The notes: generated by a model not told the origin, from the sequence alone. 64,000 nucleotides of DNA from an uncultured Candidatus Saccharibacteria bacterium (GCA_964481175.1 CAYZSZ010000001.1:1602-65601), one strand, 5' to 3'. Positions 1-64,000 are shown, counted from the first letter of the stretch. Numbers and translations: made by a program.

Positions 1-2
1 AA

Positions 3-479
3 GAAACTGGAAGAGTTATACCACCCACACTTTCTGATGGTGAAAAAGAAATAATAAAAGCAATTGAGAGAAATATGGGAAAAATTTCTTTTGATGTAGG
101 TATTAGAATAATCTACATAGCAAAAAAAGAAGTTTTTGATAAACCAAATGGTGTCGGAGGTATAATGTCTGGATTCAAGCATTTTTCAACTGAAAACTTC
201 AATGGTTTTAAACCAAATGGTAAAAAATGGTCGCCTAAGTTTAGCGGTGTTCCATGGGAAGATTATAAAAAGGTGAGAGAAAATAAATCAAATACTTTGG
301 TTTTGGAAGCATATAAAAGAAGATCCTTCTTTTATGAACCTTATGTTGGTACACCTATAATTTTGAGTACAGAGGAACTCGCTACACTATTTCATTTCCC
401 TGGAAGTGTTGCTGCGACTCCAGGACTTGTACGTATTCCATCAAAGAAATCAGAAGCTCCATCAAATATTCCGCTCTAA
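3..479 (+). CDS. hypothetical protein, 5'-partial (reading frame open from window start)
   Basis: Frame open from nt 3 to TAA at 477-479; no recognisable motif beyond a conserved-looking C-terminal '...STEELATLFHFPG...'. Confidence 0.4.
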   Translation, partial: ETGRVIPPTLSDGEKEIIKAIERNMGKISFDVGIRIIYIAKKEVFDKPNGVGGIMSGFKHFSTENFNGFKPNGKKWSPKFSGVPWEDYKKVRENKSNTLVLEAYKRRSFFYEPYVGTPIILSTEELATLFHFPGSVAATPGLVRIPSKKSEAPSNIPL

Positions 480-1309
480 TGAAAAAGATTATTCCACTAT
501 TCCTTATCTGTCTTTTGATTGTTACTGTTGCTTTCTTAGTTAAAACTCCTTCAAACTTTCCACAAAAGAAAGTGATTAAAGTAGATAAAATGCTTACAGT
601 GGAACAAGTGGGTCTTTTATTAAAAGAAAGTCATGTAATCCAGTCACCTCTCATTTTTAAAGCGCTCGTCTTTAAACGAAACATTAAAGCAGGTGAGTAT
701 TATTTTGACACCGGAGAAAGCGTGTTTAGCATCGTAAATAGGTTAGTTGTGGGCAAAAGTAATCTTCCTATGATTCGCATCACGATACCGGAAGGCTCAA
801 ACAATGAGCAGATTGGGGCTATCATCTGGGGCAAAGTGCCGAACTTCAATGCGCCGTTATTTTTGAAAAAGGGATTCGCATTGCAGGGCCGGCTTTTCCC
901 TGATACATACAACATTCCGCTTACAGCTGACGAAGACTTTGTAATTTCATTATTAAAAAATACGTTCGATAAAAAAGTTGGTAAAGTTAGTGACGAAGCC
1001 GTGAACATGGCTGCAATACTTGAAGAAGAAGGCAAAAATTCGGAAAACAGAAAAATGATTGCAGATATTCTATGGCGCAGATTAAGGATAGGTATGCCAC
1101 TACAAGTAGATGTTGCAAAGGAAACGTACAAGTGGAGAGGATTCCCGGCTAGACCTATATCAAACCCAGGACTAGAGTCGATACAAGCAGCCCTAAACCC
1201 TACGGCAAATCCATACCTCTATTATATTTCTGATAAAGATGGTATATTCCACTACGCAAAAACATATGATGAGCATTTGGTCAATATTCAAAAATACCTC
1301 AAGAAATAA
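479..1309 (+). CDS. mltG: endolytic murein transglycosylase MltG (YceG-like)
   Basis: N-terminal TM helix, YceG-like body, C-terminal '...RGFPARPISNPGLESIQAALNP...' motif typical of MltG. Confidence 0.75.
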   Translation: MKKIIPLFLICLLIVTVAFLVKTPSNFPQKKVIKVDKMLTVEQVGLLLKESHVIQSPLIFKALVFKRNIKAGEYYFDTGESVFSIVNRLVVGKSNLPMIRITIPEGSNNEQIGAIIWGKVPNFNAPLFLKKGFALQGRLFPDTYNIPLTADEDFVISLLKNTFDKKVGKVSDEAVNMAAILEEEGKNSENRKMIADILWRRLRIGMPLQVDVAKETYKWRGFPARPISNPGLESIQAALNPTANPYLYYISDKDGIFHYAKTYDEHLVNIQKYLKK

Positions 1310-2312
1310 GGGTAGAAAAGTGTTTGTGGGCATGTCGGGGGGAGTCGACAGCTCTGTTTCTGCATACCTACTAAAAAAAGCTGGTTACAATGTGACCGGT
1401 GTTTTTATCAAAGTCTGGCAACCTGACTGGATCACTTGTACCTGGAAAGAAGATAGGCTAGACGCGATGCGGGTAGCAGCACATCTCGGTATTTCCTTTA
1501 TGACACTTGATTTGGAAAAAGAATACAAAGAAGAAGTGGTGGACTATATGATTTCAGAATACAAAAAAGGACGGACCCCGAATCCCGATGTAATGTGCAA
1601 CAAGTATGTAAAGTTTGGTGGTTTTTATAATTGGGCAATGGAGAGGGGAGCTGACTTTGTGGCAACTGGTCACTATGCTCAGAGCAGAAATGGCAATATG
1701 TATACCGCAAAAGATGTGAGTAAAGACCAGACATATTTCCTTTGGACGGTAAAAGACTTTTCAAAGATTTTATTTCCGATAGGCCATCTACTAAAGACTG
1801 AGGTACGTGATATCGCTCGCAAAGCAAACTTGCCAGTAGCAGAGAAAAAAGACAGCCAAGGACTCTGCTTTATCGGGAAGATAGATTTTAAAGATTTTCT
1901 TTCACACTACATTACCCCTACACCCGGCAACGTCATCCTCGACAATGAAATTGTTGGAACTCATGACGGAGTAGAGTACCTGACTATCGGTCAGCGACAC
2001 GGCTTTACCATAACAAAAAAGTCTCCAAATGATGCACCTCTTTTTATTATTGAGAAAAAGGGGAATGACATTATCGTGTCAAAGAAAGAAAAGACGAACA
2101 CTGCAACTACCATAGAAATAGTAAACTCAAACATAAAAAAGAACGGTACTTTTATGGCGCGAGCTCGATACCGCCAACCATTGTTCGAATGCACTGTGGA
2201 AAACAATAAAATCACTTTTAAAGAGTCTCAAATAGTTGCAGAGGGGCAGTCTATCGTCGTATATGAAGGAAGTCACTGTTTAGGAGGAGCGATTATCGAC
2301 AAGGTGTTATAA
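1266..2312 (+). CDS. mnmA: tRNA 2-thiouridine(34) synthase MnmA
   Basis: PP-loop 'VGMSGGVDSS', 'PNPDVMCNKYVKFG' and 'DQTYFL' motifs. Start uncertain (overlaps mltG end; may be GTG near 1320). Confidence 0.8.
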   Translation: MMSIWSIFKNTSRNKGRKVFVGMSGGVDSSVSAYLLKKAGYNVTGVFIKVWQPDWITCTWKEDRLDAMRVAAHLGISFMTLDLEKEYKEEVVDYMISEYKKGRTPNPDVMCNKYVKFGGFYNWAMERGADFVATGHYAQSRNGNMYTAKDVSKDQTYFLWTVKDFSKILFPIGHLLKTEVRDIARKANLPVAEKKDSQGLCFIGKIDFKDFLSHYITPTPGNVILDNEIVGTHDGVEYLTIGQRHGFTITKKSPNDAPLFIIEKKGNDIIVSKKEKTNTATTIEIVNSNIKKNGTFMARARYRQPLFECTVENNKITFKESQIVAEGQSIVVYEGSHCLGGAIIDKVL

Positions 2313-2313
2313 T

Positions 2314-3174
2314 GTGTGCATGGAAAATCCCATATACATCAAGAAAGCTGACGGAACGTTAGAACCCTTTAATGAAAATAAACTGATTGAGTCTCTAGTG
2401 CATGTCGGTGCAGACAGAGATATCATCGACGGCATAGTTGATAAAGTTAAAAAAGAAATTAAAGACGGGATGACCACTGGTGCGATATATCATCTCGCTT
2501 TCTCTCATCTACGCGAGTCCAAAACAAATACAGCAGTAAAGTACTCGCTACGTCGAGCACTTTCTGAACTCGGCCCAAATGGTTTTCCATTTGAGCGCTT
2601 TATTGCTGAGATATTCAAAACTCAAGGGTATGAGGCTGTTACTGACCAAATTGTATATGGAGGCTGTGTACCACACGAAGTAGACGTGGTCGCTTGGAAG
2701 GGGGACGAGCTCATCATGGTAGAAGCAAAATTTCACAATGAGTTTGGTTTTAAATCTGACGTAAAAGTCGCACTGTATGTAAAAGCGCGTTTCGATGATC
2801 TCAAAGAAAATATGTATGACTACGGTGGAAGGAAAAGAAAGATTACCGAAGGCTGGCTTGTTACCAACACAAAGTTTACTGATCAAGCGATTCACTATGC
2901 AGAGTGCAAAGGCCTAAAGCTCATCGGCTGGAACTACCCAGCACAAAACAATCTCCAGGACATGATCGAGAGATCAAATCTGCACCCTTTTACCGCATTG
3001 ACTACTTTGAGTGCCACTCAGAAAAAGTATCTACTTGCTCACAATATTCTAATGTGCAAAGATATCCCACATCATCAAGAATTATTAAAAGAACAGGGCA
3101 TGTCATCGGAAGACATTGCCAAAGTACTAAAAGAAATCGACTCTATATATGAAACTTCTAGACAGACTAAATAA
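2314..3174 (+). CDS. ATP-cone domain protein fused to restriction-endonuclease (Mrr-cat-like) domain
   Basis: N-terminus 'IYIKKADGTLEPFNENKLIESL...' is ATP-cone-like. C-terminal part 'GYEAVTDQIVYGGCVPHEVDVVAWKGDELIMVEAKFH' is PD-(D/E)xK Mrr-like. Confidence 0.55.
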   Translation: MCMENPIYIKKADGTLEPFNENKLIESLVHVGADRDIIDGIVDKVKKEIKDGMTTGAIYHLAFSHLRESKTNTAVKYSLRRALSELGPNGFPFERFIAEIFKTQGYEAVTDQIVYGGCVPHEVDVVAWKGDELIMVEAKFHNEFGFKSDVKVALYVKARFDDLKENMYDYGGRKRKITEGWLVTNTKFTDQAIHYAECKGLKLIGWNYPAQNNLQDMIERSNLHPFTALTTLSATQKKYLLAHNILMCKDIPHHQELLKEQGMSSEDIAKVLKEIDSIYETSRQTK

Positions 3175-4927
3175 CGAGTACGCAAAGCTACACACAGGAT
3201 TTGAGTTAGTTTTCTGGGAAGTGTATATGACCTCACCTGAAAAGGGCGAAAAGATGAACGCTGCAGCAGCCAAACGTGACGCCTTTCGCGCAAGCAAAAA
3301 ACTAGCAGCAGAAGTGGATGAGGCTTTGAAAAAAGCAAAAGGTGAAGAGAAAAACAGACTACTACACTGGAAACATTTCTTTTCACTCTTTCAGACTCCA
3401 GAGCAAGTGCTGCCGCTCAAAAGAAAAGCTACTGATATAGAATCAAAAATCGCCACTATCCGTCAGACTCGAAAAGAGGGGTACACTGACCCCTATACAC
3501 ATACATTTGTAGAAGCTTCAGAAAATAAGATGCGTGGTTTAGTGCGGACTAGCCCTGATGAAAAGATTAGAAAAGCAGCATATGACGGCTTGCAGAAATT
3601 GCCTTTGGATACGTTAGATCTATATGTTGAGCTAGTTAAGGTTCGAAATGAGTTTGCTCGTGGTATGGACTATGACAACTTTTATGCCTACAAACTAGAC
3701 CTCGATGAACAGATGACACTCGATGAGCTTTTTTCAATTTTCAACAAACTATATGAAAAAACTAAATACGCTCTCGACGACATAAAAGCTTTGGAAAAGC
3801 AGACACCCGGTATTACTAAGCCATGGAACTTTTCGTACATGATTGCAGGAGACTTTGTTACCGAAGAAGATAAATACTTTCCACTCGACAAAGCACTACT
3901 GCGCTGGGGTCAATCATTTTCTGCACTTGGAGTGGGGCTCGAGGGAGGCAGGCTCGTTTTGGATCTACTAGATAGAAAAGGAAAGCATAACAATGGTTTT
4001 TGTCATTACCCTCGAATCATTGAGTATAAAAATGGTAAACGCATACCAGCTGAAGCTCGTGTCTCTTGTACGGCAGTTATCGGCGAGATCGGATCTGGCT
4101 ACAACGATGGGCACAACACTCTGTTCCACGAAGGAGGCCATGCTGCAGACAGACTCAATAGTTACCAGAAAGATACAATACTAAATACCGAGTACCCACC
4201 AAGCTCTGTATCTTGGGCAGAGACTCACAGCATGTTTATGGATTCGATGCTTGGAGGAATCGACTGGAAAACTAGGTATGCAGACTATCCTTTTGAGCTT
4301 TTTGAACGAAAAGTTCGCAAGACCAGCTTTTTGGCTCCACTTCATATCTTTTCAATCAATGCAGTAATGGAGCTTGAGCGCAGAATATATGAGTCAAAGA
4401 ATCTGACAAGGGACGATGTAATAAAAATTGCTCAGCAAACATACAGAAAGTTTTGGGGACTAGATGATGACTCACTCAATTTGCTCAATGTCTCACACAT
4501 ATATTCTTGGGAAAGCAGTGGATACTACCACGGCTACGGTCTTGCAGAGCTCCAAGTCTGTCAGTGGAGAGAATATTTCTACAAAAAATACGGTTACATT
4601 GTAGACAATCCGAACGTCGGCAAAGAACTGAAAAAAGTCTGGAGACTCGGCTCTTCACGACCGTCAAAAGAGTTTATCAAAATCGCAACTGGTAAAAAGC
4701 TCAGTCCCGATGCATATATCAGATCTGTTACAGGGACTCCTGAACAAAAAATAAAGATAGCAAAGCAGAGAATCGCTCGTCTAGAGAAAGTAAAACGCTA
4801 CACAAAACCAGTAAACCTAAACGGAACTGTCGTCATGATGCATGGCAAAAAGAAAATAGCGGACTCTACAAAAGGCTTCGAAAAAATGGCGGAAAAGTAC
4901 AAAAAATGGTTAAATACTCTCAAATGA
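3149..4927 (+). CDS. M3-family zinc metallo-oligopeptidase (PepF-like)
   Basis: HExxH motif 'TLFHEGGHAADR' within a ~590-aa protein of M3B-like length. Confidence 0.55.
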   Translation: MKLLDRLNNEYAKLHTGFELVFWEVYMTSPEKGEKMNAAAAKRDAFRASKKLAAEVDEALKKAKGEEKNRLLHWKHFFSLFQTPEQVLPLKRKATDIESKIATIRQTRKEGYTDPYTHTFVEASENKMRGLVRTSPDEKIRKAAYDGLQKLPLDTLDLYVELVKVRNEFARGMDYDNFYAYKLDLDEQMTLDELFSIFNKLYEKTKYALDDIKALEKQTPGITKPWNFSYMIAGDFVTEEDKYFPLDKALLRWGQSFSALGVGLEGGRLVLDLLDRKGKHNNGFCHYPRIIEYKNGKRIPAEARVSCTAVIGEIGSGYNDGHNTLFHEGGHAADRLNSYQKDTILNTEYPPSSVSWAETHSMFMDSMLGGIDWKTRYADYPFELFERKVRKTSFLAPLHIFSINAVMELERRIYESKNLTRDDVIKIAQQTYRKFWGLDDDSLNLLNVSHIYSWESSGYYHGYGLAELQVCQWREYFYKKYGYIVDNPNVGKELKKVWRLGSSRPSKEFIKIATGKKLSPDAYIRSVTGTPEQKIKIAKQRIARLEKVKRYTKPVNLNGTVVMMHGKKKIADSTKGFEKMAEKYKKWLNTLK

Positions 4928-6621
4928 CGTCAAAAGAAATCCGAGCGAAATTCCTAGCTTTTTTTGAAAAAAAGGGACATGCGATCATCCCTTCGGCTCC
5001 GCTCGTACCTGAAAATGACCCCTCAGTACTATTCAACACAGCAGGAATGCAACCGCTAGTACCATATCTTTTAGGGCAAAAGCACCCACTCGGTACCCGC
5101 CTCGCAAATGCACAAAAATGTGTTCGTACTGTTGATATCGACGACATCGGTGACAACACTCATGCAACTTTTTTTGAAATGCTAGGGAACTGGTCTCTCG
5201 GTGACTATTTCAAAAAAGAGGCAATCGAATGGAGCTACGAATTGCTAACAAAAGAATTCGGACTCGACCCAAAGCGTTTGTATGTAACTGTATTTGCTGG
5301 AGATGAAAACGCTCCTCGAGATCTAGAGGCTGTCGAGATTTGGAAGAGTGTTGGTGTTCCAGAAAATAGAATTTACTTTCTGCCTGCAAAAAATAACTGG
5401 TGGTCAGCGGGAGACAATGGCCCATGCGGTCCAGATAGCGAAATGTTTTATGATGTTACCCCAAATGGTTTGGGTGATATGACTCACGATGAGTACGTTG
5501 CTGCAGATGAGCGACGCGATGTAGTTGAAATCTGGAATGACGTATTTATGGAATACGAAAAGAAAGATGGGAAAGTAATCGGCAAATTGGCTTCAAAAAA
5601 CATCGACACTGGTTCAGGACTTGAGCGAGTGACTATGGTCATACAGGGAAAAGACAATATATACGAGACAGATCTACTAAAACCAATTATTGAAAAGATT
5701 CGTTCTCTTTCTACAAATCAAAACCAAACTTCTGAGCGCATTATCGCAGACCACATCCGTACTGCTGTCTTTATGATTTCAGATGGAGTCACACCTTCAA
5801 ACACAGACCAGGGGTATATCCTCCGACGACTTCTTCGCCGCGCTATCCGACACGCTGATATTTTGGGCATGGGATCACTATCAAATCTCGTCGAGACAGT
5901 TGTTTCTATATACAAAGGTGTCTATGACCTAAAAATCACAGATCAAATATCTGTAGAAGAAGAAAAATTCCGCAAGACACTCAAAGACGGAATAAAACAA
6001 TTTGAAAAAGGTGAGGATCCTTTTATCCTTTTCTCTACCTACGGTTTCCCGATCGAGCTCACACTAGAATTAGCAAAAGAAAAAGCTATCGAAATAGACT
6101 TGGAAGATTTCAACAAAAAGATGAAAGCACACCAGGACATCTCTCGAGCTGGTTCAGAACAAAAGTTTAAAGGAGGACTCGCAGATACGAGCGAGCAGTC
6201 GGTAAAGTACCACACAGCTACTCATCTTTTACATTATGCTTTGCGAAAAGTGCTTGGTGAACATGTGCAGCAAAAGGGAAGCAATATCACTCCTGAGCGA
6301 CTTCGCTTTGACTTTGCACATCCGACAAAGATGACTGATGAAGAAAAAAAGAAAGTTGAAGATATTGTAAATGAAAAGATTCAGGCTGCTATCACTGTGG
6401 AAAACAAAATCATGCCAAAAGAAGAAGCAATCAAAATCGGTGCCCTCCATTTCTTTAATGAAAAGTACCCCGACCAAGTGAGCGTTTATTTTATTGGAGA
6501 CTCTATCGAATTCTGTGGAGGTCCTCATGTGAAGAATACAAAAGAGCTAGGGAAATTCAAAATTGCAAAAGAAGAAGCAGTATCAGCAGGTGTCCGTCGC
6601 ATAAAAGCAGTCCTCTCATAA
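4924..6621 (+). CDS. alaS: alanine--tRNA ligase, compact form lacking the C-Ala domain
   Basis: Class-II catalytic motifs 'KCVRTVDIDDIGDNTHATFFEMLGNWSLGDYFK'. Editing-domain zinc motifs 'HTATHLLHYAL' and 'FCGGPHV'. Only ~565 aa. Confidence 0.85.
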   Translation: MTSKEIRAKFLAFFEKKGHAIIPSAPLVPENDPSVLFNTAGMQPLVPYLLGQKHPLGTRLANAQKCVRTVDIDDIGDNTHATFFEMLGNWSLGDYFKKEAIEWSYELLTKEFGLDPKRLYVTVFAGDENAPRDLEAVEIWKSVGVPENRIYFLPAKNNWWSAGDNGPCGPDSEMFYDVTPNGLGDMTHDEYVAADERRDVVEIWNDVFMEYEKKDGKVIGKLASKNIDTGSGLERVTMVIQGKDNIYETDLLKPIIEKIRSLSTNQNQTSERIIADHIRTAVFMISDGVTPSNTDQGYILRRLLRRAIRHADILGMGSLSNLVETVVSIYKGVYDLKITDQISVEEEKFRKTLKDGIKQFEKGEDPFILFSTYGFPIELTLELAKEKAIEIDLEDFNKKMKAHQDISRAGSEQKFKGGLADTSEQSVKYHTATHLLHYALRKVLGEHVQQKGSNITPERLRFDFAHPTKMTDEEKKKVEDIVNEKIQAAITVENKIMPKEEAIKIGALHFFNEKYPDQVSVYFIGDSIEFCGGPHVKNTKELGKFKIAKEEAVSAGVRRIKAVLS

Positions 6622-6645
6622 TTTCCTGTGATATAATTTAGAGGT

Positions 6646-7665
6646 ATGAAAGATTACCTCGTAATTGTGATTGATAGTTTTAGTGTACAAGTCATTTTAA
6701 ATGGCAAGACTTCTCTGTACAGACGATTCGCCGTCCATGAAAAGATCTCCAGCACACATCTCGAACATGTGATGATAACCACACTCACAAAGATCCTCCA
6801 AGACACTGTGAGACAGACTGCTCATGTCGGCAAAATACATATAGTACTTTCTTCGCCTTGGATTGTAAGCAAGACAAAAACTTCACGTTTCACTTATACG
6901 AAGCCACTCATGCTCGATCGAGAGTATTTGGATCAGACCATCGAACAAGAGCGCACTGCTTTTAAAAAAATATTTCCTTTCGACATAGAGTTCGTCGAGC
7001 AAAAAGTCTTTGAAACAAAGATAAACGGCTACAGCGCAAAGCTCAAAAAGCCAGTCCCAGCAATGTCTTTGGAGATAAGTAGCGCGATGAGTGCTATGTC
7101 AAAGACCGTATTAAAAAAGATTATGGATGTAACAGAGCACTTCTTCCATGGCGGGAAAGTATCTTTCCATTCATCATTGATTTTGTCATATATCAGTCTT
7201 CGCCACTTACAGCCAGAGCTTGAGAGCGGAGCTTTTATAAATGTTCATGGAGAATGCACCGACGTCACTATATTTAAAAATTCAGTTCCAACACATTTCG
7301 CATCGACAAACTTTGGATCACATACACTTGTTCACACGCTTGCGAAAAGCATGAATACTTCAGAAGGCATAGCAGAGTCAAAGATCACTCTTTTTGAAGA
7401 TGGAGATCTACACGCTCAAGCAGAAGAAAAGGCCGCACCGCTCGTAGAACAAAAACTAGCAGACTGGAGCAATAGTCTCACCGAACTTATAGAGCAATTG
7501 GAGAAAACTGCTCCTCATAACTTTGTTATAAACAGCGACGAATACGAAACCATATTTTCAAATACATTGAGGAATACTTTTGGTGATTCAAATGTTACTG
7601 TTTTGCCAGAGACAATAGACGCTTTGTATCAAGCAGGTATAGAACTTGTAGAATTTCACAAATAG
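6646..7665 (+). CDS. hypothetical protein, possibly degenerate actin-like ATPase fold (FtsA/PilM-like)
   Basis: 339-aa ORF; 'FINVHGECTDVTIF' weakly resembles the phosphate-2 motif of actin-like ATPases. Low-confidence call. Confidence 0.35.
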   Translation: MKDYLVIVIDSFSVQVILNGKTSLYRRFAVHEKISSTHLEHVMITTLTKILQDTVRQTAHVGKIHIVLSSPWIVSKTKTSRFTYTKPLMLDREYLDQTIEQERTAFKKIFPFDIEFVEQKVFETKINGYSAKLKKPVPAMSLEISSAMSAMSKTVLKKIMDVTEHFFHGGKVSFHSSLILSYISLRHLQPELESGAFINVHGECTDVTIFKNSVPTHFASTNFGSHTLVHTLAKSMNTSEGIAESKITLFEDGDLHAQAEEKAAPLVEQKLADWSNSLTELIEQLEKTAPHNFVINSDEYETIFSNTLRNTFGDSNVTVLPETIDALYQAGIELVEFHK

Positions 7666-7714
7666 TATGCTATAATTTCTGAATAAGCACATGGAACGAG
7701 AAAGAGAATATAAG

Positions 7715-8974
7715 ATGAGTGATGTGGTATCACCGAGCACCTCTCGGACAATTCGTCGTATACCTATAAACCGCAAACAACTCGAACGCGAAGTAGAAGA
7801 AGAACCTGTAGAAGAATACGTTCGCCCTCGACGTACCACTTCTCACCGTAGTGCGCCTCCAAAAGGTAGCAGTCTATTTACAAAGATCACCCTTGTTGCA
7901 GTCGTACTTATCTCTATTGTTGCTATTGCAGCAGCTATATCTCTTGCATATTCAAAAGGAACTTTGAGCATTGAACCAAAAAAGATAGAAACATCGATAA
8001 ATATCGGTTTTGCAGCAAATCCATCTGGTGACTCGCTCACGTATTCAACTATTACAGCCTCTGACACATCTATGGAAGTAGTCGCAGCAAAGCCAGGTAG
8101 CTTTTATCAGAGCAAAGCTCGTGGCAACGCAACGGTAACAAACGGTAGTACCGAAGAGCAGCAGCTAGTTATCAACACTCGCCTCGAGACGGCTGACGGC
8201 AAGATATATCGCCTCACAAAGCCTATCGTGATCCCAGCAGGTAAAAAAGTAAGTGTACCTATCGTAGCTGACGAAAGCGGAGCTGATTGGAATATCACAA
8301 AAGCAGCTGCAGGAAAACTAAAAGTGCCTGGTTTCAAGGGCAGCAAAAAGTATGATCAGTTCTTTGCTGAGCTAGATGACGATATTGTAGGTGGCTTTTC
8401 AGGAACCAAAAATGTAGTTGATGAAAAGGTCTTAAGAGAAACTCGTGATCGTTTGGTTTCTTCTGTGACTGAGCTCGTAAAGGCAAAGCTAAAAGCACAG
8501 GTTGATTCAAACTCTGTTTATTTCGATACGCTCACAGTGATCTCTATTGAGGATCTTCCACAGATTGCAAAAGGCAGCAATCAAAGCCAGATCGCTGTAA
8601 AGGGGAGTGGACTTGCATATGTGTTTGATCGAACTGCGCTCACAAAAACTTTGGGTGCAAATGAGGTCAAAAAACTTGGCTCTGATTCTTTCAAAGCGTT
8701 GGGTATAGAAAAAGTAACCATTACTCCAAAAGCACCCCTAAAATACAGCCCTACAGCAGCTCTCAGCCTCACGGCGGTAGGTAACATTACTATCGTAGGA
8801 AACGTGCCTGTAGAGACCTTAAAAAAGGAATTGGTGGGCATAAAAGTGGCTGATTTAAACAATATTCTCAAGAAATACGACGGTATTAGCAAGGCAAGCG
8901 CAAAGATCTCACCATTCTGGAAAAAAGCCTTTCCTGCTAGTTCTGACCGCATTTATGTCGAGGTAAGCGAATAG
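7715..8974 (+). CDS. bitopic membrane protein with Pro/Arg-rich cytoplasmic N-terminus, hypothetical
   Basis: Charged N-terminus, one TM helix 'ITLVAVVLISIVAIAAAISLAY', large extracytoplasmic domain. Confidence 0.45.
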   Translation: MSDVVSPSTSRTIRRIPINRKQLEREVEEEPVEEYVRPRRTTSHRSAPPKGSSLFTKITLVAVVLISIVAIAAAISLAYSKGTLSIEPKKIETSINIGFAANPSGDSLTYSTITASDTSMEVVAAKPGSFYQSKARGNATVTNGSTEEQQLVINTRLETADGKIYRLTKPIVIPAGKKVSVPIVADESGADWNITKAAAGKLKVPGFKGSKKYDQFFAELDDDIVGGFSGTKNVVDEKVLRETRDRLVSSVTELVKAKLKAQVDSNSVYFDTLTVISIEDLPQIAKGSNQSQIAVKGSGLAYVFDRTALTKTLGANEVKKLGSDSFKALGIEKVTITPKAPLKYSPTAALSLTAVGNITIVGNVPVETLKKELVGIKVADLNNILKKYDGISKASAKISPFWKKAFPASSDRIYVEVSE

Positions 8975-8979
8975 TGATA

Positions 8980-9008
8980 TTGCAATATAAGCATATCTCT
9001 GCTAGTAT
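8980..9008 (+). promoter_or_regulatory. sigma70-like promoter TTGCAA-N17-TAGTAT upstream of infA cluster
   Basis: -35 at 8980-8985, -10 at 9003-9008. Confidence 0.4.
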
Positions 9009-9028
9009 ATCGAAACGCGCATTTACGA

Positions 9029-9256
9029 ATGGATGTAACCCCAAACAACAAAGCAAATAACCAAGCTACAGGAGTAGTTACTGAAGCCTTGCCAAATACT
9101 TTGTTTAAGGTGGCGCTAGATGGTAGCGATACTATCGTCCTCGCTTACTTAGCAGGGAAAATGCGAATGCATCACATTCGAGTATTGATCGGAGACAAGG
9201 TAGAACTTGAGCTCGATCCATACGGAGGCAGAGCACGTATTACAAAAAGACTTTAA
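9029..9256 (+). CDS. infA: translation initiation factor IF-1
   Basis: S1-like IF-1 sequence '...[32 protein letters not shown]'. Confidence 0.9.
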
Positions 9257-9271
9257 TCGATTTTTATTATA

Positions 9272-9388
9272 ATGAAAGTTCGAGCGTCAGTTAAAAAAGT
9301 ATGTGAAAAATGTAACGTAGTTCGCCGAAAGGGCTACGTCTATGTTGTCTGCAAAGGAAACCCTCGACATAAACAACGACAAGGCTAA
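9272..9388 (+). CDS. rpmJ: 50S ribosomal protein L36
   Basis: Hand-translated 38-aa [41 protein letters not shown] (zinc-ribbon L36). Not in the ORF track because it is under 60 aa. Confidence 0.85.
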
Positions 9389-9399
9389 ATTTTAATCAT

Positions 9400-9780
9400 A
9401 TGCGTATACTTGGTATTACAATTCCTGAAAACAAACGACTTGAGATTGCTCTCACTACTCTATATGGTGTAGGACGATCACGAGCACAATTTATTTTGAA
9501 AACAGCTGGCATCGACTTTGGTGCAAAAGCAAAAGACCTGACAACTGACCAGGAAAATGCAGTTCGAAAGATTTTTGAAGGATACAAGATAGAAGGAGAT
9601 CTCAAACGAGAGATCGGAGCAAACATCAAGCGCCTCAAAGACATCAAAACATACCGAGGTAGCCGACATGCAAAGCGTCTCCCAGCTCGAGGACAGCGAA
9701 CAAAGACAAACTCTCGAACTCTTCGAGGAAACGTTCGAAAGACGATGGGATCAGGACGTAAGAAGGAAGATAAGAAGTAA
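9400..9780 (+). CDS. rpsM: 30S ribosomal protein S13
   Basis: 'MRILGITIPENKRLEIALTTLYGVG...' is a canonical S13 N-terminus. Confidence 0.95.
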   Translation: MRILGITIPENKRLEIALTTLYGVGRSRAQFILKTAGIDFGAKAKDLTTDQENAVRKIFEGYKIEGDLKREIGANIKRLKDIKTYRGSRHAKRLPARGQRTKTNSRTLRGNVRKTMGSGRKKEDKK

Positions 9781-9785
9781 TTTAT

Positions 9786-10208
9786 ATGGCTAAAAAAACC
9801 GAAACAACAACAGAAAAGAAAGTCGAAGCAAAGCCTGCAGTACAGGTCTCTTCTAAGAAGCGACTTGATAGTGGCATCCTTTTTGTTCAGTCTACCTACA
9901 ACAACACAAAGGTTATGCTTGCTGACATGTCAGGAAATGCAGTAATGTGGTCAACCGCTGGTGCTCTTGGATTCAAGGGTGCAAAAAAGGGTACTCCATT
10001 CGCAGCTGCAAAGATTGGTGAAGCACTTGCTGTAAAGGCCGCTCTTATCGGTCTCAAAGAAGTTGCTGTTGTTGTTAAGGGAGTAGGTTCTGGACGAGAA
10101 TCTGCTATCCGAGGCTTTACTTCAAAGGGAATCAACATCTCAAGCATTACAGACGAAACTCCAGTTCCGCACAATGGTCCAAAGCCTAAAAAGCCACGTC
10201 GAGTATAA
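9786..10208 (+). CDS. rpsK: 30S ribosomal protein S11
   Basis: S11 core '...GILFVQSTYNNTKVMLADMSGNAVMWSTAGALGFKGAKKGTPFAA...'. Confidence 0.95.
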   Translation: MAKKTETTTEKKVEAKPAVQVSSKKRLDSGILFVQSTYNNTKVMLADMSGNAVMWSTAGALGFKGAKKGTPFAAAKIGEALAVKAALIGLKEVAVVVKGVGSGRESAIRGFTSKGINISSITDETPVPHNGPKPKKPRRV

Positions 10209-10222
10209 TCAATTAGAAATAT

Positions 10223-10828
10223 ATGAAAATAGGACCAAAATACAAAATTGCACGAAGACTAGGAGCTCCAATATTTGAGAAAACTCAAACACAAAAGTTT
10301 GCTATCCGAAATGCAAAGAAGCTAGAAAACAATCCTCGAGCACGTTCAAAGTCTGACTTCGGTCTCGGTATGATCGAAAAGCAAAAAGCTCGATACACCT
10401 ACGGAGTAAATGAGCGCCAGTTCGCAAACTACGTCAAAGCTGCGCTTTTGAAAAAAGGAAATACAGGAGAACTCCTCATTTCTTCACTTGAAAGCCGACT
10501 CGACAGCGTAGTATTGCGAGCAGGATTCGCTACTACCAGACGAGCTGCACGACAGATGACTTCACATGGACATATCACCGTAAACGGCAAGATCGTACGA
10601 GTACCTTCACTTTCAGTAAAGGTTGGAGACGTGATCGGTATTCGAGAGGGAAGCAAAACCAAGCCGCTTTTCGCAAGCCTGGAAGAGCGTTTAAAGACAG
10701 TAAAACTACCGTCATGGCTCAAGCTTAATTTCGATAAAAAAGAAGTAACTATAGACGGTAAGCCAGGCGCACAAAACTCTGACCTTCTCTTCAATGTGGC
10801 GACTGTGCTTGAGTTCTATACACGATAA
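10223..10828 (+). CDS. rpsD: 30S ribosomal protein S4
   Basis: S4 N-terminus 'GPKYKIARRLG' and S4 RNA-binding domain. Confidence 0.95.
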   Translation: MKIGPKYKIARRLGAPIFEKTQTQKFAIRNAKKLENNPRARSKSDFGLGMIEKQKARYTYGVNERQFANYVKAALLKKGNTGELLISSLESRLDSVVLRAGFATTRRAARQMTSHGHITVNGKIVRVPSLSVKVGDVIGIREGSKTKPLFASLEERLKTVKLPSWLKLNFDKKEVTIDGKPGAQNSDLLFNVATVLEFYTR

Positions 10829-10829
10829 T

Positions 10830-10858
10830 TTGCAAAATATTAGAAAGTAGTGTACAAT
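10830..10858 (+). promoter_or_regulatory. sigma70-like promoter TTGCAA-N17-TACAAT (TG-extended) upstream of rpoA
   Basis: -35 at 10830-10835, 17-nt spacer ending in TG, -10 at 10853-10858. Confidence 0.45.
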
Positions 10859-10896
10859 GTTTCGACTGATTTAATAATGTTAACTAGCTAAAAAAT

Positions 10897-11859
10897 ATGT
10901 CTCTTACCAACGTCGTTGTGCCATCAAAACCAAAAATCGTTAAAGAAGAAGGTTTTATGGGAATATATGAAATTGACGGACTCTATCCAGGGTACGGTCA
11001 TACGCTCGGGAACTCACTCCGACGTATCATTTTGTCATCTATTCCAGGTGCAGCTATCACAAAAGTTAAAATCGCAGGTGTAGAGCATGAGTTTTCAACT
11101 ATTGAAGGTGTAAAAGAAGACGTTATCAACGTACTTTTGAACCTCAAGCGACTCCGCCTAAAAGTTACCGGTGATGAGCCACAGACTATTTTCATAAAAG
11201 CAAAAGGGACAAAGACAGTTACAGGAAAAGACGTCGAAGTTCCAGGACAGGTAGAAGTTTTGAATCCAGAGCTACACATTGCAGAGCTTACCAGCAAGAC
11301 AGCTGAGCTCGATATCGAAGCAACAGTACAGCAAGGTCTCGGTTACGTGCCAAAAGAAATCATCGAAAAAGAGCGAGTTGAGATCGGTGCTATTTCTCTC
11401 GACGCTATCTTTACCCCTATCCGACGAGTAAACTACGAAGTAGAAAACATGCGAGTTGGAGACCGAACAGATTTCAACCGACTACGCATCTCTATCGAAA
11501 CTGATGGTACTCTTACTCCAAAAGAAGCTCTTGAGCAGTCAATCACCACTATGATCATGCAGCTGAAAGCTGTAGTCGGCTACCGAGAGGAAGAAGAGGT
11601 TCCTGCTACTCCTGTGAAGGAGAGCGAGGGTGACACTTCTACAAAGAAAGAAGTAGACGTAGAGTTTTTGAAGACACGCATCGATGATATTGGGCTTTCA
11701 GCTCGAACTGTAAAGGCTTTGACAGCTGCAAATATTCGCACTGTTGGTGGTCTTGCACGAAAGAAGGAAGCTGATATCCTAGATGTCGAAGGTTTGGGAA
11801 GCAAAGGTATTCAGGAAATCAAGAAAACTCTCAGCAACTACGGCATTACTCTAAAATAA
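10897..11859 (+). CDS. rpoA: DNA-directed RNA polymerase subunit alpha
   Basis: Alpha NTD dimerisation region plus CTD 'LSARTVKALTAANIRTVGGL'. Confidence 0.95.
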   Translation: MSLTNVVVPSKPKIVKEEGFMGIYEIDGLYPGYGHTLGNSLRRIILSSIPGAAITKVKIAGVEHEFSTIEGVKEDVINVLLNLKRLRLKVTGDEPQTIFIKAKGTKTVTGKDVEVPGQVEVLNPELHIAELTSKTAELDIEATVQQGLGYVPKEIIEKERVEIGAISLDAIFTPIRRVNYEVENMRVGDRTDFNRLRISIETDGTLTPKEALEQSITTMIMQLKAVVGYREEEEVPATPVKESEGDTSTKKEVDVEFLKTRIDDIGLSARTVKALTAANIRTVGGLARKKEADILDVEGLGSKGIQEIKKTLSNYGITLK

Positions 11860-11860
11860 C

Positions 11861-12211
11861 ATGCGACATCATTCGAATAAACGAAAATTTGGTAGAGAAC
11901 AAGGACAGCGAAATGCTTTGATGAAAAGCCTTGCTATTTCTCTTGTAAAACACGAAAAAATCGAGACAACTCTTGCAAAAGCAAAGGAGCTTCGACCATA
12001 CGCAGAAAAGCTTGTCACACGAGCAAAGTCTGATACTATTGCTTCACGACGACTTTTGATTTCACGCACAGGAAACGAGCTCGCAGCAAAAAAGCTAGTT
12101 GAAACATTGGCTCCAAAATACAAGTCTCGAAACGGAGGCTACACTCGTATCATAAAGACAGGTCGACGACTAAAAGACGGCAGCAACATGGCTGTAATAG
12201 AATTTGTATAA
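11861..12211 (+). CDS. rplQ: 50S ribosomal protein L17
   Basis: 'MRHHSNKRKFGREQGQRNALMKSLAISLVKHEKIETTLAKAKELRPYAEKLVT' matches L17. Confidence 0.9.
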   Translation: MRHHSNKRKFGREQGQRNALMKSLAISLVKHEKIETTLAKAKELRPYAEKLVTRAKSDTIASRRLLISRTGNELAAKKLVETLAPKYKSRNGGYTRIIKTGRRLKDGSNMAVIEFV

Positions 12212-12215
12212 TTAT

Positions 12216-12557
12216 ATGATTACCATTGACGCAACAGGAAAAAAACTAGGACGAGTAGCAAGTGAAGCTGCTTCTTACCTCATGGGTAAAAAGACAACTG
12301 CTTTTGCTCGAAACAAAGTAACTGATGTAAAAGTTAGCATCACAAATACTGCAAAGGCTGACATCAACGAAAAGAAACTCAACTCAACTGAGTACACCAC
12401 ATTCACAGGTTTCCGAGGTGGTATATATTCTGAAAAGATGAGTGAAATCGTTGCAAAGAAAGGCTTCAAGGAAGTATTTGAACGAGCAGTCTACGGTATG
12501 CTTCCAAAAAACAAGCTTACAAAGGCTATGATGAAAAATCTAACTATCACCGAATAA
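12216..12557 (+). CDS. rplM: 50S ribosomal protein L13
   Basis: 'MITIDATGKKLGRVASEAASYLMGKKT...' is the L13 N-terminal signature. Start taken at the Met after the rplQ stop. Confidence 0.9.
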   Translation: MITIDATGKKLGRVASEAASYLMGKKTTAFARNKVTDVKVSITNTAKADINEKKLNSTEYTTFTGFRGGIYSEKMSEIVAKKGFKEVFERAVYGMLPKNKLTKAMMKNLTITE

Positions 12558-12558
12558 T

Positions 12559-12960
12559 ATGAAAGCTACTGACAAATACATCGAAACAATTGGACGACGA
12601 AAGACAGCTACCGCTCGAGTACGTATGACTCCTGCTGCAAAGACCTCATATGTCATCAACGACAAGGAGCTCGCTGCTTACTTTCCTACAAAGCAACTAC
12701 AGGACACTGTTACTTCAGCAATCACTGACTCAAAGACAGTAGAAAAATTTAAAGTAACCGTTATTGCAAAAGGAGGTGGTATCGCTGGACAGGCTGTTGC
12801 TGTTCGACACGGTATCGCACGAGGGCTAAACGAATACGACGCACTACTCCGACCAGTGCTCAAGAAAGCAGGTTTCCTCAAACGAGATCCACGAGCAAAG
12901 GAACGAAGAAAGTTCGGTCTCAAGAAAGCTCGAAAGGCTCCACAGTGGTCAAAACGATAA
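12559..12960 (+). CDS. rpsI: 30S ribosomal protein S9
   Basis: S9 C-terminus '...RDPRAKERRKFGLKKARKAPQWSKR'. Confidence 0.95.
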   Translation: MKATDKYIETIGRRKTATARVRMTPAAKTSYVINDKELAAYFPTKQLQDTVTSAITDSKTVEKFKVTVIAKGGGIAGQAVAVRHGIARGLNEYDALLRPVLKKAGFLKRDPRAKERRKFGLKKARKAPQWSKR

Positions 12961-12974
12961 TTCAAAAAGAGAAA

Positions 12975-12998
12975 GCCCGCCGTCTGGTGGGTTTTTTC
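12975..12998 (+). terminator. rho-independent terminator after rpsI
   Basis: CCCGCC-GTCT-GGTGGG hairpin followed by TTTTTT. Confidence 0.6.
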
Positions 12999-13023
12999 TT
13001 TTTGTGGTATAAATATCGCAGCT

Positions 13024-13218
13024 ATGAAGACCATCCTCACCACAATCGGGATCTGTGTAATCGCACTAATCCTCTTGGCTGTCATTCTGTTCTTTACCCT
13101 CAGGGCTTTCTTGAAAAGAAACGGCCCTCCTGAGCCCAGGCCCCGAGACGACAACCCCTTCAAAAACCCTCTGGAACTTCCTGAATACCCAGAAGGAGTT
13201 TCGAAAGGGGACATCTGA
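13024..13218 (+). CDS. small single-TM protein (64 aa) with Pro/acidic tail, hypothetical
   Basis: ORF bracketed by two terminators and preceded by an extended -10 TGgTATAAA (13005-13013). Hydrophobic helix 'ILTTIGICVIALILLAVILFF'. GC-richer than neighbouring genes. Confidence 0.4.
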   Translation: MKTILTTIGICVIALILLAVILFFTLRAFLKRNGPPEPRPRDDNPFKNPLELPEYPEGVSKGDI

Positions 13219-13237
13219 GTGTGCACCACACGCTCCA

Positions 13238-13275
13238 CCCACCACAAACAACCCACGTGGTGGGCTTGTTGTTTT
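13238..13275 (+). terminator. rho-independent terminator
   Basis: Perfect 8-bp stem CCCACCAC/GTGGTGGG followed by a T-rich tail. Confidence 0.55.
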
Positions 13276-13285
13276 AATAACTAAT

Positions 13286-13855
13286 ATGTATACTCATTTC
13301 ATGAATGAAGAAGAAATAAAGTACGAAGAAACTGATCTCGACGACTCTGTCGTGACAGAGGAAAATGCAGTCGAGGCTGTTAAAAAGCTAAAAGAAAAAC
13401 TAAAGAAAGCGCTTGCAGAAAAGCAAGAGTATTTGACTGGTTGGCAAAAAGCTAAAGCTGATTTTATCAACGCACGCAAGAAAGATGAAGAGTCACAAAA
13501 AGAGTTTTTAAAGTACGCTAACGAGGGAATCATCACTGAGCTCATTGCTACCGTCGATAGTTTCAATATGGCTTTTGCAAACAAAGAATCATGGGAGAAG
13601 GTAGATAAAAACTGGAGAATGGGAGTTGAGTATATTTACAGCCAGTTCTTTAAAACTCTTGAGAGCTATGGACTCAAGGAGATAAATCCTCTAAATGAAA
13701 AGTTCGACCCTACCCGAGACGAAGCGACTGCATACGAGCCAGTTACCGAAGAAGCAAAAGATCATATGATCATTGAAGTAGTACAGAAAGGATATTCTCT
13801 AAACGGAAAAGTGTTAAAGGCACCAAAAGTAAAAGTAGGGGAGTTTAAAAAATAA
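13286..13855 (+). CDS. grpE: nucleotide exchange factor GrpE
   Basis: Coiled-coil N-terminus and GrpE C-terminal beta-domain 'VVQKGYSLNGKVLKAPKVKVGEF'. Confidence 0.85.
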   Translation: MYTHFMNEEEIKYEETDLDDSVVTEENAVEAVKKLKEKLKKALAEKQEYLTGWQKAKADFINARKKDEESQKEFLKYANEGIITELIATVDSFNMAFANKESWEKVDKNWRMGVEYIYSQFFKTLESYGLKEINPLNEKFDPTRDEATAYEPVTEEAKDHMIIEVVQKGYSLNGKVLKAPKVKVGEFKK

Positions 13856-14061
13856 GAAACGGCCGGCCCTCATGGACCGACCGTTGAACCCAAAGCTTCC
13901 GCTGCCCAACTTGTGAAGATGTCCGAGTTGCCCCAGACTTCCTGAACAAAAAGCGGATGCCTTGGACCCAGCTATGCTACAGGCATAACCACTGATATAT
14001 TACTACTTTATATAGAATATGTCAATAGTAGTATAGCCAAAACTTTGATATAATTTCACAT

Positions 14062-14349
14062 ATGTTAGTAACTACCCGCGGACAAAAAGTAATAGAGAAA
14101 ATTGTCACCAATCGTAAAGGACAAATGATGCGAGTGGCTTTTCTCGTCACTGAGATTGCTGGGGCTATCCAGGTAAAAGTCCTCTCAGCTACTCCTGTCG
14201 TTGCGCTTACTTCTGTTGCTCTTGCTATCGTTGGAAATGTTCAAAATATAGTAAATAAATTTTCTGCAACTTACTCTGAATTCGTTTCTGGTTTTTCTGA
14301 CTTTGCATTTTTCATGAGCCAACCAACACGAGCTCCGGCGTTTATATAA
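14062..14349 (+). CDS. doubtful small ORF between grpE and dnaK
   Basis: 95-aa ORF with no SD sequence and a low-complexity product; may be non-coding leader. Confidence 0.2.
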   Translation: MLVTTRGQKVIEKIVTNRKGQMMRVAFLVTEIAGAIQVKVLSATPVVALTSVALAIVGNVQNIVNKFSATYSEFVSGFSDFAFFMSQPTRAPAFI

Positions 14350-14380
14350 TTTTTCTTATTAGAATTAATTATATTTAACT

Positions 14381-16255
14381 ATGTCTAAAATAATCGGAAT
14401 CGATCTTGGAACCACCAACTCTGCAGTTGCAGTGATGGAACTCGGAACTCCAAAGATCCTAGAAAACGCAGAAGGTGCTCGTACGACTCCATCTATCGTC
14501 GCTCAGTCTAAAACTGGCGAGAGAATGGTGGGACTACTAGCAAAACGACAAGGTGTTACAAACCCAAAAAATACGATATATCAGATCAAGCGATTTATCG
14601 GTCACACCTTTGACGATGCAGCAGTGCAGAAAGATCGCTCATCAGTGCCATTCGAAATGCAGAAATCTGCAAGCGGAGGTATCGAAGTAAAAATGGGAGA
14701 CAAATGGAATCGTCCAGAAGAAATCTCTGCGATGATTTTGCAAAAGCTAAAGGCAGATGCAGAAGCACGACTCGGTGAACCAGTCACAGAGGCAGTGATC
14801 ACCGTGCCTGCATACTTTAACGATGCACAGCGACAAGCAACAAAAGACGCTGGAAAGATCGCAGGACTCGATGTAAAGCGAATCATCAACGAGCCGACCG
14901 CAGCAGCACTCGCATATGGCTTCAACAAAAAGAAAGATGAAAAAATTGTGGTCTTCGACTTTGGAGGAGGTACATTCGACATATCAGTACTCGAAGTAGG
15001 AGATGATGTAGTCGAAGTAAAATCAACTGATGGAGATGCGCACCTCGGAGGAAAGGATATCGACCAAAAGATCATCAACTGGCTCGCAGACGAGTTCAAA
15101 AAGACTTCGGGTATCGATGTACGAGGCGATGCACTCGCACTTCAGCGACTCGACGAAGCAGCAGAGAAGGCAAAGATTGAGCTTTCAACTGCCATGCAGA
15201 CTGAGGTAAACATCCCATTCATTACTTCAGGTGCAAATGGTCCTCAGCACTTGCTCCTCACGATGACTCGAGCAAAACTCGAAGAGCTCACCGCAGAGTT
15301 TATCGACCGAGCGATGGCAATCACCAAGCGAGCGATGGAAGCTTCACCATTTAAAATCGCTGATATCAACGAAGTCATCCTCGTCGGAGGACAGACTCGT
15401 ATGCCAGCGATCCAAGCGGCCGTAAAGAACTACTTTGGAAAGGAGCTCCACATGGGAGTAAACCCTGACGAAGTAGTAGCTATCGGTGCAGCGATCCAGG
15501 GAGGTATCCTTGCTGGAGATGTAAAAGACGTACTGCTTCTCGATGTGATCCCGCTATCTCTCGGCATCGAAACCATGGGAGGAGTGGCTACAAAGCTCAT
15601 CGAAAAGAACACGACTATCCCAACATAAAAGTCACAGGTATTCTCAACAGCCGCTGATAACCAGACCGATGTAACGATCCACATCGTTCAGGGAGAACGA
15701 CCGATGGTGGCGGACAACAAGTCACTCGGACAGTTTAACCTCGGTGGTATCGCTCCGGCTCCACGTGGTACTCCACAAATCGAAGTCACTTTTGACATCG
15801 ATGCAAACGGAATTCTCAACGTTTCAGCAAAAGATAAAGCAACTGGAAAATCAAGCTCTATCAAAATCACTGCAAGCTCAGGTCTTTCAAAAGAAGAGGT
15901 AGAGAAAATGCAGAAGGAAGCTGAGATGCACAAAGCAGAAGATGAAAAGAAAAAAGCAGCTGTCGAAGCAAAAAACTTTGCGGAGCAGATGATTTACACT
16001 GCTGAAAAATCTTTGAAAGACTTCAAGGATAAAATCCCAGCTGATGTAACCAAGTCTATCGAGGACAAAGTAGCGGCTCTCAAGACAGTAAAAGAGGGAA
16101 CTGATGCAGCGGCGATAAAGTCAGCAACAGATGCATTGTCTGCTGAACTACAGAAGATCGGAGACATTGTAAACAAAGCTCAAGCAGAACAACCAAAGAA
16201 AGAAGAAGGTGGAGATCCTAATGTTCGAGACGCTGAGTTTAAAGAGAAGAAATAA
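14381..16255 (+). CDS. dnaK: molecular chaperone DnaK, interrupted by an in-frame TAA at 15626-15628
   Basis: Two same-frame ORFs (14381-15628; 15704-16255) together give a colinear ~624-aa Hsp70. Sequence across the stop reads '...[35 protein letters not shown]...', where Hsp70s have Lys at the stop position. Confidence 0.85.
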
Positions 16256-16258
16256 ACA

Positions 16259-16288
16259 AAAAAGCCCCTTGACCAAGGGTGCTTTTTT
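16259..16288 (+). terminator. putative terminator after dnaK
   Basis: Imperfect CCCTT-GACC-AAGGG hairpin followed by TTTTTT. Confidence 0.35.
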
Positions 16289-16305
16289 GTTATAGTGAAG
16301 CCACT

Positions 16306-19300
16306 ATGAAAAAACTAATCCCGGTAATCCTATTTTCTTTATTGCTGCCAGTTTTTGTTGTTTTTGCTCAGACTCCGGCATATAAAGACATGACTTATGT
16401 GAGTGGCTTTGCTCCAGCAACTTCGATGGAGTTTGCCCCGGACGGTAGAATATTTGTAGCAGAACGTGGAGGTAAGGTGCGAGTCATCAAAAACGGCCAG
16501 CTACTACCGACGCCTTTTTTGACTGTCTCTGTGGCACTAAATGGAGAACGTGGTCTAAGCGGTATCACACTCGACCCAAACTTTAGAACAAATGGGTATG
16601 TTTATATCTATTACACACGTGCAAACGAACCTATAAAAAATAGACTCAGCAGATTTACCGTAAGCGCAACAAATCCAGATGTAGCAGACCCGAACTCTGA
16701 AAAAATACTCATTGATGATATTGGATCTGACTCAGGCATACACAATGGCGGGGCACTGCACTTTGGTAAAGACGGAAAACTATATGTCGCTGTCGGTGAC
16801 GGTGGGTCATTCCGAGCAAATGCACAAATTCTTACGAATCTATCTGGAAAGATTTTAAGAATAAATCCAGACGGGACTATTCCAAATGATAATCCATTTA
16901 TCGGATACTCTCTACCAGGAGTGCGCACTGAGATCTGGGCATTTGGCTTTAGAAATCCATTTACGTTTGCAGTAGACCCGGTGAGTGGAAAGATCTATGT
17001 AAACGACGTAGGCGAAACAACGTGGGAAGAGATTAATATCTTGCAACGTGACGGTAACTACACATGGCCAAGATGTGAAGGTCCGCAAAATACTGGGGTA
17101 GGTGAATGCGCTGATTCAGATTTCCAGTATCCACTATACGCCTACAATCACAATAAAAAAGGGGCTTCAATAACTGGTGCCGCTTTTTACAAAGGAGACT
17201 ACTACTTTGGTGATATGGTTTTAAAGGTTATTCGAAAGATGAATTCGAATAATGCTGTTTCCGATTTTATTTCTACATCAGAACTACCTGTAGATATCGA
17301 TGCGGGCCCAGATGGAAACTTGTATTACCTAGGTTATGGGGGAAAGGTGATGAAAATAGTTGCTCAGGACACTCCAATAAACGGTTTATGCGCGGTGACC
17401 GTAGTAAATATCTGCCACTCAGGAACTTTCACCGACCTACCTGACTCTGCAACACATGCACTATGGAGCTGTGTCGGATCATCTGGAGGAACAACAGCTT
17501 CATGTAGTGTACCGCTCAGCTCCAACAAGCTGCCAACTGCAACCATTACTACTCCAGTTGTAAATGCAAAGTACAACGCTGGCCAAACTATATCTTTTTC
17601 CGGAACAGGGACAGATCCCGAAGACGGCACACTACCCGCAAGTGCTTTTTCTTGGTCAGTAGTGTTTCATCACAATACTCACACACATCCATTCCTTGGC
17701 CCAATCACTGGAAAGACTGGAGATTCTTTTGTTGTACCAAACACAGGAGAGCTTGCAGATGATGTCTGGTATCGTATATATCTCACTGTAACTGATTCGA
17801 AAGGTGCAAAGAGCGAAGTGTATAGAGATGTATATCCAAATGTAGTAACACTAACCTTTAGAACAAACCCGGCAGGAAAAAATGTTACCGTAGACGGGCA
17901 ACCACAGACTACACCTTACGTAGTTAAAAGTGTTGTGGGTATGAAACGTATCATATCGGTAGATTCACAAGATTTCTTTGAGTGGTCAAACAATGGCGCA
18001 CGCGAGCAGACTATAACTACACCAACTACAGATACTGCCTATACCGCATCATTTAGTGCTCCAAGACCGACAAGTGTTGTTATGCAGCCATACTACGGCT
18101 CAGGTGATCTTTCTATTCACATGCAAAAAGAAGTTGACGATCGTATTGGAGGGAATATGGCTAATGCCACAACAAAATCACTTTGGTACACTCGAGGCTC
18201 AAACACAGCGGCTTGGGAGCAAAATCCATTCACATTTCTTCGTGGTAATGGGATCGGTATCGATCTCAATGGACAATCACCGTGGAACTCACTAGGTCAG
18301 TATGCTCGATCTGGTACGTTGATTTCGCCTCGACATATTATCTTTGCCAAACATTTTCGTCTTAGTGCTGGGACAACAGTTGTCTTTGTAGATTCAACAA
18401 ATAGAATTGTCGAAAGAACAATTGAAAAAGTAGAGCTCGCGCCAGACCCACTAGATATTGGTGTTGGATTACTAAACAAAGATGTACCAGAGAATATTCC
18501 TTTTTATCCGATTATCTCCCGAAGTATTTGGCAGCAATATCTTGGCAACGTTGGAACAAATGTAGATATTCCTATCATTTATCTCGACCTTGAAGACAAG
18601 ATTGGGGTTCATGTAATCAAAGCAAATGCACTCTACAGCAACAGCGCCAACCTTTCACACGTAAAAGGCACAGGAAAACGAGCTGAGTTCGACGAACCAA
18701 TAGTACTAGGTGACTCCGGAAATCCTGCTTTCGCAATTATTGGTGGTCAACCCGTGCTCTTGTTTACCCACTTTGATTTTCCATTTGGACCAAACTTCGC
18801 TACCCATTTCGATCTGATCAATGGTCTGATGACAAAACTGGGTGGAGGCTACCAATTGTCGACTTTGGATTTGTCACGCTTTGATACCTCAGTGCCAAAA
18901 TTTACTCTAACAGTATCAAAACCGATTGGAGGGACTGTTATTGCCGCTGGTGGAATAAACTGTGGTACAAACTGCTCCGCTCAATACAATAAAGATACCG
19001 AGGTTTCACTTGCAGCAGATAAGGCTACAGGATATGTATTTAGCGGCTGGTCTGGTGACTGTACGGGAACTGGCCTTTGTACTGTAAAAATGGATAAAGC
19101 AAAAACAGTCACTGCGAATTTCACAGTGGCTAACACTGCGCCTATTGCACAAAATGCGACCTTTACATTTTCTGGAACTTCAACAACAGTGGCACTTTCT
19201 GCAAGTGATGCACAAAACGATTCACTCACATACACACTAAGTACACTTTCAACTCCAAAAGGGACTTTGACCAAAGTAAACGAAACGACATACACATATA

Positions 19301-20523
19301 CACTTAAAACACCACTTCCAACCACTTCATTCACTGAGACTTTTACATTTACAGCAAGCGACGGGCGCCTAGCAAGTAACAACGCTACCATAACATTGCA
19401 GTACACAGTAACAGCTCCACCAAAATACAATCTTACTGTTTCAAAAACAGGGCAGGGCACAATACAAGGAACTGGTATTTCATGTGGAGTAGACTGTGCC
19501 GAACAAATAAATGCCGGTAGTGTTATTTCACTTCTTGCAATACCTGCTTCTGGATACACATTTAGTAGATGGACGGGCGACTGTACGAGCACCTCAATCT
19601 CTTGTTCGGTTACATTGGACAAGCCAAAGACTGTTAATGCAATCTTTGTTCTGGCTTTGAATCTAGACGCAGATGGAGACGGTATACTACTCCCACTAGA
19701 CAAATGTCCAAACACACTTCCTGCCGTTCGAAATCAAGTAAACCGTGCTGGATGTGTCCGACCAAAACTTACTAAGTTCACAACCAAACCAGTTGTAGAA
19801 GATGACATCAGTGCAGTTCCAAACGTTGAGCTCGGTATAAACAATGTTGGAAAAATCAAATTCAACACACCAGTAGCACTTACTCGCGAGAATGCTGTAA
19901 TCGACATAGACGCAAACGTTATTATTGAACAAGACAAAGTGGAGATTAAATCTTCAGTAATTCCTGAGCTCAACAGGCCAGCAACTATCACTCTCTACAA
20001 TATCGACGAAAAAAATCCTCGTATTCTGCGTGACGGCGTAGTCTGTTCTGAGCCGCAGTGTAAGATAGAGTCATTCTCAAATGGAACACTGGTCTTTACG
20101 GTTAGCGGCTTTTCGCTCTATACTGTAGAAGAGACTCCGGTCACTGCCACATCTACTCCTAACGTCGAAGAAAAACCAAAACGTAGAGGTGGTGGAGGGG
20201 GAGGGGGAGGCGGAGGTGCTCCAAAATCTGCAACCTCAAACGAAGAGTTGATCGCACAGCTTACTGCTCAACTCAACATGCTTATCGCCGAACTAAATAG
20301 ACTGACAGGCGGAAGCATGCTCACTTCAGACCTTACACAAGGTATGCGTGGAGCAGAGGTCACAAAATTACAAAACAAACTTACTGCAAAAGGATTCCCA
20401 GTAAGTTCTAGCGGATACTACGGAACACAGACAACAACAGCAGTAAAGAAATTTCAGACAAGTAAAGGCATCACACCGACAGGAAATGTAGGTCCCCTTA
20501 CTCGAGCTCAACTAAACAAATAA
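16306..20523 (+). CDS. giant secreted multidomain surface protein (domain order in evidence)
   Basis: Signal peptide; SGL/glucose-dehydrogenase-like beta-propeller ('HNGGALHFGKDGKLYVAVGDGG'); Ig/PKD-like domain; divergent trypsin-like domain ('ISPRHIIFAKHF', 'GDSGNPAF'); two InlB-B-type repeats ('GGINCGTNCSAQY...SGWSGDC', 'GISCGVDCAEQ...SRWTGDC'); thrombospondin-type-3 'DADGDGILLPLDKCPN'; Gly10 tract; C-terminal PG_binding_1-like domain. Confidence 0.7.
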   Translation: MKKLIPVILFSLLLPVFVVFAQTPAYKDMTYVSGFAPATSMEFAPDGRIFVAERGGKVRVIKNGQLLPTPFLTVSVALNGERGLSGITLDPNFRTNGYVYIYYTRANEPIKNRLSRFTVSATNPDVADPNSEKILIDDIGSDSGIHNGGALHFGKDGKLYVAVGDGGSFRANAQILTNLSGKILRINPDGTIPNDNPFIGYSLPGVRTEIWAFGFRNPFTFAVDPVSGKIYVNDVGETTWEEINILQRDGNYTWPRCEGPQNTGVGECADSDFQYPLYAYNHNKKGASITGAAFYKGDYYFGDMVLKVIRKMNSNNAVSDFISTSELPVDIDAGPDGNLYYLGYGGKVMKIVAQDTPINGLCAVTVVNICHSGTFTDLPDSATHALWSCVGSSGGTTASCSVPLSSNKLPTATITTPVVNAKYNAGQTISFSGTGTDPEDGTLPASAFSWSVVFHHNTHTHPFLGPITGKTGDSFVVPNTGELADDVWYRIYLTVTDSKGAKSEVYRDVYPNVVTLTFRTNPAGKNVTVDGQPQTTPYVVKSVVGMKRIISVDSQDFFEWSNNGAREQTITTPTTDTAYTASFSAPRPTSVVMQPYYGSGDLSIHMQKEVDDRIGGNMANATTKSLWYTRGSNTAAWEQNPFTFLRGNGIGIDLNGQSPWNSLGQYARSGTLISPRHIIFAKHFRLSAGTTVVFVDSTNRIVERTIEKVELAPDPLDIGVGLLNKDVPENIPFYPIISRSIWQQYLGNVGTNVDIPIIYLDLEDKIGVHVIKANALYSNSANLSHVKGTGKRAEFDEPIVLGDSGNPAFAIIGGQPVLLFTHFDFPFGPNFATHFDLINGLMTKLGGGYQLSTLDLSRFDTSVPKFTLTVSKPIGGTVIAAGGINCGTNCSAQYNKDTEVSLAADKATGYVFSGWSGDCTGTGLCTVKMDKAKTVTANFTVANTAPIAQNATFTFSGTSTTVALSASDAQNDSLTYTLSTLSTPKGTLTKVNETTYTYTLKTPLPTTSFTETFTFTASDGRLASNNATITLQYTVTAPPKYNLTVSKTGQGTIQGTGISCGVDCAEQINAGSVISLLAIPASGYTFSRWTGDCTSTSISCSVTLDKPKTVNAIFVLALNLDADGDGILLPLDKCPNTLPAVRNQVNRAGCVRPKLTKFTTKPVVEDDISAVPNVELGINNVGKIKFNTPVALTRENAVIDIDANVIIEQDKVEIKSSVIPELNRPATITLYNIDEKNPRILRDGVVCSEPQCKIESFSNGTLVFTVSGFSLYTVEETPVTATSTPNVEEKPKRRGGGGGGGGGGAPKSATSNEELIAQLTAQLNMLIAELNRLTGGSMLTSDLTQGMRGAEVTKLQNKLTAKGFPVSSSGYYGTQTTTAVKKFQTSKGITPTGNVGPLTRAQLNK

Positions 20524-21366
20524 ATGGCAAAAGACTTTTATAAAATTTTAGGGGTTGAAAAAAATGCTTCGCAAGACGAAATCAAAAAAGCATTTCGTAA
20601 ACTCGCGCACCAATATCATCCAGACAAAAACAAAGGTGATGATACAAAGTTCAAAGAAGTAAACGAAGCATACACCGTTCTATCAGACGAACAGAAGCGA
20701 AAGCAATACGACATGTACGGCAATACTGACGCTGGTTTTGGAGGATTCAATGGAGCTCAAGGCTTTGGCGGCTTTGATTTTTCTCAGTTCACACAAAATG
20801 GCCAATCATTTGAGTTTGATCTAGGAGATGTCTTCAATGATTTTTTTGGTGGAGCACGACGTCCTAGAAAAGGAAGAAACATCACCATCGATATCCAACT
20901 CACATTCAAAGAGGCCGCATTTGGAACAGAACGTGAGATTTCAAACGGTAAAGAAAAGATCACCGTAAAGATTCCATCAGGTATCAACAATGGCGAAGGA
21001 CTACGTGTAAGCGGCAAAGGAGAGACAGGAGAAGCTGGTCCAGGAGATCTCATCGTCCGTATCTGGGTTGCAGAGCACAAAACGCTTCGACGTGAGGGCT
21101 ACAATGTAATCACTCAAGTCAAAGTAAAACTTTCATTAGCACTTTTGGGTGGAGAAATAACAGTGGAATCGCTCGATGGAAACATCGAAGTAAAAGTGCC
21201 ACAAGGTGTCATCCACGGTGAAATGCTCCGTATAAAAGGAAAGGGAATACAGCACGAAAATGGCAAGCGTGGGGATATGTACGTGGCTATACTTATCGAT
21301 ATTCCTCGAAAACTCTCAAAATCAGCCACAAAGCTAGTTGAAGAATTAAAGAAAGAGGGTATATAA
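20524..21366 (+). CDS. dnaJ: J-domain co-chaperone, CbpA-like DnaJ without Cys-rich zinc finger
   Basis: J domain '[33 protein letters not shown]', G/F-rich linker, C-terminal substrate-binding domains, no CxxCxGxG repeats. Confidence 0.8.
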
Positions 21367-21375
21367 TAGAGTGCA

Positions 21376-22287
21376 ATGAAAAAGATACTGCTCTCAGGAG
21401 TAAAACCGACTGGCCGTCCTCACTTAGGAAACTTTTTTGGTGCCATGAAGCAGTGGGTAAATTTACAGAACGATTATGAAATGTACGTCATGATCGCTGA
21501 TTATCATGCCCTCAACTTTATCCAGAATAAAGATGAAATGCTCTCTCAGACTGAAGAAATGATTAAAGACTATTTGGCAATCGGTCTCGATCCAGAAAAA
21601 GTCACTTTCTTTAAGCAATCTGATGTGAGCGCTCACACCGAGCTAGCTTGGATTTTTGACACCATCACCACAGTTCCGTATCTCATGCGTGCACATGCCT
21701 ACAAAGACAAAGATGGGGATGTGAGCGTAGGAACTTTTAACTATCCGATGCTCATGGCAGCAGATATTCTTTTGTATGACACCGACATTGTCCCTGTCGG
21801 CCAAGACCAAAAGCAACATATCGAAATCACTCGTGACACTGCAATAAAATTCAACAATGCATTTGGTGACGTATTTAAGCTTCCTGAAGAACTGATCCAA
21901 AAAGAAGTAGCGGTAGTTCCTGGCACCGATGGACGAAAGATGTCAAAGAGTTACAAAAACACAATTCCACTTTTCGCTACTTATGAAGAGATTCAAAAAG
22001 CGGTGATGAGTATCGTCACTGACTCTGGTGGAGACATCCCAAAGAACGTCTACGAAATACACAAACTCTTCGGAAACGTCGACCAGTTCTATGCAGAAAA
22101 TAAAGGCAAATACAAAGTCCTCAAAGAAAAACTGATCGAAGATATTGAGGCCTTCATAAAGCCCCTCCGCGAGCGACGAGAGAAAGTCAGTGTTCAAGGA
22201 GTCCTCGAGAAAGGAAAGGTCCGAGCAAAGGAAAGAGCCGACAGAAAACTAGAAGAAGTAAAAAAGGCCATCGGCGTCCTCAAATAA
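21376..22287 (+). CDS. trpS: tryptophan--tRNA ligase
   Basis: Class-I motifs 'TGRPHLGNF' (HIGH-like) and 'KMSKS' at 'RKMSKSYKN'; ~300 aa. Confidence 0.85.
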   Translation: MKKILLSGVKPTGRPHLGNFFGAMKQWVNLQNDYEMYVMIADYHALNFIQNKDEMLSQTEEMIKDYLAIGLDPEKVTFFKQSDVSAHTELAWIFDTITTVPYLMRAHAYKDKDGDVSVGTFNYPMLMAADILLYDTDIVPVGQDQKQHIEITRDTAIKFNNAFGDVFKLPEELIQKEVAVVPGTDGRKMSKSYKNTIPLFATYEEIQKAVMSIVTDSGGDIPKNVYEIHKLFGNVDQFYAENKGKYKVLKEKLIEDIEAFIKPLRERREKVSVQGVLEKGKVRAKERADRKLEEVKKAIGVLK

Positions 22288-22288
22288 C

Positions 22289-23008
22289 ATGTCATTCGTC
22301 ATCAAACACGAACAATTTGAAGGGCCCCTCGATTTACTCCTCACACTGATTGAGAAGCGAAAATTGTTTGTGAATGATATATCACTTGCCAAAGTGACTG
22401 ACGACTATGTTGCATATCTCCAGCAGAATTCTTTCACCATGGGTGACGCTGCGAGTTTTATCCTGATCGCCTCTACACTTCTTTTAATAAAGTCAAAGTC
22501 ACTTCTTCCAGCACTTACTCTAACCGAAGAAGAAACAAACGATGTGTCCGATCTACAAACTCGCCTGACACTGTATGAAATATATCGCCGTGCATCATAC
22601 AAAATCAAAGCGCTTTTTGGAAAAACAATCTTGTTTGCTCGCAACCGACCAAAAGTAATCGACCCAGTTTTTTCTCCTGACCAGTCGATGACGTTGAAAA
22701 ATCTGCACTTGGCAGTACTCAGTGTGCTCAATTCTCTCCCAAAGAAAGAAAAGCTACCCGAAGTAAAAGTAAAAAAGATCATGAGCCTCGAAGAGATGAT
22801 CGACAGTCTTTCTGGTCGCATTCAATCAAGCTTACGTATGAGCTTCAAAGATTTTTCTAAAACAAAAGAGCGTGTCGAGGTTATCGTGGGCTTTCTAGCA
22901 CTTTTGGAACTGGTAAAAAATGGCGTAGTGCAGGCCGAACAAAGCGAAACTTTCAGTGACATTCACATGGAGAGTAACAATATTGGAATTCCGCGGTATA
23001 ATGTCTAA
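22289..23008 (+). CDS. scpA: segregation and condensation protein A
   Basis: 'FEGPLDLLLTLIEKRKLFVNDISLAKVTDDYVAYL' is the ScpA N-terminal signature. Confidence 0.8.
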   Translation: MSFVIKHEQFEGPLDLLLTLIEKRKLFVNDISLAKVTDDYVAYLQQNSFTMGDAASFILIASTLLLIKSKSLLPALTLTEEETNDVSDLQTRLTLYEIYRRASYKIKALFGKTILFARNRPKVIDPVFSPDQSMTLKNLHLAVLSVLNSLPKKEKLPEVKVKKIMSLEEMIDSLSGRIQSSLRMSFKDFSKTKERVEVIVGFLALLELVKNGVVQAEQSETFSDIHMESNNIGIPRYNV

Positions 23009-23518
23009 ATGACACTTGATGCACGCATTGAGGCTATCCTCTTTTGGAAAGCGGAGCCTATCAAAATCTCAAAGCTGGCAAGTCTTCTCGACAAACAAGA
23101 GGGGGATATTCGTGATGCACTCGAGGACCTAAAAGAAAAGCTCGAAGAAAGAGGCGTAGCCTTAGTCGAATGGGAAGACGAAGTCACTCTCACCACAGCG
23201 CCTGGAGTGAGTGAGCTTATTGAGTCGATGACAAAAGAAGAGTTGATGAAAGACCTGGGGAAAGCAGGTCTCGAAACTCTATCGATTGTCCTCTACAAAG
23301 GACCTATCAGCCGGGCAGACATCGACTACGTAAGAGGGGTAAACTCTGCCTTTATCCTGAGAAACTTGGCTATACGGGGTCTTATCATAAAAGAAGAAAA
23401 CAAATACAAGCCGACGCTTGAGTTGATTTCTCATTTGGGTATTAAAAACATCGAAGAATTACCAGATAAAGAAAGCATACTGGCCGAGCTCGATAAAGCC
23501 TTAGAGATCCATGAATAA
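23009..23518 (+). CDS. scpB: segregation and condensation protein B
   Basis: Winged-helix ScpB 'IEAILFWKAEPIKISKLASLL'. Confidence 0.8.
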   Translation: MTLDARIEAILFWKAEPIKISKLASLLDKQEGDIRDALEDLKEKLEERGVALVEWEDEVTLTTAPGVSELIESMTKEELMKDLGKAGLETLSIVLYKGPISRADIDYVRGVNSAFILRNLAIRGLIIKEENKYKPTLELISHLGIKNIEELPDKESILAELDKALEIHE

Positions 23519-25205
23519 ATCTATATTTTCGATTCTCATAGCGATGCTCGTGTTGTTTATCGTATTTTCTATTGGCGTAAAGGAAAAAGTAAAGACACCC
23601 CTGGCAATCAAAACTGCTACGGTAGATTTCCAAAAAATCGATCCGCCGATTCTAACTGCGAGCTCTTCTATCGTGGTTATGTACACTGCATCTAGCTCAA
23701 AAGTCTTGTACGAAAAGAATCCAAACGAAGAGCTGCCGATCGCGAGTATCACAAAGCTTTTTACAGCATATGTTTCTTCCACCTCCGAACTTTTTCAGCC
23801 GATGCTCATCGAATCCAGCAATGATGCAGCTTTAAAGGTGACAAAGCCACGTACAGTCGAAACTATGAATGCGTTCGCACGTGGTGCAGGACTTACTCAT
23901 ACAACTTTCTTTAACACTGTTGGCACGGACCGACCGGGACCGAACGTCTCTAGTGCATCTGATGTTTCAAAAGCAGTATATGCAATGTACATGACTCAGC
24001 ACGGTCGTGAAATATTTGATATAAGCACCACAGTTACACCAAAAGCTACAAATAGATCACTCACCGACAAGCGAATCCCTTTTGAAATAGTCGGCGGTAA
24101 AACTGGCGAGACACCAAAAGCGGGACAGACGCTCACTCTTATAACCAAAGGACCAAACAATAGCTATTTAGTTTTTGTAGTACTCGGTTCAAAAGATCGT
24201 TTCGGGGACATGGTGACGCTCACAAACTGGGTTCATGATTCATTTTATCCAAAGCAAAAAGATCCATTACAAAAAATACAGTGGGTACTCGCAACAAGCA
24301 CTGCGGCCTGGGGTACTCGTGACGCACACTCTTTAGTTACTTTTAAAGACAAGATGTTCTTGATCGGTGGTGTAAATGGAAATGCAGTCGTTGATCCAAA
24401 TGGCATGGTTCGATACTGGGACGCACCCCACAAAAGCGATATTTGGGTTACAGAGGACGGTACAAATTGGAAGATGATTACCGACAAAGCACCGTGGAGC
24501 CAGCGACGTTCTGTCACTACCGCAGTGTTTAAAGACAAACTCTGGCTTATGGGTGGTTGGGATCAATACGGATTCAAATACGATAATCGTATTTGGTTTA
24601 CTGATGATGGAGTTACATGGACACTTGCCACTTCTACTAGCCCGCGTTGGGAGGGAAGAGAGGGACACACACTAAACGTACACGACGGCAAACTATGGTT
24701 GGTTGGTGGTGTGAACTTTGTAAAACGAACTACCTACAACGATGTTTGGTCATCCGAAGATGGCATAAACTGGAAACAAGTCACGGCAAACGCTCCTTGG
24801 TCACCTCGTTACGATCATGCTGTTTCTGTTTTCGACAATGAGTTGTATCTCACGGGTGGGCTACACATCGGCACACATACAACTGAGAGCGAAGTCTGGG
24901 TCAGCAAAGACGGACTCAACTGGGAGCACCGAGTACCTGAGTGGCCATCACGACTCGGACATATTTCTTATGTATTCAAAAATGCTTTGTGGATTACAGG
25001 AGGCTGGAATGCAACGGCTGATACAGGTATCAACGACACATGGTTTACGTATGATGGGGTAAAATGGCTAAAAACAGATACAGACGGTCCATGGATTGGT
25101 CGCGAAGACACTATGGGAGAAGTCTTTAAAAACAAAATGTGGCTTACAGGTGGGATGGACACAAACGAACACTGGAATAGCGATGTATACTATTCAAGTA
25201 TATGA
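23511..25205 (+). CDS. S11 D-Ala-D-Ala carboxypeptidase (PBP5-like) fused to C-terminal Kelch-type beta-propeller
   Basis: SxxK 'ASITK', SxN 'ESSND', KTG 'GGKTGET'. Followed by six repeats of '...W..R..H..V.F..KLWL.GG...'. Confidence 0.65.
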   Translation: MNKSIFSILIAMLVLFIVFSIGVKEKVKTPLAIKTATVDFQKIDPPILTASSSIVVMYTASSSKVLYEKNPNEELPIASITKLFTAYVSSTSELFQPMLIESSNDAALKVTKPRTVETMNAFARGAGLTHTTFFNTVGTDRPGPNVSSASDVSKAVYAMYMTQHGREIFDISTTVTPKATNRSLTDKRIPFEIVGGKTGETPKAGQTLTLITKGPNNSYLVFVVLGSKDRFGDMVTLTNWVHDSFYPKQKDPLQKIQWVLATSTAAWGTRDAHSLVTFKDKMFLIGGVNGNAVVDPNGMVRYWDAPHKSDIWVTEDGTNWKMITDKAPWSQRRSVTTAVFKDKLWLMGGWDQYGFKYDNRIWFTDDGVTWTLATSTSPRWEGREGHTLNVHDGKLWLVGGVNFVKRTTYNDVWSSEDGINWKQVTANAPWSPRYDHAVSVFDNELYLTGGLHIGTHTTESEVWVSKDGLNWEHRVPEWPSRLGHISYVFKNALWITGGWNATADTGINDTWFTYDGVKWLKTDTDGPWIGREDTMGEVFKNKMWLTGGMDTNEHWNSDVYYSSI

Positions 25206-26293
25206 CAAAGAGAATTGATTCTTTATATCTAACTTCTGTAATTCTTATTACCGTGTTTGGTTTTGTTACTTTCTTTTCGGCTTCTTTTGGTTTACTTGTA
25301 AAAGATGACGCACTTGCAAACTCAGTGCTCTTTAATCAAAGCATTGGTCTCCTCTTGGGAATAATCGCATTCTTTGTTGCGTCTCGAGTAAACTATTTAT
25401 TTTACCGAAAACATGCCTTGGCTATTTTTGCTGCCACGCTATGCGTAAACGTTCTTTTGTTTATACCGAGCCTGACACTAAAGCACGGTGGTGCATCTCG
25501 TTGGCTAGACTTTAGATATTTTACTATTCAACCATCTGAACTTTTAAAAATTGGTTTTATCATATACCTCGGTGGCTGGCTTGCATTTGTCAAAACAAAA
25601 ATTGAAAGCATCAAATTTGGAATCGCACCATTTCTTTGTATTATCGGCATTGTCTCGATTTTGCTACTCGCACAGTCTGATACAGACACCCTAGTCGTGA
25701 TCGGACTTACTGGGATTACTATGCTTTTTGTGGCTGGAGCAAAGATACGACATATCGCTTTAATCGGTCTTTTAGCAGTCATTTTCTTGTCAGCTATCAT
25801 TATGGTGCGACCGTATGCTAGACAGCGTGTAATGACCTATTTAAACCCAAATAATGACCCTCAGGGCTCTAGTTACCAGATACAGCAGTCACTTATCGCC
25901 ATCGGTTCAGGAGGACTTACAGGGCGCGGTTTTGGTCAAAGTATTCAAAAGTTCAGCTATCTGCCAGAGCCAGTAGGGGACTCTATATTTGCTGTTGCCG
26001 CAGAAGAGTTTGGATTTATCGGTATGTTTATTATGTTGTGTTTATATGTATTTTTTGTTCAAAGAACGTTTAAAATCGCCGCACGAGCACCAGATACATT
26101 TAGTAGACTAGTGGTCCTCGGAATTGGTATACTAGTCGTAGTTGAGTCATTTATGAATATCAGTGCCATGCTAGGAGTGATACCCCTTACCGGTCAGCCA
26201 CTACTGTTTGTGAGTCACGGTGGAACGGCTTTGGCTATCATCCTCGGAGCATCTGGTATCATTGCAAATATCTCAAGATACCAACAACGATGA
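25202..26293 (+). CDS. ftsW: SEDS-family peptidoglycan glycosyltransferase (FtsW/RodA)
   Basis: Ten-TM SEDS protein with 'LPEPVGDSIFAVAAEEFGFIG' motif. Confidence 0.85.
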   Translation: MTKRIDSLYLTSVILITVFGFVTFFSASFGLLVKDDALANSVLFNQSIGLLLGIIAFFVASRVNYLFYRKHALAIFAATLCVNVLLFIPSLTLKHGGASRWLDFRYFTIQPSELLKIGFIIYLGGWLAFVKTKIESIKFGIAPFLCIIGIVSILLLAQSDTDTLVVIGLTGITMLFVAGAKIRHIALIGLLAVIFLSAIIMVRPYARQRVMTYLNPNNDPQGSSYQIQQSLIAIGSGGLTGRGFGQSIQKFSYLPEPVGDSIFAVAAEEFGFIGMFIMLCLYVFFVQRTFKIAARAPDTFSRLVVLGIGILVVVESFMNISAMLGVIPLTGQPLLFVSHGGTALAIILGASGIIANISRYQQR

Positions 26294-27417
26294 AAATATT
26301 ACTTACAGGAGGCAGCACGGGCGGTCACTTTTATCCACTCATCGCAGTGGCTGAATCTCTCTATGATCGCGCACTTCAAAAGAAAATTATCAAGCCAGAG
26401 ATCTGGTACATGGATTCCTCAAAGTACAATCCACGAGCTTTGTTTGATAACGACATTCAGTTTATAGAAGTTCCGGCCGGAAAACTCCGCCGCTATTTTT
26501 CGTTCTTAAACTTTACCGATTTGTTTAAAACTGCTATCGGTATCGTCCTCGCCCTTATCAATATGTGGAAGCTATACCCAGATGTTGTCTTTGGAAAGGG
26601 AGGCTACTCTAGCTTTCCAGCCTTAGTCGCTGCTCGCTTTTTTGGAATACCTGTGGTCATCCACGAGTCAGACAGCAGACCAGGTAGGGTCAACGCATGG
26701 GCAGGAAAATTTGCAAAACGCATTGCAGTATCATATCCAGACGCTGCTGAGTATTTTGATAGCTCAAAAGTCGCATATACTGGCAACCCAATCAGACGCG
26801 AAATACGTATTCCTCTAAATGAGGGCTCGCATGAGCAGCTCGGCATCGACAAAACTATCCCAACACTCTTGATCTTGGGAGGATCACAGGGTTCACAACT
26901 TATCAATGACGTGATTCTCGATTCACTTCCTGTTCTTTTGGAAAAATACAATATCATCCACCAAACTGGTAGAAAAAACTTTGCTGAAGTTACGAGAACT
27001 GCAGGAGTTATCCTCGCAAACAACAAAAACAGCAATCGCTACAAACCTCTCGATTATCTAAACGATCTTACTATCCGTCTCACTTCAGGAGCTGCTGACT
27101 TGATCGTTTCACGAGCAGGTTCTACCATATTTGAGATAGCAGCATGGCAAAAGCCAAGCATCGTAATACCGATTTCACCAGCAGTGAGCCATGACCAAAC
27201 AAAAAATGCATTTTCATACGCTCGTGCTGGAGCTTGCAAGGTGATTGAAGAGCACAATCTTACGACACACGTATTTATTGCCGAAGTTGAAAACCTTATG
27301 TCTAATCCAGCAGAACGAAAGCAATTGGCAGACAATGCGGGCAAGTTTGCTCGCCTCGATAGTGGGGACAAAATAGCCGATGTTTTGCTCGAAATAGCCC
27401 TCGAACACGAAAAGTAA
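26290..27417 (+). CDS. murG: UDP-GlcNAc:undecaprenyl-PP-MurNAc-pentapeptide GlcNAc transferase MurG
   Basis: 'ILLTGGSTGGHFYPLIAVAESL' N-terminus and GT28 C-terminal domain. Confidence 0.85.
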   Translation: MKILLTGGSTGGHFYPLIAVAESLYDRALQKKIIKPEIWYMDSSKYNPRALFDNDIQFIEVPAGKLRRYFSFLNFTDLFKTAIGIVLALINMWKLYPDVVFGKGGYSSFPALVAARFFGIPVVIHESDSRPGRVNAWAGKFAKRIAVSYPDAAEYFDSSKVAYTGNPIRREIRIPLNEGSHEQLGIDKTIPTLLILGGSQGSQLINDVILDSLPVLLEKYNIIHQTGRKNFAEVTRTAGVILANNKNSNRYKPLDYLNDLTIRLTSGAADLIVSRAGSTIFEIAAWQKPSIVIPISPAVSHDQTKNAFSYARAGACKVIEEHNLTTHVFIAEVENLMSNPAERKQLADNAGKFARLDSGDKIADVLLEIALEHEK

Positions 27418-27420
27418 TTG

Positions 27421-27429
27421 TGGTATAAT
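27421..27429 (+). promoter_or_regulatory. extended -10 promoter element TGGTATAAT
   Basis: Perfect TGnTATAAT about 30 nt upstream of the ORF at 27458. Confidence 0.35.
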
Positions 27430-27457
27430 AGGCACATTACTAGTTTAATTTAAAACT

Positions 27458-27910
27458 ATGGAAACAACACAAGGCGTAGCAACATGGCAGTGGGTCGTTT
27501 CAGTTCTTGTTGTCATTGGACTCATCGTCCTCGGTGTATATTTTTTCACCGGTGACAGCAAAAACAGCACAGAAACTCCTACCACAAATTCTCCTGCACT
27601 CAATGGCACAGAACAGAACCGTCTCATCGTCACTGATCAGTTCCCAGGTGACATCGTGTACGTCACTACAGTTCAGCTTGCAAAACCAGGCTTAGTAGCG
27701 ATTACAAAAGACGTAGCAGGAAAAGCAGGTGCAGTTATCGGGACACAACCGTTTGAAAAAGGCATTACTACAGGAAAGGTCACTTTGACCGAGCCTACAC
27801 TCAGTGGTTCTACGTATCATGCAGTACTGTATTACTCTGATGCAAAAGACACAGTCTTGATCGACAAGACATTCAAAGCTCGAACCGACCTCCCAGAAGA
27901 TAAAGGATAA
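27458..27910 (+). CDS. membrane-anchored extracytoplasmic protein, hypothetical
   Basis: N-terminal TM helix 'WQWVVSVLVVIGLIVLGVYFF' followed by a Thr/Val-rich beta-like domain. Confidence 0.45.
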   Translation: METTQGVATWQWVVSVLVVIGLIVLGVYFFTGDSKNSTETPTTNSPALNGTEQNRLIVTDQFPGDIVYVTTVQLAKPGLVAITKDVAGKAGAVIGTQPFEKGITTGKVTLTEPTLSGSTYHAVLYYSDAKDTVLIDKTFKARTDLPEDKG

Positions 27911-27919
27911 TAACCATTC

Positions 27920-29209
27920 ATGAGTAGTGAAGAAAATAAAAAATCTGTAGTCACCAGATTCCCGCCGAGCCCGACGGGTTTTCTTCATATTGGAAGAGCA
28001 CGAACAGCATTGTTCAACTATCTCTACGCTCGAAAAAATAATGGCAAACTTATCTTTAGACTAGAAGACACAGACAAAGCTCGTTCAAAACCGGAGTTCG
28101 AGCAAAACTTTTACGATTGTTTAAACTGGCTCGGAATAAAATGGGACAATGAAAAAGTAATCAGGCAATCAGAGAGGACTGAAGTCTACAAAAACTACGT
28201 GCACAAAATGGTAAAAGAAGACAAGGCGTATATCTCAAAAGAAGAAAATGGAAACGAGGTTGTACGCTTCAGAAACCCAAATAAAAAAGTTACCTTCACT
28301 GACCTCATACGCGGTGACATTACTTTTGATACAACTGAGCTAGAAGACTTTATCATTGCTCGAAATATCAACGAGCCGCTATACCACCTGACAGCTGTCG
28401 TAGATGACTTTGAGGGCGGCATCACACATGTGATCCGGGGTGACGACGGTATATCAAATACTCCTCGGCAGATCCTCATCCAGGAAGCGATCGGCGCACC
28501 AAAGCCCGTATATGCTCATTTACCGCTTATTCTAGCTGCAGACAGATCAAAGCTTTCAGGTAGACATGGTGCTGTATCGGTAACTGAGTACAAAGATGCT
28601 GGATATCTCCCTGAAGCACTTACAAACTACCTAGCACTCCTCGGTTGGAACCCAGGAACTGAGCAAGAGATATTTTCAATGGACGAGCTCATCCAAGCTT
28701 TTGACCTTACCAAAGTAAACAAAGCTGGTGCAGTCTTTAATCCAGAAAAACTAAAATGGTTCAATAAGCAGTACATTTCAAAGATGTCGCTCGACGAGTT
28801 CAAAAAAGCTGCTGCTCCTTTTGCCACTGATGTACCTGAAAAGCTGTGGCCTCTCCTAAAAGAGAGAACTATTATCCTAAGCGAGCTAAAAGACCTTTCT
28901 GAGTTTGATTTTCTTTCAAAGAAACCAGATTATCCAAAAGAAAAATTAAACTGGAAAGAGACTCCTGCAAACAAAGCGCGCCTAGAAGAAACAAAAAAAC
29001 TGGTCGAATCTGTATCTGATTTTACAAAAGAAAATGTAAAGTCTGCATTGTGGCCACTCGCTGAAAAAGAAGGGAAGGGGGAGGTCCTTTGGCCACTGCG
29101 CATTGCCCTATCAGGAAAAGACAAAAGCCCTGACCCATTTATACTCTGCGAACTTCTTGGAAAAGAAGAATCTCTTTCACGCATCAATCATGCGATATCT
29201 TTACTTTAG
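27920..29209 (+). CDS. gltX: glutamate--tRNA ligase
   Basis: 'RFPPSPTGFLHIGRARTALFNYL' (HIGH region) and 'KLSGRHG' (KMSKS variant). Confidence 0.85.
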   Translation: MSSEENKKSVVTRFPPSPTGFLHIGRARTALFNYLYARKNNGKLIFRLEDTDKARSKPEFEQNFYDCLNWLGIKWDNEKVIRQSERTEVYKNYVHKMVKEDKAYISKEENGNEVVRFRNPNKKVTFTDLIRGDITFDTTELEDFIIARNINEPLYHLTAVVDDFEGGITHVIRGDDGISNTPRQILIQEAIGAPKPVYAHLPLILAADRSKLSGRHGAVSVTEYKDAGYLPEALTNYLALLGWNPGTEQEIFSMDELIQAFDLTKVNKAGAVFNPEKLKWFNKQYISKMSLDEFKKAAAPFATDVPEKLWPLLKERTIILSELKDLSEFDFLSKKPDYPKEKLNWKETPANKARLEETKKLVESVSDFTKENVKSALWPLAEKEGKGEVLWPLRIALSGKDKSPDPFILCELLGKEESLSRINHAISLL

Positions 29210-30449
29210 TTTTTTAATATTCCTTTTTTCTTTTACGACTGCACACGGTGATACTGTTTCTGATCTAAAACAAAAGATCAGTGATCGAAACGTGACTATC
29301 CAAGCACTCGAAAAAGAAATACAGCAGTATCAGGTCCAAGTCGACAAAACTAACAAAGAAGCAAATACACTCCAAAACACAATAAACTCTTTGGACTTGT
29401 CTCGAAAAAAACTTGAAGCAGAAATAAAACTTACACAAAACAGGATTTCAAATCAAAACTCAGAAATCGAAAGACTCAAAATAAATATAAATGACAAAGA
29501 CGAGCGCATCATACACAGCCGCCGAGTCATCTCTGAAATCCTGAAAAAAGTATACTCATCTGACTCACAGTCACTAGCTGAGACGCTTGTAGGCTACGAG
29601 TCGCTGTCTTCATTTTGGGAATCAGTCGATAATCTTGTATCACTACAAGACAGCGCACGCGATCGCATAAAAGATTTGGCACAACTAAAAGTGAATTTAG
29701 AAAACAACAAAAAAGCAATAGAAAAAAAGAGGGAAGAGCTCGTCGTATTAAAGGCTGACCTTGCTGATCAGAGTTTCGCTCTTTCTGAAACAGCAAAAGA
29801 GAAGGCTGCCCTACTTAAAGAAACAAAAAATATTGAGGCAAACTACAAGGCTTTGATTGCTAACAAAGTTGCTCAAAAAGCTCAGTTCGAAAAAGAACTC
29901 TATGAGTATGAGTCTGCTCTAAAGATCGTTATCGACCCTGCGAGCCTACCGGCAACTGGTTCTGGTGTATTAAAATGGCCGCTTGATAAAGTGATTATCA
30001 CACAATACTTTGGAAACACTGCTTTTGCCACCCAAAACGCTCAGATATACAACGGTAAAGGCCACACAGGTATAGATCTCGGTGCGCCTGTTGGTACACC
30101 CGTTAAAGCGAGCCAGAGCGGTATCGTCACCGGTGTTGGAAATACTGACTTAGTAAGATCATGCTATTCATATGGCAAATGGATTTTTATAAAACATCCA
30201 AATGGCCTCTCGACACTCTATGCACACCTTTCAAACCAACTTGTAACGACTGGACAGACTGTTACAGCTGGTCAAACCATCGGCTATAGTGGAAACACCG
30301 GCTACTCTACTGGTCCGCACCTCCACTTTGGTGTATATGCAACCCAAGGAGTACGTGTGACAACATTTGATAATAGTATAAACTGTAAGGGTGTGCTTAT
30401 TCCTCTCGCAGATCCAAAAGCATACCTAAACCCTCTATCATATCTATGA
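29190..30449 (+). CDS. M23 peptidase with long N-terminal coiled coil (EnvC/NlpD-like)
   Basis: Signal peptide and coiled coil. C-terminal LytM domain 'GKGHTGIDLGAPVGTPVKA...HLHFGVY'. Confidence 0.75.
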   Translation: MRYLYFSFLIFLFSFTTAHGDTVSDLKQKISDRNVTIQALEKEIQQYQVQVDKTNKEANTLQNTINSLDLSRKKLEAEIKLTQNRISNQNSEIERLKININDKDERIIHSRRVISEILKKVYSSDSQSLAETLVGYESLSSFWESVDNLVSLQDSARDRIKDLAQLKVNLENNKKAIEKKREELVVLKADLADQSFALSETAKEKAALLKETKNIEANYKALIANKVAQKAQFEKELYEYESALKIVIDPASLPATGSGVLKWPLDKVIITQYFGNTAFATQNAQIYNGKGHTGIDLGAPVGTPVKASQSGIVTGVGNTDLVRSCYSYGKWIFIKHPNGLSTLYAHLSNQLVTTGQTVTAGQTIGYSGNTGYSTGPHLHFGVYATQGVRVTTFDNSINCKGVLIPLADPKAYLNPLSYL

Positions 30450-30712
30450 TTAAAACAATTATTTACATTATTATTGGAGTCGTCATTTTGAGCTATTTAG
30501 GAGTCGATATAAAAAGGGCAGTGGAGTCCCCTACAACAAAAGAAAATTTTTCATACGTCACTCAAGCAGGTATATATGTCTGGGATCATGTTTTGGAAAA
30601 GCCAGCGACATACATTTGGAATGAAGTAGTCGTAGATCTGATCTGGGATAGTCTGATAGAAAAGTTAAAGAATAATCCACCAAAGATCGACACAACAACG
30701 CAAACAAAATAA
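30446..30712 (+). CDS. small membrane protein, hypothetical
   Basis: 88-aa ORF translationally coupled (ATGA) to the M23 peptidase gene; N-terminal TM helix. Confidence 0.4.
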   Translation: MIKTIIYIIIGVVILSYLGVDIKRAVESPTTKENFSYVTQAGIYVWDHVLEKPATYIWNEVVVDLIWDSLIEKLKNNPPKIDTTTQTK

Positions 30713-30716
30713 GCAG

Positions 30717-30752
30717 CCCGGGGCGGAGAACACATTCCAACCCCGGGTTTTG
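30717..30752 (+). terminator. rho-independent terminator
   Basis: Perfect 7-bp stem CCCGGGG/CCCCGGG followed by TTTT. Confidence 0.6.
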
Positions 30753-30842
30753 TATATAGAAGTATGTCGTAAAAGATATATTGTACGACATCTACCTATA
30801 GGAAAAGAAGGACCTTAAACAGTCCCTCCCTTTCTTTAACTA

Positions 30843-31121
30843 TTAACTTTTATACATTTCTTCGCTAATCTTTTTTAAATCATTTATAATCTTTTCATCA
30901 GTTATTTTTTGGAATCTATCGAACGTTTTTCCTTCTTTAGTTACTTGTTCAAAAAACATATCGAATGGTCGTAACCAGTATTTTGGTTCTTTTGAAAGGC
31001 TGCGGTATACAATAAACTTTGACTCATCCTCGGTGTGGTATCCTTCCCCAAGCACTTCATATGCGAAATTAGTAAGATCTTTTGGATCGTGTTTGTAGTG
31101 ATAATAAAATTTTGTTTTCAT
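30843..31121 (-). CDS. DUF1653-family protein
   Basis: '...HYKHDPKDLTNFAYEVLGEGYHTEDESKFIVYRSLSKEPKYWLRPFDMFFEQV...' matches the DUF1653 pattern (YRHYKG...HTE...VVY...WVRP..MF). Confidence 0.55.
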   Translation of the reverse strand: MKTKFYYHYKHDPKDLTNFAYEVLGEGYHTEDESKFIVYRSLSKEPKYWLRPFDMFFEQVTKEGKTFDRFQKITDEKIINDLKKISEEMYKS

Positions 31122-31197
31122 TTATATAGTATATCAAAATACAAACCCCACACATGCTATTTCAATGTGCGGGGGTGTTTTGCTCGAACCAGAGGTA

Positions 31198-31911
31198 TTA
31201 TCTGACCTTGATTCGGTATTCGATAGCAACGTCGACGATTTGAAGACCGTATGCTCGAAGCTTTGCGTCGAGCGGCACAAGCGCTGCACACAACTTTGCT
31301 TTTTCCGTAAGGAACTGTGTGCTATGCACAGGATTACTCGGGTATGATGCCAATGCGGCTTTAATCACCGCATTCTCAGGAGAGTCCTCGATTATTTTTC
31401 GAATCAAAGGCGTCCTGAGATCATCGCGACTGAAAGTCTCGCTTGTGAAAAGATTGTACTCGACCAAGAGCTTGGCTCTCGCCAGCAGGTCAGCACGCGA
31501 GTTTGAGCCCGTATAGGTTATGACCACTATCCAGTCACTGTTGGTTCCACCGACAAAGCCGACAGTTTGCGGATCAAAGATGGATGAAACAGCCACTTGA
31601 TGCAAAGAAAGAGCGCGCCGGCCATCGCTGAAGTTGTTGTTCCAACGTGACTGTGAGATGATGCCCGAGGCAGTTGGTTCGGCCACATACTCGAACTTGC
31701 CGTTCTTGTCGAAGACGGCGTACGTAGCGTTCTGAGACTCGAAGAAAAATGGGCTTGCTACGAGCGCGGCCCCGATCGCAAACACCACCACGGTGACGCA
31801 TCGGTCTTTTTTTCTCTTGAACGCTCCGGGGAGTCCGAGCAAGCTGACACAAAAAAAGACAAACCCAAAGATGACGGCAAGGGCCCAGAGAATCTGAATG
31901 ATTTCCGACAT
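31198..31911 (-). CDS. membrane-anchored hypothetical protein (GC-rich gene)
   Basis: 237-aa ORF with N-terminal TM helices. Sits in a patch with higher GC than its flanks. Confidence 0.45.
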   Translation of the reverse strand: MSEIIQILWALAVIFGFVFFCVSLLGLPGAFKRKKDRCVTVVVFAIGAALVASPFFFESQNATYAVFDKNGKFEYVAEPTASGIISQSRWNNNFSDGRRALSLHQVAVSSIFDPQTVGFVGGTNSDWIVVITYTGSNSRADLLARAKLLVEYNLFTSETFSRDDLRTPLIRKIIEDSPENAVIKAALASYPSNPVHSTQFLTEKAKLCAALVPLDAKLRAYGLQIVDVAIEYRIKVR

Positions 31912-32036
31912 ACAAGTTTGATTTGAAGTGACATGCTACAACCTCCCCTCTTCCGAGAGTGTAAAAGCAAACGATTTTAGGTTGTTAAATTCTTTGCATA
32001 AACTACCATCATTATACTAGTATGTCAATGACAAAG

Positions 32037-32066
32037 AAAACCACCCGATATGGGTGGTTTTCTTTT
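32037..32066 (-). terminator. terminator after lytic-transglycosylase gene (palindromic hairpin)
   Basis: ACCACCC-GATAT-GGGTGGT hairpin flanked by A-run and T-run. Confidence 0.55.
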
Positions 32067-32071
32067 GAGTA

Positions 32072-32521
32072 TTATCTCATTGCTACTTCATAGTTCTTTA
32101 GATTCTTTCCCCAACATTTTGATGAGGCATACCATGGAGCGGCACCGTCTTTGTCATAGATATACTTGGCATATGCCATGTTACCTTCTACTGAGTAAAT
32201 ATCGTATCCGAGCTTCTTAGCTTGATCAAGGTGGAATCGTTCATTGATTTGCATCACCCCAATATCGTTACTATCTTTCAAACCTCGTAAGATTTTCCCT
32301 GAATCAGTAAAGTGGACGAAACCAGATTCACATCGAGCAATTTCCGCGAGGACTGGAGTGTCTGCATAGTACTCACGAACATAGTGTTCAAGAGTCTTAG
32401 GAGACTGAACTTGCTCTATAACAGGAGTTTGATTTTGACTTACAACAACTGACTGTGTCGTGGTCGCTGCTCCGTATACTGATGAGAGAAAGAACACGAA
32501 CCCTGTAGTCATATTTATCAT
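32072..32521 (-). CDS. secreted lysozyme-like / lytic transglycosylase (SLT-domain) protein
   Basis: Signal peptide, then 'EIARCESGF...DIGVMQIN' catalytic Glu and GLMQ-like motif of SLT domains. Confidence 0.6.
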   Translation of the reverse strand: MINMTTGFVFFLSSVYGAATTTQSVVVSQNQTPVIEQVQSPKTLEHYVREYYADTPVLAEIARCESGFVHFTDSGKILRGLKDSNDIGVMQINERFHLDQAKKLGYDIYSVEGNMAYAKYIYDKDGAAPWYASSKCWGKNLKNYEVAMR

Positions 32522-32876
32522 AAATTTAAAATCGAGTACTAATTGATTCGTACTCGACTACCCCTATATACTAGCACCTTTGGACGTAAAAGTCAAGGCT
32601 TTTCGCTCAATCCCCTGCACCCTTTCATAGGCCTCAAACCCCTCTCCGAAGCGTCTATTTTATGGCTCAAAATAAGGATATTCTCACTCTTTATGCGAGG
32701 CATGCCACCGCACCAAGGTAGCCCGAAAACAGCCCCGTTTTTAGAGGCCAAAAACGCAGGAGTAGGGGGTAGGTCCGCCTTCCCTACCCTAGCTTCAGCT
32801 TTGGTTGGGAAATAGGCAAAAACAACCCCTAAACCAGCCAAAAAAGTGATAAAACTGATAGAAATGAGGTACTTCA

Positions 32877-32905
32877 TTGATTTTTTAAAGGCTATGGTGT
32901 ATAGT
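32877..32905 (+). promoter_or_regulatory. sigma70-like promoter TTGATT-N17-TATAGT upstream of rpmA
   Basis: -35 at 32877-32882, 17-nt spacer, -10 at 32900-32905, about 15 nt before the start codon region. Confidence 0.45.
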
Positions 32906-32919
32906 ATATCAACAAATTT

Positions 32920-33192
32920 ATGGCAACCAAAAAAGCTGCAGGTGCATCGAAAAACGGTAGAGATTCAGGTCCACAATACCTGGGTGTTAAGATTTCTGAT
33001 GGCGACAAAGCAATTGTAGGTCAGATTATTGTTCGACAGCGTGGTACTCGTATCATGCCTGGTAAAAACGTTGGTATGGGAAAGGATCACACTCTCTTTG
33101 CTCTCAAGGACGGAAAGGTAAACTTTTCAACCAAACGAAAGATAAACTTCGACAACACAGTTAGCCGAAAGAATATCGTCCACGTAATCTAA
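32920..33192 (+). CDS. rpmA: 50S ribosomal protein L27
   Basis: '[24 protein letters not shown]...' matches L27. Confidence 0.9.
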
Positions 33193-33193
33193 A

Positions 33194-33619
33194 TTACTTT
33201 GACTTAATAGAGAGAGTAAAGGTAGCTGATTTGTCAGCTACTTTTACTTTTATAGTGTGATCACCGACCTCTTTGAGTGGTTTGTCGAGTACGATGTGTT
33301 CTGGTTTGAAACCGACAAGTTCAGCGATCTCTTTTGCGTGCAGCCCAGCAAATAGATGACCCTTATCATTTGTCTTTCCAGTATAGACAACGGTAGTGCC
33401 GTTGAGTGCTGCGAGAGACTTCGCAATCAATTCTTCTTGGACCTTTTTCTCACCTGTCTCACGGGCAATCTCGAGAGCCACTCGCTTTACTGCATCAGGA
33501 GTAGCAGGTATCGCTAGCCGCTGTGGAATAAGAGAGTTTACAGCAAATCCATCAGCTACTTCTTTTGTTTCATAACGCTTCCCTATCTTTGCAACATCTT
33601 TAAGTAATATGATCTTCAT
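33194..33619 (-). CDS. rplI: 50S ribosomal protein L9
   Basis: 'MKIILLKDVAKIGKRYETKEVADGFAVNSLIP' is the L9 N-domain. Confidence 0.9.
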   Translation of the reverse strand: MKIILLKDVAKIGKRYETKEVADGFAVNSLIPQRLAIPATPDAVKRVALEIARETGEKKVQEELIAKSLAALNGTTVVYTGKTNDKGHLFAGLHAKEIAELVGFKPEHIVLDKPLKEVGDHTIKVKVADKSATFTLSIKSK

Positions 33620-33628
33620 ATCCCTATA

Positions 33629-34933
33629 TTAGGGTAATGCGTTCAAAATTTCAACTGCCTTGAGCATCTGTACATCTCTTTTTGCATCTATATCGGCCTG
33701 GGTTACTTTTACCTCTACGTCAGGGTCGAGACCGTTCTTTGAGAGATTGATACCGTTTGGAGTAAGCCATCGAGCGATCGTCACTTTGAGTGAAGTGTCT
33801 GGAGTAATTTTGATGAGCTCCTGGACAGATCCTTTTCCGAAAGTCTTTGTTCCGACGAGGCGAGCTACTCCTTGCTCTTTTAGCGCTCCTGCAAGGATCT
33901 CAGAGGCAGATGCTGATCCACCGTCTACGAGGATGACCATCTGGAGCTTGTCACTAAACACATTGTAGCCCTTGCTGCGATATGCGCGGGGAGCTGAATT
34001 TTTACCAAAGTCCTCAGTCACGATCACTTTTCCTGCTGGGAGGAACCATGAAGCCATATCTACAGCTGCTTCTAGATAACCACCTGGGTTACCACGGAGA
34101 TCGAGTACTAGCTTGTGAGAACCAGACTTTATAAATTCTCGCAAAGCATCACGGAATAGATTTGGTGAGGTAGCGGTAAAGCTAAAGAGTCGGATTACGA
34201 ACACGCCGTCTGCACGAAGCCCTACTGGAGATGGAACGGCTGTTGTACCCTGACCCACAACAGTGCCAGGTTTTACTTCGGTTTCAATAGTAGGCATATT
34301 GATCGTATCTCGGACTATTGTGCGTTCTACTGGAGAAGAAGCTCCTATAGGCACCACGGTAAGGCGTACTTTTGTACCTGCTGGACCACGGATGAGTTTG
34401 ACCGCTTTGTCGACAGACATTTCGTTTGTGACTGTATCGTCAATCTTTACGATACGATCCCCTGTCTTCATGCCTGCCTTTTCTGCAGGACTGCCTTTGA
34501 GAGGAGCGATCACGGTGAGGACATTGTCCTTTTTACCCACTTCCATACCCACACCACCAAAACTACCAGCGATATCGCTTGCAAACATCTCACTTTCTTC
34601 TGGAGGGAAAAAGACAGTGTACGGATCTCCAAGAGAGCTTACAAGTCCCTGCATTGCACCGTATATCTTTTCCTGATTTGGAGTAGAGGTAGCACCCACG
34701 TATTTTTGTTCGAGAGTATTCCAGACTTTCCAAAAAGGAGCAAAGTCTTTGTCAGAAATCGATGCGGTGTCGATTTTTAGAGCTGGTTGTGAGTAGCCTG
34801 AAACAGGACGTGTGTGCTGACCGAGTAAAAAAGAACCTCCTGCTAAAACTACGAGCCCGACGATGATAACAATCTTCTTTTCGAAATGCTGATTCATATA
34901 CTCCATTATCTCAAACAAAGCACGCAACCGCAA
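33629..34933 (-). CDS. ctpA: S41 C-terminal processing (tail-specific) peptidase with PDZ domain
   Basis: PDZ domain and S41 motifs 'LDLRGNPGGYLEAAV' and '...TFGKGSVQ'. Confidence 0.85.
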   Translation of the reverse strand: MRLRALFEIMEYMNQHFEKKIVIIVGLVVLAGGSFLLGQHTRPVSGYSQPALKIDTASISDKDFAPFWKVWNTLEQKYVGATSTPNQEKIYGAMQGLVSSLGDPYTVFFPPEESEMFASDIAGSFGGVGMEVGKKDNVLTVIAPLKGSPAEKAGMKTGDRIVKIDDTVTNEMSVDKAVKLIRGPAGTKVRLTVVPIGASSPVERTIVRDTINMPTIETEVKPGTVVGQGTTAVPSPVGLRADGVFVIRLFSFTATSPNLFRDALREFIKSGSHKLVLDLRGNPGGYLEAAVDMASWFLPAGKVIVTEDFGKNSAPRAYRSKGYNVFSDKLQMVILVDGGSASASEILAGALKEQGVARLVGTKTFGKGSVQELIKITPDTSLKVTIARWLTPNGINLSKNGLDPDVEVKVTQADIDAKRDVQMLKAVEILNALP

Positions 34934-35877
34934 TGGAAAAGTCTCTTTTTTCGGTATATACTGTGTCCATGATTCAAAAATACACCTATAAGCGCCTCAC
35001 CTGGATAGATCTCGAGTCCCCAACAAGCGACGAAGTAGCCAAAGTGATGAACGAGTACAAGCTCCACCCCCTCGTCGCCGAAGAGCTTTTACAAAAAAGT
35101 CTAAAACCAAAAGTAGATTTTTATAATGACTATATATATTTGATCCTACATATCCCTGTTCGTACCAAAAACGAAGTAAAAGACCAGGAAGTAGACTTTG
35201 TTATCGGCAAAGATTTTATCATCACCACAAAGTACGACACCGTTGAACCACTCCACAATTTTTCAAAGATGTTCGAAGTAAATTCGATTTTGGACAAAAG
35301 CGGCATCGGCGAACATGCTGGCTTTATCTTTTACCACATGATCAAGCGGCTTTATAAAAACATGGCTCACGAGCTCGATGCTATCCGTGGACAGCTCATC
35401 CAGGCAGAAAAACATATCTTTGCTGGAAATGAAAAAGACATGGTACGTGAGCTTTCAAATCTTTCTCGAGAGCTGATCGACTTCAAACAGTCGACTCGAA
35501 TGCATCACTCTATCCTGGAGGATTTTGCTACTGTCTCACGTGGCTTTTTTGGTGAAAGTTTTGAATACTATACCGAAGATATCCAGTCTGAGTTTACAAA
35601 GGTGCACGATATGATGCTCAACAACAAAGAGCTTGTTACTGATTTGCGAGATACCAACGACTCACTCCTCTCTACAAAGCAGAACGAAACTATGAAGACA
35701 CTCACCATCATGGCTTTTGTCACCTTCCCTCTTTCATTGATTACCGATATTTTCTCTATGCACACTACCCATGCACCGATCCTTGGATCACTATATGATT
35801 TCGAAATAATTCTCGGCATCATGTGTCTCGCTTCGATCATCATGTTTTCAGTATTTAAATACAAAAAATGGCTCTAG
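34933..35877 (+). CDS. CorA-superfamily divalent-cation transporter with atypical loop motif
   Basis: CorA-like length and C-terminal two-TM hairpin, but 'FSMHT' where CorA has 'YGMNF'. Confidence 0.5.
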   Translation: MEKSLFSVYTVSMIQKYTYKRLTWIDLESPTSDEVAKVMNEYKLHPLVAEELLQKSLKPKVDFYNDYIYLILHIPVRTKNEVKDQEVDFVIGKDFIITTKYDTVEPLHNFSKMFEVNSILDKSGIGEHAGFIFYHMIKRLYKNMAHELDAIRGQLIQAEKHIFAGNEKDMVRELSNLSRELIDFKQSTRMHHSILEDFATVSRGFFGESFEYYTEDIQSEFTKVHDMMLNNKELVTDLRDTNDSLLSTKQNETMKTLTIMAFVTFPLSLITDIFSMHTTHAPILGSLYDFEIILGIMCLASIIMFSVFKYKKWL

Positions 35878-37211
35878 AACTATACAACTCACTCACAAAG
35901 AAAAAAGAAATATTTACACCACTTGTTCCAGGAAAAGTAGGTATGTATCACTGTGGACCGACAGTCTATGATACCGCTCACATTGGAAACTTTAGAACTT
36001 ACGTGTTCAACGATATTCTTCGACGATCCTTCGAATACCTCGGATACGAAGTAAAACAAGTGATGAATATCACAGATGTCGACGATAAAACAGTGCGAAA
36101 TAGCCAAGCACAAGGAATTCGTCTGGATGTTTTTACGCAAAAATATACTGATCTGTTCTTGTCAGATTTACAAAAATTAAATATCAAAAAACCGCATGTT
36201 CTTCCACTTGCAACTGAGTATATAAAAGAAATGGTAGACATGATCGGCGCACTTATTGAAAAAGACATTGCATACGTATCTGAAGACGGGGTTTACATGA
36301 GTATTGGCTTAGTCAAAGATTACGGCGAACTTGCTGGAATCAAACTCACCGACACTGTGCAATCACGAATAAATAATGATGAGTATGAAAAAGAAAATCC
36401 TCGTGATTTTGCACTGTGGAAGTTCCACGTTGAAAGCGACGGTGAAGTAGTTTGGCCTGCTCCGTTTGGAGATGGGCGACCTGGTTGGCACATCGAGTGT
36501 TCTGCAATGTCCATAAAAAATCTTGGCGAAACGTTAGACGTTCACACTGGAGGAATCGATCTAATGTTCCCTCACCATGTAAATGAGATTGCTCAATCAG
36601 AATCTGCGACTGGAAAGAAATTCGTAAACTACTGGTTACATGGAGCATTCATAAATGTGAACGACACAAAGATGGCAAAATCAAAAGGAAACTTTCTTAA
36701 GATTTCTGATTTAGAAAAAAACCAAATCTCACCGATTGCCTACCGCTATTGGCTTCTCACTTCACACTACCGAACACAGGTAAACTTTACACTCGAAGCA
36801 GTCGAAGCAGGCCAAAATGCCTTTATCCGCCTCGCTCACCATGTTGCAGAATGGGGTACTCCTGGAAAAGTCTCTGCGGACTACAAAAAAATGTTTATCT
36901 CTGCACTCGAAGACGATATCGACATGCCACGAGCCCTAGCCCTCGCACACGAACTCTCTCACGACGAGACACTCTCTGATGCGGACAAGCTCGCTACCCT
37001 TCTTGATTTCGACAAAGTCTTCGGCCTTGGTCTCGAAGCTTTTACAAACATCATCATCCCCGAAGAAATCATCGCATTGGCTGAGGTCCGTGAAGAAGCT
37101 CGAAAAGCAAAAGACTTTGCAAAATCAGATGCGTTACGAAAAGAAATTGAGGACAGAGGTTATATTTTGAAAGACACAGCGGACGGATATAAAGTTGACA
37201 GGAAGATTTAG
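35868..37211 (+). CDS. cysS: cysteine--tRNA ligase
   Basis: 'HCGPTVYDTAHIGNFRTYV' (HIGH region) and 'KMAKSKGN' (KMSKS). Confidence 0.9.
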   Translation: MALELYNSLTKKKEIFTPLVPGKVGMYHCGPTVYDTAHIGNFRTYVFNDILRRSFEYLGYEVKQVMNITDVDDKTVRNSQAQGIRLDVFTQKYTDLFLSDLQKLNIKKPHVLPLATEYIKEMVDMIGALIEKDIAYVSEDGVYMSIGLVKDYGELAGIKLTDTVQSRINNDEYEKENPRDFALWKFHVESDGEVVWPAPFGDGRPGWHIECSAMSIKNLGETLDVHTGGIDLMFPHHVNEIAQSESATGKKFVNYWLHGAFINVNDTKMAKSKGNFLKISDLEKNQISPIAYRYWLLTSHYRTQVNFTLEAVEAGQNAFIRLAHHVAEWGTPGKVSADYKKMFISALEDDIDMPRALALAHELSHDETLSDADKLATLLDFDKVFGLGLEAFTNIIIPEEIIALAEVREEARKAKDFAKSDALRKEIEDRGYILKDTADGYKVDRKI

Positions 37212-37227
37212 AGGAGTAGTATATTGA

Positions 37228-37506
37228 CTACATCTTGCGAGGTATTATCCCTCTCATCGGCACTATAGCTGGGGGCAAGATATGACAAAATCCGCTTCGG
37301 CGGATTTTGTTTTTTGTAGATTTTTCTAAAAGTAAAAATCTCCTTATTTGGTCGGGTCTACTTCTCTCTTTCCTACCTTTTCTTAAAATGTGATTAAATC
37401 CGGAGTTGGTAAAGTACACGCGTTGATTTAGAACTGCGCAATAGACTGGCTTTAGTGACAAGTAGTATTTCCTGTATTTTTCTAAATTTTCTTCATAGCT
37501 ACTCAT
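37228..37506 (-). CDS. small basic protein, paralogue A of 40054-40389
   Basis: 'YYLSLKPVYCAVLNQRVYFTNSGFNHILRKGRKERSRPDQIRRFLLL' aligns with 'LYKSLKPVFCPALQDWVYFNDHGFRHILVKNNRTRPKSDQIRRFRLL' in the other copy. The ORF reads through the hairpin. Confidence 0.45.
   Translation of the reverse strand: MSSYEENLEKYRKYYLSLKPVYCAVLNQRVYFTNSGFNHILRKGRKERSRPDQIRRFLLLEKSTKNKIRRSGFCHILPPAIVPMRGIIPRKM
37278..37306 (+). terminator. rho-independent terminator after cysS; same palindrome recurs at 40395-40415
   Basis: AAATCCGC-TTCG-GCGGATTT hairpin followed by TGTTTTTT. Confidence 0.6.
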
Positions 37507-37657
37507 CTCCTCACCATACCAAAACCGTGATGAAATCTTTGTGAAATTTAAAAGCAGTGAGGACCTGCTTCGTTTTAAAAGATGTGCACAGTTTAGACAC
37601 AGGTTTTTCAACTTTGTAAGTATGGTATTGCCAGTACTATGCGTGTAAAATACCTAC

Positions 37658-39031
37658 ATGGCCCAGCAAACATCTCCATACTTTAAAACAAAGGATCTGA
37701 GGATACCCCCTCAGAGTCTTGAGGCAGAACGAGCACTCCTCGGCTCTATCATGCTACGACCCGAAGTCATGTACGACGTTATGGATATCGTCCAAAAGCC
37801 GATGTTTTATTCTGAAAAGCATCGCATCATGTGGAACAACATGGCCGAGCTCCACAACAAAAACACTCCGATCGACCTCCTTTCCCTTTCAAACAAGCTA
37901 AAAGAAAAAAACGAATTAGAGATGATCGGTGGTATGAGCTATCTCACTGAGGTTGTAAACAGCGTACCCTCATCTACAAACGCTGTCTATTACGCTCAGA
38001 TCGTTCAGAAAAAATACATGATGCGACAGCTGATCGAGGCGTCAGAGCATATCGGTAACCTTGGTTTTGATGAGTCAGGTGAGCTCGAAGAAGTTCTCGA
38101 CAAAGCAGAGAAAAAGATTTTCGAAGTTACAAACTATACCGGCGGCGGCAAATTCTCTCATCTTAAAGACGGACTATTCGAAGCAATGGAGCGTATAGAA
38201 AAGTTACACAACACCCAGGGAGAGCTTCGTGGTGTACCTTCTGGTTTTAAAGGTCTCGACAACAAGCTCGCAGGGTTCCAAAAAGCTGACCTCATCATCC
38301 TCGCCGCCCGACCATCAGTCGGAAAGACTTCCCTCGCCCTCGATATTGCTCGAAAGGCAGCGACTCTCCACAAAGTACCTGTAGGTATATTTTCATTGGA
38401 AATGAGTGCGCAGCAGCTCATCGATCGTATGCTCGCCGCAGAGTCACAAGTGGATGCGTGGAAGCTACGCACCGGTCAAAAGCTTACCGAGATGGATTTT
38501 TCACCCCTCAAAGAAGGTATCGACCGCTTGAGCCAGGCACCTATATACATCGATGACACACCTGGAAACAACATCCTCAAAATGCGTTCTGTTGCACGTC
38601 GCCTAAAGAGCGAAAAAGGTCTCGGTCTTATCATCGTTGACTACCTCCAGCTCATGATCCCTACTACTAGCCGTAACTCTGACAACGTCGTACAGCAAGT
38701 AACCGAAATCTCTCACTCATTGAAAAACTTGGCTCGAGAACTAGAGGTACCGGTAATCGCTCTTTCACAGTTGAGCCGTGCCGTAGAGCAGCGTGGTGGT
38801 GAGCCACGACTTTCAGACCTCCGAGACTCTGGATCCATCGAGCAGGACGCAGATGTTGTGCTTTTCATCCACCGAGAAGATCGTTTCAACGAAGACAAGT
38901 CGATCGCCATGAAAGCAAAGATCATCATCGCAAAGCACCGAAACGGTGCAACCGGCGAGATCGCCATGGCATTTGACGGTGACAAAACAACCTTCTTGGA
39001 TGTCGATAAAAACGAGTTTGACGGCTTTTAA
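37658..39031 (+). CDS. dnaB: replicative DNA helicase DnaB
   Basis: N-terminal domain 'PPQSLEAERALLGSIM' and RecA-like domain with Walker A 'ARPSVGKTS'. Confidence 0.9.
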   Translation: MAQQTSPYFKTKDLRIPPQSLEAERALLGSIMLRPEVMYDVMDIVQKPMFYSEKHRIMWNNMAELHNKNTPIDLLSLSNKLKEKNELEMIGGMSYLTEVVNSVPSSTNAVYYAQIVQKKYMMRQLIEASEHIGNLGFDESGELEEVLDKAEKKIFEVTNYTGGGKFSHLKDGLFEAMERIEKLHNTQGELRGVPSGFKGLDNKLAGFQKADLIILAARPSVGKTSLALDIARKAATLHKVPVGIFSLEMSAQQLIDRMLAAESQVDAWKLRTGQKLTEMDFSPLKEGIDRLSQAPIYIDDTPGNNILKMRSVARRLKSEKGLGLIIVDYLQLMIPTTSRNSDNVVQQVTEISHSLKNLARELEVPVIALSQLSRAVEQRGGEPRLSDLRDSGSIEQDADVVLFIHREDRFNEDKSIAMKAKIIIAKHRNGATGEIAMAFDGDKTTFLDVDKNEFDGF

Positions 39032-39033
39032 TT

Positions 39034-39600
39034 ATGAATGAACTAGTAGAACTATTCCGAGAATTCCCTGGCATCGGTCCGCGACAAGCGAAGCGTTTTG
39101 CCTATTTCCTCATGAGCAAGCCAAAAGGCTATACCGATAGACTGATCAATGCGATACAGACAGTTAGAAACAGCGTCCACACCTGTCCTACCTGTTTTCG
39201 TCTTTTAACAAACAAAGAGTGCTCGATCTGTACAGCTCCACGTGACAAAACGCTGATGGTGGTCAGTCGCGATATCGATCTAGAAACCATAGAAAAGACA
39301 GGCGCATATAATGGCTATTATTTTGTTCTCGGCGGGACTGTTCCCATCCTCGACAAAAGCCCAGAACAGCGTATCCGTATTGCTGAGTTATTGAAAAGAA
39401 TAGATAAAAACGATATCAGTGAAATCATTTTCTCGATGAGCCTCACTCCTGAAGGAGAAAATACCGAACAGTATGTACGCTCTATGATCAAAAAAGATAT
39501 CAAAATGTCCACGTTAGGACGTGGACTTTCAACTGGGTCTGAACTCGAATATGTAGATGGAGATACCCTTAAAAACGCCCTGAAGAATCGCTTTATTTAA
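39034..39600 (+). CDS. recR: recombination protein RecR
   Basis: HhH domain, C4 zinc finger 'CPTCFRLLTNKECSIC', Toprim domain. Confidence 0.9.
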   Translation: MNELVELFREFPGIGPRQAKRFAYFLMSKPKGYTDRLINAIQTVRNSVHTCPTCFRLLTNKECSICTAPRDKTLMVVSRDIDLETIEKTGAYNGYYFVLGGTVPILDKSPEQRIRIAELLKRIDKNDISEIIFSMSLTPEGENTEQYVRSMIKKDIKMSTLGRGLSTGSELEYVDGDTLKNALKNRFI

Positions 39601-39910
39601 CAGCGTCAATTTTTACCTGGAACATCGGCTGCTTGTGTCCGTTTCGCTTGAAGTATCGGCTCTTTTGCTTGTATTTTATAACGTCTACCTTTGGAAGTCG
39701 TCCGATCTTTGTAATAGTAGCTGTAACTGCTGCCTTTGGGATGTAAGGAGTACCGATAGTAGTGTCTTTGCCATTGTCCACGAGCATGACCTTATCAAAA
39801 GTGAGCTTGTCACCCTCTTTGTACTCACCTACGATCTTTTCGATAGTGACTAGATCGCCAGCTTGTACCTTATATTGCTTCCCGCCTGTGTGGATAATTG
39901 CAAATTCCAT
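39593..39910 (-). CDS. rplU: 50S ribosomal protein L21
   Basis: 'MEFAIIHTGGKQYKVQAGDLVTIEKI' matches L21. Start taken at the internal Met. Confidence 0.85.
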   Translation of the reverse strand: MEFAIIHTGGKQYKVQAGDLVTIEKIVGEYKEGDKLTFDKVMLVDNGKDTTIGTPYIPKAAVTATITKIGRLPKVDVIKYKQKSRYFKRNGHKQPMFQVKIDAVK

Positions 39911-40053
39911 AGTGAGGTATATTCTACACATTTTATATATAAATGCAAGGGGCGATGCCAAGACCGATTCATATATACAGTATATCCTTAAATTTCATGA
40001 ATATTTTATTAAAAATTCATTTAAATTTCATTTCTGTTTGATATGGTGATTCG

Positions 40054-40389
40054 ATGTCTGATTATTTGTTTGAGAAAGAAAAAGCAAGGCTTTTGTACAA
40101 AAGCCTGAAACCTGTCTTTTGCCCTGCCTTGCAGGATTGGGTATATTTTAACGATCATGGGTTCAGGCATATTTTAGTTAAAAATAATAGAACTCGACCG
40201 AAGAGTGACCAGATCCGGAGATTTAGACTGCTACCCAGTGCTCGCAAAGTGATTTCTATGGCGACTGCATATGTATATCGCCAAGGCAAACAGGATGCAT
40301 CTTTTTGGTCTGTCTCGAACGGAAGAGTTAAGATTTTAATACGCCAGATAAACAATGGCCAAAAGCATTTCTTTAGTATAATGGATTGA
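40054..40389 (+). CDS. small basic protein, paralogue B of 37228-37506
   Basis: See paralogue A. Followed 6 nt later by the AAATCCGCCGAAGCGGAT hairpin. Confidence 0.45.
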   Translation: MSDYLFEKEKARLLYKSLKPVFCPALQDWVYFNDHGFRHILVKNNRTRPKSDQIRRFRLLPSARKVISMATAYVYRQGKQDASFWSVSNGRVKILIRQINNGQKHFFSIMD

Positions 40390-40394
40390 ACGTA

Positions 40395-40420
40395 AAAATC
40401 CGCCGAAGCGGATCTCTACG
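40395..40420 (-). terminator. terminator for rmuC (minus strand); inverted copy of the 37278 hairpin
   Basis: On the minus strand, ATCCGCTTCGGCGGAT followed by TTTTTA. Confidence 0.5.
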
Positions 40421-40503
40421 TAACCTGTCATCAGCTATAATTCCGATAGGTCCAACTTGAGACAAAGCTCAAAGTACCACAGGTGTATGTAAATTAGTAT
40501 ATT

Positions 40504-41514
40504 CTACTCTTCTGGCTTGTCAATTACTAAAGTTTCCATACCTGCAGCCTCACCAGTAATACGTAAAACATCCTTGTCTATCTTCTTGAACTCCTTGCCG
40601 GCATTGTTGTAGTGGTTTACGGTCGTACTGAGGGTATTTCCGAGCTTCAAATGATAGTCCTCGTACGCTTTTAAATGCTTTCCTAGCTCTTCTACACGCT
40701 TAACGATGTCTTTTGCTGTTTCCTCTATTTGGAGCGCTTTTAGGCCCTGTAAAACGGTCTGGAGATAGGCCAGGAATGAGGTCGGAGAGACAATGATGAC
40801 CTTGTACTTGTGAGCGGCTGTTTGGATGAGGTTTTCAGAGCCGATTTTGTTGATAATGAGGTCGTAATAGATCGCTTCATGTGGGATAAACATAAAAGCA
40901 AACTCCATCGTCCCCTCGCTTGGTCGAATGTATTTTGAGGTTTCGATAATGCGGTTTTTGAGGTCGTTTACAAAAAGCTTTTCGAACTTTTCTTTTTCGA
41001 TTGGATTCTTTTCTTCTACTAAACGATTGTAATTCTCTAGGCTGAATTTTGAATCAATCGGGATAATTTTGTCTTTGATAAAAACAACGGCGTCCACGAT
41101 CTCGGAATTACCGAATTTGTACTGCATTTGAAAGTTGGTCGATGGCAGAATGTTTTTGAGCAATGTCTCTAGATAGTACTCTCCCAAAATACCTCGTTGT
41201 TTTGGATTTTTTAGGATGTCCTGGAGTGACTGCAGCTGATCAGTAAATGAGATGACTTGCTTCCCTGTTTCTTTTACCTGAGCGAGCTCGTTGGTGATCT
41301 CTTTTATAAGACGCTGCGACTCACCAAACTGGTGACGAACCGCATCACTCATAGCACGAGAGGACTCGCCGATTTTTGAGTCGACGGTACGGTGTACTTC
41401 GTTTATCTGTTCGAGAATGAGCTTAAGTCCAGTATCATCCTGCTTTTCACGCTTTCGCAATACGACAATGACGAGGGCGACAGAAAGTAAAATTATTGCT
41501 ATAGTTTGTATCAT
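40504..41514 (-). CDS. rmuC: DNA recombination protein RmuC
   Basis: N-terminal TM helix and coiled coil. RmuC C-terminal nuclease-like domain '...FAFMFIPHEAIYYDLI...'. Confidence 0.8.
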   Translation of the reverse strand: MIQTIAIILLSVALVIVVLRKREKQDDTGLKLILEQINEVHRTVDSKIGESSRAMSDAVRHQFGESQRLIKEITNELAQVKETGKQVISFTDQLQSLQDILKNPKQRGILGEYYLETLLKNILPSTNFQMQYKFGNSEIVDAVVFIKDKIIPIDSKFSLENYNRLVEEKNPIEKEKFEKLFVNDLKNRIIETSKYIRPSEGTMEFAFMFIPHEAIYYDLIINKIGSENLIQTAAHKYKVIIVSPTSFLAYLQTVLQGLKALQIEETAKDIVKRVEELGKHLKAYEDYHLKLGNTLSTTVNHYNNAGKEFKKIDKDVLRITGEAAGMETLVIDKPEE

Positions 41515-41531
41515 AAATATAGTATACCAAA

Positions 41532-41978
41532 ATGATTCACCAAAGCATAAAAACCCAACTAATCGAAGCAATGCGAGCAAAGGATGCAGTTCGACTCGAT
41601 GTCATCCGCGGTCTCCTTTCTGCTTTTTCAAATGAGCTTATCGCAAAAGGTAGTGCTGAGCCTTTTCTCGACGATGCTTCAGTTCTCACACTTATAAAGA
41701 AAAGCGTAAAACAACACAAGGACTCAATCGATCAGTTTACAAAAGGTGGTCGTATGGACCTTGTCGAAAAAGAAGCAGCCGAGCTCAAACATCTTGAGGC
41801 CTACCTCCCTGCTGCCATGTCAAAAGAAGAAATACTAAAAATTGCTACTGCAAAAAAGGCTGAGCTCAATGTGACCGACAAAGCTGGTTTGGGCAAACTC
41901 GTTGGGGCTGTGATGAAAGAAACAAAGGGTTTGGCTGATGGAAATGATGTAAAAGCAGCTGTAGAAAGCCTATTCTAG
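41532..41978 (+). CDS. yqeY: GatB/YqeY-domain protein
   Basis: 'KTQLIEAMRAKDAVRLDVIRGLLSAF' plus '...KEEILKIATAKKAELNVTDKAGLGKLVGAVMKETKG...' is a typical YqeY. Confidence 0.8.
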   Translation: MIHQSIKTQLIEAMRAKDAVRLDVIRGLLSAFSNELIAKGSAEPFLDDASVLTLIKKSVKQHKDSIDQFTKGGRMDLVEKEAAELKHLEAYLPAAMSKEEILKIATAKKAELNVTDKAGLGKLVGAVMKETKGLADGNDVKAAVESLF

Positions 41979-42231
41979 ACCACATTTGACACGTCTAGTC
42001 AATCGTGCTATCATTGTAAGTGTATGGGAGATAGAACATTGTCCGTCGAAGAGGCTGCTCCCAGGTTTGACTTCATGCGCCACATTGTGTCGCAAGGAGC
42101 TGACTATGCGGAACCGCCGCGCTGGCAACGGTTTGTGCGCAGAAAGCGCCGACCCCAAAAGCCAAGCTGGACTGGCAACGCAGTTGCCATGAGACTACCT
42201 CCTGAAGGTTAAGACCCTTCGAGAGACCGCA

Positions 42232-42264
42232 AACGGCGTCCTTGCCCTTGGACGCCGTTTTTCT
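42232..42264 (+). terminator. rho-independent terminator ending a GC-rich non-coding island
   Basis: 10-bp stem AACGGCGTCC/GGACGCCGTT followed by TTTTCT. Confidence 0.55.
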
Positions 42265-42288
42265 CCCCCCCCCTATTATTTTAATATT

Positions 42289-43917
42289 TTATTTCGCAGG
42301 CAGCTCTACAAAGAATTGTGATCCCTTTCCCTCTCCTTCAGATGTAGCCCAGACTTTTCCATGGTGTGCATCGACGATCTGTTTTGCAACGAATAGTCCA
42401 AGACCAGTTCCGTGTATATTTGTTTTATTTGCATTGTATGCACGAGCAAATTTCTGGAAGAGTGAAGTGATTGTTTCTGGTCGCATACCGATACCAGTAT
42501 CTTTTACTGAAAACTTTATTTTCCCATTTTCTTTTGCTAACGAAACAGTGATTTTTCCTGTTGGCGTGTACTTTACTGAGTTGTCGATAAGGTTCATAAA
42601 TACTTGTTTTATCTTGTCTGGGTCTGCAGGGGCAATATATGTATCAGGAGCAGCATCAAATGCAAACTCGACTCCTGCTTTTTTAATATTTGGTTCTATT
42701 TCACCGATCACATCTTTTACGATTTTCAAAAGATCCTGGTCTGTGAAGTAATACTTCATACTACCGAGCTCGATTCGAGAAATATTCAAATAGTCTTCGA
42801 CTACGTTTGCCAATGTTTTTGATGATTCAAATATACGAGAGACTGCTTCTTTTACATCTTTGTTGATCTCACCATAATCTCCATCAAGCACTAGTGAGGC
42901 ATACCCTTTCATCGCAGCGAGTGGACTCTTGAGCTGATGCGTAGCAAATGAAACGAACTCTGATTTTTGTTTGTCTTGTTCGACGAGGCGATCGTTTGCT
43001 TTTTGTAGGTCCACACGGAGTGTAACTTCTTTTTCAACACTCTTTGTTAAAAAGTATCCAAAGAACAAAGAAGTAGTTCCAGAGACGAGAACGAGCAATC
43101 GCGGGAAGTATCCTTCGATAAAGAGAAGCTGCGAGAACACAGTCACGACCAATGTCACTACGAGCATCTCAGCTCCCAATAGTTTGATATTGAATGTATG
43201 GTAACGGACGATGAGAAATGCGAGGATACCGATAAAGAACAACACTCCGAGCAAACCAAACATCTCCACCTGATAGTTTCCACTTTTTTCTGAGTAGTAG
43301 CCTGCAGCAAAGAATGAGAGTAAGAACAAAATAAGACCAGAGTTTAGTAAAAGGATTTGTTTTGTTTTATTTACTGTCCTGTTGTAAATGGTTACAAGCG
43401 CGAGGATGGCAATAGAAGCAGAGAGTAGCATCTTTAATGCGATCACGTAGTACTCCATAAAAGGATACTCGACTGCGATGCATTCATTTAAATCAAAATA
43501 TGAAATATTCCAACCGGTAATAGTAGAAAGTGGTAGAGGTAAAAATACAACGAGAGCAACAGCTTTTGCGATCCACGGAATATCTCGCTCATATGCAAAT
43601 ACATACGCAAAATAAAAGCTGAGGCCGTATATGAGGACGGCAAACATCTCGATCGGAGACCAAGAAAACATGACGATACTACTGAGATCATAATTGAGCC
43701 AGATCGAGAGATTACAAACTACCCATGCTACAAACGCCAATGAAATACCGAGAAAGATTTTTGAGAGCAGTAATTGCTTTTGGCGAGTGTAGACAAAGAA
43801 CCCAAGGAGGAGTGTAAAAAAAGCTGTCGGAATATGCGTATAGTAAAGTATCGGCGCAACTTCTTCGACAATACCTTTGCAATATTGAATATTTTCAATC
43901 AGGTTAAAATCAACCAT
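42289..43917 (-). CDS. sensor histidine kinase with multi-TM N-terminal domain (orphan)
   Basis: About 8 TM helices, then HisKA '...FATHQLKSPL...' and HATPase_c 'DTGIGM...GTGLGL'. Confidence 0.75.
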   Translation of the reverse strand: MVDFNLIENIQYCKGIVEEVAPILYYTHIPTAFFTLLLGFFVYTRQKQLLLSKIFLGISLAFVAWVVCNLSIWLNYDLSSIVMFSWSPIEMFAVLIYGLSFYFAYVFAYERDIPWIAKAVALVVFLPLPLSTITGWNISYFDLNECIAVEYPFMEYYVIALKMLLSASIAILALVTIYNRTVNKTKQILLLNSGLILFLLSFFAAGYYSEKSGNYQVEMFGLLGVLFFIGILAFLIVRYHTFNIKLLGAEMLVVTLVVTVFSQLLFIEGYFPRLLVLVSGTTSLFFGYFLTKSVEKEVTLRVDLQKANDRLVEQDKQKSEFVSFATHQLKSPLAAMKGYASLVLDGDYGEINKDVKEAVSRIFESSKTLANVVEDYLNISRIELGSMKYYFTDQDLLKIVKDVIGEIEPNIKKAGVEFAFDAAPDTYIAPADPDKIKQVFMNLIDNSVKYTPTGKITVSLAKENGKIKFSVKDTGIGMRPETITSLFQKFARAYNANKTNIHGTGLGLFVAKQIVDAHHGKVWATSEGEGKGSQFFVELPAK

Positions 43918-44638
43918 TGTTATTAGTAGTATACACTTCTTTTGGATAAAAAAGCCACGAATTTTCCCCTTCGAACTCAAATGGTAAGAGTGGATATATA
44001 AGCGGGATACATCCGTAGAACTCTTTTATCTTTTCAATACTTGGAATCAGCTTTGTATCGAGAAACTTTTTTTCTTCTCGATCCTCCAGGAGGAAGTTTT
44101 CAAAAAGAATACCGTGCGCCACAAACAAAGAAAAATAATTGAAATAATATACTTTGGTATTTCTCGTATTATTGAACCATTTTGTGATGTTAATGATTTT
44201 GTACGAATCAAAGTCTTTTATATGCTTGCGAGCGAGATTGTGATGAAACTCAACAAGTGACTCACCTTTGAGCGTCTTTATCGTATCAATCTTTTTGCCT
44301 TCATCATTGAAATCGATAATGACTTTCTTTTTTTCTTCAGTGCGGATGAGACCGAGATGATATTTTGTCTTGTTCACCGCCACAAACTTGTCATAATATT
44401 CCAAAAAGACCACTGGGAGACCTATGTCTTTGGCTAAGTCTAAAAAATACAACGTCTCTTTGTTTGGCGTGATGATGTTGCGGCAGAAAAATAGACATGG
44501 CTCATCAGGCATCCAGTCGGGGTATGCATCACCCATCGTTTCTTTTACTTTTTTGATGAGCTCGCTGTTTTTATTTCGTTTTTTGAGCTCACGAAGAGCC
44601 TCCGTCAGGCGAGTATAGAAAAGTGGTTCTGGTTTCAT
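43910..44638 (-). CDS. hypothetical protein
   Basis: ~240-aa ORF overlapping the kinase start by 8 nt; no recognisable motif. Confidence 0.4.
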   Translation of the reverse strand: MKPEPLFYTRLTEALRELKKRNKNSELIKKVKETMGDAYPDWMPDEPCLFFCRNIITPNKETLYFLDLAKDIGLPVVFLEYYDKFVAVNKTKYHLGLIRTEEKKKVIIDFNDEGKKIDTIKTLKGESLVEFHHNLARKHIKDFDSYKIINITKWFNNTRNTKVYYFNYFSLFVAHGILFENFLLEDREEKKFLDTKLIPSIEKIKEFYGCIPLIYPLLPFEFEGENSWLFYPKEVYTTNNNG

Positions 44639-44639
44639 G

Positions 44640-44825
44640 TTATTCTGCTGACAAACAGGTTGACTGAGCGAGGCAAGCTTCGATCTCACCATTTCTCACA
44701 AAATATGTTTGTTCATCTACGGTGAGTGAGACATTGTACTCCCCTTTGTAGATATACATGTATCCGGCATAGGCGATAGAGCCAAATATAGTGAGTAGTA
44801 AGATAATGAGCAAAAACTTATTCAT
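44640..44825 (-). CDS. small secreted protein (61 aa), hypothetical
   Basis: Signal peptide 'MNKFLLIILLLTIFGSIAYA'. Confidence 0.3.
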   Translation of the reverse strand: MNKFLLIILLLTIFGSIAYAGYMYIYKGEYNVSLTVDEQTYFVRNGEIEACLAQSTCLSAE

Positions 44826-44839
44826 ACTAGTATTATATA

Positions 44840-45748
44840 CTAAAACGCTGCGAGGATTCCCCCAGCTACGATAAACAGCGTTGCAATCCCCTTTTTAATC
44901 AAAATCCCACGAGAGATTTCTTCTTCGATGAGATGGGGCGCAAACATCGTAAACAAAATACCAAGGATAAAAATAAATAATGGCTGAGTCCCCTCGATGC
45001 TCAGTACGAGAGCAACTGGTGCAAGTGTGATTGCAAAGGCAAATGAAAGATTGCCGATAACGGTAGCCGCTTCTGAAACTAGGTTGATACCGAGAATAGT
45101 TCCACTGCTCGTAGTCACGGTTTTGATAAAATCTTGTCGTGCTTTTTTAATCAACAAGAAAATCAAAATACCGAAGACGAGAAGACCGACATTTTCCCAA
45201 AACGAAACAGTGATAAAGTTCGAATCGAGTGCCATCAGTTTAAATACCGTTCGTTGCAAGGCAAAGATGACCGATGAAAGCGACATGAGTAAGATCAGCT
45301 TCCATTTGATCGTGCCCCGCTCTACCGTGAGTATAAGTGCCCCGATGATAATGAGCAGCGATGCGAGCGTGTGCATCTTTGACAATAACTCTCCCAAGAG
45401 GACATACCCAAAAATAAATCCAAATACAGGGATGAGCTGAAAGAATGGAGCGACGATCGAAGTCTCTTCATCAAATAGGCATAGCAAATAGACATATATT
45501 GCAAACGCTCCAGCACAACCAGATGCAATCATGATCCAAATATGTTGGGTCGGTATGTCGAATATAGTACGGTCAAAGTAATAAAGGACTGGTAGTGTAA
45601 TGATTGCAAAGAAAGTCGAGAACAGCATGAGCGACCCTATCCCTCCCTCTCGTTTAAAAAACTTGTCGAGTAAAAACTTGTCAGCAAAGTTTACCAATGC
45701 CCACAAGATAGGTCCGACAAGTGCATAAAAAATCCAGTTCATATCCAT
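44840..45748 (-). CDS. DMT-superfamily (EamA-like) transporter
   Basis: 10-TM protein with two EamA-like halves. Confidence 0.7.
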   Translation of the reverse strand: MDMNWIFYALVGPILWALVNFADKFLLDKFFKREGGIGSLMLFSTFFAIITLPVLYYFDRTIFDIPTQHIWIMIASGCAGAFAIYVYLLCLFDEETSIVAPFFQLIPVFGFIFGYVLLGELLSKMHTLASLLIIIGALILTVERGTIKWKLILLMSLSSVIFALQRTVFKLMALDSNFITVSFWENVGLLVFGILIFLLIKKARQDFIKTVTTSSGTILGINLVSEAATVIGNLSFAFAITLAPVALVLSIEGTQPLFIFILGILFTMFAPHLIEEEISRGILIKKGIATLFIVAGGILAAF

Positions 45749-45760
45749 ATGGTAGCATAA

Positions 45761-45789
45761 TTGACACATGCCGATAGTAGTTATAGTAT
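45761..45789 (+). promoter_or_regulatory. near-consensus sigma70 promoter TTGACA-N17-TAGTAT upstream of the sigma-factor gene
   Basis: -35 at 45761-45766, 17-nt spacer, -10 at 45784-45789, about 50 nt upstream of the ATG at 45839. Confidence 0.5.
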
Positions 45790-45838
45790 TTCTTTCAGAC
45801 CAACAACCTTCCCAACCTCAACCACAATCCTGTTGACC

Positions 45839-46846
45839 ATGAGCGTAAATCCTTTCAAACCGCGACTGCACAAACTAGCATCTCGCACTGGTGCCGCTCC
45901 GGTGCCAGCCATCGAAGTGCCCAGAGTAGACCCTGATCCAGCACCTGCAGCAGTGAGTCATGTCCGTTCTCTCGCCCGCGAGGGTGATTATGCACTGCGG
46001 TCGTATTTGCGAGAAATCAGCGAAGTCCCCCTCCTCACACCACAGGAGGAAATCGAACTGGCAGGCAGAATCCAGGCCGGTGACCACCGGGCTCGCGATC
46101 GTATGATCCGTGCCAACCTCCGCCTGGTGGTGAAAATCGCCAAGGATTATGACGGGATGGGCTTGCCCCTCCTCGACATGATCAACGAAGGCAACATCGG
46201 CCTCATGAAGGCTGTCGAGCGTTTCGACCCTACCAAGGGAGCAAAGCTCTCGACGTACGCAGCCTGGTGGATCAAACAAGCCATCAAGCGAGGACTTGCC
46301 AATCAAGGAAAGACGATCCGTCTCCCGGTCCACCTGGTGGACCGAGTGGCAAAAATCCGTCGCACCGCGATCAAGCTCCACGAGGAGCTTGGGCGTGAGC
46401 CGACTGATGCAGAGATCGCCGAAGTCCTGGGCATGACCGCCGAGCGAGTGACCGAGCTCATCACAGCGAGCTATCGTCCTGCATCACTGGACGCGACCGT
46501 CGGAGAAGATGGTGAGTCGGAGTTTATGGATATCGTGCCTGACCCGAATAGCACGACTGCCTACGAAGACTTCGAGCAGCAGACTCGGCACGAGCTCATC
46601 AAGAAACTTACTGTCGCACATCTCGATGACCGTGAGCTCGCAATCATTCAGTCCCGCTTCGGTATCGACGGCGGCTCCGAGCGTACGCTTGAGGAAGTGG
46701 GCGAGCGATTTGGCGTCACCCGCGAGCGGATCCGGCAGCTTCAAAACATTGCGCTCAAAAAGCTTCGGAAAGCGATGCTAAAGCACGAAGCAGTCCGAGA
46801 CCCTGAGCTGGATGAGCTGGCTGCCAGAGCATCAGCAATCAAGTAG
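45839..46846 (+). CDS. RNA polymerase sigma-70 family factor (RpoD/SigA-like, regions 1.2-4)
   Basis: Region 2 '[37 protein letters not shown]'-type sequence; region 4 HTH '[29 protein letters not shown]'. Distinctly GC-rich versus neighbours. Confidence 0.85.
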   Translation: [335 protein letters not shown]

Positions 46847-46866
46847 GCTATAACAGCTTACGAAAC

Positions 46867-46898
46867 CCCGTACCACGAGAAATGGTACGGGTGTTTTT
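46867..46898 (+). terminator. rho-independent terminator between convergent sigma-factor and msrAB genes
   Basis: CCCGTACC-N9-GGTACGGG stem followed by TGTTTTTA. Confidence 0.6.
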
Positions 46899-46905
46899 AT
46901 TTATT

Positions 46906-48183
46906 TTAAATCAAATCCAAGTACTCCCCATACCCCAATTCTTTCATTCTCTCTTTTGGGATAAATCTTAATGCAGCAGAGTTCATACACCACCGCTTTC
47001 CTCCTTTGTCCTGTGGTCCATCATCAAATACATGTCCAAGATGTGAGTCAGCGACAGCAGAACGGACCTCGGTGCGTTTTGTAAACAACGTATTGTCTTC
47101 GTGGAGAGTGACTGCTTTTTCTGAAATAGGTTTTGTGAAAGAAGGCCAGCCAGTTCCTGACTCGTATTTGTCTTTTGATGAAAATAGGGCTTCACCAGAA
47201 ACAATATCTACATATATTCCCTCTTCATGGTTGTCCCAATACTCATTTTCAAACGGTGGCTCCGTGCCATTTTCTTTTACTACATGATACTGGAGCTCGG
47301 TGAGCCCAGAATGTTTTTTAATGTATTCATTTCTTCCCGAAGCATTGCGGTAATATGTGTAGCGAACTGGATTCTTTTCATAATAGTCCTGGTGATAGTC
47401 TTCGGCTTTATAAAAAACAGGTCGTGGGAGGATCGGTATCGGTAGTCCTTTTGCTACTTCACGGGCGATCTTTTCTTCTTCTTTATTTCCAAAATATATT
47501 GCTGATGAGTACTGTAGTCCCCGATCGACAAAAGAGCCGGTCGTATCGTTTGGATCTGCGTGAGTCAAAATATGCTCGACTAGTTTCCGGTAATTTATCT
47601 TTGTAGCATCGTAGTGCACTTCGACTACCTCTCGGTGGCCTCCTGCTGCATAGTTTTCATATGTTGGATTAGCTGTGGTACCGCCAGCGTATCCAGAGAT
47701 GACATCTCCGACTCCACGTAGTTTTTCAAAATCTGCTTCGACACACCAAAAGCACCCACCAGCAAAGAGTGCTGTACTGTCAGCTGTCACTATTTCTTGT
47801 GTTGTTTCTGGTTTGTCTTTCCAAATATGTAGATAGACCCCGGCATAGTGGACGACAACATAGAGAAAGAAAATGTAGCCGACAACACAGGTGATCACAG
47901 TGAGTGCGACTGTATTTATGATTTCATTTCTGCGACGCTTTGCTTCATCGATCGTACATATTCCCTTTTTTCTCCTGAAATAAAGAAACAAAGCGATCAC
48001 CATGGCGATGAGTCCCGCTATACGAAAGACCCATTTGTAGTCTCCATACAGTGTGTCAGCGAGAGAGGTGGCAAAGCCCAATGTGCCGATACCAAACACA
48101 ACTAGAATCACCGGAGAAAGACAGCAGAGTGAAGCGATGATGACTGGCACAGAACTTATTTTGAGGATTTCTTTGATATTCAT
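46906..48183 (-). CDS. msrAB: membrane-anchored methionine sulfoxide reductase MsrA-MsrB fusion with MerT-like N-terminal domain
   Basis: N-terminal TM domain with vicinal Cys '[10 protein letters not shown]'. MsrA '[11 protein letters not shown]'. MsrB C-terminus '...[13 protein letters not shown]'. Confidence 0.8.
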
Positions 48184-48272
48184 GTGGTAAGTATAGCACT
48201 GTTGACTTTATGTAAAGACAATGTCATAATCCGCCTGTTAGTCAACAAAAACCAAGAGAAAGAGAGTTCTAG

Positions 48273-48869
48273 ATGTCCTTTAACATCAGAAACGTTCAAT
48301 TCGTGTTCGCACGTCACGGTCAGGCCGATCCGGCGAAAATCGGACAGCAGGACCAAGACCGGCCGCTCAATGAGACGGGAATCGAACAAGCAAAAAGCCT
48401 GGAGCGAATGCTTGTGAACATGGTCTTCGACCTCGCGCTCATTTCGCCGACGAACCGCAACTGGCAGACTGCAGAGATCGTGCTCGAAGACATGCGGCCT
48501 GAGATGATGGAACTGGAAGCCCTCCTCAATCACCAAGACGGCAGTGTCAACGCCGACATCAAAGCGATGTATGAGGAGCTTGGGCACTCCACTCTCCGTG
48601 CCTACCTCAGGCACCCAAAGGCAGAGGCGCTGCGAAGTTTTGCTGAGCATGCGGCTCGTGAAATCGAAAGCGAAGTCGCTCTTCGGGCAGACGAGGCCAC
48701 AGCGTTTGACGTCTTCGTCTCCGGCAATAGCGTCCTCATGAACGCGATCATCAGCGAGATGTTCCCCACCTGCGCCGCAAACGTACTCGACTTCGTCTTT
48801 ACCGAGGGCGGTGCGGTCAAGATCAGTGTCGACCATCATGGTGATGCGACGTTCATCGTCGTGAACTGA
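48273..48869 (+). CDS. histidine-phosphatase superfamily protein, SixA-like (copy 1)
   Basis: 'VQFVFARHGQADP...DRPLNETGIEQAKSL...LALISPTNRNWQTAEIV' parallels SixA 'VFIMRHGDA...RPLT..G...LISPFLRAEQT'. GC-rich. Confidence 0.55.
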   Translation: MSFNIRNVQFVFARHGQADPAKIGQQDQDRPLNETGIEQAKSLERMLVNMVFDLALISPTNRNWQTAEIVLEDMRPEMMELEALLNHQDGSVNADIKAMYEELGHSTLRAYLRHPKAEALRSFAEHAAREIESEVALRADEATAFDVFVSGNSVLMNAIISEMFPTCAANVLDFVFTEGGAVKISVDHHGDATFIVVN

Positions 48870-48903
48870 TCTACGGTTCGGAGCACTCCTCAAGCTTCAA
48901 CGA

Positions 48904-48936
48904 CCCATCATGTCTCTGACCTCTGGTGGGTTTTTC
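48904..48936 (+). terminator. terminator after SixA-like copy 1
   Basis: CCCATCA-N13-TGGTGGG stem followed by TTTTT. Confidence 0.5.
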
Positions 48937-49013
48937 TATTATTGACTCACAAGGCGAATTATAGTAAAAAGATGTAGTTAGTAAACAGAACCAAAAAGAA
49001 GAAAGGTAGTCTT

Positions 49014-49637
49014 GTGACACGATTCTACAATTGCACATTGGTATTTGTCCAGCACGCCCAGGCAGCATCGGGCAGCGACGACAGAACGCGCATTCTCACC
49101 ATTGGAGGGCGGCGACAGGCTGTCGCGCTCATGGAGAGACTTGGTGGACTGAGGTACGACTTTGTCGTCATCTCACCTACGAACAGAGCCCGGCAGACCG
49201 CGGGCGCTCTCGCGGGCGACATTGAGACGACGAGAATCATCGAGATCAAATCGATGTACGGAACCTTGGTTCCGGCCGATCACCGAGATCTGTTGGGGAT
49301 GTTTGGGGATCTTGGTTACGACAGGCCTCTGGCGGATTATTTCAGCCACAGGCATAACCCTGCCCTGCGCCGACTCTCCGAGCAATGCGTCCTCGACATC
49401 CGCCAGGATCTCGGCGACGCAGTTGCTGGCAGAAACCTCTTGTTTGTCGGCCATCCTGGCCTGTTGAGCGGATTGATTTACAACATGTTCGACGAAGGCG
49501 CAATTAAAACCCTTGCCCTCACCCACGTTCTTGGCGAATGCGGAGCGATACGCATCGACACCGACGGCCAAGGCGAAGCAGTCGCTGAAGTCGTCGCACA
49601 GGGCCGCGTCGAAACAGTCACGGCAGTCGTGCACTGA
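49014..49637 (+). CDS. histidine-phosphatase superfamily protein, SixA-like (copy 2, degenerate RHG -> QHA)
   Basis: Paralogue of copy 1 ('LVFVQHAQAAS...ISPTNRARQTAGAL'). The same 3' tail 'TACGGTTCGGAGCA.TCC.CAAGCTTCAA' and a terminator follow both copies. Confidence 0.5.
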   Translation: MTRFYNCTLVFVQHAQAASGSDDRTRILTIGGRRQAVALMERLGGLRYDFVVISPTNRARQTAGALAGDIETTRIIEIKSMYGTLVPADHRDLLGMFGDLGYDRPLADYFSHRHNPALRRLSEQCVLDIRQDLGDAVAGRNLLFVGHPGLLSGLIYNMFDEGAIKTLALTHVLGECGAIRIDTDGQGEAVAEVVAQGRVETVTAVVH

Positions 49638-49672
49638 CAAGTACGGTTCGGAGCATTCCACAAGCTTCAAAA

Positions 49673-49710
49673 CCCCACCACGTCGGAAGACCTGGTGGGG
49701 TTAGTTTATT
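49673..49710 (+). terminator. terminator after SixA-like copy 2, shared with convergent gene
   Basis: CCCCACCA-N12-TGGTGGGG stem followed by a T-rich tail. Confidence 0.5.
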
Positions 49711-50615
49711 CTGATTAGGCTTTTTTCTGAATCGATTTCAATAACTGCTCCGTCTTTTATTATTTTACTTGCTACTTTTGTTTCTGTAACAAAAGGTTTT
49801 CTGAAAGCATATACGCTAGCGAAAATGGCGATGTCAGCGTGACTCGTCACCCCTCCCTCATCCGTCACGATCCCCGCAGCTTTGTGAAGTATTGGTAGGT
49901 AGAGGGGTGTGGTCATGGGAGCGACGAGGATGTCGCCTTCGTTTAGTTTGTGAAAGTCTTTGGGTGAGAGGATGATTTTGGCGATGCCTTTTACATTGCC
50001 TTTGTAGGCCACGTTCCCTTTTATTTCTTTTACCCGCTCCACTACTTCTTCGACATACTCAAAATTATTTTTCTTTAAAAACTCATCCCATGAAAGCGGA
50101 ACATAGGTACCAGAGTGAAATATAAAAGTATCTGGTACCGGGACATGTTCGACGGCTTTGTAAAAAGGCTCGAGTGCGGCATCGACGAGCTCGCGGTATA
50201 TGCGGCAGCGATTTATGATCTCTTCACTTCGATCTGTCTGTATATCAGCACTCCACATATTTGAAATATAGTATGGGACAACTGCGTGGACGTAGAGTCG
50301 GGCAAAACAATCGACGAGTTCGGGGATACTTACTTTGTCGTGCAGCTTTTGCTTGAACTGTTGTATCAAGTCTTTGCAAACATCAATATTGGTTTTAAAT
50401 GCATCCGAGTACGCATAGGCAAACATCAATGGTTTTAGCCGCGCATGCTCCTCTTCTGCTCGGATAGAGTCCATCCGCTCACCATCATACTTCATGATGT
50501 AGTGCTCGTACGCATCACCGATGAGGTCACGGAGATATTTTGTCTGAGCCAAAGAGGCTGCTTCAAACATCGGTGGAGCTATGTATCGAGTGCCCATTTT
50601 CTGAAGGCGGATCAT
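49701..50615 (-). CDS. PEP-utilising-enzyme mobile (phosphohistidine swivel) domain protein, divergent head-less paralogue P1
   Basis: C-terminus 'GDILVAPMTTPLYLPILHKAAGIVTDEGGVTSHADIAI...' aligns with the swivel domain of P2-P5, but it lacks the 'AREMKIPCV' block. Confidence 0.55.
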   Translation of the reverse strand: MIRLQKMGTRYIAPPMFEAASLAQTKYLRDLIGDAYEHYIMKYDGERMDSIRAEEEHARLKPLMFAYAYSDAFKTNIDVCKDLIQQFKQKLHDKVSIPELVDCFARLYVHAVVPYYISNMWSADIQTDRSEEIINRCRIYRELVDAALEPFYKAVEHVPVPDTFIFHSGTYVPLSWDEFLKKNNFEYVEEVVERVKEIKGNVAYKGNVKGIAKIILSPKDFHKLNEGDILVAPMTTPLYLPILHKAAGIVTDEGGVTSHADIAIFASVYAFRKPFVTETKVASKIIKDGAVIEIDSEKSLIRIN

Positions 50616-50728
50616 GAAATAAATATAGCATTTTATTGATAGGCTTGAGGGGCTTGAAGTATTGCATTATATGTGTTATAGTTTTTTCCGAACAGCAACA
50701 ACAGCACCCCAAACCTTAGGAGTACCAA

Positions 50729-51172
50729 GTGAATCCCAGCAAACCCTGTAAAATTCTTTGTGTTTGTCGCGGCAACGCCGACCGCAGTCCAGCAATGGCT
50801 ACTATCCTGGATTTGTTCCTGACGCGTGCCGGCGCTAACGTCATTTGTGACAGTGCCGGCCTGACTGAAAATGCTGCCAATGGTGGCCCAGCGCCACGGC
50901 ACGTGGTGACCGCAGGCAGGCGCATCGGAATCGACCTGTCGAGACACCGCCGCAAGCACATCAACTCACTGACTCTCACAAGCTACGACCTCATCATCAC
51001 GGTGGATGACGAAGTCGCATCTGTGCTCGTCAAGGCAGGTGTGCTGCCAAGAATGATCTACAACGCGAACATCCCGAACCCTTGGCCCGTTCAGTTCCAG
51101 GAGGACTATGACCAGACGTTTGGCCTGATCCTCGCCACCATGTACCGGGTGGTCAGTCGTTACTACCCGTAA
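50729..51172 (+). CDS. LMW protein-tyrosine-phosphatase / ArsC-like family protein
   Basis: P-loop 'ILCVCRGNADRSP' (C-X5-R-S). No clear DPYY general-acid motif. GC-rich. Confidence 0.55.
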   Translation: MNPSKPCKILCVCRGNADRSPAMATILDLFLTRAGANVICDSAGLTENAANGGPAPRHVVTAGRRIGIDLSRHRRKHINSLTLTSYDLIITVDDEVASVLVKAGVLPRMIYNANIPNPWPVQFQEDYDQTFGLILATMYRVVSRYYP

Positions 51173-51228
51173 GCGCAGCAATCGCCTGCAGCACGCAGCC
51201 CGACCAGACGAGTTCTGGTCGGGCTGAA

Positions 51229-52293
51229 CTATTTTATTATCTTAACAACTCCAGTATTAGCATCTACTTCAACTAGGTCTCCGTCTTTAAATACTTGCGT
51301 GGCGATTTTAGTATTCGTAACACATGGTATTTTCATTTCTCGAGCTACGATGGCTGCATGGCAAAGAATACCTCCAGCGTCAGTCACAAATGCTGCTGCC
51401 TGTTGCATAATAGGTAACCACTCTGGTCGCGTCATTGTAGTCATGAGAATCTCTCCAGGTTGAAACTTATTACAATCTTCATCTCTAAAGATAATTCTTA
51501 CCCTTCCCTGAACTAAGCCGGCAAAAGCCTTTGTACCCTTAATCTCGACTGTTCCGTCTTTTACTTCAGTAATTCTTGAAATCAGTTCCCTGGCCACTTT
51601 TCCCACAAATAGTTTTGCACCTTTACTATCAGTATAAGAAACAGAGTACTCGTATCTTTCTTTAAGATTATTATAATCTGGCAATGTTCCATTCTGAATG
51701 TAGTTTTTGAACTCATTTAATGACAACGCCTGGAGATACGCTTCGTTTATATTTTCTTTTTGACTGATCAAGCTAAACACGGCACAAATATATTTCTCTA
51801 TACTTGAGTACATGTGCTCTGTGTCTTTACGGGCTTTCTCAAAAAGAGCTAGTACTTCTATTTTTCTCTGTTCATTGCCCTCAATACTTTTAATTTCATT
51901 TGAAGCCCAAATCGGCACTAGAAAGTGTGGAATTAACTTCAAGTGCAAACTCACAAATTTTTCAAATTCTTCAGCCGAAGGGATCTTTGCATCTATGCCT
52001 ATGATTTTATCTATTTCGTTTTGAATTCTACTAAGTTCAGCTACTGATTTTTCTGCATACCCTGTCAGAATAATGGAGTTTTTTGCCAGAGTCATTGCAA
52101 CCTCTTTAGTTTCAGATTCTATTCTAAAAAGTGTAACTAGACCATTTTCATACCTGAATAGTATGTGCTCAAACCCAGCACCGACTTCCTTTTTCATTTC
52201 AAAAATGTACTCTTTTGCGAAAAGCTCTATCGAAATAGCAGAATATTTTGTAGTCCAGATCTTTACCCAATTTTGTTTTTGTATATTTTCCAT
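51229..52293 (-). CDS. PEP-utilising swivel-domain protein, head-less paralogue P2
   Basis: Unique ~260-aa N-domain. C-terminal 'GEILMTTMTRPEWLPIMQQAAAFVTDAGGILCHAAIVAREMKIPCVTNTKIATQVFKDGDLVEVDANTGVVKIIK'. Confidence 0.65.
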   Translation of the reverse strand: MENIQKQNWVKIWTTKYSAISIELFAKEYIFEMKKEVGAGFEHILFRYENGLVTLFRIESETKEVAMTLAKNSIILTGYAEKSVAELSRIQNEIDKIIGIDAKIPSAEEFEKFVSLHLKLIPHFLVPIWASNEIKSIEGNEQRKIEVLALFEKARKDTEHMYSSIEKYICAVFSLISQKENINEAYLQALSLNEFKNYIQNGTLPDYNNLKERYEYSVSYTDSKGAKLFVGKVARELISRITEVKDGTVEIKGTKAFAGLVQGRVRIIFRDEDCNKFQPGEILMTTMTRPEWLPIMQQAAAFVTDAGGILCHAAIVAREMKIPCVTNTKIATQVFKDGDLVEVDANTGVVKIIK

Positions 52294-53289
52294 TTATTTT
52301 ATTACCTTTACTATACCAGTATTCGCATCTACTTCAACTAGGTCTCCATTTTTGAGGAGCTGAGTCGCTTTTTTGACCCCTACCACACACGGTATTTTGA
52401 GCTCTCGAGAAGTAACCGCGGCATGGCTGATCACTCCACCGTGCTCGGATACGATCGCGCCTGAGATTTTCATAATGGGTAAAAGATCCGGTGTGGTAGT
52501 CGATGCAACGAGTATGTCTCCCTGCTCGAAAGTGTGCATGTCTTTTCGAGAGTTTATGATCTTCACTCTACCTTTAACCTTTCCGGGAAAAGCGACTTGC
52601 CCAGTCAGATCTTGCCTTTCCTCATTTGGATATTCAAAATCAAATTCGGCACAGACATCGTCCCAGGTATCATACAACCTATTATTTGTATATGCGTATC
52701 CAGCTAATCTTTTTTCTAAAACTTCATCACTTGGCAATCTGTCAGATAAAATCTCACTTAGTAAAAGTACATTGGCGTACTTGATTTTTTCTGGATATAT
52801 TTTCTTTGCAGAATTTCTAAAGACAGCAAAGCAACCTGGTGCAAAATATTCTGTATACTTTCGCATTTCGAGCAGTGCGTCAAAAGGAATACCTCGCTTT
52901 TCTCGGTACTCGATCGCCCACCACATATAGGCGATCCATGGGTAAAATATTTTGAGCTTATCGATAAAATCCTTGAACTCCTCACGTGACAAAGCTTTTT
53001 CTTCTCTCAGTGCGGTTTCTATACTTGGATAGTATGTTCGAATCTGCTGAATCGCGTATGCCTCATCATCATACTTGCCCGCTTGCTCACGTAGCCACTT
53101 TAGACCATCTGTATTACAAAAATAGTACGACAGCTTGCCATCGTTGCGACAAACGATGAAAGGCTGCACTAAAAATTCTTCTGTGCTCCACGGAAATCTT
53201 TTTGACCCCTCAAGCTCATGATGAATCTCGGTAAAACTGAGTGGTACGTCAAGATGGACTAGTTCTTCAATTTTGAGCTTCTTTTTCAT
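52294..53289 (-). CDS. PEP-utilising swivel-domain protein, head-less paralogue P3
   Basis: Unique N-domain. C-terminal '...GDILVASTTTPDLLPIMKISGAIVSEHGGVISHAAVTSRELKIPCVVGVKKATQLLKNGDLVEVDANTGIVKVIK'. Confidence 0.65.
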   Translation of the reverse strand: MKKKLKIEELVHLDVPLSFTEIHHELEGSKRFPWSTEEFLVQPFIVCRNDGKLSYYFCNTDGLKWLREQAGKYDDEAYAIQQIRTYYPSIETALREEKALSREEFKDFIDKLKIFYPWIAYMWWAIEYREKRGIPFDALLEMRKYTEYFAPGCFAVFRNSAKKIYPEKIKYANVLLLSEILSDRLPSDEVLEKRLAGYAYTNNRLYDTWDDVCAEFDFEYPNEERQDLTGQVAFPGKVKGRVKIINSRKDMHTFEQGDILVASTTTPDLLPIMKISGAIVSEHGGVISHAAVTSRELKIPCVVGVKKATQLLKNGDLVEVDANTGIVKVIK

Positions 53290-54302
53290 TACTTTAAAAT
53301 TTTCACGACTCCAGTATTCGCATCTACTTCAACTAGGTCGCCGTCTTTGAGGACTTTGGTTGCTATTTTGGTGCCCACAACACATGGCACCTTGAGTTCT
53401 CGACTTGCGATCGCTGCATGGCACGTTGCCCCACCTTCATCTGTCACGATTGCACCTGCAATTTTCATATATGGAACGTAATCTGGGTTAGTCATTTCAG
53501 TTACAAGAACATCGCTTGGTTGTATCTTTGAAGCGTCAGCTTTTACTCGAACAATTTTGACAGTACCTGTGACCTTACCAATCTGTGCTGGTCTTCCTTT
53601 TATCTCGACAACCTGTTCTGCTTTCACCACCTCTAAAGAAAGACCTTGATCAGTTAATATTTTTTCTAGTTGATCAAGTGGAAAAACTCTACGATTAAGC
53701 ATAAAACAACCTTGCAGGCGCTCGAAGACTTCTGGCTTTTTGCCTTTTGCTATTGAAATAGCCTCTTCTGGCAAGAGAACAGAGACAAACTGTTTATATT
53801 GCGGATAATAGTTATTCCAAAACTCTACATATAACTTATTTGCTTCCTCAGAATATTTCTCAGCTTCGATACGACGATCGAGGGTCTCTTTTTTAAAATC
53901 TGCTGGTGCATTTTCACTATCTGGTACACCGAAGACAGTATTCATGGCTGACCACCACTCAACAAGAAGTGAATAATACTGAGCTAACTCATCTGCATTT
54001 GTAATCTTTTTTTCTTGTTTGAGATACGGAGAAAGCTGTATCCAACTTTCATCTAGCGTCTTTATTATTTCTGATTGAAAAGAAGGCTCAGTGACTTTTA
54101 CTTTTAAAAGCGACTCGATCTCTTGTAACTCGATTTGAGAATACCAGACCGAGCCTTTTTGACCCTCAGGTGAGACGATAAATAAATTGTTTTTTACTTC
54201 GTGGTTGAGAAAGCGTTTGTAACCCAAACGATCACTGTCATTCCACATTGTGAAATAGAACAATGTTTTTTCCCGAGAAAAGATGTTTGATAAAGTGATC
54301 AT
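53289..54302 (-). CDS. PEP-utilising swivel-domain protein, head-less paralogue P4
   Basis: Unique N-domain. C-terminal '...SDVLVTEMTNPDYVPYMKIAGAIVTDEGGATCHAAIASRELKVPCVVGTKIATKVLKDGDLVEVDANTGVVKILK'. Start overlaps the P5 stop (ATGA). Confidence 0.65.
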   Translation of the reverse strand: MITLSNIFSREKTLFYFTMWNDSDRLGYKRFLNHEVKNNLFIVSPEGQKGSVWYSQIELQEIESLLKVKVTEPSFQSEIIKTLDESWIQLSPYLKQEKKITNADELAQYYSLLVEWWSAMNTVFGVPDSENAPADFKKETLDRRIEAEKYSEEANKLYVEFWNNYYPQYKQFVSVLLPEEAISIAKGKKPEVFERLQGCFMLNRRVFPLDQLEKILTDQGLSLEVVKAEQVVEIKGRPAQIGKVTGTVKIVRVKADASKIQPSDVLVTEMTNPDYVPYMKIAGAIVTDEGGATCHAAIASRELKVPCVVGTKIATKVLKDGDLVEVDANTGVVKILK

Positions 54303-56284
54303 TTTATTATCCTAACTATACCCTTTTCTGCATCAACTTCAACTAAGTCTCCGTCTTTAAATACTTGTGTGGCAATCTTGGTGCCTATCACACATGGTTT
54401 TTTCATTTCACGAGCAATGATCGCTGCGTGACATGTTATACCTCCTTCATCAGTTACAAACGCGGCAGCCTTTTTCATCGCTGGCACCATATCAGGTGTA
54501 GTCATTGGTGATACAATAATCTCACCTTCTTTTGTTTGATCAACTTGGTCTTTTCTTTTTACTATCCTAACCACGCCGCGCACATTTCCTCGGTAGGCAC
54601 TCTGTCCTTTTATTCCGTCTTCGGTTTGTTCTCCACTATCGATAATAAATTTGAACTCAGGAAATTTCTTTACCAAATCACCGAAACTAATTACACCGAC
54701 AAACAAGCCAGGAACAAGCGCAAAGCCTGTATCTCTTTTTTCAAGCTCTGTTTTGTCGATCTTTACGCCAAGCTCCTCCCGAGTGACATATACAGATAAA
54801 TAACCAAAATCAGGGTATATATTATTGAGTGCTCGTGTGATTGCTGCATTACACTCTGCGAAGAAAACATCTTTCTCTCTAAACTCGCTCGCCAACTTTT
54901 GATACTCCGCAGGAACTCTCTGGTCGACAAGCGCCGTATAGAGGATTACAAAATCAGACACACCCGCGTACACAAGCTCAACAAAAGAGTTGAGCTCTTC
55001 GAGAGTTTTAATATCTTTTTTCCACCATTCTTGAGCCTGAGCAAGTATCTGAAAATACCTTTTGTGGACAGCTGGAAAAAAATCTTTGTCTGAAATAAAT
55101 TTTTCTACAAGAATATCAACAAGCCACTGATTTGTTTTTACATTTTCCCAGACTTCTTCGACTCCATCTTTCATGAAATAAAGATATGGAGAGCTATGTG
55201 GGTACTCTTTGAGATCTAATTTCTTTATAATGCCCTCTCTATTTGCAGTGATCCATGCCTGCTGCATGATGATTGAAAAGTTTCGGGTGTATGCTTTGAC
55301 GTATGTTTCTCGTTCTTCCTGTTCTAGAGATACTTGCCTGGGACTCAATGTCGTAATCGGTCGACTTTGCACGACATAGAACTCACCTCCTTCATATGCC
55401 CACTCGATATCGCATGGAAAGCCGTAATGCTTTTCGATGTTTAAAATAATTCCTGAAAGCTCGAGTATGCCTGCTTCGTTGAGTACTTGTGAGCTCGCTT
55501 TTGGCTCGGCGATATCTTTCCATTCATTTCCTCCACCTTCTACACGATATAATGCGCGCTCCTGTGTAGAAACATTGATATCGATAATCTTTCGTGGTTC
55601 CTTTTCTACTACATAGCTATCCGGTGTCACCGATCCAGAAACGATCGCCTCACCCAAGCCAAAACCTGCTTCGATGATGAGCTGATTGTAATCCTCAGTC
55701 ACTGGGTGTACTGAGAAAGCGATTCCTGAAACTTCAGAGTTGACCATCTTTTGGACAACAACGGCTACAGAGATCTTTGTGGTGTGTAGTCCTTTTTCAA
55801 AACGATAGAAGATGGCGCGTGGAGTAAAGAGTGATGCCCAGCAATGTTTTACTTTTTCCAAAAGTCCGTCTTTTGTAATATTCAAATAGCTCTCGAGCTG
55901 TCCTGCCCAGGCATGTTCTTTTCCATCCTCTGCTGTTGCTGATGATCGTACTGCAACGTATTTTGTGTCGAGTGCAGCAAAGGCCTTTTCAATATCTGCT
56001 TCGATATCTTTTGGCATGTCTTTTGAGAGGATGAGCTCTTTTATCTTTTCGCTCGCAGCCTCTACGGTATGGATCGCTTTGTGATCGACTGACTCGAGGA
56101 TGGCATCGATCTCCTGCACGAGATCTGTTTCTTTTATAAATTGTTCAAATGAGTTTGAAAGCACCACAAAGCCGGGCGGTACTGGTATGCCTGCTTGAGA
56201 CATCTCCCCGAGCGACGCACCCTTACCTCCTGCTATATCTGCATCTGTTTTTGATAGTTTTGAAAAGTGTCGTACGAGTTCCAT
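54299..56284 (-). CDS. PEP synthase-like / rifampin-phosphotransferase-like three-domain protein (ATP-grasp PPDK_N head + central domain + swivel His domain), P5
   Basis: N-terminus 'LSKTDADIAGGKGASLGEMSQAGIPVPPGFVVLSNSF' is a PPDK_N/PEP-synthase nucleotide-binding domain. C-terminus 'GEIIVSPMTTPDMVPAMKKAAAFVTDEGGITCHAAIIAREMKKPCVIGTKIATQVFKDGDLVEVDAEKGIVRIIK'. Confidence 0.75.
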   Translation of the reverse strand: MELVRHFSKLSKTDADIAGGKGASLGEMSQAGIPVPPGFVVLSNSFEQFIKETDLVQEIDAILESVDHKAIHTVEAASEKIKELILSKDMPKDIEADIEKAFAALDTKYVAVRSSATAEDGKEHAWAGQLESYLNITKDGLLEKVKHCWASLFTPRAIFYRFEKGLHTTKISVAVVVQKMVNSEVSGIAFSVHPVTEDYNQLIIEAGFGLGEAIVSGSVTPDSYVVEKEPRKIIDINVSTQERALYRVEGGGNEWKDIAEPKASSQVLNEAGILELSGIILNIEKHYGFPCDIEWAYEGGEFYVVQSRPITTLSPRQVSLEQEERETYVKAYTRNFSIIMQQAWITANREGIIKKLDLKEYPHSSPYLYFMKDGVEEVWENVKTNQWLVDILVEKFISDKDFFPAVHKRYFQILAQAQEWWKKDIKTLEELNSFVELVYAGVSDFVILYTALVDQRVPAEYQKLASEFREKDVFFAECNAAITRALNNIYPDFGYLSVYVTREELGVKIDKTELEKRDTGFALVPGLFVGVISFGDLVKKFPEFKFIIDSGEQTEDGIKGQSAYRGNVRGVVRIVKRKDQVDQTKEGEIIVSPMTTPDMVPAMKKAAAFVTDEGGITCHAAIIAREMKKPCVIGTKIATQVFKDGDLVEVDAEKGIVRIIK

Positions 56285-56292
56285 GGTGATAT

Positions 56293-57267
56293 TTAACCAC
56301 TAATATACGATGTTATCAACTTACTTTCCTTCTCAAAACGAGCAACGGCCAGCTGTATCAATCGATCAATTAAATCTGCATAACCTAGTCCACTTGCCTC
56401 CCACAATTTTGGGTACATGCTGATATTGGTAAATCCTGGAATTGTGTTTATTTCATTTACAACAATTTTATTGTTTTTTGTTAAAAAGAAATCGACTCTA
56501 CCTAGCCCCTCACACTCGAGAGCCAAAAATACCTGCACAGCAATCCTTTGTATTTCTTTTGCCACTTCTGAATCTATTTTTGCCGGGATGATGAGCTCAG
56601 CACCATCTTGGTCTACATATTTTGCATTATATGAATAAAACTCATCATGCGGGACTATTTCACCCAGTACAGATGCGGTTGGTTTTTCATTTCCGAGGAC
56701 TGAGCACTCTATCTCTCTCCCCTGTATATACTCTTCGATAATTATTTTTCGATCAAACATAAAAGCTTGTTTTACTGCTTTATCAAAATCAGCTTTTGCT
56801 TTTACTTTACTCACACCCACAGATGAACCTGCATTTGCTGGCTTTACAAAGAAAGGCGATCCTAATTCTCTTTCTACATAGTCAAAATCAATATCCTTTT
56901 CTTTAAATGAAAGAAACTTTTTAGTGGGGATGCCGGCATCACGCAAAAGCCGATTCATCACATCTTTATCCATGCCAATTGCAGATCCCAAAACACTTGC
57001 TCCAACAAATGGAACATTTGCTAACTTTAAAAGTCCTTGGACAGTTCCGTCTTCTCCAAACGGGCCGTGCAGTAATGGGAAAAATACATCAGCATCTATT
57101 TGGTACATTTCCTTTTCCCATGTACCATCCTTTCTAATCAAAATCTTTTCTATCTCGTACTTGTCTTTATCAATAGCACTAGCTACATTTTCAGCCGAAC
57201 GAAGCGAAACTTCATGTTCCGCGGATTTACCGCCGTAGAGTAGTGCGATTTTGAGTTTTTTCATCAA
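56293..57267 (-). CDS. ddl: D-alanine--D-alanine ligase
   Basis: 'KIALLYGGKSAEHEVSLRSAENV' N-domain and ATP-grasp core. Confidence 0.85.
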   Translation of the reverse strand: MMKKLKIALLYGGKSAEHEVSLRSAENVASAIDKDKYEIEKILIRKDGTWEKEMYQIDADVFFPLLHGPFGEDGTVQGLLKLANVPFVGASVLGSAIGMDKDVMNRLLRDAGIPTKKFLSFKEKDIDFDYVERELGSPFFVKPANAGSSVGVSKVKAKADFDKAVKQAFMFDRKIIIEEYIQGREIECSVLGNEKPTASVLGEIVPHDEFYSYNAKYVDQDGAELIIPAKIDSEVAKEIQRIAVQVFLALECEGLGRVDFFLTKNNKIVVNEINTIPGFTNISMYPKLWEASGLGYADLIDRLIQLAVARFEKESKLITSYISG

Positions 57268-57270
57268 TTG

Positions 57271-57342
57271 TGACCCTACAGGGAATCGAACCCTGCTTTA
57301 AGCCTTGAGAAGGCCTTGTCCTAGCCGATAGACGATAGGGCC
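57271..57342 (-). tRNA. tRNA-Glu (anticodon CUC); CCA not encoded
   Basis: Hand-folded cloverleaf GGCCCTA-TC-GTCTATCGGCTAGGAC-A-AGGCC-TTCTCAA-GGCTT-AAAGC-AGGGTTCGATTCCCT-GTAGGGTC-A; 7-bp acceptor stem, T-loop GGTTCGATTCC. Confidence 0.75.
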
Positions 57343-57361
57343 GGTTTTTTCTTTATATTTA

Positions 57362-58603
57362 CTACCTATTTAGCCACTCTTTTTCTTGGCGTACTAATAC
57401 ATTAGCAGAATCTATACTTGGGTCAAGCAAGACTTTGACGATACGCTCCATGCGTATACCCTGCGATCCTTTGACCAAAACAATATCGCCATCACGAAGC
57501 AGTGCTGGTACTTTTTCTGCAGCTTCGATCGAGGTATTGAAATGGTGCTGCGCATTCATCCCACGTGAACGGAGACCGACAGATATGACGAAGTTTGCTG
57601 ACTGGCGAGCAACCTCACCGACTTTGGCATGAGCTTCGACTGCGTATTTTCCAAGCTCGAGCATATCGCCGAGGATAGCGACTTTGCGAGGTCCTTGGAT
57701 GTCTTTTAGGGTTTGGAGGGCACTGTAGACTGCGTCTGGAGATGAGTTGTATGTATCGTCCAAAAGCGTCATATTGTTTTTCCCTTTTAAAACATTCATA
57801 CGTCCTCGTGGTGGAATGTGTGATTCGAGGGCTTTTACGACAGTATCGAGTGATATGCCGACCTTTTTTGCAACGATCGCAGCAACGATGAGCGGGTACA
57901 CATGGTGTGTCCCGACCACGCCTTTTGTCTGGATATTTTTCTCTTCTCCATCAATGACAAGTGTCATCGACATACCCGTCACTCGCCCATTTTCATATGC
58001 CAATGAAATGTTTTTTGCATTTGTATTTAGACCGAAATGGATTGTTTCTTTTGCTTGGTCTGAAGTAATACCCTTTACGATCTCATCATCAGAAGAAAGG
58101 ATGAGGATACCGTCTTTTTTGAGTCTCTTTGCGAGATATGCTTTTTCTTTTGCGAGCTCCTCTGGGTCCTTGAAATACTCTACGTGAGCAGCAACCTTAC
58201 CGACACGTGTGATGATCGATATATCTGGGCGTAGCCAAGCAGTGAGATTTTTGATGTCATTTGGACGATCGGCTCCGACTTCGAGAATGAGATACTCAGG
58301 GTACACATTGTTAAAAACAATGAGCTCAAGACCGTGCAATATATTCTTTAGCCAAATGATGAGCGATGACCAGCCGTTTGGACAGCCGAGAATAGTGAGG
58401 GGTACGCCTAGTTCGCTATTGAAACTCTTTTCACTTTTGCGAACCTTGTGAGTAGAAGAAAGTGCTGTGTATATAGCGTCTTTGGTAGAAGTCTTCCCTA
58501 CACTCCCGGTAACAGCAATGATAAAAGGCTTGTACTTTTTCAAAACGAGCTGTGACTCGAATGATATGATTTCTACGATAATTTTTTTGAGTATAGATTT
58601 CAT
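57362..58603 (-). CDS. murF: UDP-MurNAc-tripeptide--D-alanyl-D-alanine ligase MurF
   Basis: Mur ligase P-loop 'AVTGSVGKTSTKD' and overall MurF architecture. Confidence 0.85.
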   Translation of the reverse strand: MKSILKKIIVEIISFESQLVLKKYKPFIIAVTGSVGKTSTKDAIYTALSSTHKVRKSEKSFNSELGVPLTILGCPNGWSSLIIWLKNILHGLELIVFNNVYPEYLILEVGADRPNDIKNLTAWLRPDISIITRVGKVAAHVEYFKDPEELAKEKAYLAKRLKKDGILILSSDDEIVKGITSDQAKETIHFGLNTNAKNISLAYENGRVTGMSMTLVIDGEEKNIQTKGVVGTHHVYPLIVAAIVAKKVGISLDTVVKALESHIPPRGRMNVLKGKNNMTLLDDTYNSSPDAVYSALQTLKDIQGPRKVAILGDMLELGKYAVEAHAKVGEVARQSANFVISVGLRSRGMNAQHHFNTSIEAAEKVPALLRDGDIVLVKGSQGIRMERIVKVLLDPSIDSANVLVRQEKEWLNR

Positions 58604-60321
58604 CGGTCGGGGTTTATTTCATAGTAGTTTATCAGAAACTTTGTAATATCGATAAACGGATTTGTCAGTGTCTCTGAAGCATATTGCGTATTCTTTGGAT
58701 AGACTTGGTACAAAAAGACGATGTACTGTGGGTCGTATGCGGGGAAATATCCAAAGAATGAGTGCAGATACCTGTCAGTATAATACCCTCCATTGACCGG
58801 ATCTGCAATCTGCGCAGTTCCTGTCTTTGCCGCGATACTATAGTGCTCCATTTTGACTGTTCCTTGGCGGAGTGCTTTGTCGACCACTTCGACGAGCATC
58901 TTGGTAACTGTTTCAGTTGTTTCTGATTTCAGTACTTGTTTTGGCTTTTCATACTCGACCGTTTCTGGAATACCACTGTCATGCTCTATTGTGTTTACGA
59001 GATGTGGAGTCACAAGCTTCCCTCCATTAGCCAAAATCGACAATGCTCGTATAGTCGCTATCGGACTCATCGATATACCTTGTCCATATCCCATCGTAAT
59101 ATGTTCAATGTCGCGTGTACCGTCGAGGTTACGGGAAATACCTCTCGTTTCATTTGGCTGATCGATACCCGTAAACTCTCCAAAACCAAATGATCTAAAG
59201 TAGTTCGAAATGTTTTTGTTTCCAGTTTTTTGTACGATGAAAGCAATACCGATGTTGAGCGACTGGCTGAGCACCTCCTGCATCGGCACTACCCCTCGCG
59301 CTTTCCCGTCATAGTTTGAAATCTTCTTCTGATCGACAGTGATAGTTCCTTTGTCGTTGTATGTAGTGTTTGCAGTGATCGATCCAGTGTCGATGCCGAC
59401 AGCCATCGTGAGTGGTTTGATGATCGATCCCATTTCGTATGCACTTTCAACGAGTGGGTTTGAGAATACTTTTGGATTCTTTTCTCCAGAGACATCGTTT
59501 GGATTAAAGTTTGGCAATGCAGCCATGGCGATGATGTCCCCTGTCTTTGGATTCATGACGATGACCCCGATTTCATCAGATTGCCATTTCTTGCGTGCAT
59601 CAGCGATCACAACCTCAGCATAGTTTTGTACTGAAGGTTCAAGTGTTGTCACCACATCTCCAGACTCACCTTTTGAAGCATGCCTGATTCCAGAAAATAT
59701 TTCTGCAAAAAAATTTCTAAACTGTCCTTTGTCATTTCGTACTAGTATGTCGTCATACTGTCGCTCCAAACCGTAGCGACCACGATACTCGGTACCTTGA
59801 AATCCCATGAGACCGATCGCATGGGCTGCCAAACTCTGCGCTGGATATGCTCTCCACGCATCACGATAGACGATCACACCGGGTATTTTCATCTTTTGGA
59901 TTTCTTCGCCTGTCTTTGCCTCGAGTCGTTTGCTCAGCTCTTCAAATGGATCATCTTTTTTTGCCGCTTTTTCCATAAACTCATCTTTGTCGAGCGCGAC
60001 AAACTGACGTAATCGTTCATATGTCTCTGCGGCATCATCGAGATCTTTTGGACTGATCGCAAGCGAAACTCCCTCCTGGATCGTAGCCGCACTCACTCGA
60101 GTACCGTTTTTTGATGTAAAAAATATACTTCCTCGGTCAAATAGTGGTGCACTACGACGTTCGTACTGGCGATTTGCACGTTCAGCAAATTCTTTTCCAT
60201 TGATAATCTGAACATGATAAAGCTTGCCAGCCAAAACCATGGCAGCAAAAATAACACATGCAATCACGATCCTAATTCTGATTGAATAGTTATCTAATTT
60301 CATTAGAAGTTGTACGAGCAA
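58600..60321 (-). CDS. ftsI: penicillin-binding protein (class B transpeptidase FtsI/PBP2-like)
   Basis: N-terminal TM helix, dimerisation domain, transpeptidase motifs 'GSIIKP' (SxxK), 'SQS' (SxN-type) and 'KTGTA'. Confidence 0.85.
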   Translation of the reverse strand: MLVQLLMKLDNYSIRIRIVIACVIFAAMVLAGKLYHVQIINGKEFAERANRQYERRSAPLFDRGSIFFTSKNGTRVSAATIQEGVSLAISPKDLDDAAETYERLRQFVALDKDEFMEKAAKKDDPFEELSKRLEAKTGEEIQKMKIPGVIVYRDAWRAYPAQSLAAHAIGLMGFQGTEYRGRYGLERQYDDILVRNDKGQFRNFFAEIFSGIRHASKGESGDVVTTLEPSVQNYAEVVIADARKKWQSDEIGVIVMNPKTGDIIAMAALPNFNPNDVSGEKNPKVFSNPLVESAYEMGSIIKPLTMAVGIDTGSITANTTYNDKGTITVDQKKISNYDGKARGVVPMQEVLSQSLNIGIAFIVQKTGNKNISNYFRSFGFGEFTGIDQPNETRGISRNLDGTRDIEHITMGYGQGISMSPIATIRALSILANGGKLVTPHLVNTIEHDSGIPETVEYEKPKQVLKSETTETVTKMLVEVVDKALRQGTVKMEHYSIAAKTGTAQIADPVNGGYYTDRYLHSFFGYFPAYDPQYIVFLYQVYPKNTQYASETLTNPFIDITKFLINYYEINPDR

Positions 60322-60625
60322 CTCCCTGTGCCTTCTTTGAAATATATACAGCTGATGTCGGTTCAGAAAAACCTAGCTCAACCGCAGTAGCAAGTGTAAC
60401 TGAGTTCTTTAATGAAAAATACTGTGCTTCGAGCATACCAATAGTAGCGCTTTTATTTCGATTGACCTTGAGCATCGCTTCTCGAGCGAGAATGTTGTGA
60501 ACTGTTGTGTGAACGAGGCCAGCATATGTAAGGACGAGTGAAAGGATGAGAAAAGCAAATACATAAAAAAGATGTTCTCTGTATGAGTTTACTCCGGATA
60601 TTGTATTTTGAATTGCTTTTGTCAT
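60290..60625 (-). CDS. ftsL: FtsL-like cell-division membrane protein
   Basis: Small bitopic protein between rsmH and ftsI with a TM helix and coiled coil. Confidence 0.5.
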   Translation of the reverse strand: MTKAIQNTISGVNSYREHLFYVFAFLILSLVLTYAGLVHTTVHNILAREAMLKVNRNKSATIGMLEAQYFSLKNSVTLATAVELGFSEPTSAVYISKKAQGVARTTSNEIR

Positions 60626-60626
60626 A

Positions 60627-61493
60627 TTATATTTTCTTTTCGATGATTCTCAATTTTGCACTGCGTGAACGTGGATTTCTGACTTTCTCCTCATCACTCG
60701 GCACTATTGGCTTTTTTGTTAAAATATTTGCTTCACTCTGCTTTTCTTTAAAAAATCTCTTCGTCACTCTATCTTCGATACTATGAAACGATATGACGGC
60801 CATCCTTCCTCCTGGGTTTAGGGCTTCGAATCCTTTCCGTAACCCTTCTTTCAGTGTATTGATCTCATCATTTACAGTGATCCGAAGTGCCTGGAAAGTT
60901 CTGGTTGCTGGATGTATCCTGCCTCGATGATAGCTACTTGGTGTTCCGAGCTTGATCGCTTCGACTAGTTCAAATGTGGTTTTGATCGGTCGAGATTCGA
61001 CGATCGATTTTGCAATCCTTCGAGAGTATCGTTCATCACCATATCCGTATATGATGTCTGCGATATTTGCCTCGTCCCAAGTGTTTACGATCTCGTCAGC
61101 TGTCAGATCATCTTTTGTTGGATTCTTTTTGAAAGTCATGAGAAGTGGCTCATCTTTTTGAAAGGTAAATCCTCTCCCTGAAGTTTCAAACTGATCTGAA
61201 GAGAGTCCGAGATCGAGCATAAAGGCATCTATCTTTGATATTTTGAGCGAAGCCAAAGCAATGTCTAAATTTCTGTAATTTTCTTGTATAAAAGTTCCTC
61301 CTTTGAGTCGCTTTTTGCTTCGTTCGATCGCCTCGAGGTCCTGATCCAGACCGATCACTGTAGCTCCTTTTTCAAGAGCGTATTCAGAGTGACCGCCAGA
61401 TCCCAATGTTCCGTCGAGATATATACTGCCTTTATGCAGATTAAGGCCGTCTATTGATTCATGTAAAAGAACAGTTGTGTGGATGAGAGCCAT
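60627..61493 (-). CDS. rsmH: 16S rRNA (cytosine1402-N4)-methyltransferase RsmH (MraW)
   Basis: 'HTTVLLHESIDGLNLHKGSIYLDGTLGSGGHS' SAM-binding motif. Confidence 0.85.
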   Translation of the reverse strand: MALIHTTVLLHESIDGLNLHKGSIYLDGTLGSGGHSEYALEKGATVIGLDQDLEAIERSKKRLKGGTFIQENYRNLDIALASLKISKIDAFMLDLGLSSDQFETSGRGFTFQKDEPLLMTFKKNPTKDDLTADEIVNTWDEANIADIIYGYGDERYSRRIAKSIVESRPIKTTFELVEAIKLGTPSSYHRGRIHPATRTFQALRITVNDEINTLKEGLRKGFEALNPGGRMAVISFHSIEDRVTKRFFKEKQSEANILTKKPIVPSDEEKVRNPRSRSAKLRIIEKKI

Positions 61494-61927
61494 TAGAGCA
61501 TTCCTACTTGGCTTAGTTTTTCCGCCAAGGAATCAGCCTGCTTCTCCACGACCTGTTTGTATTCGCCCCATGCTTTTTCATCCCAAAGCTCTACTCGAGT
61601 TTGCACTCCAACGACTGCAACTTTCGAATTGAGCTTTGCTCTTCCCTTTAAAAAGTCCGGGATGAGGACGCGACCGATTGTGTCGATCTCTGCTTCGACC
61701 GCTCCTCCCAAGAGAAATCGGTTAAAGCTTCGACTGTCAGCATTGAGCATAGAAGATTCACTTAGCTTTTCTGTGATTTTCTTCCATTCAGTGGTTGAGA
61801 AGACGAATATACAGTTATCAAGACCTGGAGTGAGCACAACTTTCTTGCCCATCTCAGTTCGAAACTTTGCTGGGAGAGAAAGTCTATTCTTTTCATCAAT
61901 GGTATGTGTGTATTCTCCGATCAACAT
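61493..61927 (-). CDS. mraZ: transcriptional regulator MraZ
   Basis: Two MraZ repeats with 'DEKNRLSLPAKFR' and 'DTIGRVLIPDFL'. Confidence 0.85.
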   Translation of the reverse strand: MLIGEYTHTIDEKNRLSLPAKFRTEMGKKVVLTPGLDNCIFVFSTTEWKKITEKLSESSMLNADSRSFNRFLLGGAVEAEIDTIGRVLIPDFLKGRAKLNSKVAVVGVQTRVELWDEKAWGEYKQVVEKQADSLAEKLSQVGML

Positions 61928-62052
61928 AATTTTCTCTTTTTAAACTGTATCCCACTTCATCCCACTTAGATAACATTATATACCACTTCATCCCACTCTC
62001 CTATTCGTCTGTATGTGGAAAACTAAAAAGCCCCTTTCGGGGCTCTCTAGGC

Positions 62053-63504
62053 TTATTTATTATCTTCTTTTGGTCGCATCAATGGGAATGTCTGCAGCTC
62101 GCGTAGTGGCTTGTCTGCCAAGAATGCAAAAAGTCTCTCACCGAAGCCATAACCGCAGGTCGGTGGCATGCCGTGTTCGAGCATTTCGACAAACTCGTGA
62201 TCTGCCATCATTGCTTCACTGTCTCCACCCTCAATCAATTTTTGTTGAACACTAAATCGCTCTGCTTGATCGATAGGATCATTGAGCTCTGAATATCCTT
62301 TACCAAGCTCACTGCCTGCCAAGATAGGTTGAAACATCTGTGTCACAGACTTGCCTGGTACATTTTTTGCAAGCGGACCTACAATCGTAGGGTGATTTAT
62401 AAGAAAAGCAGGGCCAGATATGTTTTTTCGACAGTACTTCCAAAGAGTATCGATCAAACGTTCTTTATTATCACCTTCGTACTTTACTTTTAGGTCATCG
62501 AGCTTTGCTTTCATCTCTTTCTCACTTGCAGTATACACATCGATGCCAGTTTGTCGTTTTACTTCTTCAACGTAGTCGATATTTATCCATTCGTCTGCTA
62601 GATCAAATGTGTGCCCGCGAGTCGTGAACTTTGTTGTACCAAAAACTTCTTTTGCGATCGCTCGATACATTTTTTTAACCAAATCCATACCGTCTTTGTA
62701 GTCAGCATAAGCCCAATAGAACTCCATGTTTGTGAATTCTTGCAAGTGATCAGGACTAGAGCCCTCGTTTCGGTACGCTCGTCCTATTTCAAAAGTCTTT
62801 GGAAAGCCTGCGGCCATCAGTCGCTTTTGCCAGAGCTCTCCTACTGATATACGGAGGTATACATCGAGATCGTAATCATTGTGATGTGTTTTAAATGGCG
62901 TCGCTTCTGCTCCTCCGGTGGTGACTTCGAGTGTCGGTGTTTCGACTTCGAGAAAGCCATGCTGCTTTAGAAATGCACGAGTAACATCCCAAAACTTTGA
63001 TTTCTTTATCAAAAGATCTCGTAGCTCTGTATTCATCAAAAGATCGAGATATCGCTTTCGATATCGCTCATCGGTGTCTTGTAGTCCGTGCCATTTGTCT
63101 GGAAGTGGTGCAATCGCTTTGGTAGCCATCACCCAGTCTTTTACGAGTAGGCTCTGCTCCCCTCGCTGTGTGGTGAATAGTTCTCCAGTTGCAGAAATAA
63201 AGTCACCGATATCCACTGCATCGGTAAAAAGAGTAAAAAGTTTTTCATCTAGAGCGTCTTTCTTAAAAACTAGCTGAAACTTTTCTGTACCATCGTAGAC
63301 GACAGCAAATAAAATAGCACCTTGCCCTCGGATTGCCATGATGCGACCGACAACAGAGATTGTCTTTCCATCTTTAAATGACTCCTTTGCTTGCAAAAGA
63401 GTATGATCTTGAGGAACTTTGGCAGGATAGGGATCCATCCCTGCTGCCTTGAGCTTACCGAGCTTTGCGATACGGGTATCGCGGAGCTCTTCAAATGATG
63501 CCAT
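62053..63504 (-). CDS. lysS: lysine--tRNA ligase (class II)
   Basis: OB-fold anticodon-binding domain and class-II motifs '...FTNMEFYWAY...'. Confidence 0.85.
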   Translation of the reverse strand: MASFEELRDTRIAKLGKLKAAGMDPYPAKVPQDHTLLQAKESFKDGKTISVVGRIMAIRGQGAILFAVVYDGTEKFQLVFKKDALDEKLFTLFTDAVDIGDFISATGELFTTQRGEQSLLVKDWVMATKAIAPLPDKWHGLQDTDERYRKRYLDLLMNTELRDLLIKKSKFWDVTRAFLKQHGFLEVETPTLEVTTGGAEATPFKTHHNDYDLDVYLRISVGELWQKRLMAAGFPKTFEIGRAYRNEGSSPDHLQEFTNMEFYWAYADYKDGMDLVKKMYRAIAKEVFGTTKFTTRGHTFDLADEWINIDYVEEVKRQTGIDVYTASEKEMKAKLDDLKVKYEGDNKERLIDTLWKYCRKNISGPAFLINHPTIVGPLAKNVPGKSVTQMFQPILAGSELGKGYSELNDPIDQAERFSVQQKLIEGGDSEAMMADHEFVEMLEHGMPPTCGYGFGERLFAFLADKPLRELQTFPLMRPKEDNK

Positions 63505-63506
63505 GT

Positions 63507-63971
63507 TTATTGAACTTCGATTATCTTGTATGAAACCTTTCCTTTTGGAGTGGTTACTACAATTGTATCACCTTTTGCTTTTCCCATAAGTGCTGCACCG
63601 ATCGGAGAGTGGTTTGAGAGCTTACCGTTTGCAGTGTCCACCTCTTCTGAACCGACAATCATAAACTTTCTATTTTCTTTTTCGCCTTCTTTTTGCACGA
63701 GAACAGTCGAACCGATAGAGACGGTTGAGCCATGCTTTTCATCTAAAATATTTGCAGTTTTTAAGACCATTTCGAGGTGGTTGATGCGGTCTTCTACTTT
63801 TGCCTGCTCCTCACGAGCTTCGTGATATTCGGCATTTTCTGAGAGGTCTCCTAGCTTTTTTGCATATTCTAGGCTTTCTGCAACTTCTTTTCTTCGGACA
63901 TTTCTAAGTTGTTCTAATTCTGACTTCAATTCTGCAAACTTTTCTTTGGTGAGGTATTGTGTTTCTTGCAT
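63507..63971 (-). CDS. greA: transcription elongation factor GreA
   Basis: Coiled-coil N-terminus 'LTKEKFAELKSELEQLRNV...GDLSENAEYHEAREEQA' and FKBP-like C-terminal domain. Confidence 0.85.
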   Translation of the reverse strand: MQETQYLTKEKFAELKSELEQLRNVRRKEVAESLEYAKKLGDLSENAEYHEAREEQAKVEDRINHLEMVLKTANILDEKHGSTVSIGSTVLVQKEGEKENRKFMIVGSEEVDTANGKLSNHSPIGAALMGKAKGDTIVVTTPKGKVSYKIIEVQ

Positions 63972-64000
63972 ATACGATAAGTATTACTGGGATATCATAG

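What the first reader, a model, noticed from the sequence alone, without database searches (positions are those of the whole stretch)
51229..57267. ddl is translationally coupled to a tandem array of PEP-utilising phosphohistidine 'swivel'-domain paralogues: one with an ATP-grasp head, three head-less copies
On the minus strand the dcw cluster (mraZ-rsmH-ftsL-ftsI-murF-tRNA-ddl) does not continue into ftsQAZ. Instead, 8 nt after ddl come four tightly packed genes, P5-P4-P3-P2 (ATGA and adjacent start/stop overlaps). All end with the same ~90-aa PEP-utilisers mobile domain, consensus G(D/E)ILV..MT.P...P.M..A.A.VT(D/E)GG...HAAI..RE.K.PCV...K.AT...KDGDLVEVDANTGVVKIIK. Only P5 (661 aa) carries the N-terminal PPDK_N/PEP-synthase ATP-binding domain, an architecture like rifampin phosphotransferase or PEP-synthase-like proteins, but with a much shorter central domain. 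P2, P3 and P4 (331-354 aa) keep the His-carrier domain but lack the ATP-grasp head. Their ~240-260 aa N-terminal/central domains share almost no sequence with each other or with P5's central domain. A fourth head-less copy, P1 (49701-50615), lies downstream beyond the LMW-PTP-like gene. A single ATP-binding module with multiple divergent 'substrate-domain + phospho-His carrier' modules suggests a split, diversified phosphotransferase system that could be loaded in trans. Co-transcription with ddl hints at a cell-envelope or antibiotic-related substrate. I am not aware of such an arrangement having been described.
Basis: partly seen in the sequence, partly recalled or inferred. Interest (0 to 1): 0.85.

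Follow-up and report, generated by a model that had tools for sequence, protein, structure and literature searches.

The report
One-head, many-module dikinase gene array
This tiny-genome bacterium has one ATP-binding enzyme gene followed by several "head-less" relatives that each keep a phosphate-carrying histidine domain and their own substrate domain; the same layout, with up to 15 modules and a partner phosphatase, recurs across ultra-small bacteria and archaea and appears not to have been described.

Summary
Eight nt downstream of ddl, on the minus strand, lie P5 (PPDK_N ATP-grasp + 230-aa central domain + PEP-utilizers swivel) and the head-less P4, P3 and P2, with overlapping or abutting stop/start codons. 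P1 lies further on. All five keep the catalytic His.

One correction: the N-domains are not unrelated. Profile comparison shows one acceptor-domain superfamily (97-99.9% probability). It is a half-size relative of the rifampin-binding domain of rifampin phosphotransferase (RPH).

The array is one modest instance of a widespread system in Patescibacteria (CPR) and DPANN archaea:
- 47 loci of at least 19 kb hold 179 swivel domains and 29 heads, never more than one head per locus.
- Arrays reach 15 modules. About 16-18 heads are stand-alone, and some polyproteins carry one head plus up to 8 modules.
- Modules within an array are ancient, non-redundant paralogues.
- Histidine-phosphatase-like genes are tightly linked (21 of 22 within 1 kb; p about 2e-13). 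The window has two, plus an LMW-PTP.

Best model: a hub-and-spoke dikinase in which one head loads many His-carrier modules in trans, as in two-component HpeHI/PpsAB. The acceptors are unknown.

The ddl/cell-envelope inference is not supported, because the linkage is lineage-specific. I rate this a new variant of a known kind.

The parts
54299..56284 (-). P5: the 'head' protein (661 aa). ATP-grasp aa 1-323 (nt 55316-56284). Compact acceptor/central domain aa 326-555 (nt 54620-55309). C-terminal phospho-His swivel aa 556-661 (nt 54302-54619). Catalytic His619 codon 54428-54430.
53289..54302 (-). P4: head-less module (337 aa). Acceptor domain aa 1-230, swivel aa 231-337. Catalytic His295 codon 53418-53420.
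52294..53289 (-). P3: head-less module (331 aa). Acceptor domain aa 1-224, swivel aa 225-331. Catalytic His289 codon 52423-52425.
   Evidence: Pfam PEP-utilizers E 2e-24. N-domain vs P5 central domain: hhalign 99.9%, E 2e-31. Conserved motifs 'MRKYTEY' and 'EKRLAG'.
51229..52293 (-). P2: head-less module (354 aa). Acceptor domain aa 1-247, swivel aa 248-354. Catalytic His312 codon 51358-51360.
   Evidence: Pfam PEP-utilizers E 2.5e-25. It has its own widespread ~355-aa family. N-domain vs P5C, P4N and P3N: 97-98.5%; vs the long-class modules: 98.8%. The family profile aligns to RPH-Lm 698-866.
51196..51226 (.). GC-rich hairpin (13-bp stem) between the convergent P2 and LMW-PTP genes. It is the likely bidirectional terminator that ends the ddl-P5-P4-P3-P2 transcription unit.
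50729..51172 (+). Low-molecular-weight phosphatase (LMWPc, 147 aa) on the opposite strand between P2 and P1. Probable accessory phosphatase. GC 0.565.
   Evidence: Pfam LMWPc E 2e-11. An LMWPc gene is embedded on the opposite strand in the 15-module array of a close relative, and a homologue lies inside the L042 array. GC.
49701..50615 (-). P1: divergent head-less module (304 aa). Acceptor domain aa 1-196, swivel aa 197-304. His259 codon 49839-49841. It has a 4-aa insertion after the His, and the 'RE' of HAAIxxRE is lost.
   Evidence: Pfam PEP-utilizers E 2e-15. Swivel alignment. P1N family vs P5C 95.5%, vs P2N 94.9%. Few full-length homologues.
49014..49637 (+). His_Phos_1 phosphatase-like gene b (207 aa). 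It has QH in place of the RHG arginine. GC 0.579. Member of the array-linked phosphatase family.
   Evidence: Pfam His_Phos_1 E 3e-9. Neighbour cluster 12. Enrichment test. GC.
48273..48869 (+). His_Phos_1 phosphatase-like gene a (198 aa, RHG motif present). GC 0.559. Member of the array-linked phosphatase family.
   Evidence: Pfam His_Phos_1 E 2e-15. 35% identical to the L004 array-embedded homologue. Enrichment test.
56293..57267 (-). ddl (D-Ala-D-Ala ligase), the upstream gene 8 nt from P5. This is context only: the linkage is specific to this lineage.
   Evidence: Pfam. Non-conservation of the linkage.

Best explanation
P5-P4-P3-P2, with P1 and the neighbouring phosphatase genes, is a small instance of a multi-module small-molecule dikinase system of the RPH / HpeHI (PEP-synthase-like) superfamily. 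The system is widespread in Patescibacteria (CPR) and DPANN archaea.

Proposed mechanism:
1. The single ATP-grasp head of P5 binds ATP and transfers the beta-phosphate to the catalytic His of a swivel domain, releasing AMP and Pi. It does this for its own swivel in cis and for those of the head-less modules P4, P3, P2 (and possibly P1) in trans.
2. Each swivel then returns to the compact acceptor domain of its own module, where the conserved Arg/Glu residues sit.
3. There it phosphorylates a module-specific acceptor. The acceptors are unknown but are probably small-molecule hydroxyl groups.

The array would then be a panel of distinct specificities fed by one ATP-using hub. The tightly linked His_Phos-like and LMW-PTP phosphatases either discharge His~P or hydrolyse the products.

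Shown here: the domain composition, the homology, the intact catalytic His, the 1:n genomic rule, the stand-alone heads and fusions in relatives, and the phosphatase linkage.
Inferred: trans-loading itself, the dikinase stoichiometry, the nature of the acceptors, and the role of the phosphatases.
For: Domains and motifs.

Structure:
- The P4 model (pLDDT 95.5) matches RPH over 197 residues, about 90 beyond the swivel.
- The P2-family profile aligns to RPH-Lm 698-866.

One acceptor-domain superfamily with shared R-x(1-3)-E and L-x-x-R-x-x-G motifs.

The 1:n rule:
- 47 loci of at least 19 kb hold 179 swivels and 29 heads, never more than one head per locus. 25 loci have at least 3 modules, and 20 of those have a head in view.
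- One relative has 15 consecutive head-less genes.
- Among 132 library representatives, architectures run from 0-1 head with up to 6 swivels.
- Single ORFs carry one head plus 8, 6 or 4 swivels.

Trans-loading is obligatory in relatives: about 16-18 stand-alone heads of 311-357 aa lie beside head-less modules.

Rosetta-stone fusions of P5-like and P4-like modules.

Modules are ancient, non-redundant paralogues, each with conserved orthologues. 89% have their best match in another genome, and none is 70% or more identical to another module in its own array.

Operon packing.

Biochemical precedent: HpeHI, CreHI and PpsAB need both components, and HpeH His581 is essential (PMC12167813). The RPH swivel mechanism is established (PMC4844700).

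Phosphatase linkage: 21 of 22 His_Phos-like genes lie within 1 kb of array genes, p 1.8e-13.
Against: - There is no biochemical or expression evidence for any member of this CPR/DPANN group.
- The head-module complex could not be modelled; only single chains could be predicted.
- P5 has its own module, so in this window trans-loading is not logically required.
- Five of 25 large arrays show no head within the 21 kb sampled, and some heads are solitary (L009).
- The equivalence of the conserved Arg/Glu motifs to RPH Arg666/Glu667 rests on spacing, not on a superposition.
- A phosphatase partner would make simple phosphorylation futile unless the phosphate is an intermediate or the phosphatase is regulatory.
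- P1's swivel is degenerate after the His.
- The survey loci were retrieved with a P4-family query, so they are not an unbiased genome sample.
Confidence: 0.65

Rival explanations
1. The head-less modules work independently of P5. They act as ATP-independent phosphotransferases that shuttle phosphate between a phosphorylated donor metabolite and an acceptor, or they are charged by some other donor or kinase. Clustering with P5 would then reflect common ancestry and co-regulation only.
For: HpeH alone catalyses phosphotransfer from 4-phosphoacetophenone to acetovanillone (PMC12167813). Some large arrays have no head within the 21 kb sampled (L016 and 4 others). P5 has its own complete module.
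Against: There is no PEP-binding (PEP-utilizers_C) or other donor-binding domain in the modules or the window. Stand-alone heads without any His carrier make no sense unless they charge partners in trans. One head is fused to 2-8 modules in single polypeptides. 20 of 25 large arrays do have a head in view.
Confidence: 0.12
2. The modules are regulatory, protein-directed phospho-His proteins in the manner of VadK. They would autophosphorylate or be trans-phosphorylated, then bind or phosphorylate target proteins. The linked His_Phos (SixA-like), LMW-PTP and Fic genes would be the opposing or parallel protein-modifying enzymes.
For: VadK, a PPDK derivative, autophosphorylates on His and regulates enzymes by interaction (PMC13400623). 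The neighbours belong to families that include protein phosphatases and AMPylators: His_Phos_1 (the SixA model is among the best hits but far below its cut-off), LMWPc and Fic.
Against: The acceptor domain is homologous to the small-molecule-binding domain of RPH/HpeH, and the head is closest to RPH and HpeI. Dozens of conserved, distinct acceptor-domain families fit a panel of small ligands better than protein targets. NCBIfam cannot tell SixA from CobC or dPGM for the phosphatases.
Confidence: 0.12
3. One reading: the array acts on a cell-envelope precursor or a cell-wall antibiotic, because it is translationally coupled to ddl at the end of the dcw cluster.
For: The 8-nt ddl-P5 junction with no terminator. 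ddl lies within about 4 kb of arrays in 5 loci. RPH is an antibiotic kinase (PMC4844700).
Against: Orthologous heads and arrays in close relatives (65-73% identity) are not next to ddl. In L088, ddl is separated from the head by 720 nt and an opposite-strand tRNA. The archaeal (DPANN) loci show the same arrays, and archaea lack murein (established knowledge). RPH equivalog scores are far below the cut-off (343 vs 999 bits).
Confidence: 0.05
4. P2-P4 and P1 are decaying, non-functional remnants of tandem duplications of P5 that lost the head.
For: P1 has a degenerate swivel. Pairwise similarity among the N-domains is very low.
Against: The ORFs are intact, and the catalytic His and acceptor-domain Arg residues are invariant. 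Each paralogue has full-length orthologues at 30-69% identity across phyla and domains. There are no recent within-array duplicates. The P4 fold is predicted with high confidence.
Confidence: 0.02

Closest known systems
Two-component small-molecule dikinases HpeHI, CreHI and phenylphosphate synthase PpsAB
   Different: Those systems are 1:1 gene pairs acting on phenolic substrates in aromatic catabolism of free-living Actinobacteria and Proteobacteria (PMC12167813). Here one head faces 4-5 modules (up to 15 or more elsewhere). The head in this window also carries its own module. The acceptor domains are about half the size (~230 aa), fused multi-module polyproteins exist, the hosts are CPR/DPANN, and a phosphatase is a constant partner.
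Rifampin phosphotransferase (RPH) and the RPH-like single-chain dikinase superfamily
   Different: The central domain is ~230 aa against ~430 aa. The score against the RPH equivalog model is 343 bits with a cut-off of 999. There is no evidence for rifamycin binding. RPH is a stand-alone single gene.
PEP synthase / pyruvate phosphate dikinase
   Same: The grasp and swivel domains score best against PEP synthase at sequence level (NF005057 454 bits; PDB 8a8e E 3e-98). The swivel motif GG-x-T-C-H-A-A-I-I-A-R-E is PEPS-like.
   Different: There is no PEP/pyruvate-binding TIM-barrel domain. The swivel is C-terminal rather than central. Scores are below the family cut-offs (454 vs 598). These are therefore not PEP synthases, despite the usual automatic annotation.
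PigC / RedH / HapC prodiginine ligases
   Same: The same grasp-central-swivel architecture. NCBIfam hits at 295-307 bits to the grasp and swivel parts.
   Different: Scores are far below the cut-offs (1300-1350). Those enzymes use phosphorylation to activate an aldehyde for condensation in pigment biosynthesis. No such pathway genes are present here.
Bacterial PTS (Enzyme I feeding many Enzyme II specificities)
   Same: The logic is analogous: one energy-coupling component feeds many substrate-specific phospho-carrier modules. The swivel domain is homologous to the EI His domain.
   Different: The donor here is ATP through an ATP-grasp, not PEP. There is no HPr, no EII and no membrane component. 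Each module carries its own swivel.
VadK (Rv1127c), a PPDK-derived histidine-autophosphorylating regulator
   Same: It is a truncated member of the same superfamily that uses the swivel His outside central metabolism.
   Different: It is a single gene in mycobacteria with a regulatory role, and it has no RPH-type acceptor domain array.

Membership tests
PEP-utilising dikinase superfamily (ATP-grasp PPDK_N + phospho-His swivel) | PPDK_N-type ATP-grasp domain with nucleotide-binding motifs | tested here: met
PEP-utilising dikinase superfamily (ATP-grasp PPDK_N + phospho-His swivel) | PEP-utilizers mobile domain with the catalytic His in a (T/S)-x-x-G-G-x-x-x-H motif | tested here: met
   PF00391 is above its cut-off in P1-P5. 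The His is present in all five: H619, H295, H289, H312 and H259. P1 is degenerate downstream of the His.
Genuine PEP synthase / PPDK | C-terminal PEP/pyruvate-binding TIM-barrel domain and the domain order grasp-swivel-barrel | tested here: not met
   No PEP-utilizers_C hit in any protein. NCBIfam PEP synthase models score 454 and 436 bits against cut-offs of 598 and 740, matching only the grasp and swivel parts.
RPH-type single-chain small-molecule dikinases | Domain order ATP-grasp, acceptor domain, C-terminal swivel | tested here: met
RPH-type single-chain small-molecule dikinases | Acceptor domain homologous to the RIF-binding domain, with a catalytic Arg-Glu (RPH R666/E667) | tested here: inconclusive
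Rifampin phosphotransferase proper (resistance enzyme) | Score above the NCBIfam RIF_Ptrans_rph equivalog cut-off and conserved RIF-contact blocks | tested here: not met
   343 bits against a cut-off of 999; the match is limited to the grasp and swivel.
Two-component small-molecule dikinases (HpeHI/CreHI/PpsAB) | Acceptor+swivel subunit encoded separately from the ATP-grasp subunit | tested here: met
Two-component small-molecule dikinases (HpeHI/CreHI/PpsAB) | One head gene paired with one acceptor gene | tested here: not met
   1 head to 4-5 modules here. The survey total is 179 swivels to 29 heads, and arrays reach 15 modules.
Two-component small-molecule dikinases (HpeHI/CreHI/PpsAB) | ATP-dependent phosphorylation of the acceptor subunit's His by the head subunit, with AMP + Pi as products | not testable with these tools
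   This needs biochemistry or complex modelling. Only single-chain prediction was available.
Anti-phage defence systems (PADLOC) | Match to any known or candidate defence-protein model | tested here: not met
   No hit for P1-P5 at E <= 0.01.

The most novel reading that the evidence does not exclude
CPR bacteria and DPANN archaea may run a hub-and-spoke phosphorylation network that has not been recognised. One ATP-grasp 'charger' would load a dozen or more distinct phospho-His modules, encoded as separate genes or as beads on polyproteins of up to 3,768 aa. Each module would phosphorylate a different scavenged or host-derived metabolite. Dedicated His_Phos/LMW-PTP phosphatases would reset the His~P carriers. 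This would be an ATP-driven, soluble functional analogue of the PTS, and it could stand in for conventional kinases that these reduced genomes lack.
Probability: 0.25. Interest if true: 0.85.

Novelty: new variant of a known kind. Interest (0 to 1): 0.68.

Why it matters
Genomes of about 1 Mb that have shed most of their biosynthesis still devote 5-20 kb to arrays of up to 15 or more non-redundant, anciently diverged dikinase modules. Those modules are conserved across two domains of life. That investment argues for an important function, plausibly in capturing or transforming compounds obtained from hosts, which is the central open question about how CPR and DPANN organisms live.

Practical points:
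- These genes are routinely annotated as 'phosphoenolpyruvate synthase', 'pyruvate, water dikinase' or 'PEP-utilizing enzyme'. That can falsely credit such genomes with a gluconeogenic step.
- The one-head, many-module arrangement extends the recently described two-component dikinases to a 1:n architecture.
- It also provides a set of compact (~230 aa) acceptor domains for discovering new kinase specificities.
- The tight phosphatase linkage identifies a third component that can be tested.

Tried and rejected
- ddl/cell-envelope link: rejected after neighbourhood sampling.
- Fragments of one disrupted PEP synthase gene: rejected. Each ORF is complete with its own swivel and has full-length orthologues.
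- Recent tandem amplification or decaying copies: rejected.
- Defence system: no PADLOC hit.
- Sigma-70 promoter scan: uninformative, with 16 sites found against 17.7 expected.
- Single-sequence hhalign for P1's N-domain: non-significant. It reached 93-95% only after adding its few homologues, and P1N vs P3N stayed non-significant.
- Foldseek against afdb50: library not available.
- Subtyping the phosphatases with NCBIfam: SixA, CobC and dPGM models all score far below their cut-offs and do not discriminate.
- Six literature searches for a description of the arrays found none. The library lacks most subscription journals, so absence is not proof.
- I could not model head:module complexes or read model coordinates, so the active-site geometry is not verified.
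- The contig with the 15-module array could not be fetched as DNA.

Full report
**1. What is in the sequence**

The ORF list reproduces the finding exactly on the minus strand:
- ddl, 56293-57267
- P5, 54299-56284 (661 aa)
- P4, 53289-54302 (337 aa)
- P3, 52294-53289 (331 aa)
- P2, 51229-52293 (354 aa)
- P1, 49701-50615 (304 aa), beyond a plus-strand gene

The junctions are as described. Eight nt separate the ddl stop from the P5 start. P5 and P4 overlap by ATGA, P4 and P3 by the A of TAATG, and P3 and P2 abut. A 13-bp-stem GC-rich hairpin (51196-51226) lies between P2 and the convergent LMW-PTP gene and probably ends the transcription unit.

Pfam gives the following:
- P5: PPDK_N (E 2e-99) and PEP-utilizers (E 4e-27).
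- P4, P3 and P2: PEP-utilizers only (about 1e-25). P1: PEP-utilizers at 2e-15.
- Nothing for any N-domain.

Pfam confirms ddl and MurF, FtsI, RsmH and MraZ; the ORF read as ftsL (60290-60625) has no Pfam hit. tRNA-Glu(CTC) lies between murF and ddl. All five swivel domains keep the catalytic His in GG-x-x-(C/S)-H: H619, H295, H289, H312 and H259. P1 carries a 4-residue insertion just after the His and has lost the following Arg-Glu.

**2. The N-domains are homologous, not unrelated**

Pairwise BLAST finds only weak, colinear hits among the N-domains (E 0.003-0.08). I built family alignments and removed the swivel domain. Profile-profile comparison then gives:

| Comparison | Probability | E-value |
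|---|---|---|
| P5-central vs P4N | 99.9% | 4e-32 |
| P5-central vs P3N | 99.9% | 2e-31 |
| P5-central vs P2N | 98.5% | 2e-15 |
| P4N vs P3N | 98.5% | 2e-15 |
| P4N vs P2N | 98.3% | 1e-14 |
| P3N vs P2N | 97.4% | 1e-11 |

Each alignment covers about 190-210 columns. P1's small family reaches 93-95.5% against P5C, P4N and P2N, though not against P3N.

The aligned families share conserved positions:
- An R-x(1-3)-E-x-(F/Y) motif: P5 R469-E470-K471, P4 R144, P3 'MRKYTEY', P2 R155/E159.
- An L-x-x-R-x-x-G motif: P5 R517, P4 R195/G198, P3 'EKRLAG', P2 R213.

So P2-P4 and P1 are paralogues of the C-terminal two-thirds of P5. The catalytic core is conserved and the surroundings have diverged.

**3. 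Which superfamily**

- The P5 model (pLDDT 88; flexible linker at 315-323) has the same order of secondary-structure elements as P4 in its C-terminal part.
- A P2-family profile aligns to RPH-Lm 698-866. That is about 65 residues of the RIF-binding domain upstream of the swivel, with the L-x-x-R arginine opposite RPH R728.
- In RPH the second phosphotransfer needs Arg666-Glu667, with Lys670 and Gln337 (PMC4844700). The R-x-E motif here lies 48-58 residues before the L-x-x-R arginine, against 62 in RPH. The equivalence is plausible but inferred.
- There is no PEP/pyruvate-binding barrel, and the scores against the PEP synthase, RPH and PigC/RedH equivalog models are all far below their cut-offs.

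These are therefore neither PEP synthases nor rifampin kinases. They are compact members of the RPH/HpeHI small-molecule dikinase superfamily, with an acceptor domain of about 230 aa against about 430 aa in RPH.

**4. The arrangement is recurrent and often much larger**

P4 and P2 each define large families of full-length head-less proteins (about 340 and 355 aa) in Patescibacteria and DPANN archaea, at 30-69% identity. P1's cluster is named Paceibacterota.

Sampled contexts:
- L004: a 693-aa head plus six head-less genes.
- L007: a stand-alone 311-aa PPDK_N gene plus three head-less genes.
- L008: a head plus one module.
- L090: a head plus four modules.
- A close relative's contig: 15 consecutive head-less genes.
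- L006 (Woesearchaeota): an uncalled 1,046-aa ORF of the form grasp-central-swivel-central-swivel, plus a head-less gene.

A scan of one genome per species returned 79 loci, almost all from CPR or DPANN MAGs. I surveyed these with my own HMMs for the swivel and the head:
- 47 loci of at least 19 kb hold 179 swivel domains and 29 heads, never more than one head per locus.
- 25 loci have at least 3 modules, and 20 of those have a head in view.
- The maximum is 13 modules in 21 kb.
- 69% of consecutive module ORFs are less than 100 nt apart, and nearly all domains in a locus lie on one strand.
- N-domain lengths fall mainly into two classes, about 200-250 aa and about 350-400 aa. The long class is the same domain with an insertion.

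**5. Evidence bearing on trans-loading**

- Of 41 head ORFs, about 16-18 are stand-alone (311-357 aa). With no His carrier of their own, they can only act on partners.
- Nine heads are P5-like, with one module. The rest are fused to 2, 3, 4, 6 or 8 modules.
- The largest single ORFs are L011 6878-18181 (3,768 aa, one head plus 8 swivels) and L014 (2,969 aa, one head plus 6).
- In the 1.84-billion-protein library, architectures among the best 132 representatives run from 0-1 head with 1-6 swivels, never two heads.
- P5 homologues of about 1,000-1,150 aa are P5-like proteins followed by a second module, in some cases P4-like at 40-47% identity.

The published two-component homologues are the direct biochemical precedent. 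HpeHI, CreHI and PpsAB need both subunits, HpeI is the ATP-grasp, and HpeH carries the RIF-BD-like and swivel domains (PMC12167813). Trans-loading in this window remains an inference, because P5 has its own module.

**6. Arrays are panels of distinct specificities**

I compared 208 modules in 33 arrays:
- 89% have their best N-domain match in another genome.
- 61% have no BLAST-detectable relative in their own array.
- None is 70% or more identical to a neighbour in its array.

Together with the conserved orthologues, this points to old, maintained subfunctionalisation. It does not fit recent amplification or decay.

**7. A third component: phosphatases**

Clustering of the neighbouring ORFs shows that the most recurrent partners are histidine-phosphatase-superfamily proteins:
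- A ~300-aa form lies 0-43 nt from module genes, co-oriented and inside the arrays.
- A ~200-aa form usually lies on the opposite strand. The window has two of these, at 48273-48869 and 49014-49637.

Within the sampled loci, 21 of 22 such genes lie within 1 kb of an array gene. That is 10 per 100 kb, against 0.3 per 100 kb at 1-4 kb and none beyond (binomial p 1.8e-13).

Other neighbours:
- HAD phosphatases recur in 7 loci.
- LMW-PTP recurs in the window, in L042 and in the 15-module contig.
- Fic, PfkB, cytidylyltransferase-like, HD-like, CYTH and PTA genes recur less often.

NCBIfam cannot subtype the phosphatases. Both the His_Phos_1 and LMW-PTP families contain P-N phosphatases (SixA and YwlE; this is from my own knowledge). 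They could therefore discharge His~P, or they may act on the products. I could not decide between the two.

**8. The ddl linkage**

The linkage is tight here but not conserved.
- Heads at 73% and 67% identity (L009, L010) and arrays with P4 orthologues at 61-68% identity (L004, L090, and the contig) are not next to ddl.
- ddl is within about 4 kb in 5 of about 85 loci.
- In L088 it is separated from the head by 720 nt and an opposite-strand tRNA-Ala.
- The same arrays occur in archaea, which lack murein.

The cell-envelope inference is therefore not supported.

**9. Comparison with what is known, and novelty**

Already known:
- The PEP-utilising swivel mechanism.
- RPH as the founder of a 'large unexplored' dikinase family in bacteria and archaea.
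- A two-component subfamily.

Not found in six literature searches:
- The one-head, many-module arrays.
- The multi-module polyproteins.
- The compact acceptor-domain class.
- The near-restriction to CPR and DPANN.
- The phosphatase partnership.

The searchable library omits most subscription journals, so this absence is provisional. I classify the finding as a new variant of a known kind.

**10. Limits**

- There is no experimental evidence for any member of this group.
- No complex modelling was possible.
- The substrates are unknown.
- The survey loci were seeded with a P4-family query and capped at 80 loci.
- Taxon labels are those of the records. A few TPA bins are labelled Gammaproteobacteria, Methanosarcinales or Rhizobium and were not verified.
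- The head/module counts refer to 21-kb views, not to whole genomes.

Noticed in passing
window 48273-48869, 49014-49637, 50729-51172 (+); L004 9285-9911; L036 12741-13304: The three phosphatase genes beside the array have 56-58% GC. The window mean is 42.8%, and P1, which lies between them, is 44%. The homologous ~200-aa His_Phos_1 genes beside arrays in L004 and L036 are also 9-16 points above their loci, whereas the ~300-aa in-array form is not. Possible causes are recent horizontal spread or a compositional constraint; this is unexplained.
   Followed up: partly
window 49014-49637 (+) and 48273-48869 (+): The two adjacent His_Phos_1 paralogues each lack a different catalytic residue, by inspection. 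Copy b has QH instead of the RHG arginine but keeps the downstream GH. Copy a has RHG but reads 'SGN' where the second His is expected. They may be a complementary or degenerate pair.
   Followed up: no
L011 6878-18181 (+); L014 8855-17761 (+); L020 7943-13933 (+): Giant uninterrupted ORFs in DPANN-labelled and unclassified MAGs: 3,768 aa (one ATP-grasp plus 8 swivel modules), 2,969 aa (1+6) and 1,997 aa (1+4). The protein library also holds a 2,648-aa protein with 1+6 (P0370).
   Followed up: partly
L006 6013-9153 (+): The gene caller annotated only the last 327 aa of a 1,046-aa ORF (grasp-central-swivel-central-swivel). Directly after the grasp domain there is a ~30-aa remnant of a swivel C-terminus ('KVATIVLKDGDLVEVDANEGIVRVLKK').
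   Followed up: partly
window 57270-61927 (-): The dcw cluster is much reduced: mraZ-rsmH-(ftsL-like, no Pfam hit)-ftsI-murF-tRNA-Glu-ddl. There is no murE, mraY, murD, ftsW, murG, murC or ftsQAZ in line, and a tRNA gene sits inside the cluster.
   Followed up: no
window 46906-48183 (-): A fused MsrA-MsrB methionine sulfoxide reductase with an N-terminal membrane segment that weakly resembles MerT (23 bits, below the cut-off).
   Followed up: no
L007 8910-9245; L010 6018-7142; L090 2865-3929; L062, L081: Fic-domain genes recur within a few kb of heads or arrays in at least five loci. No significance test was done.
   Followed up: no
window 16279-20523 (+): A 1,414-aa ORF, the largest in the window. 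I did not examine it.
   Followed up: no
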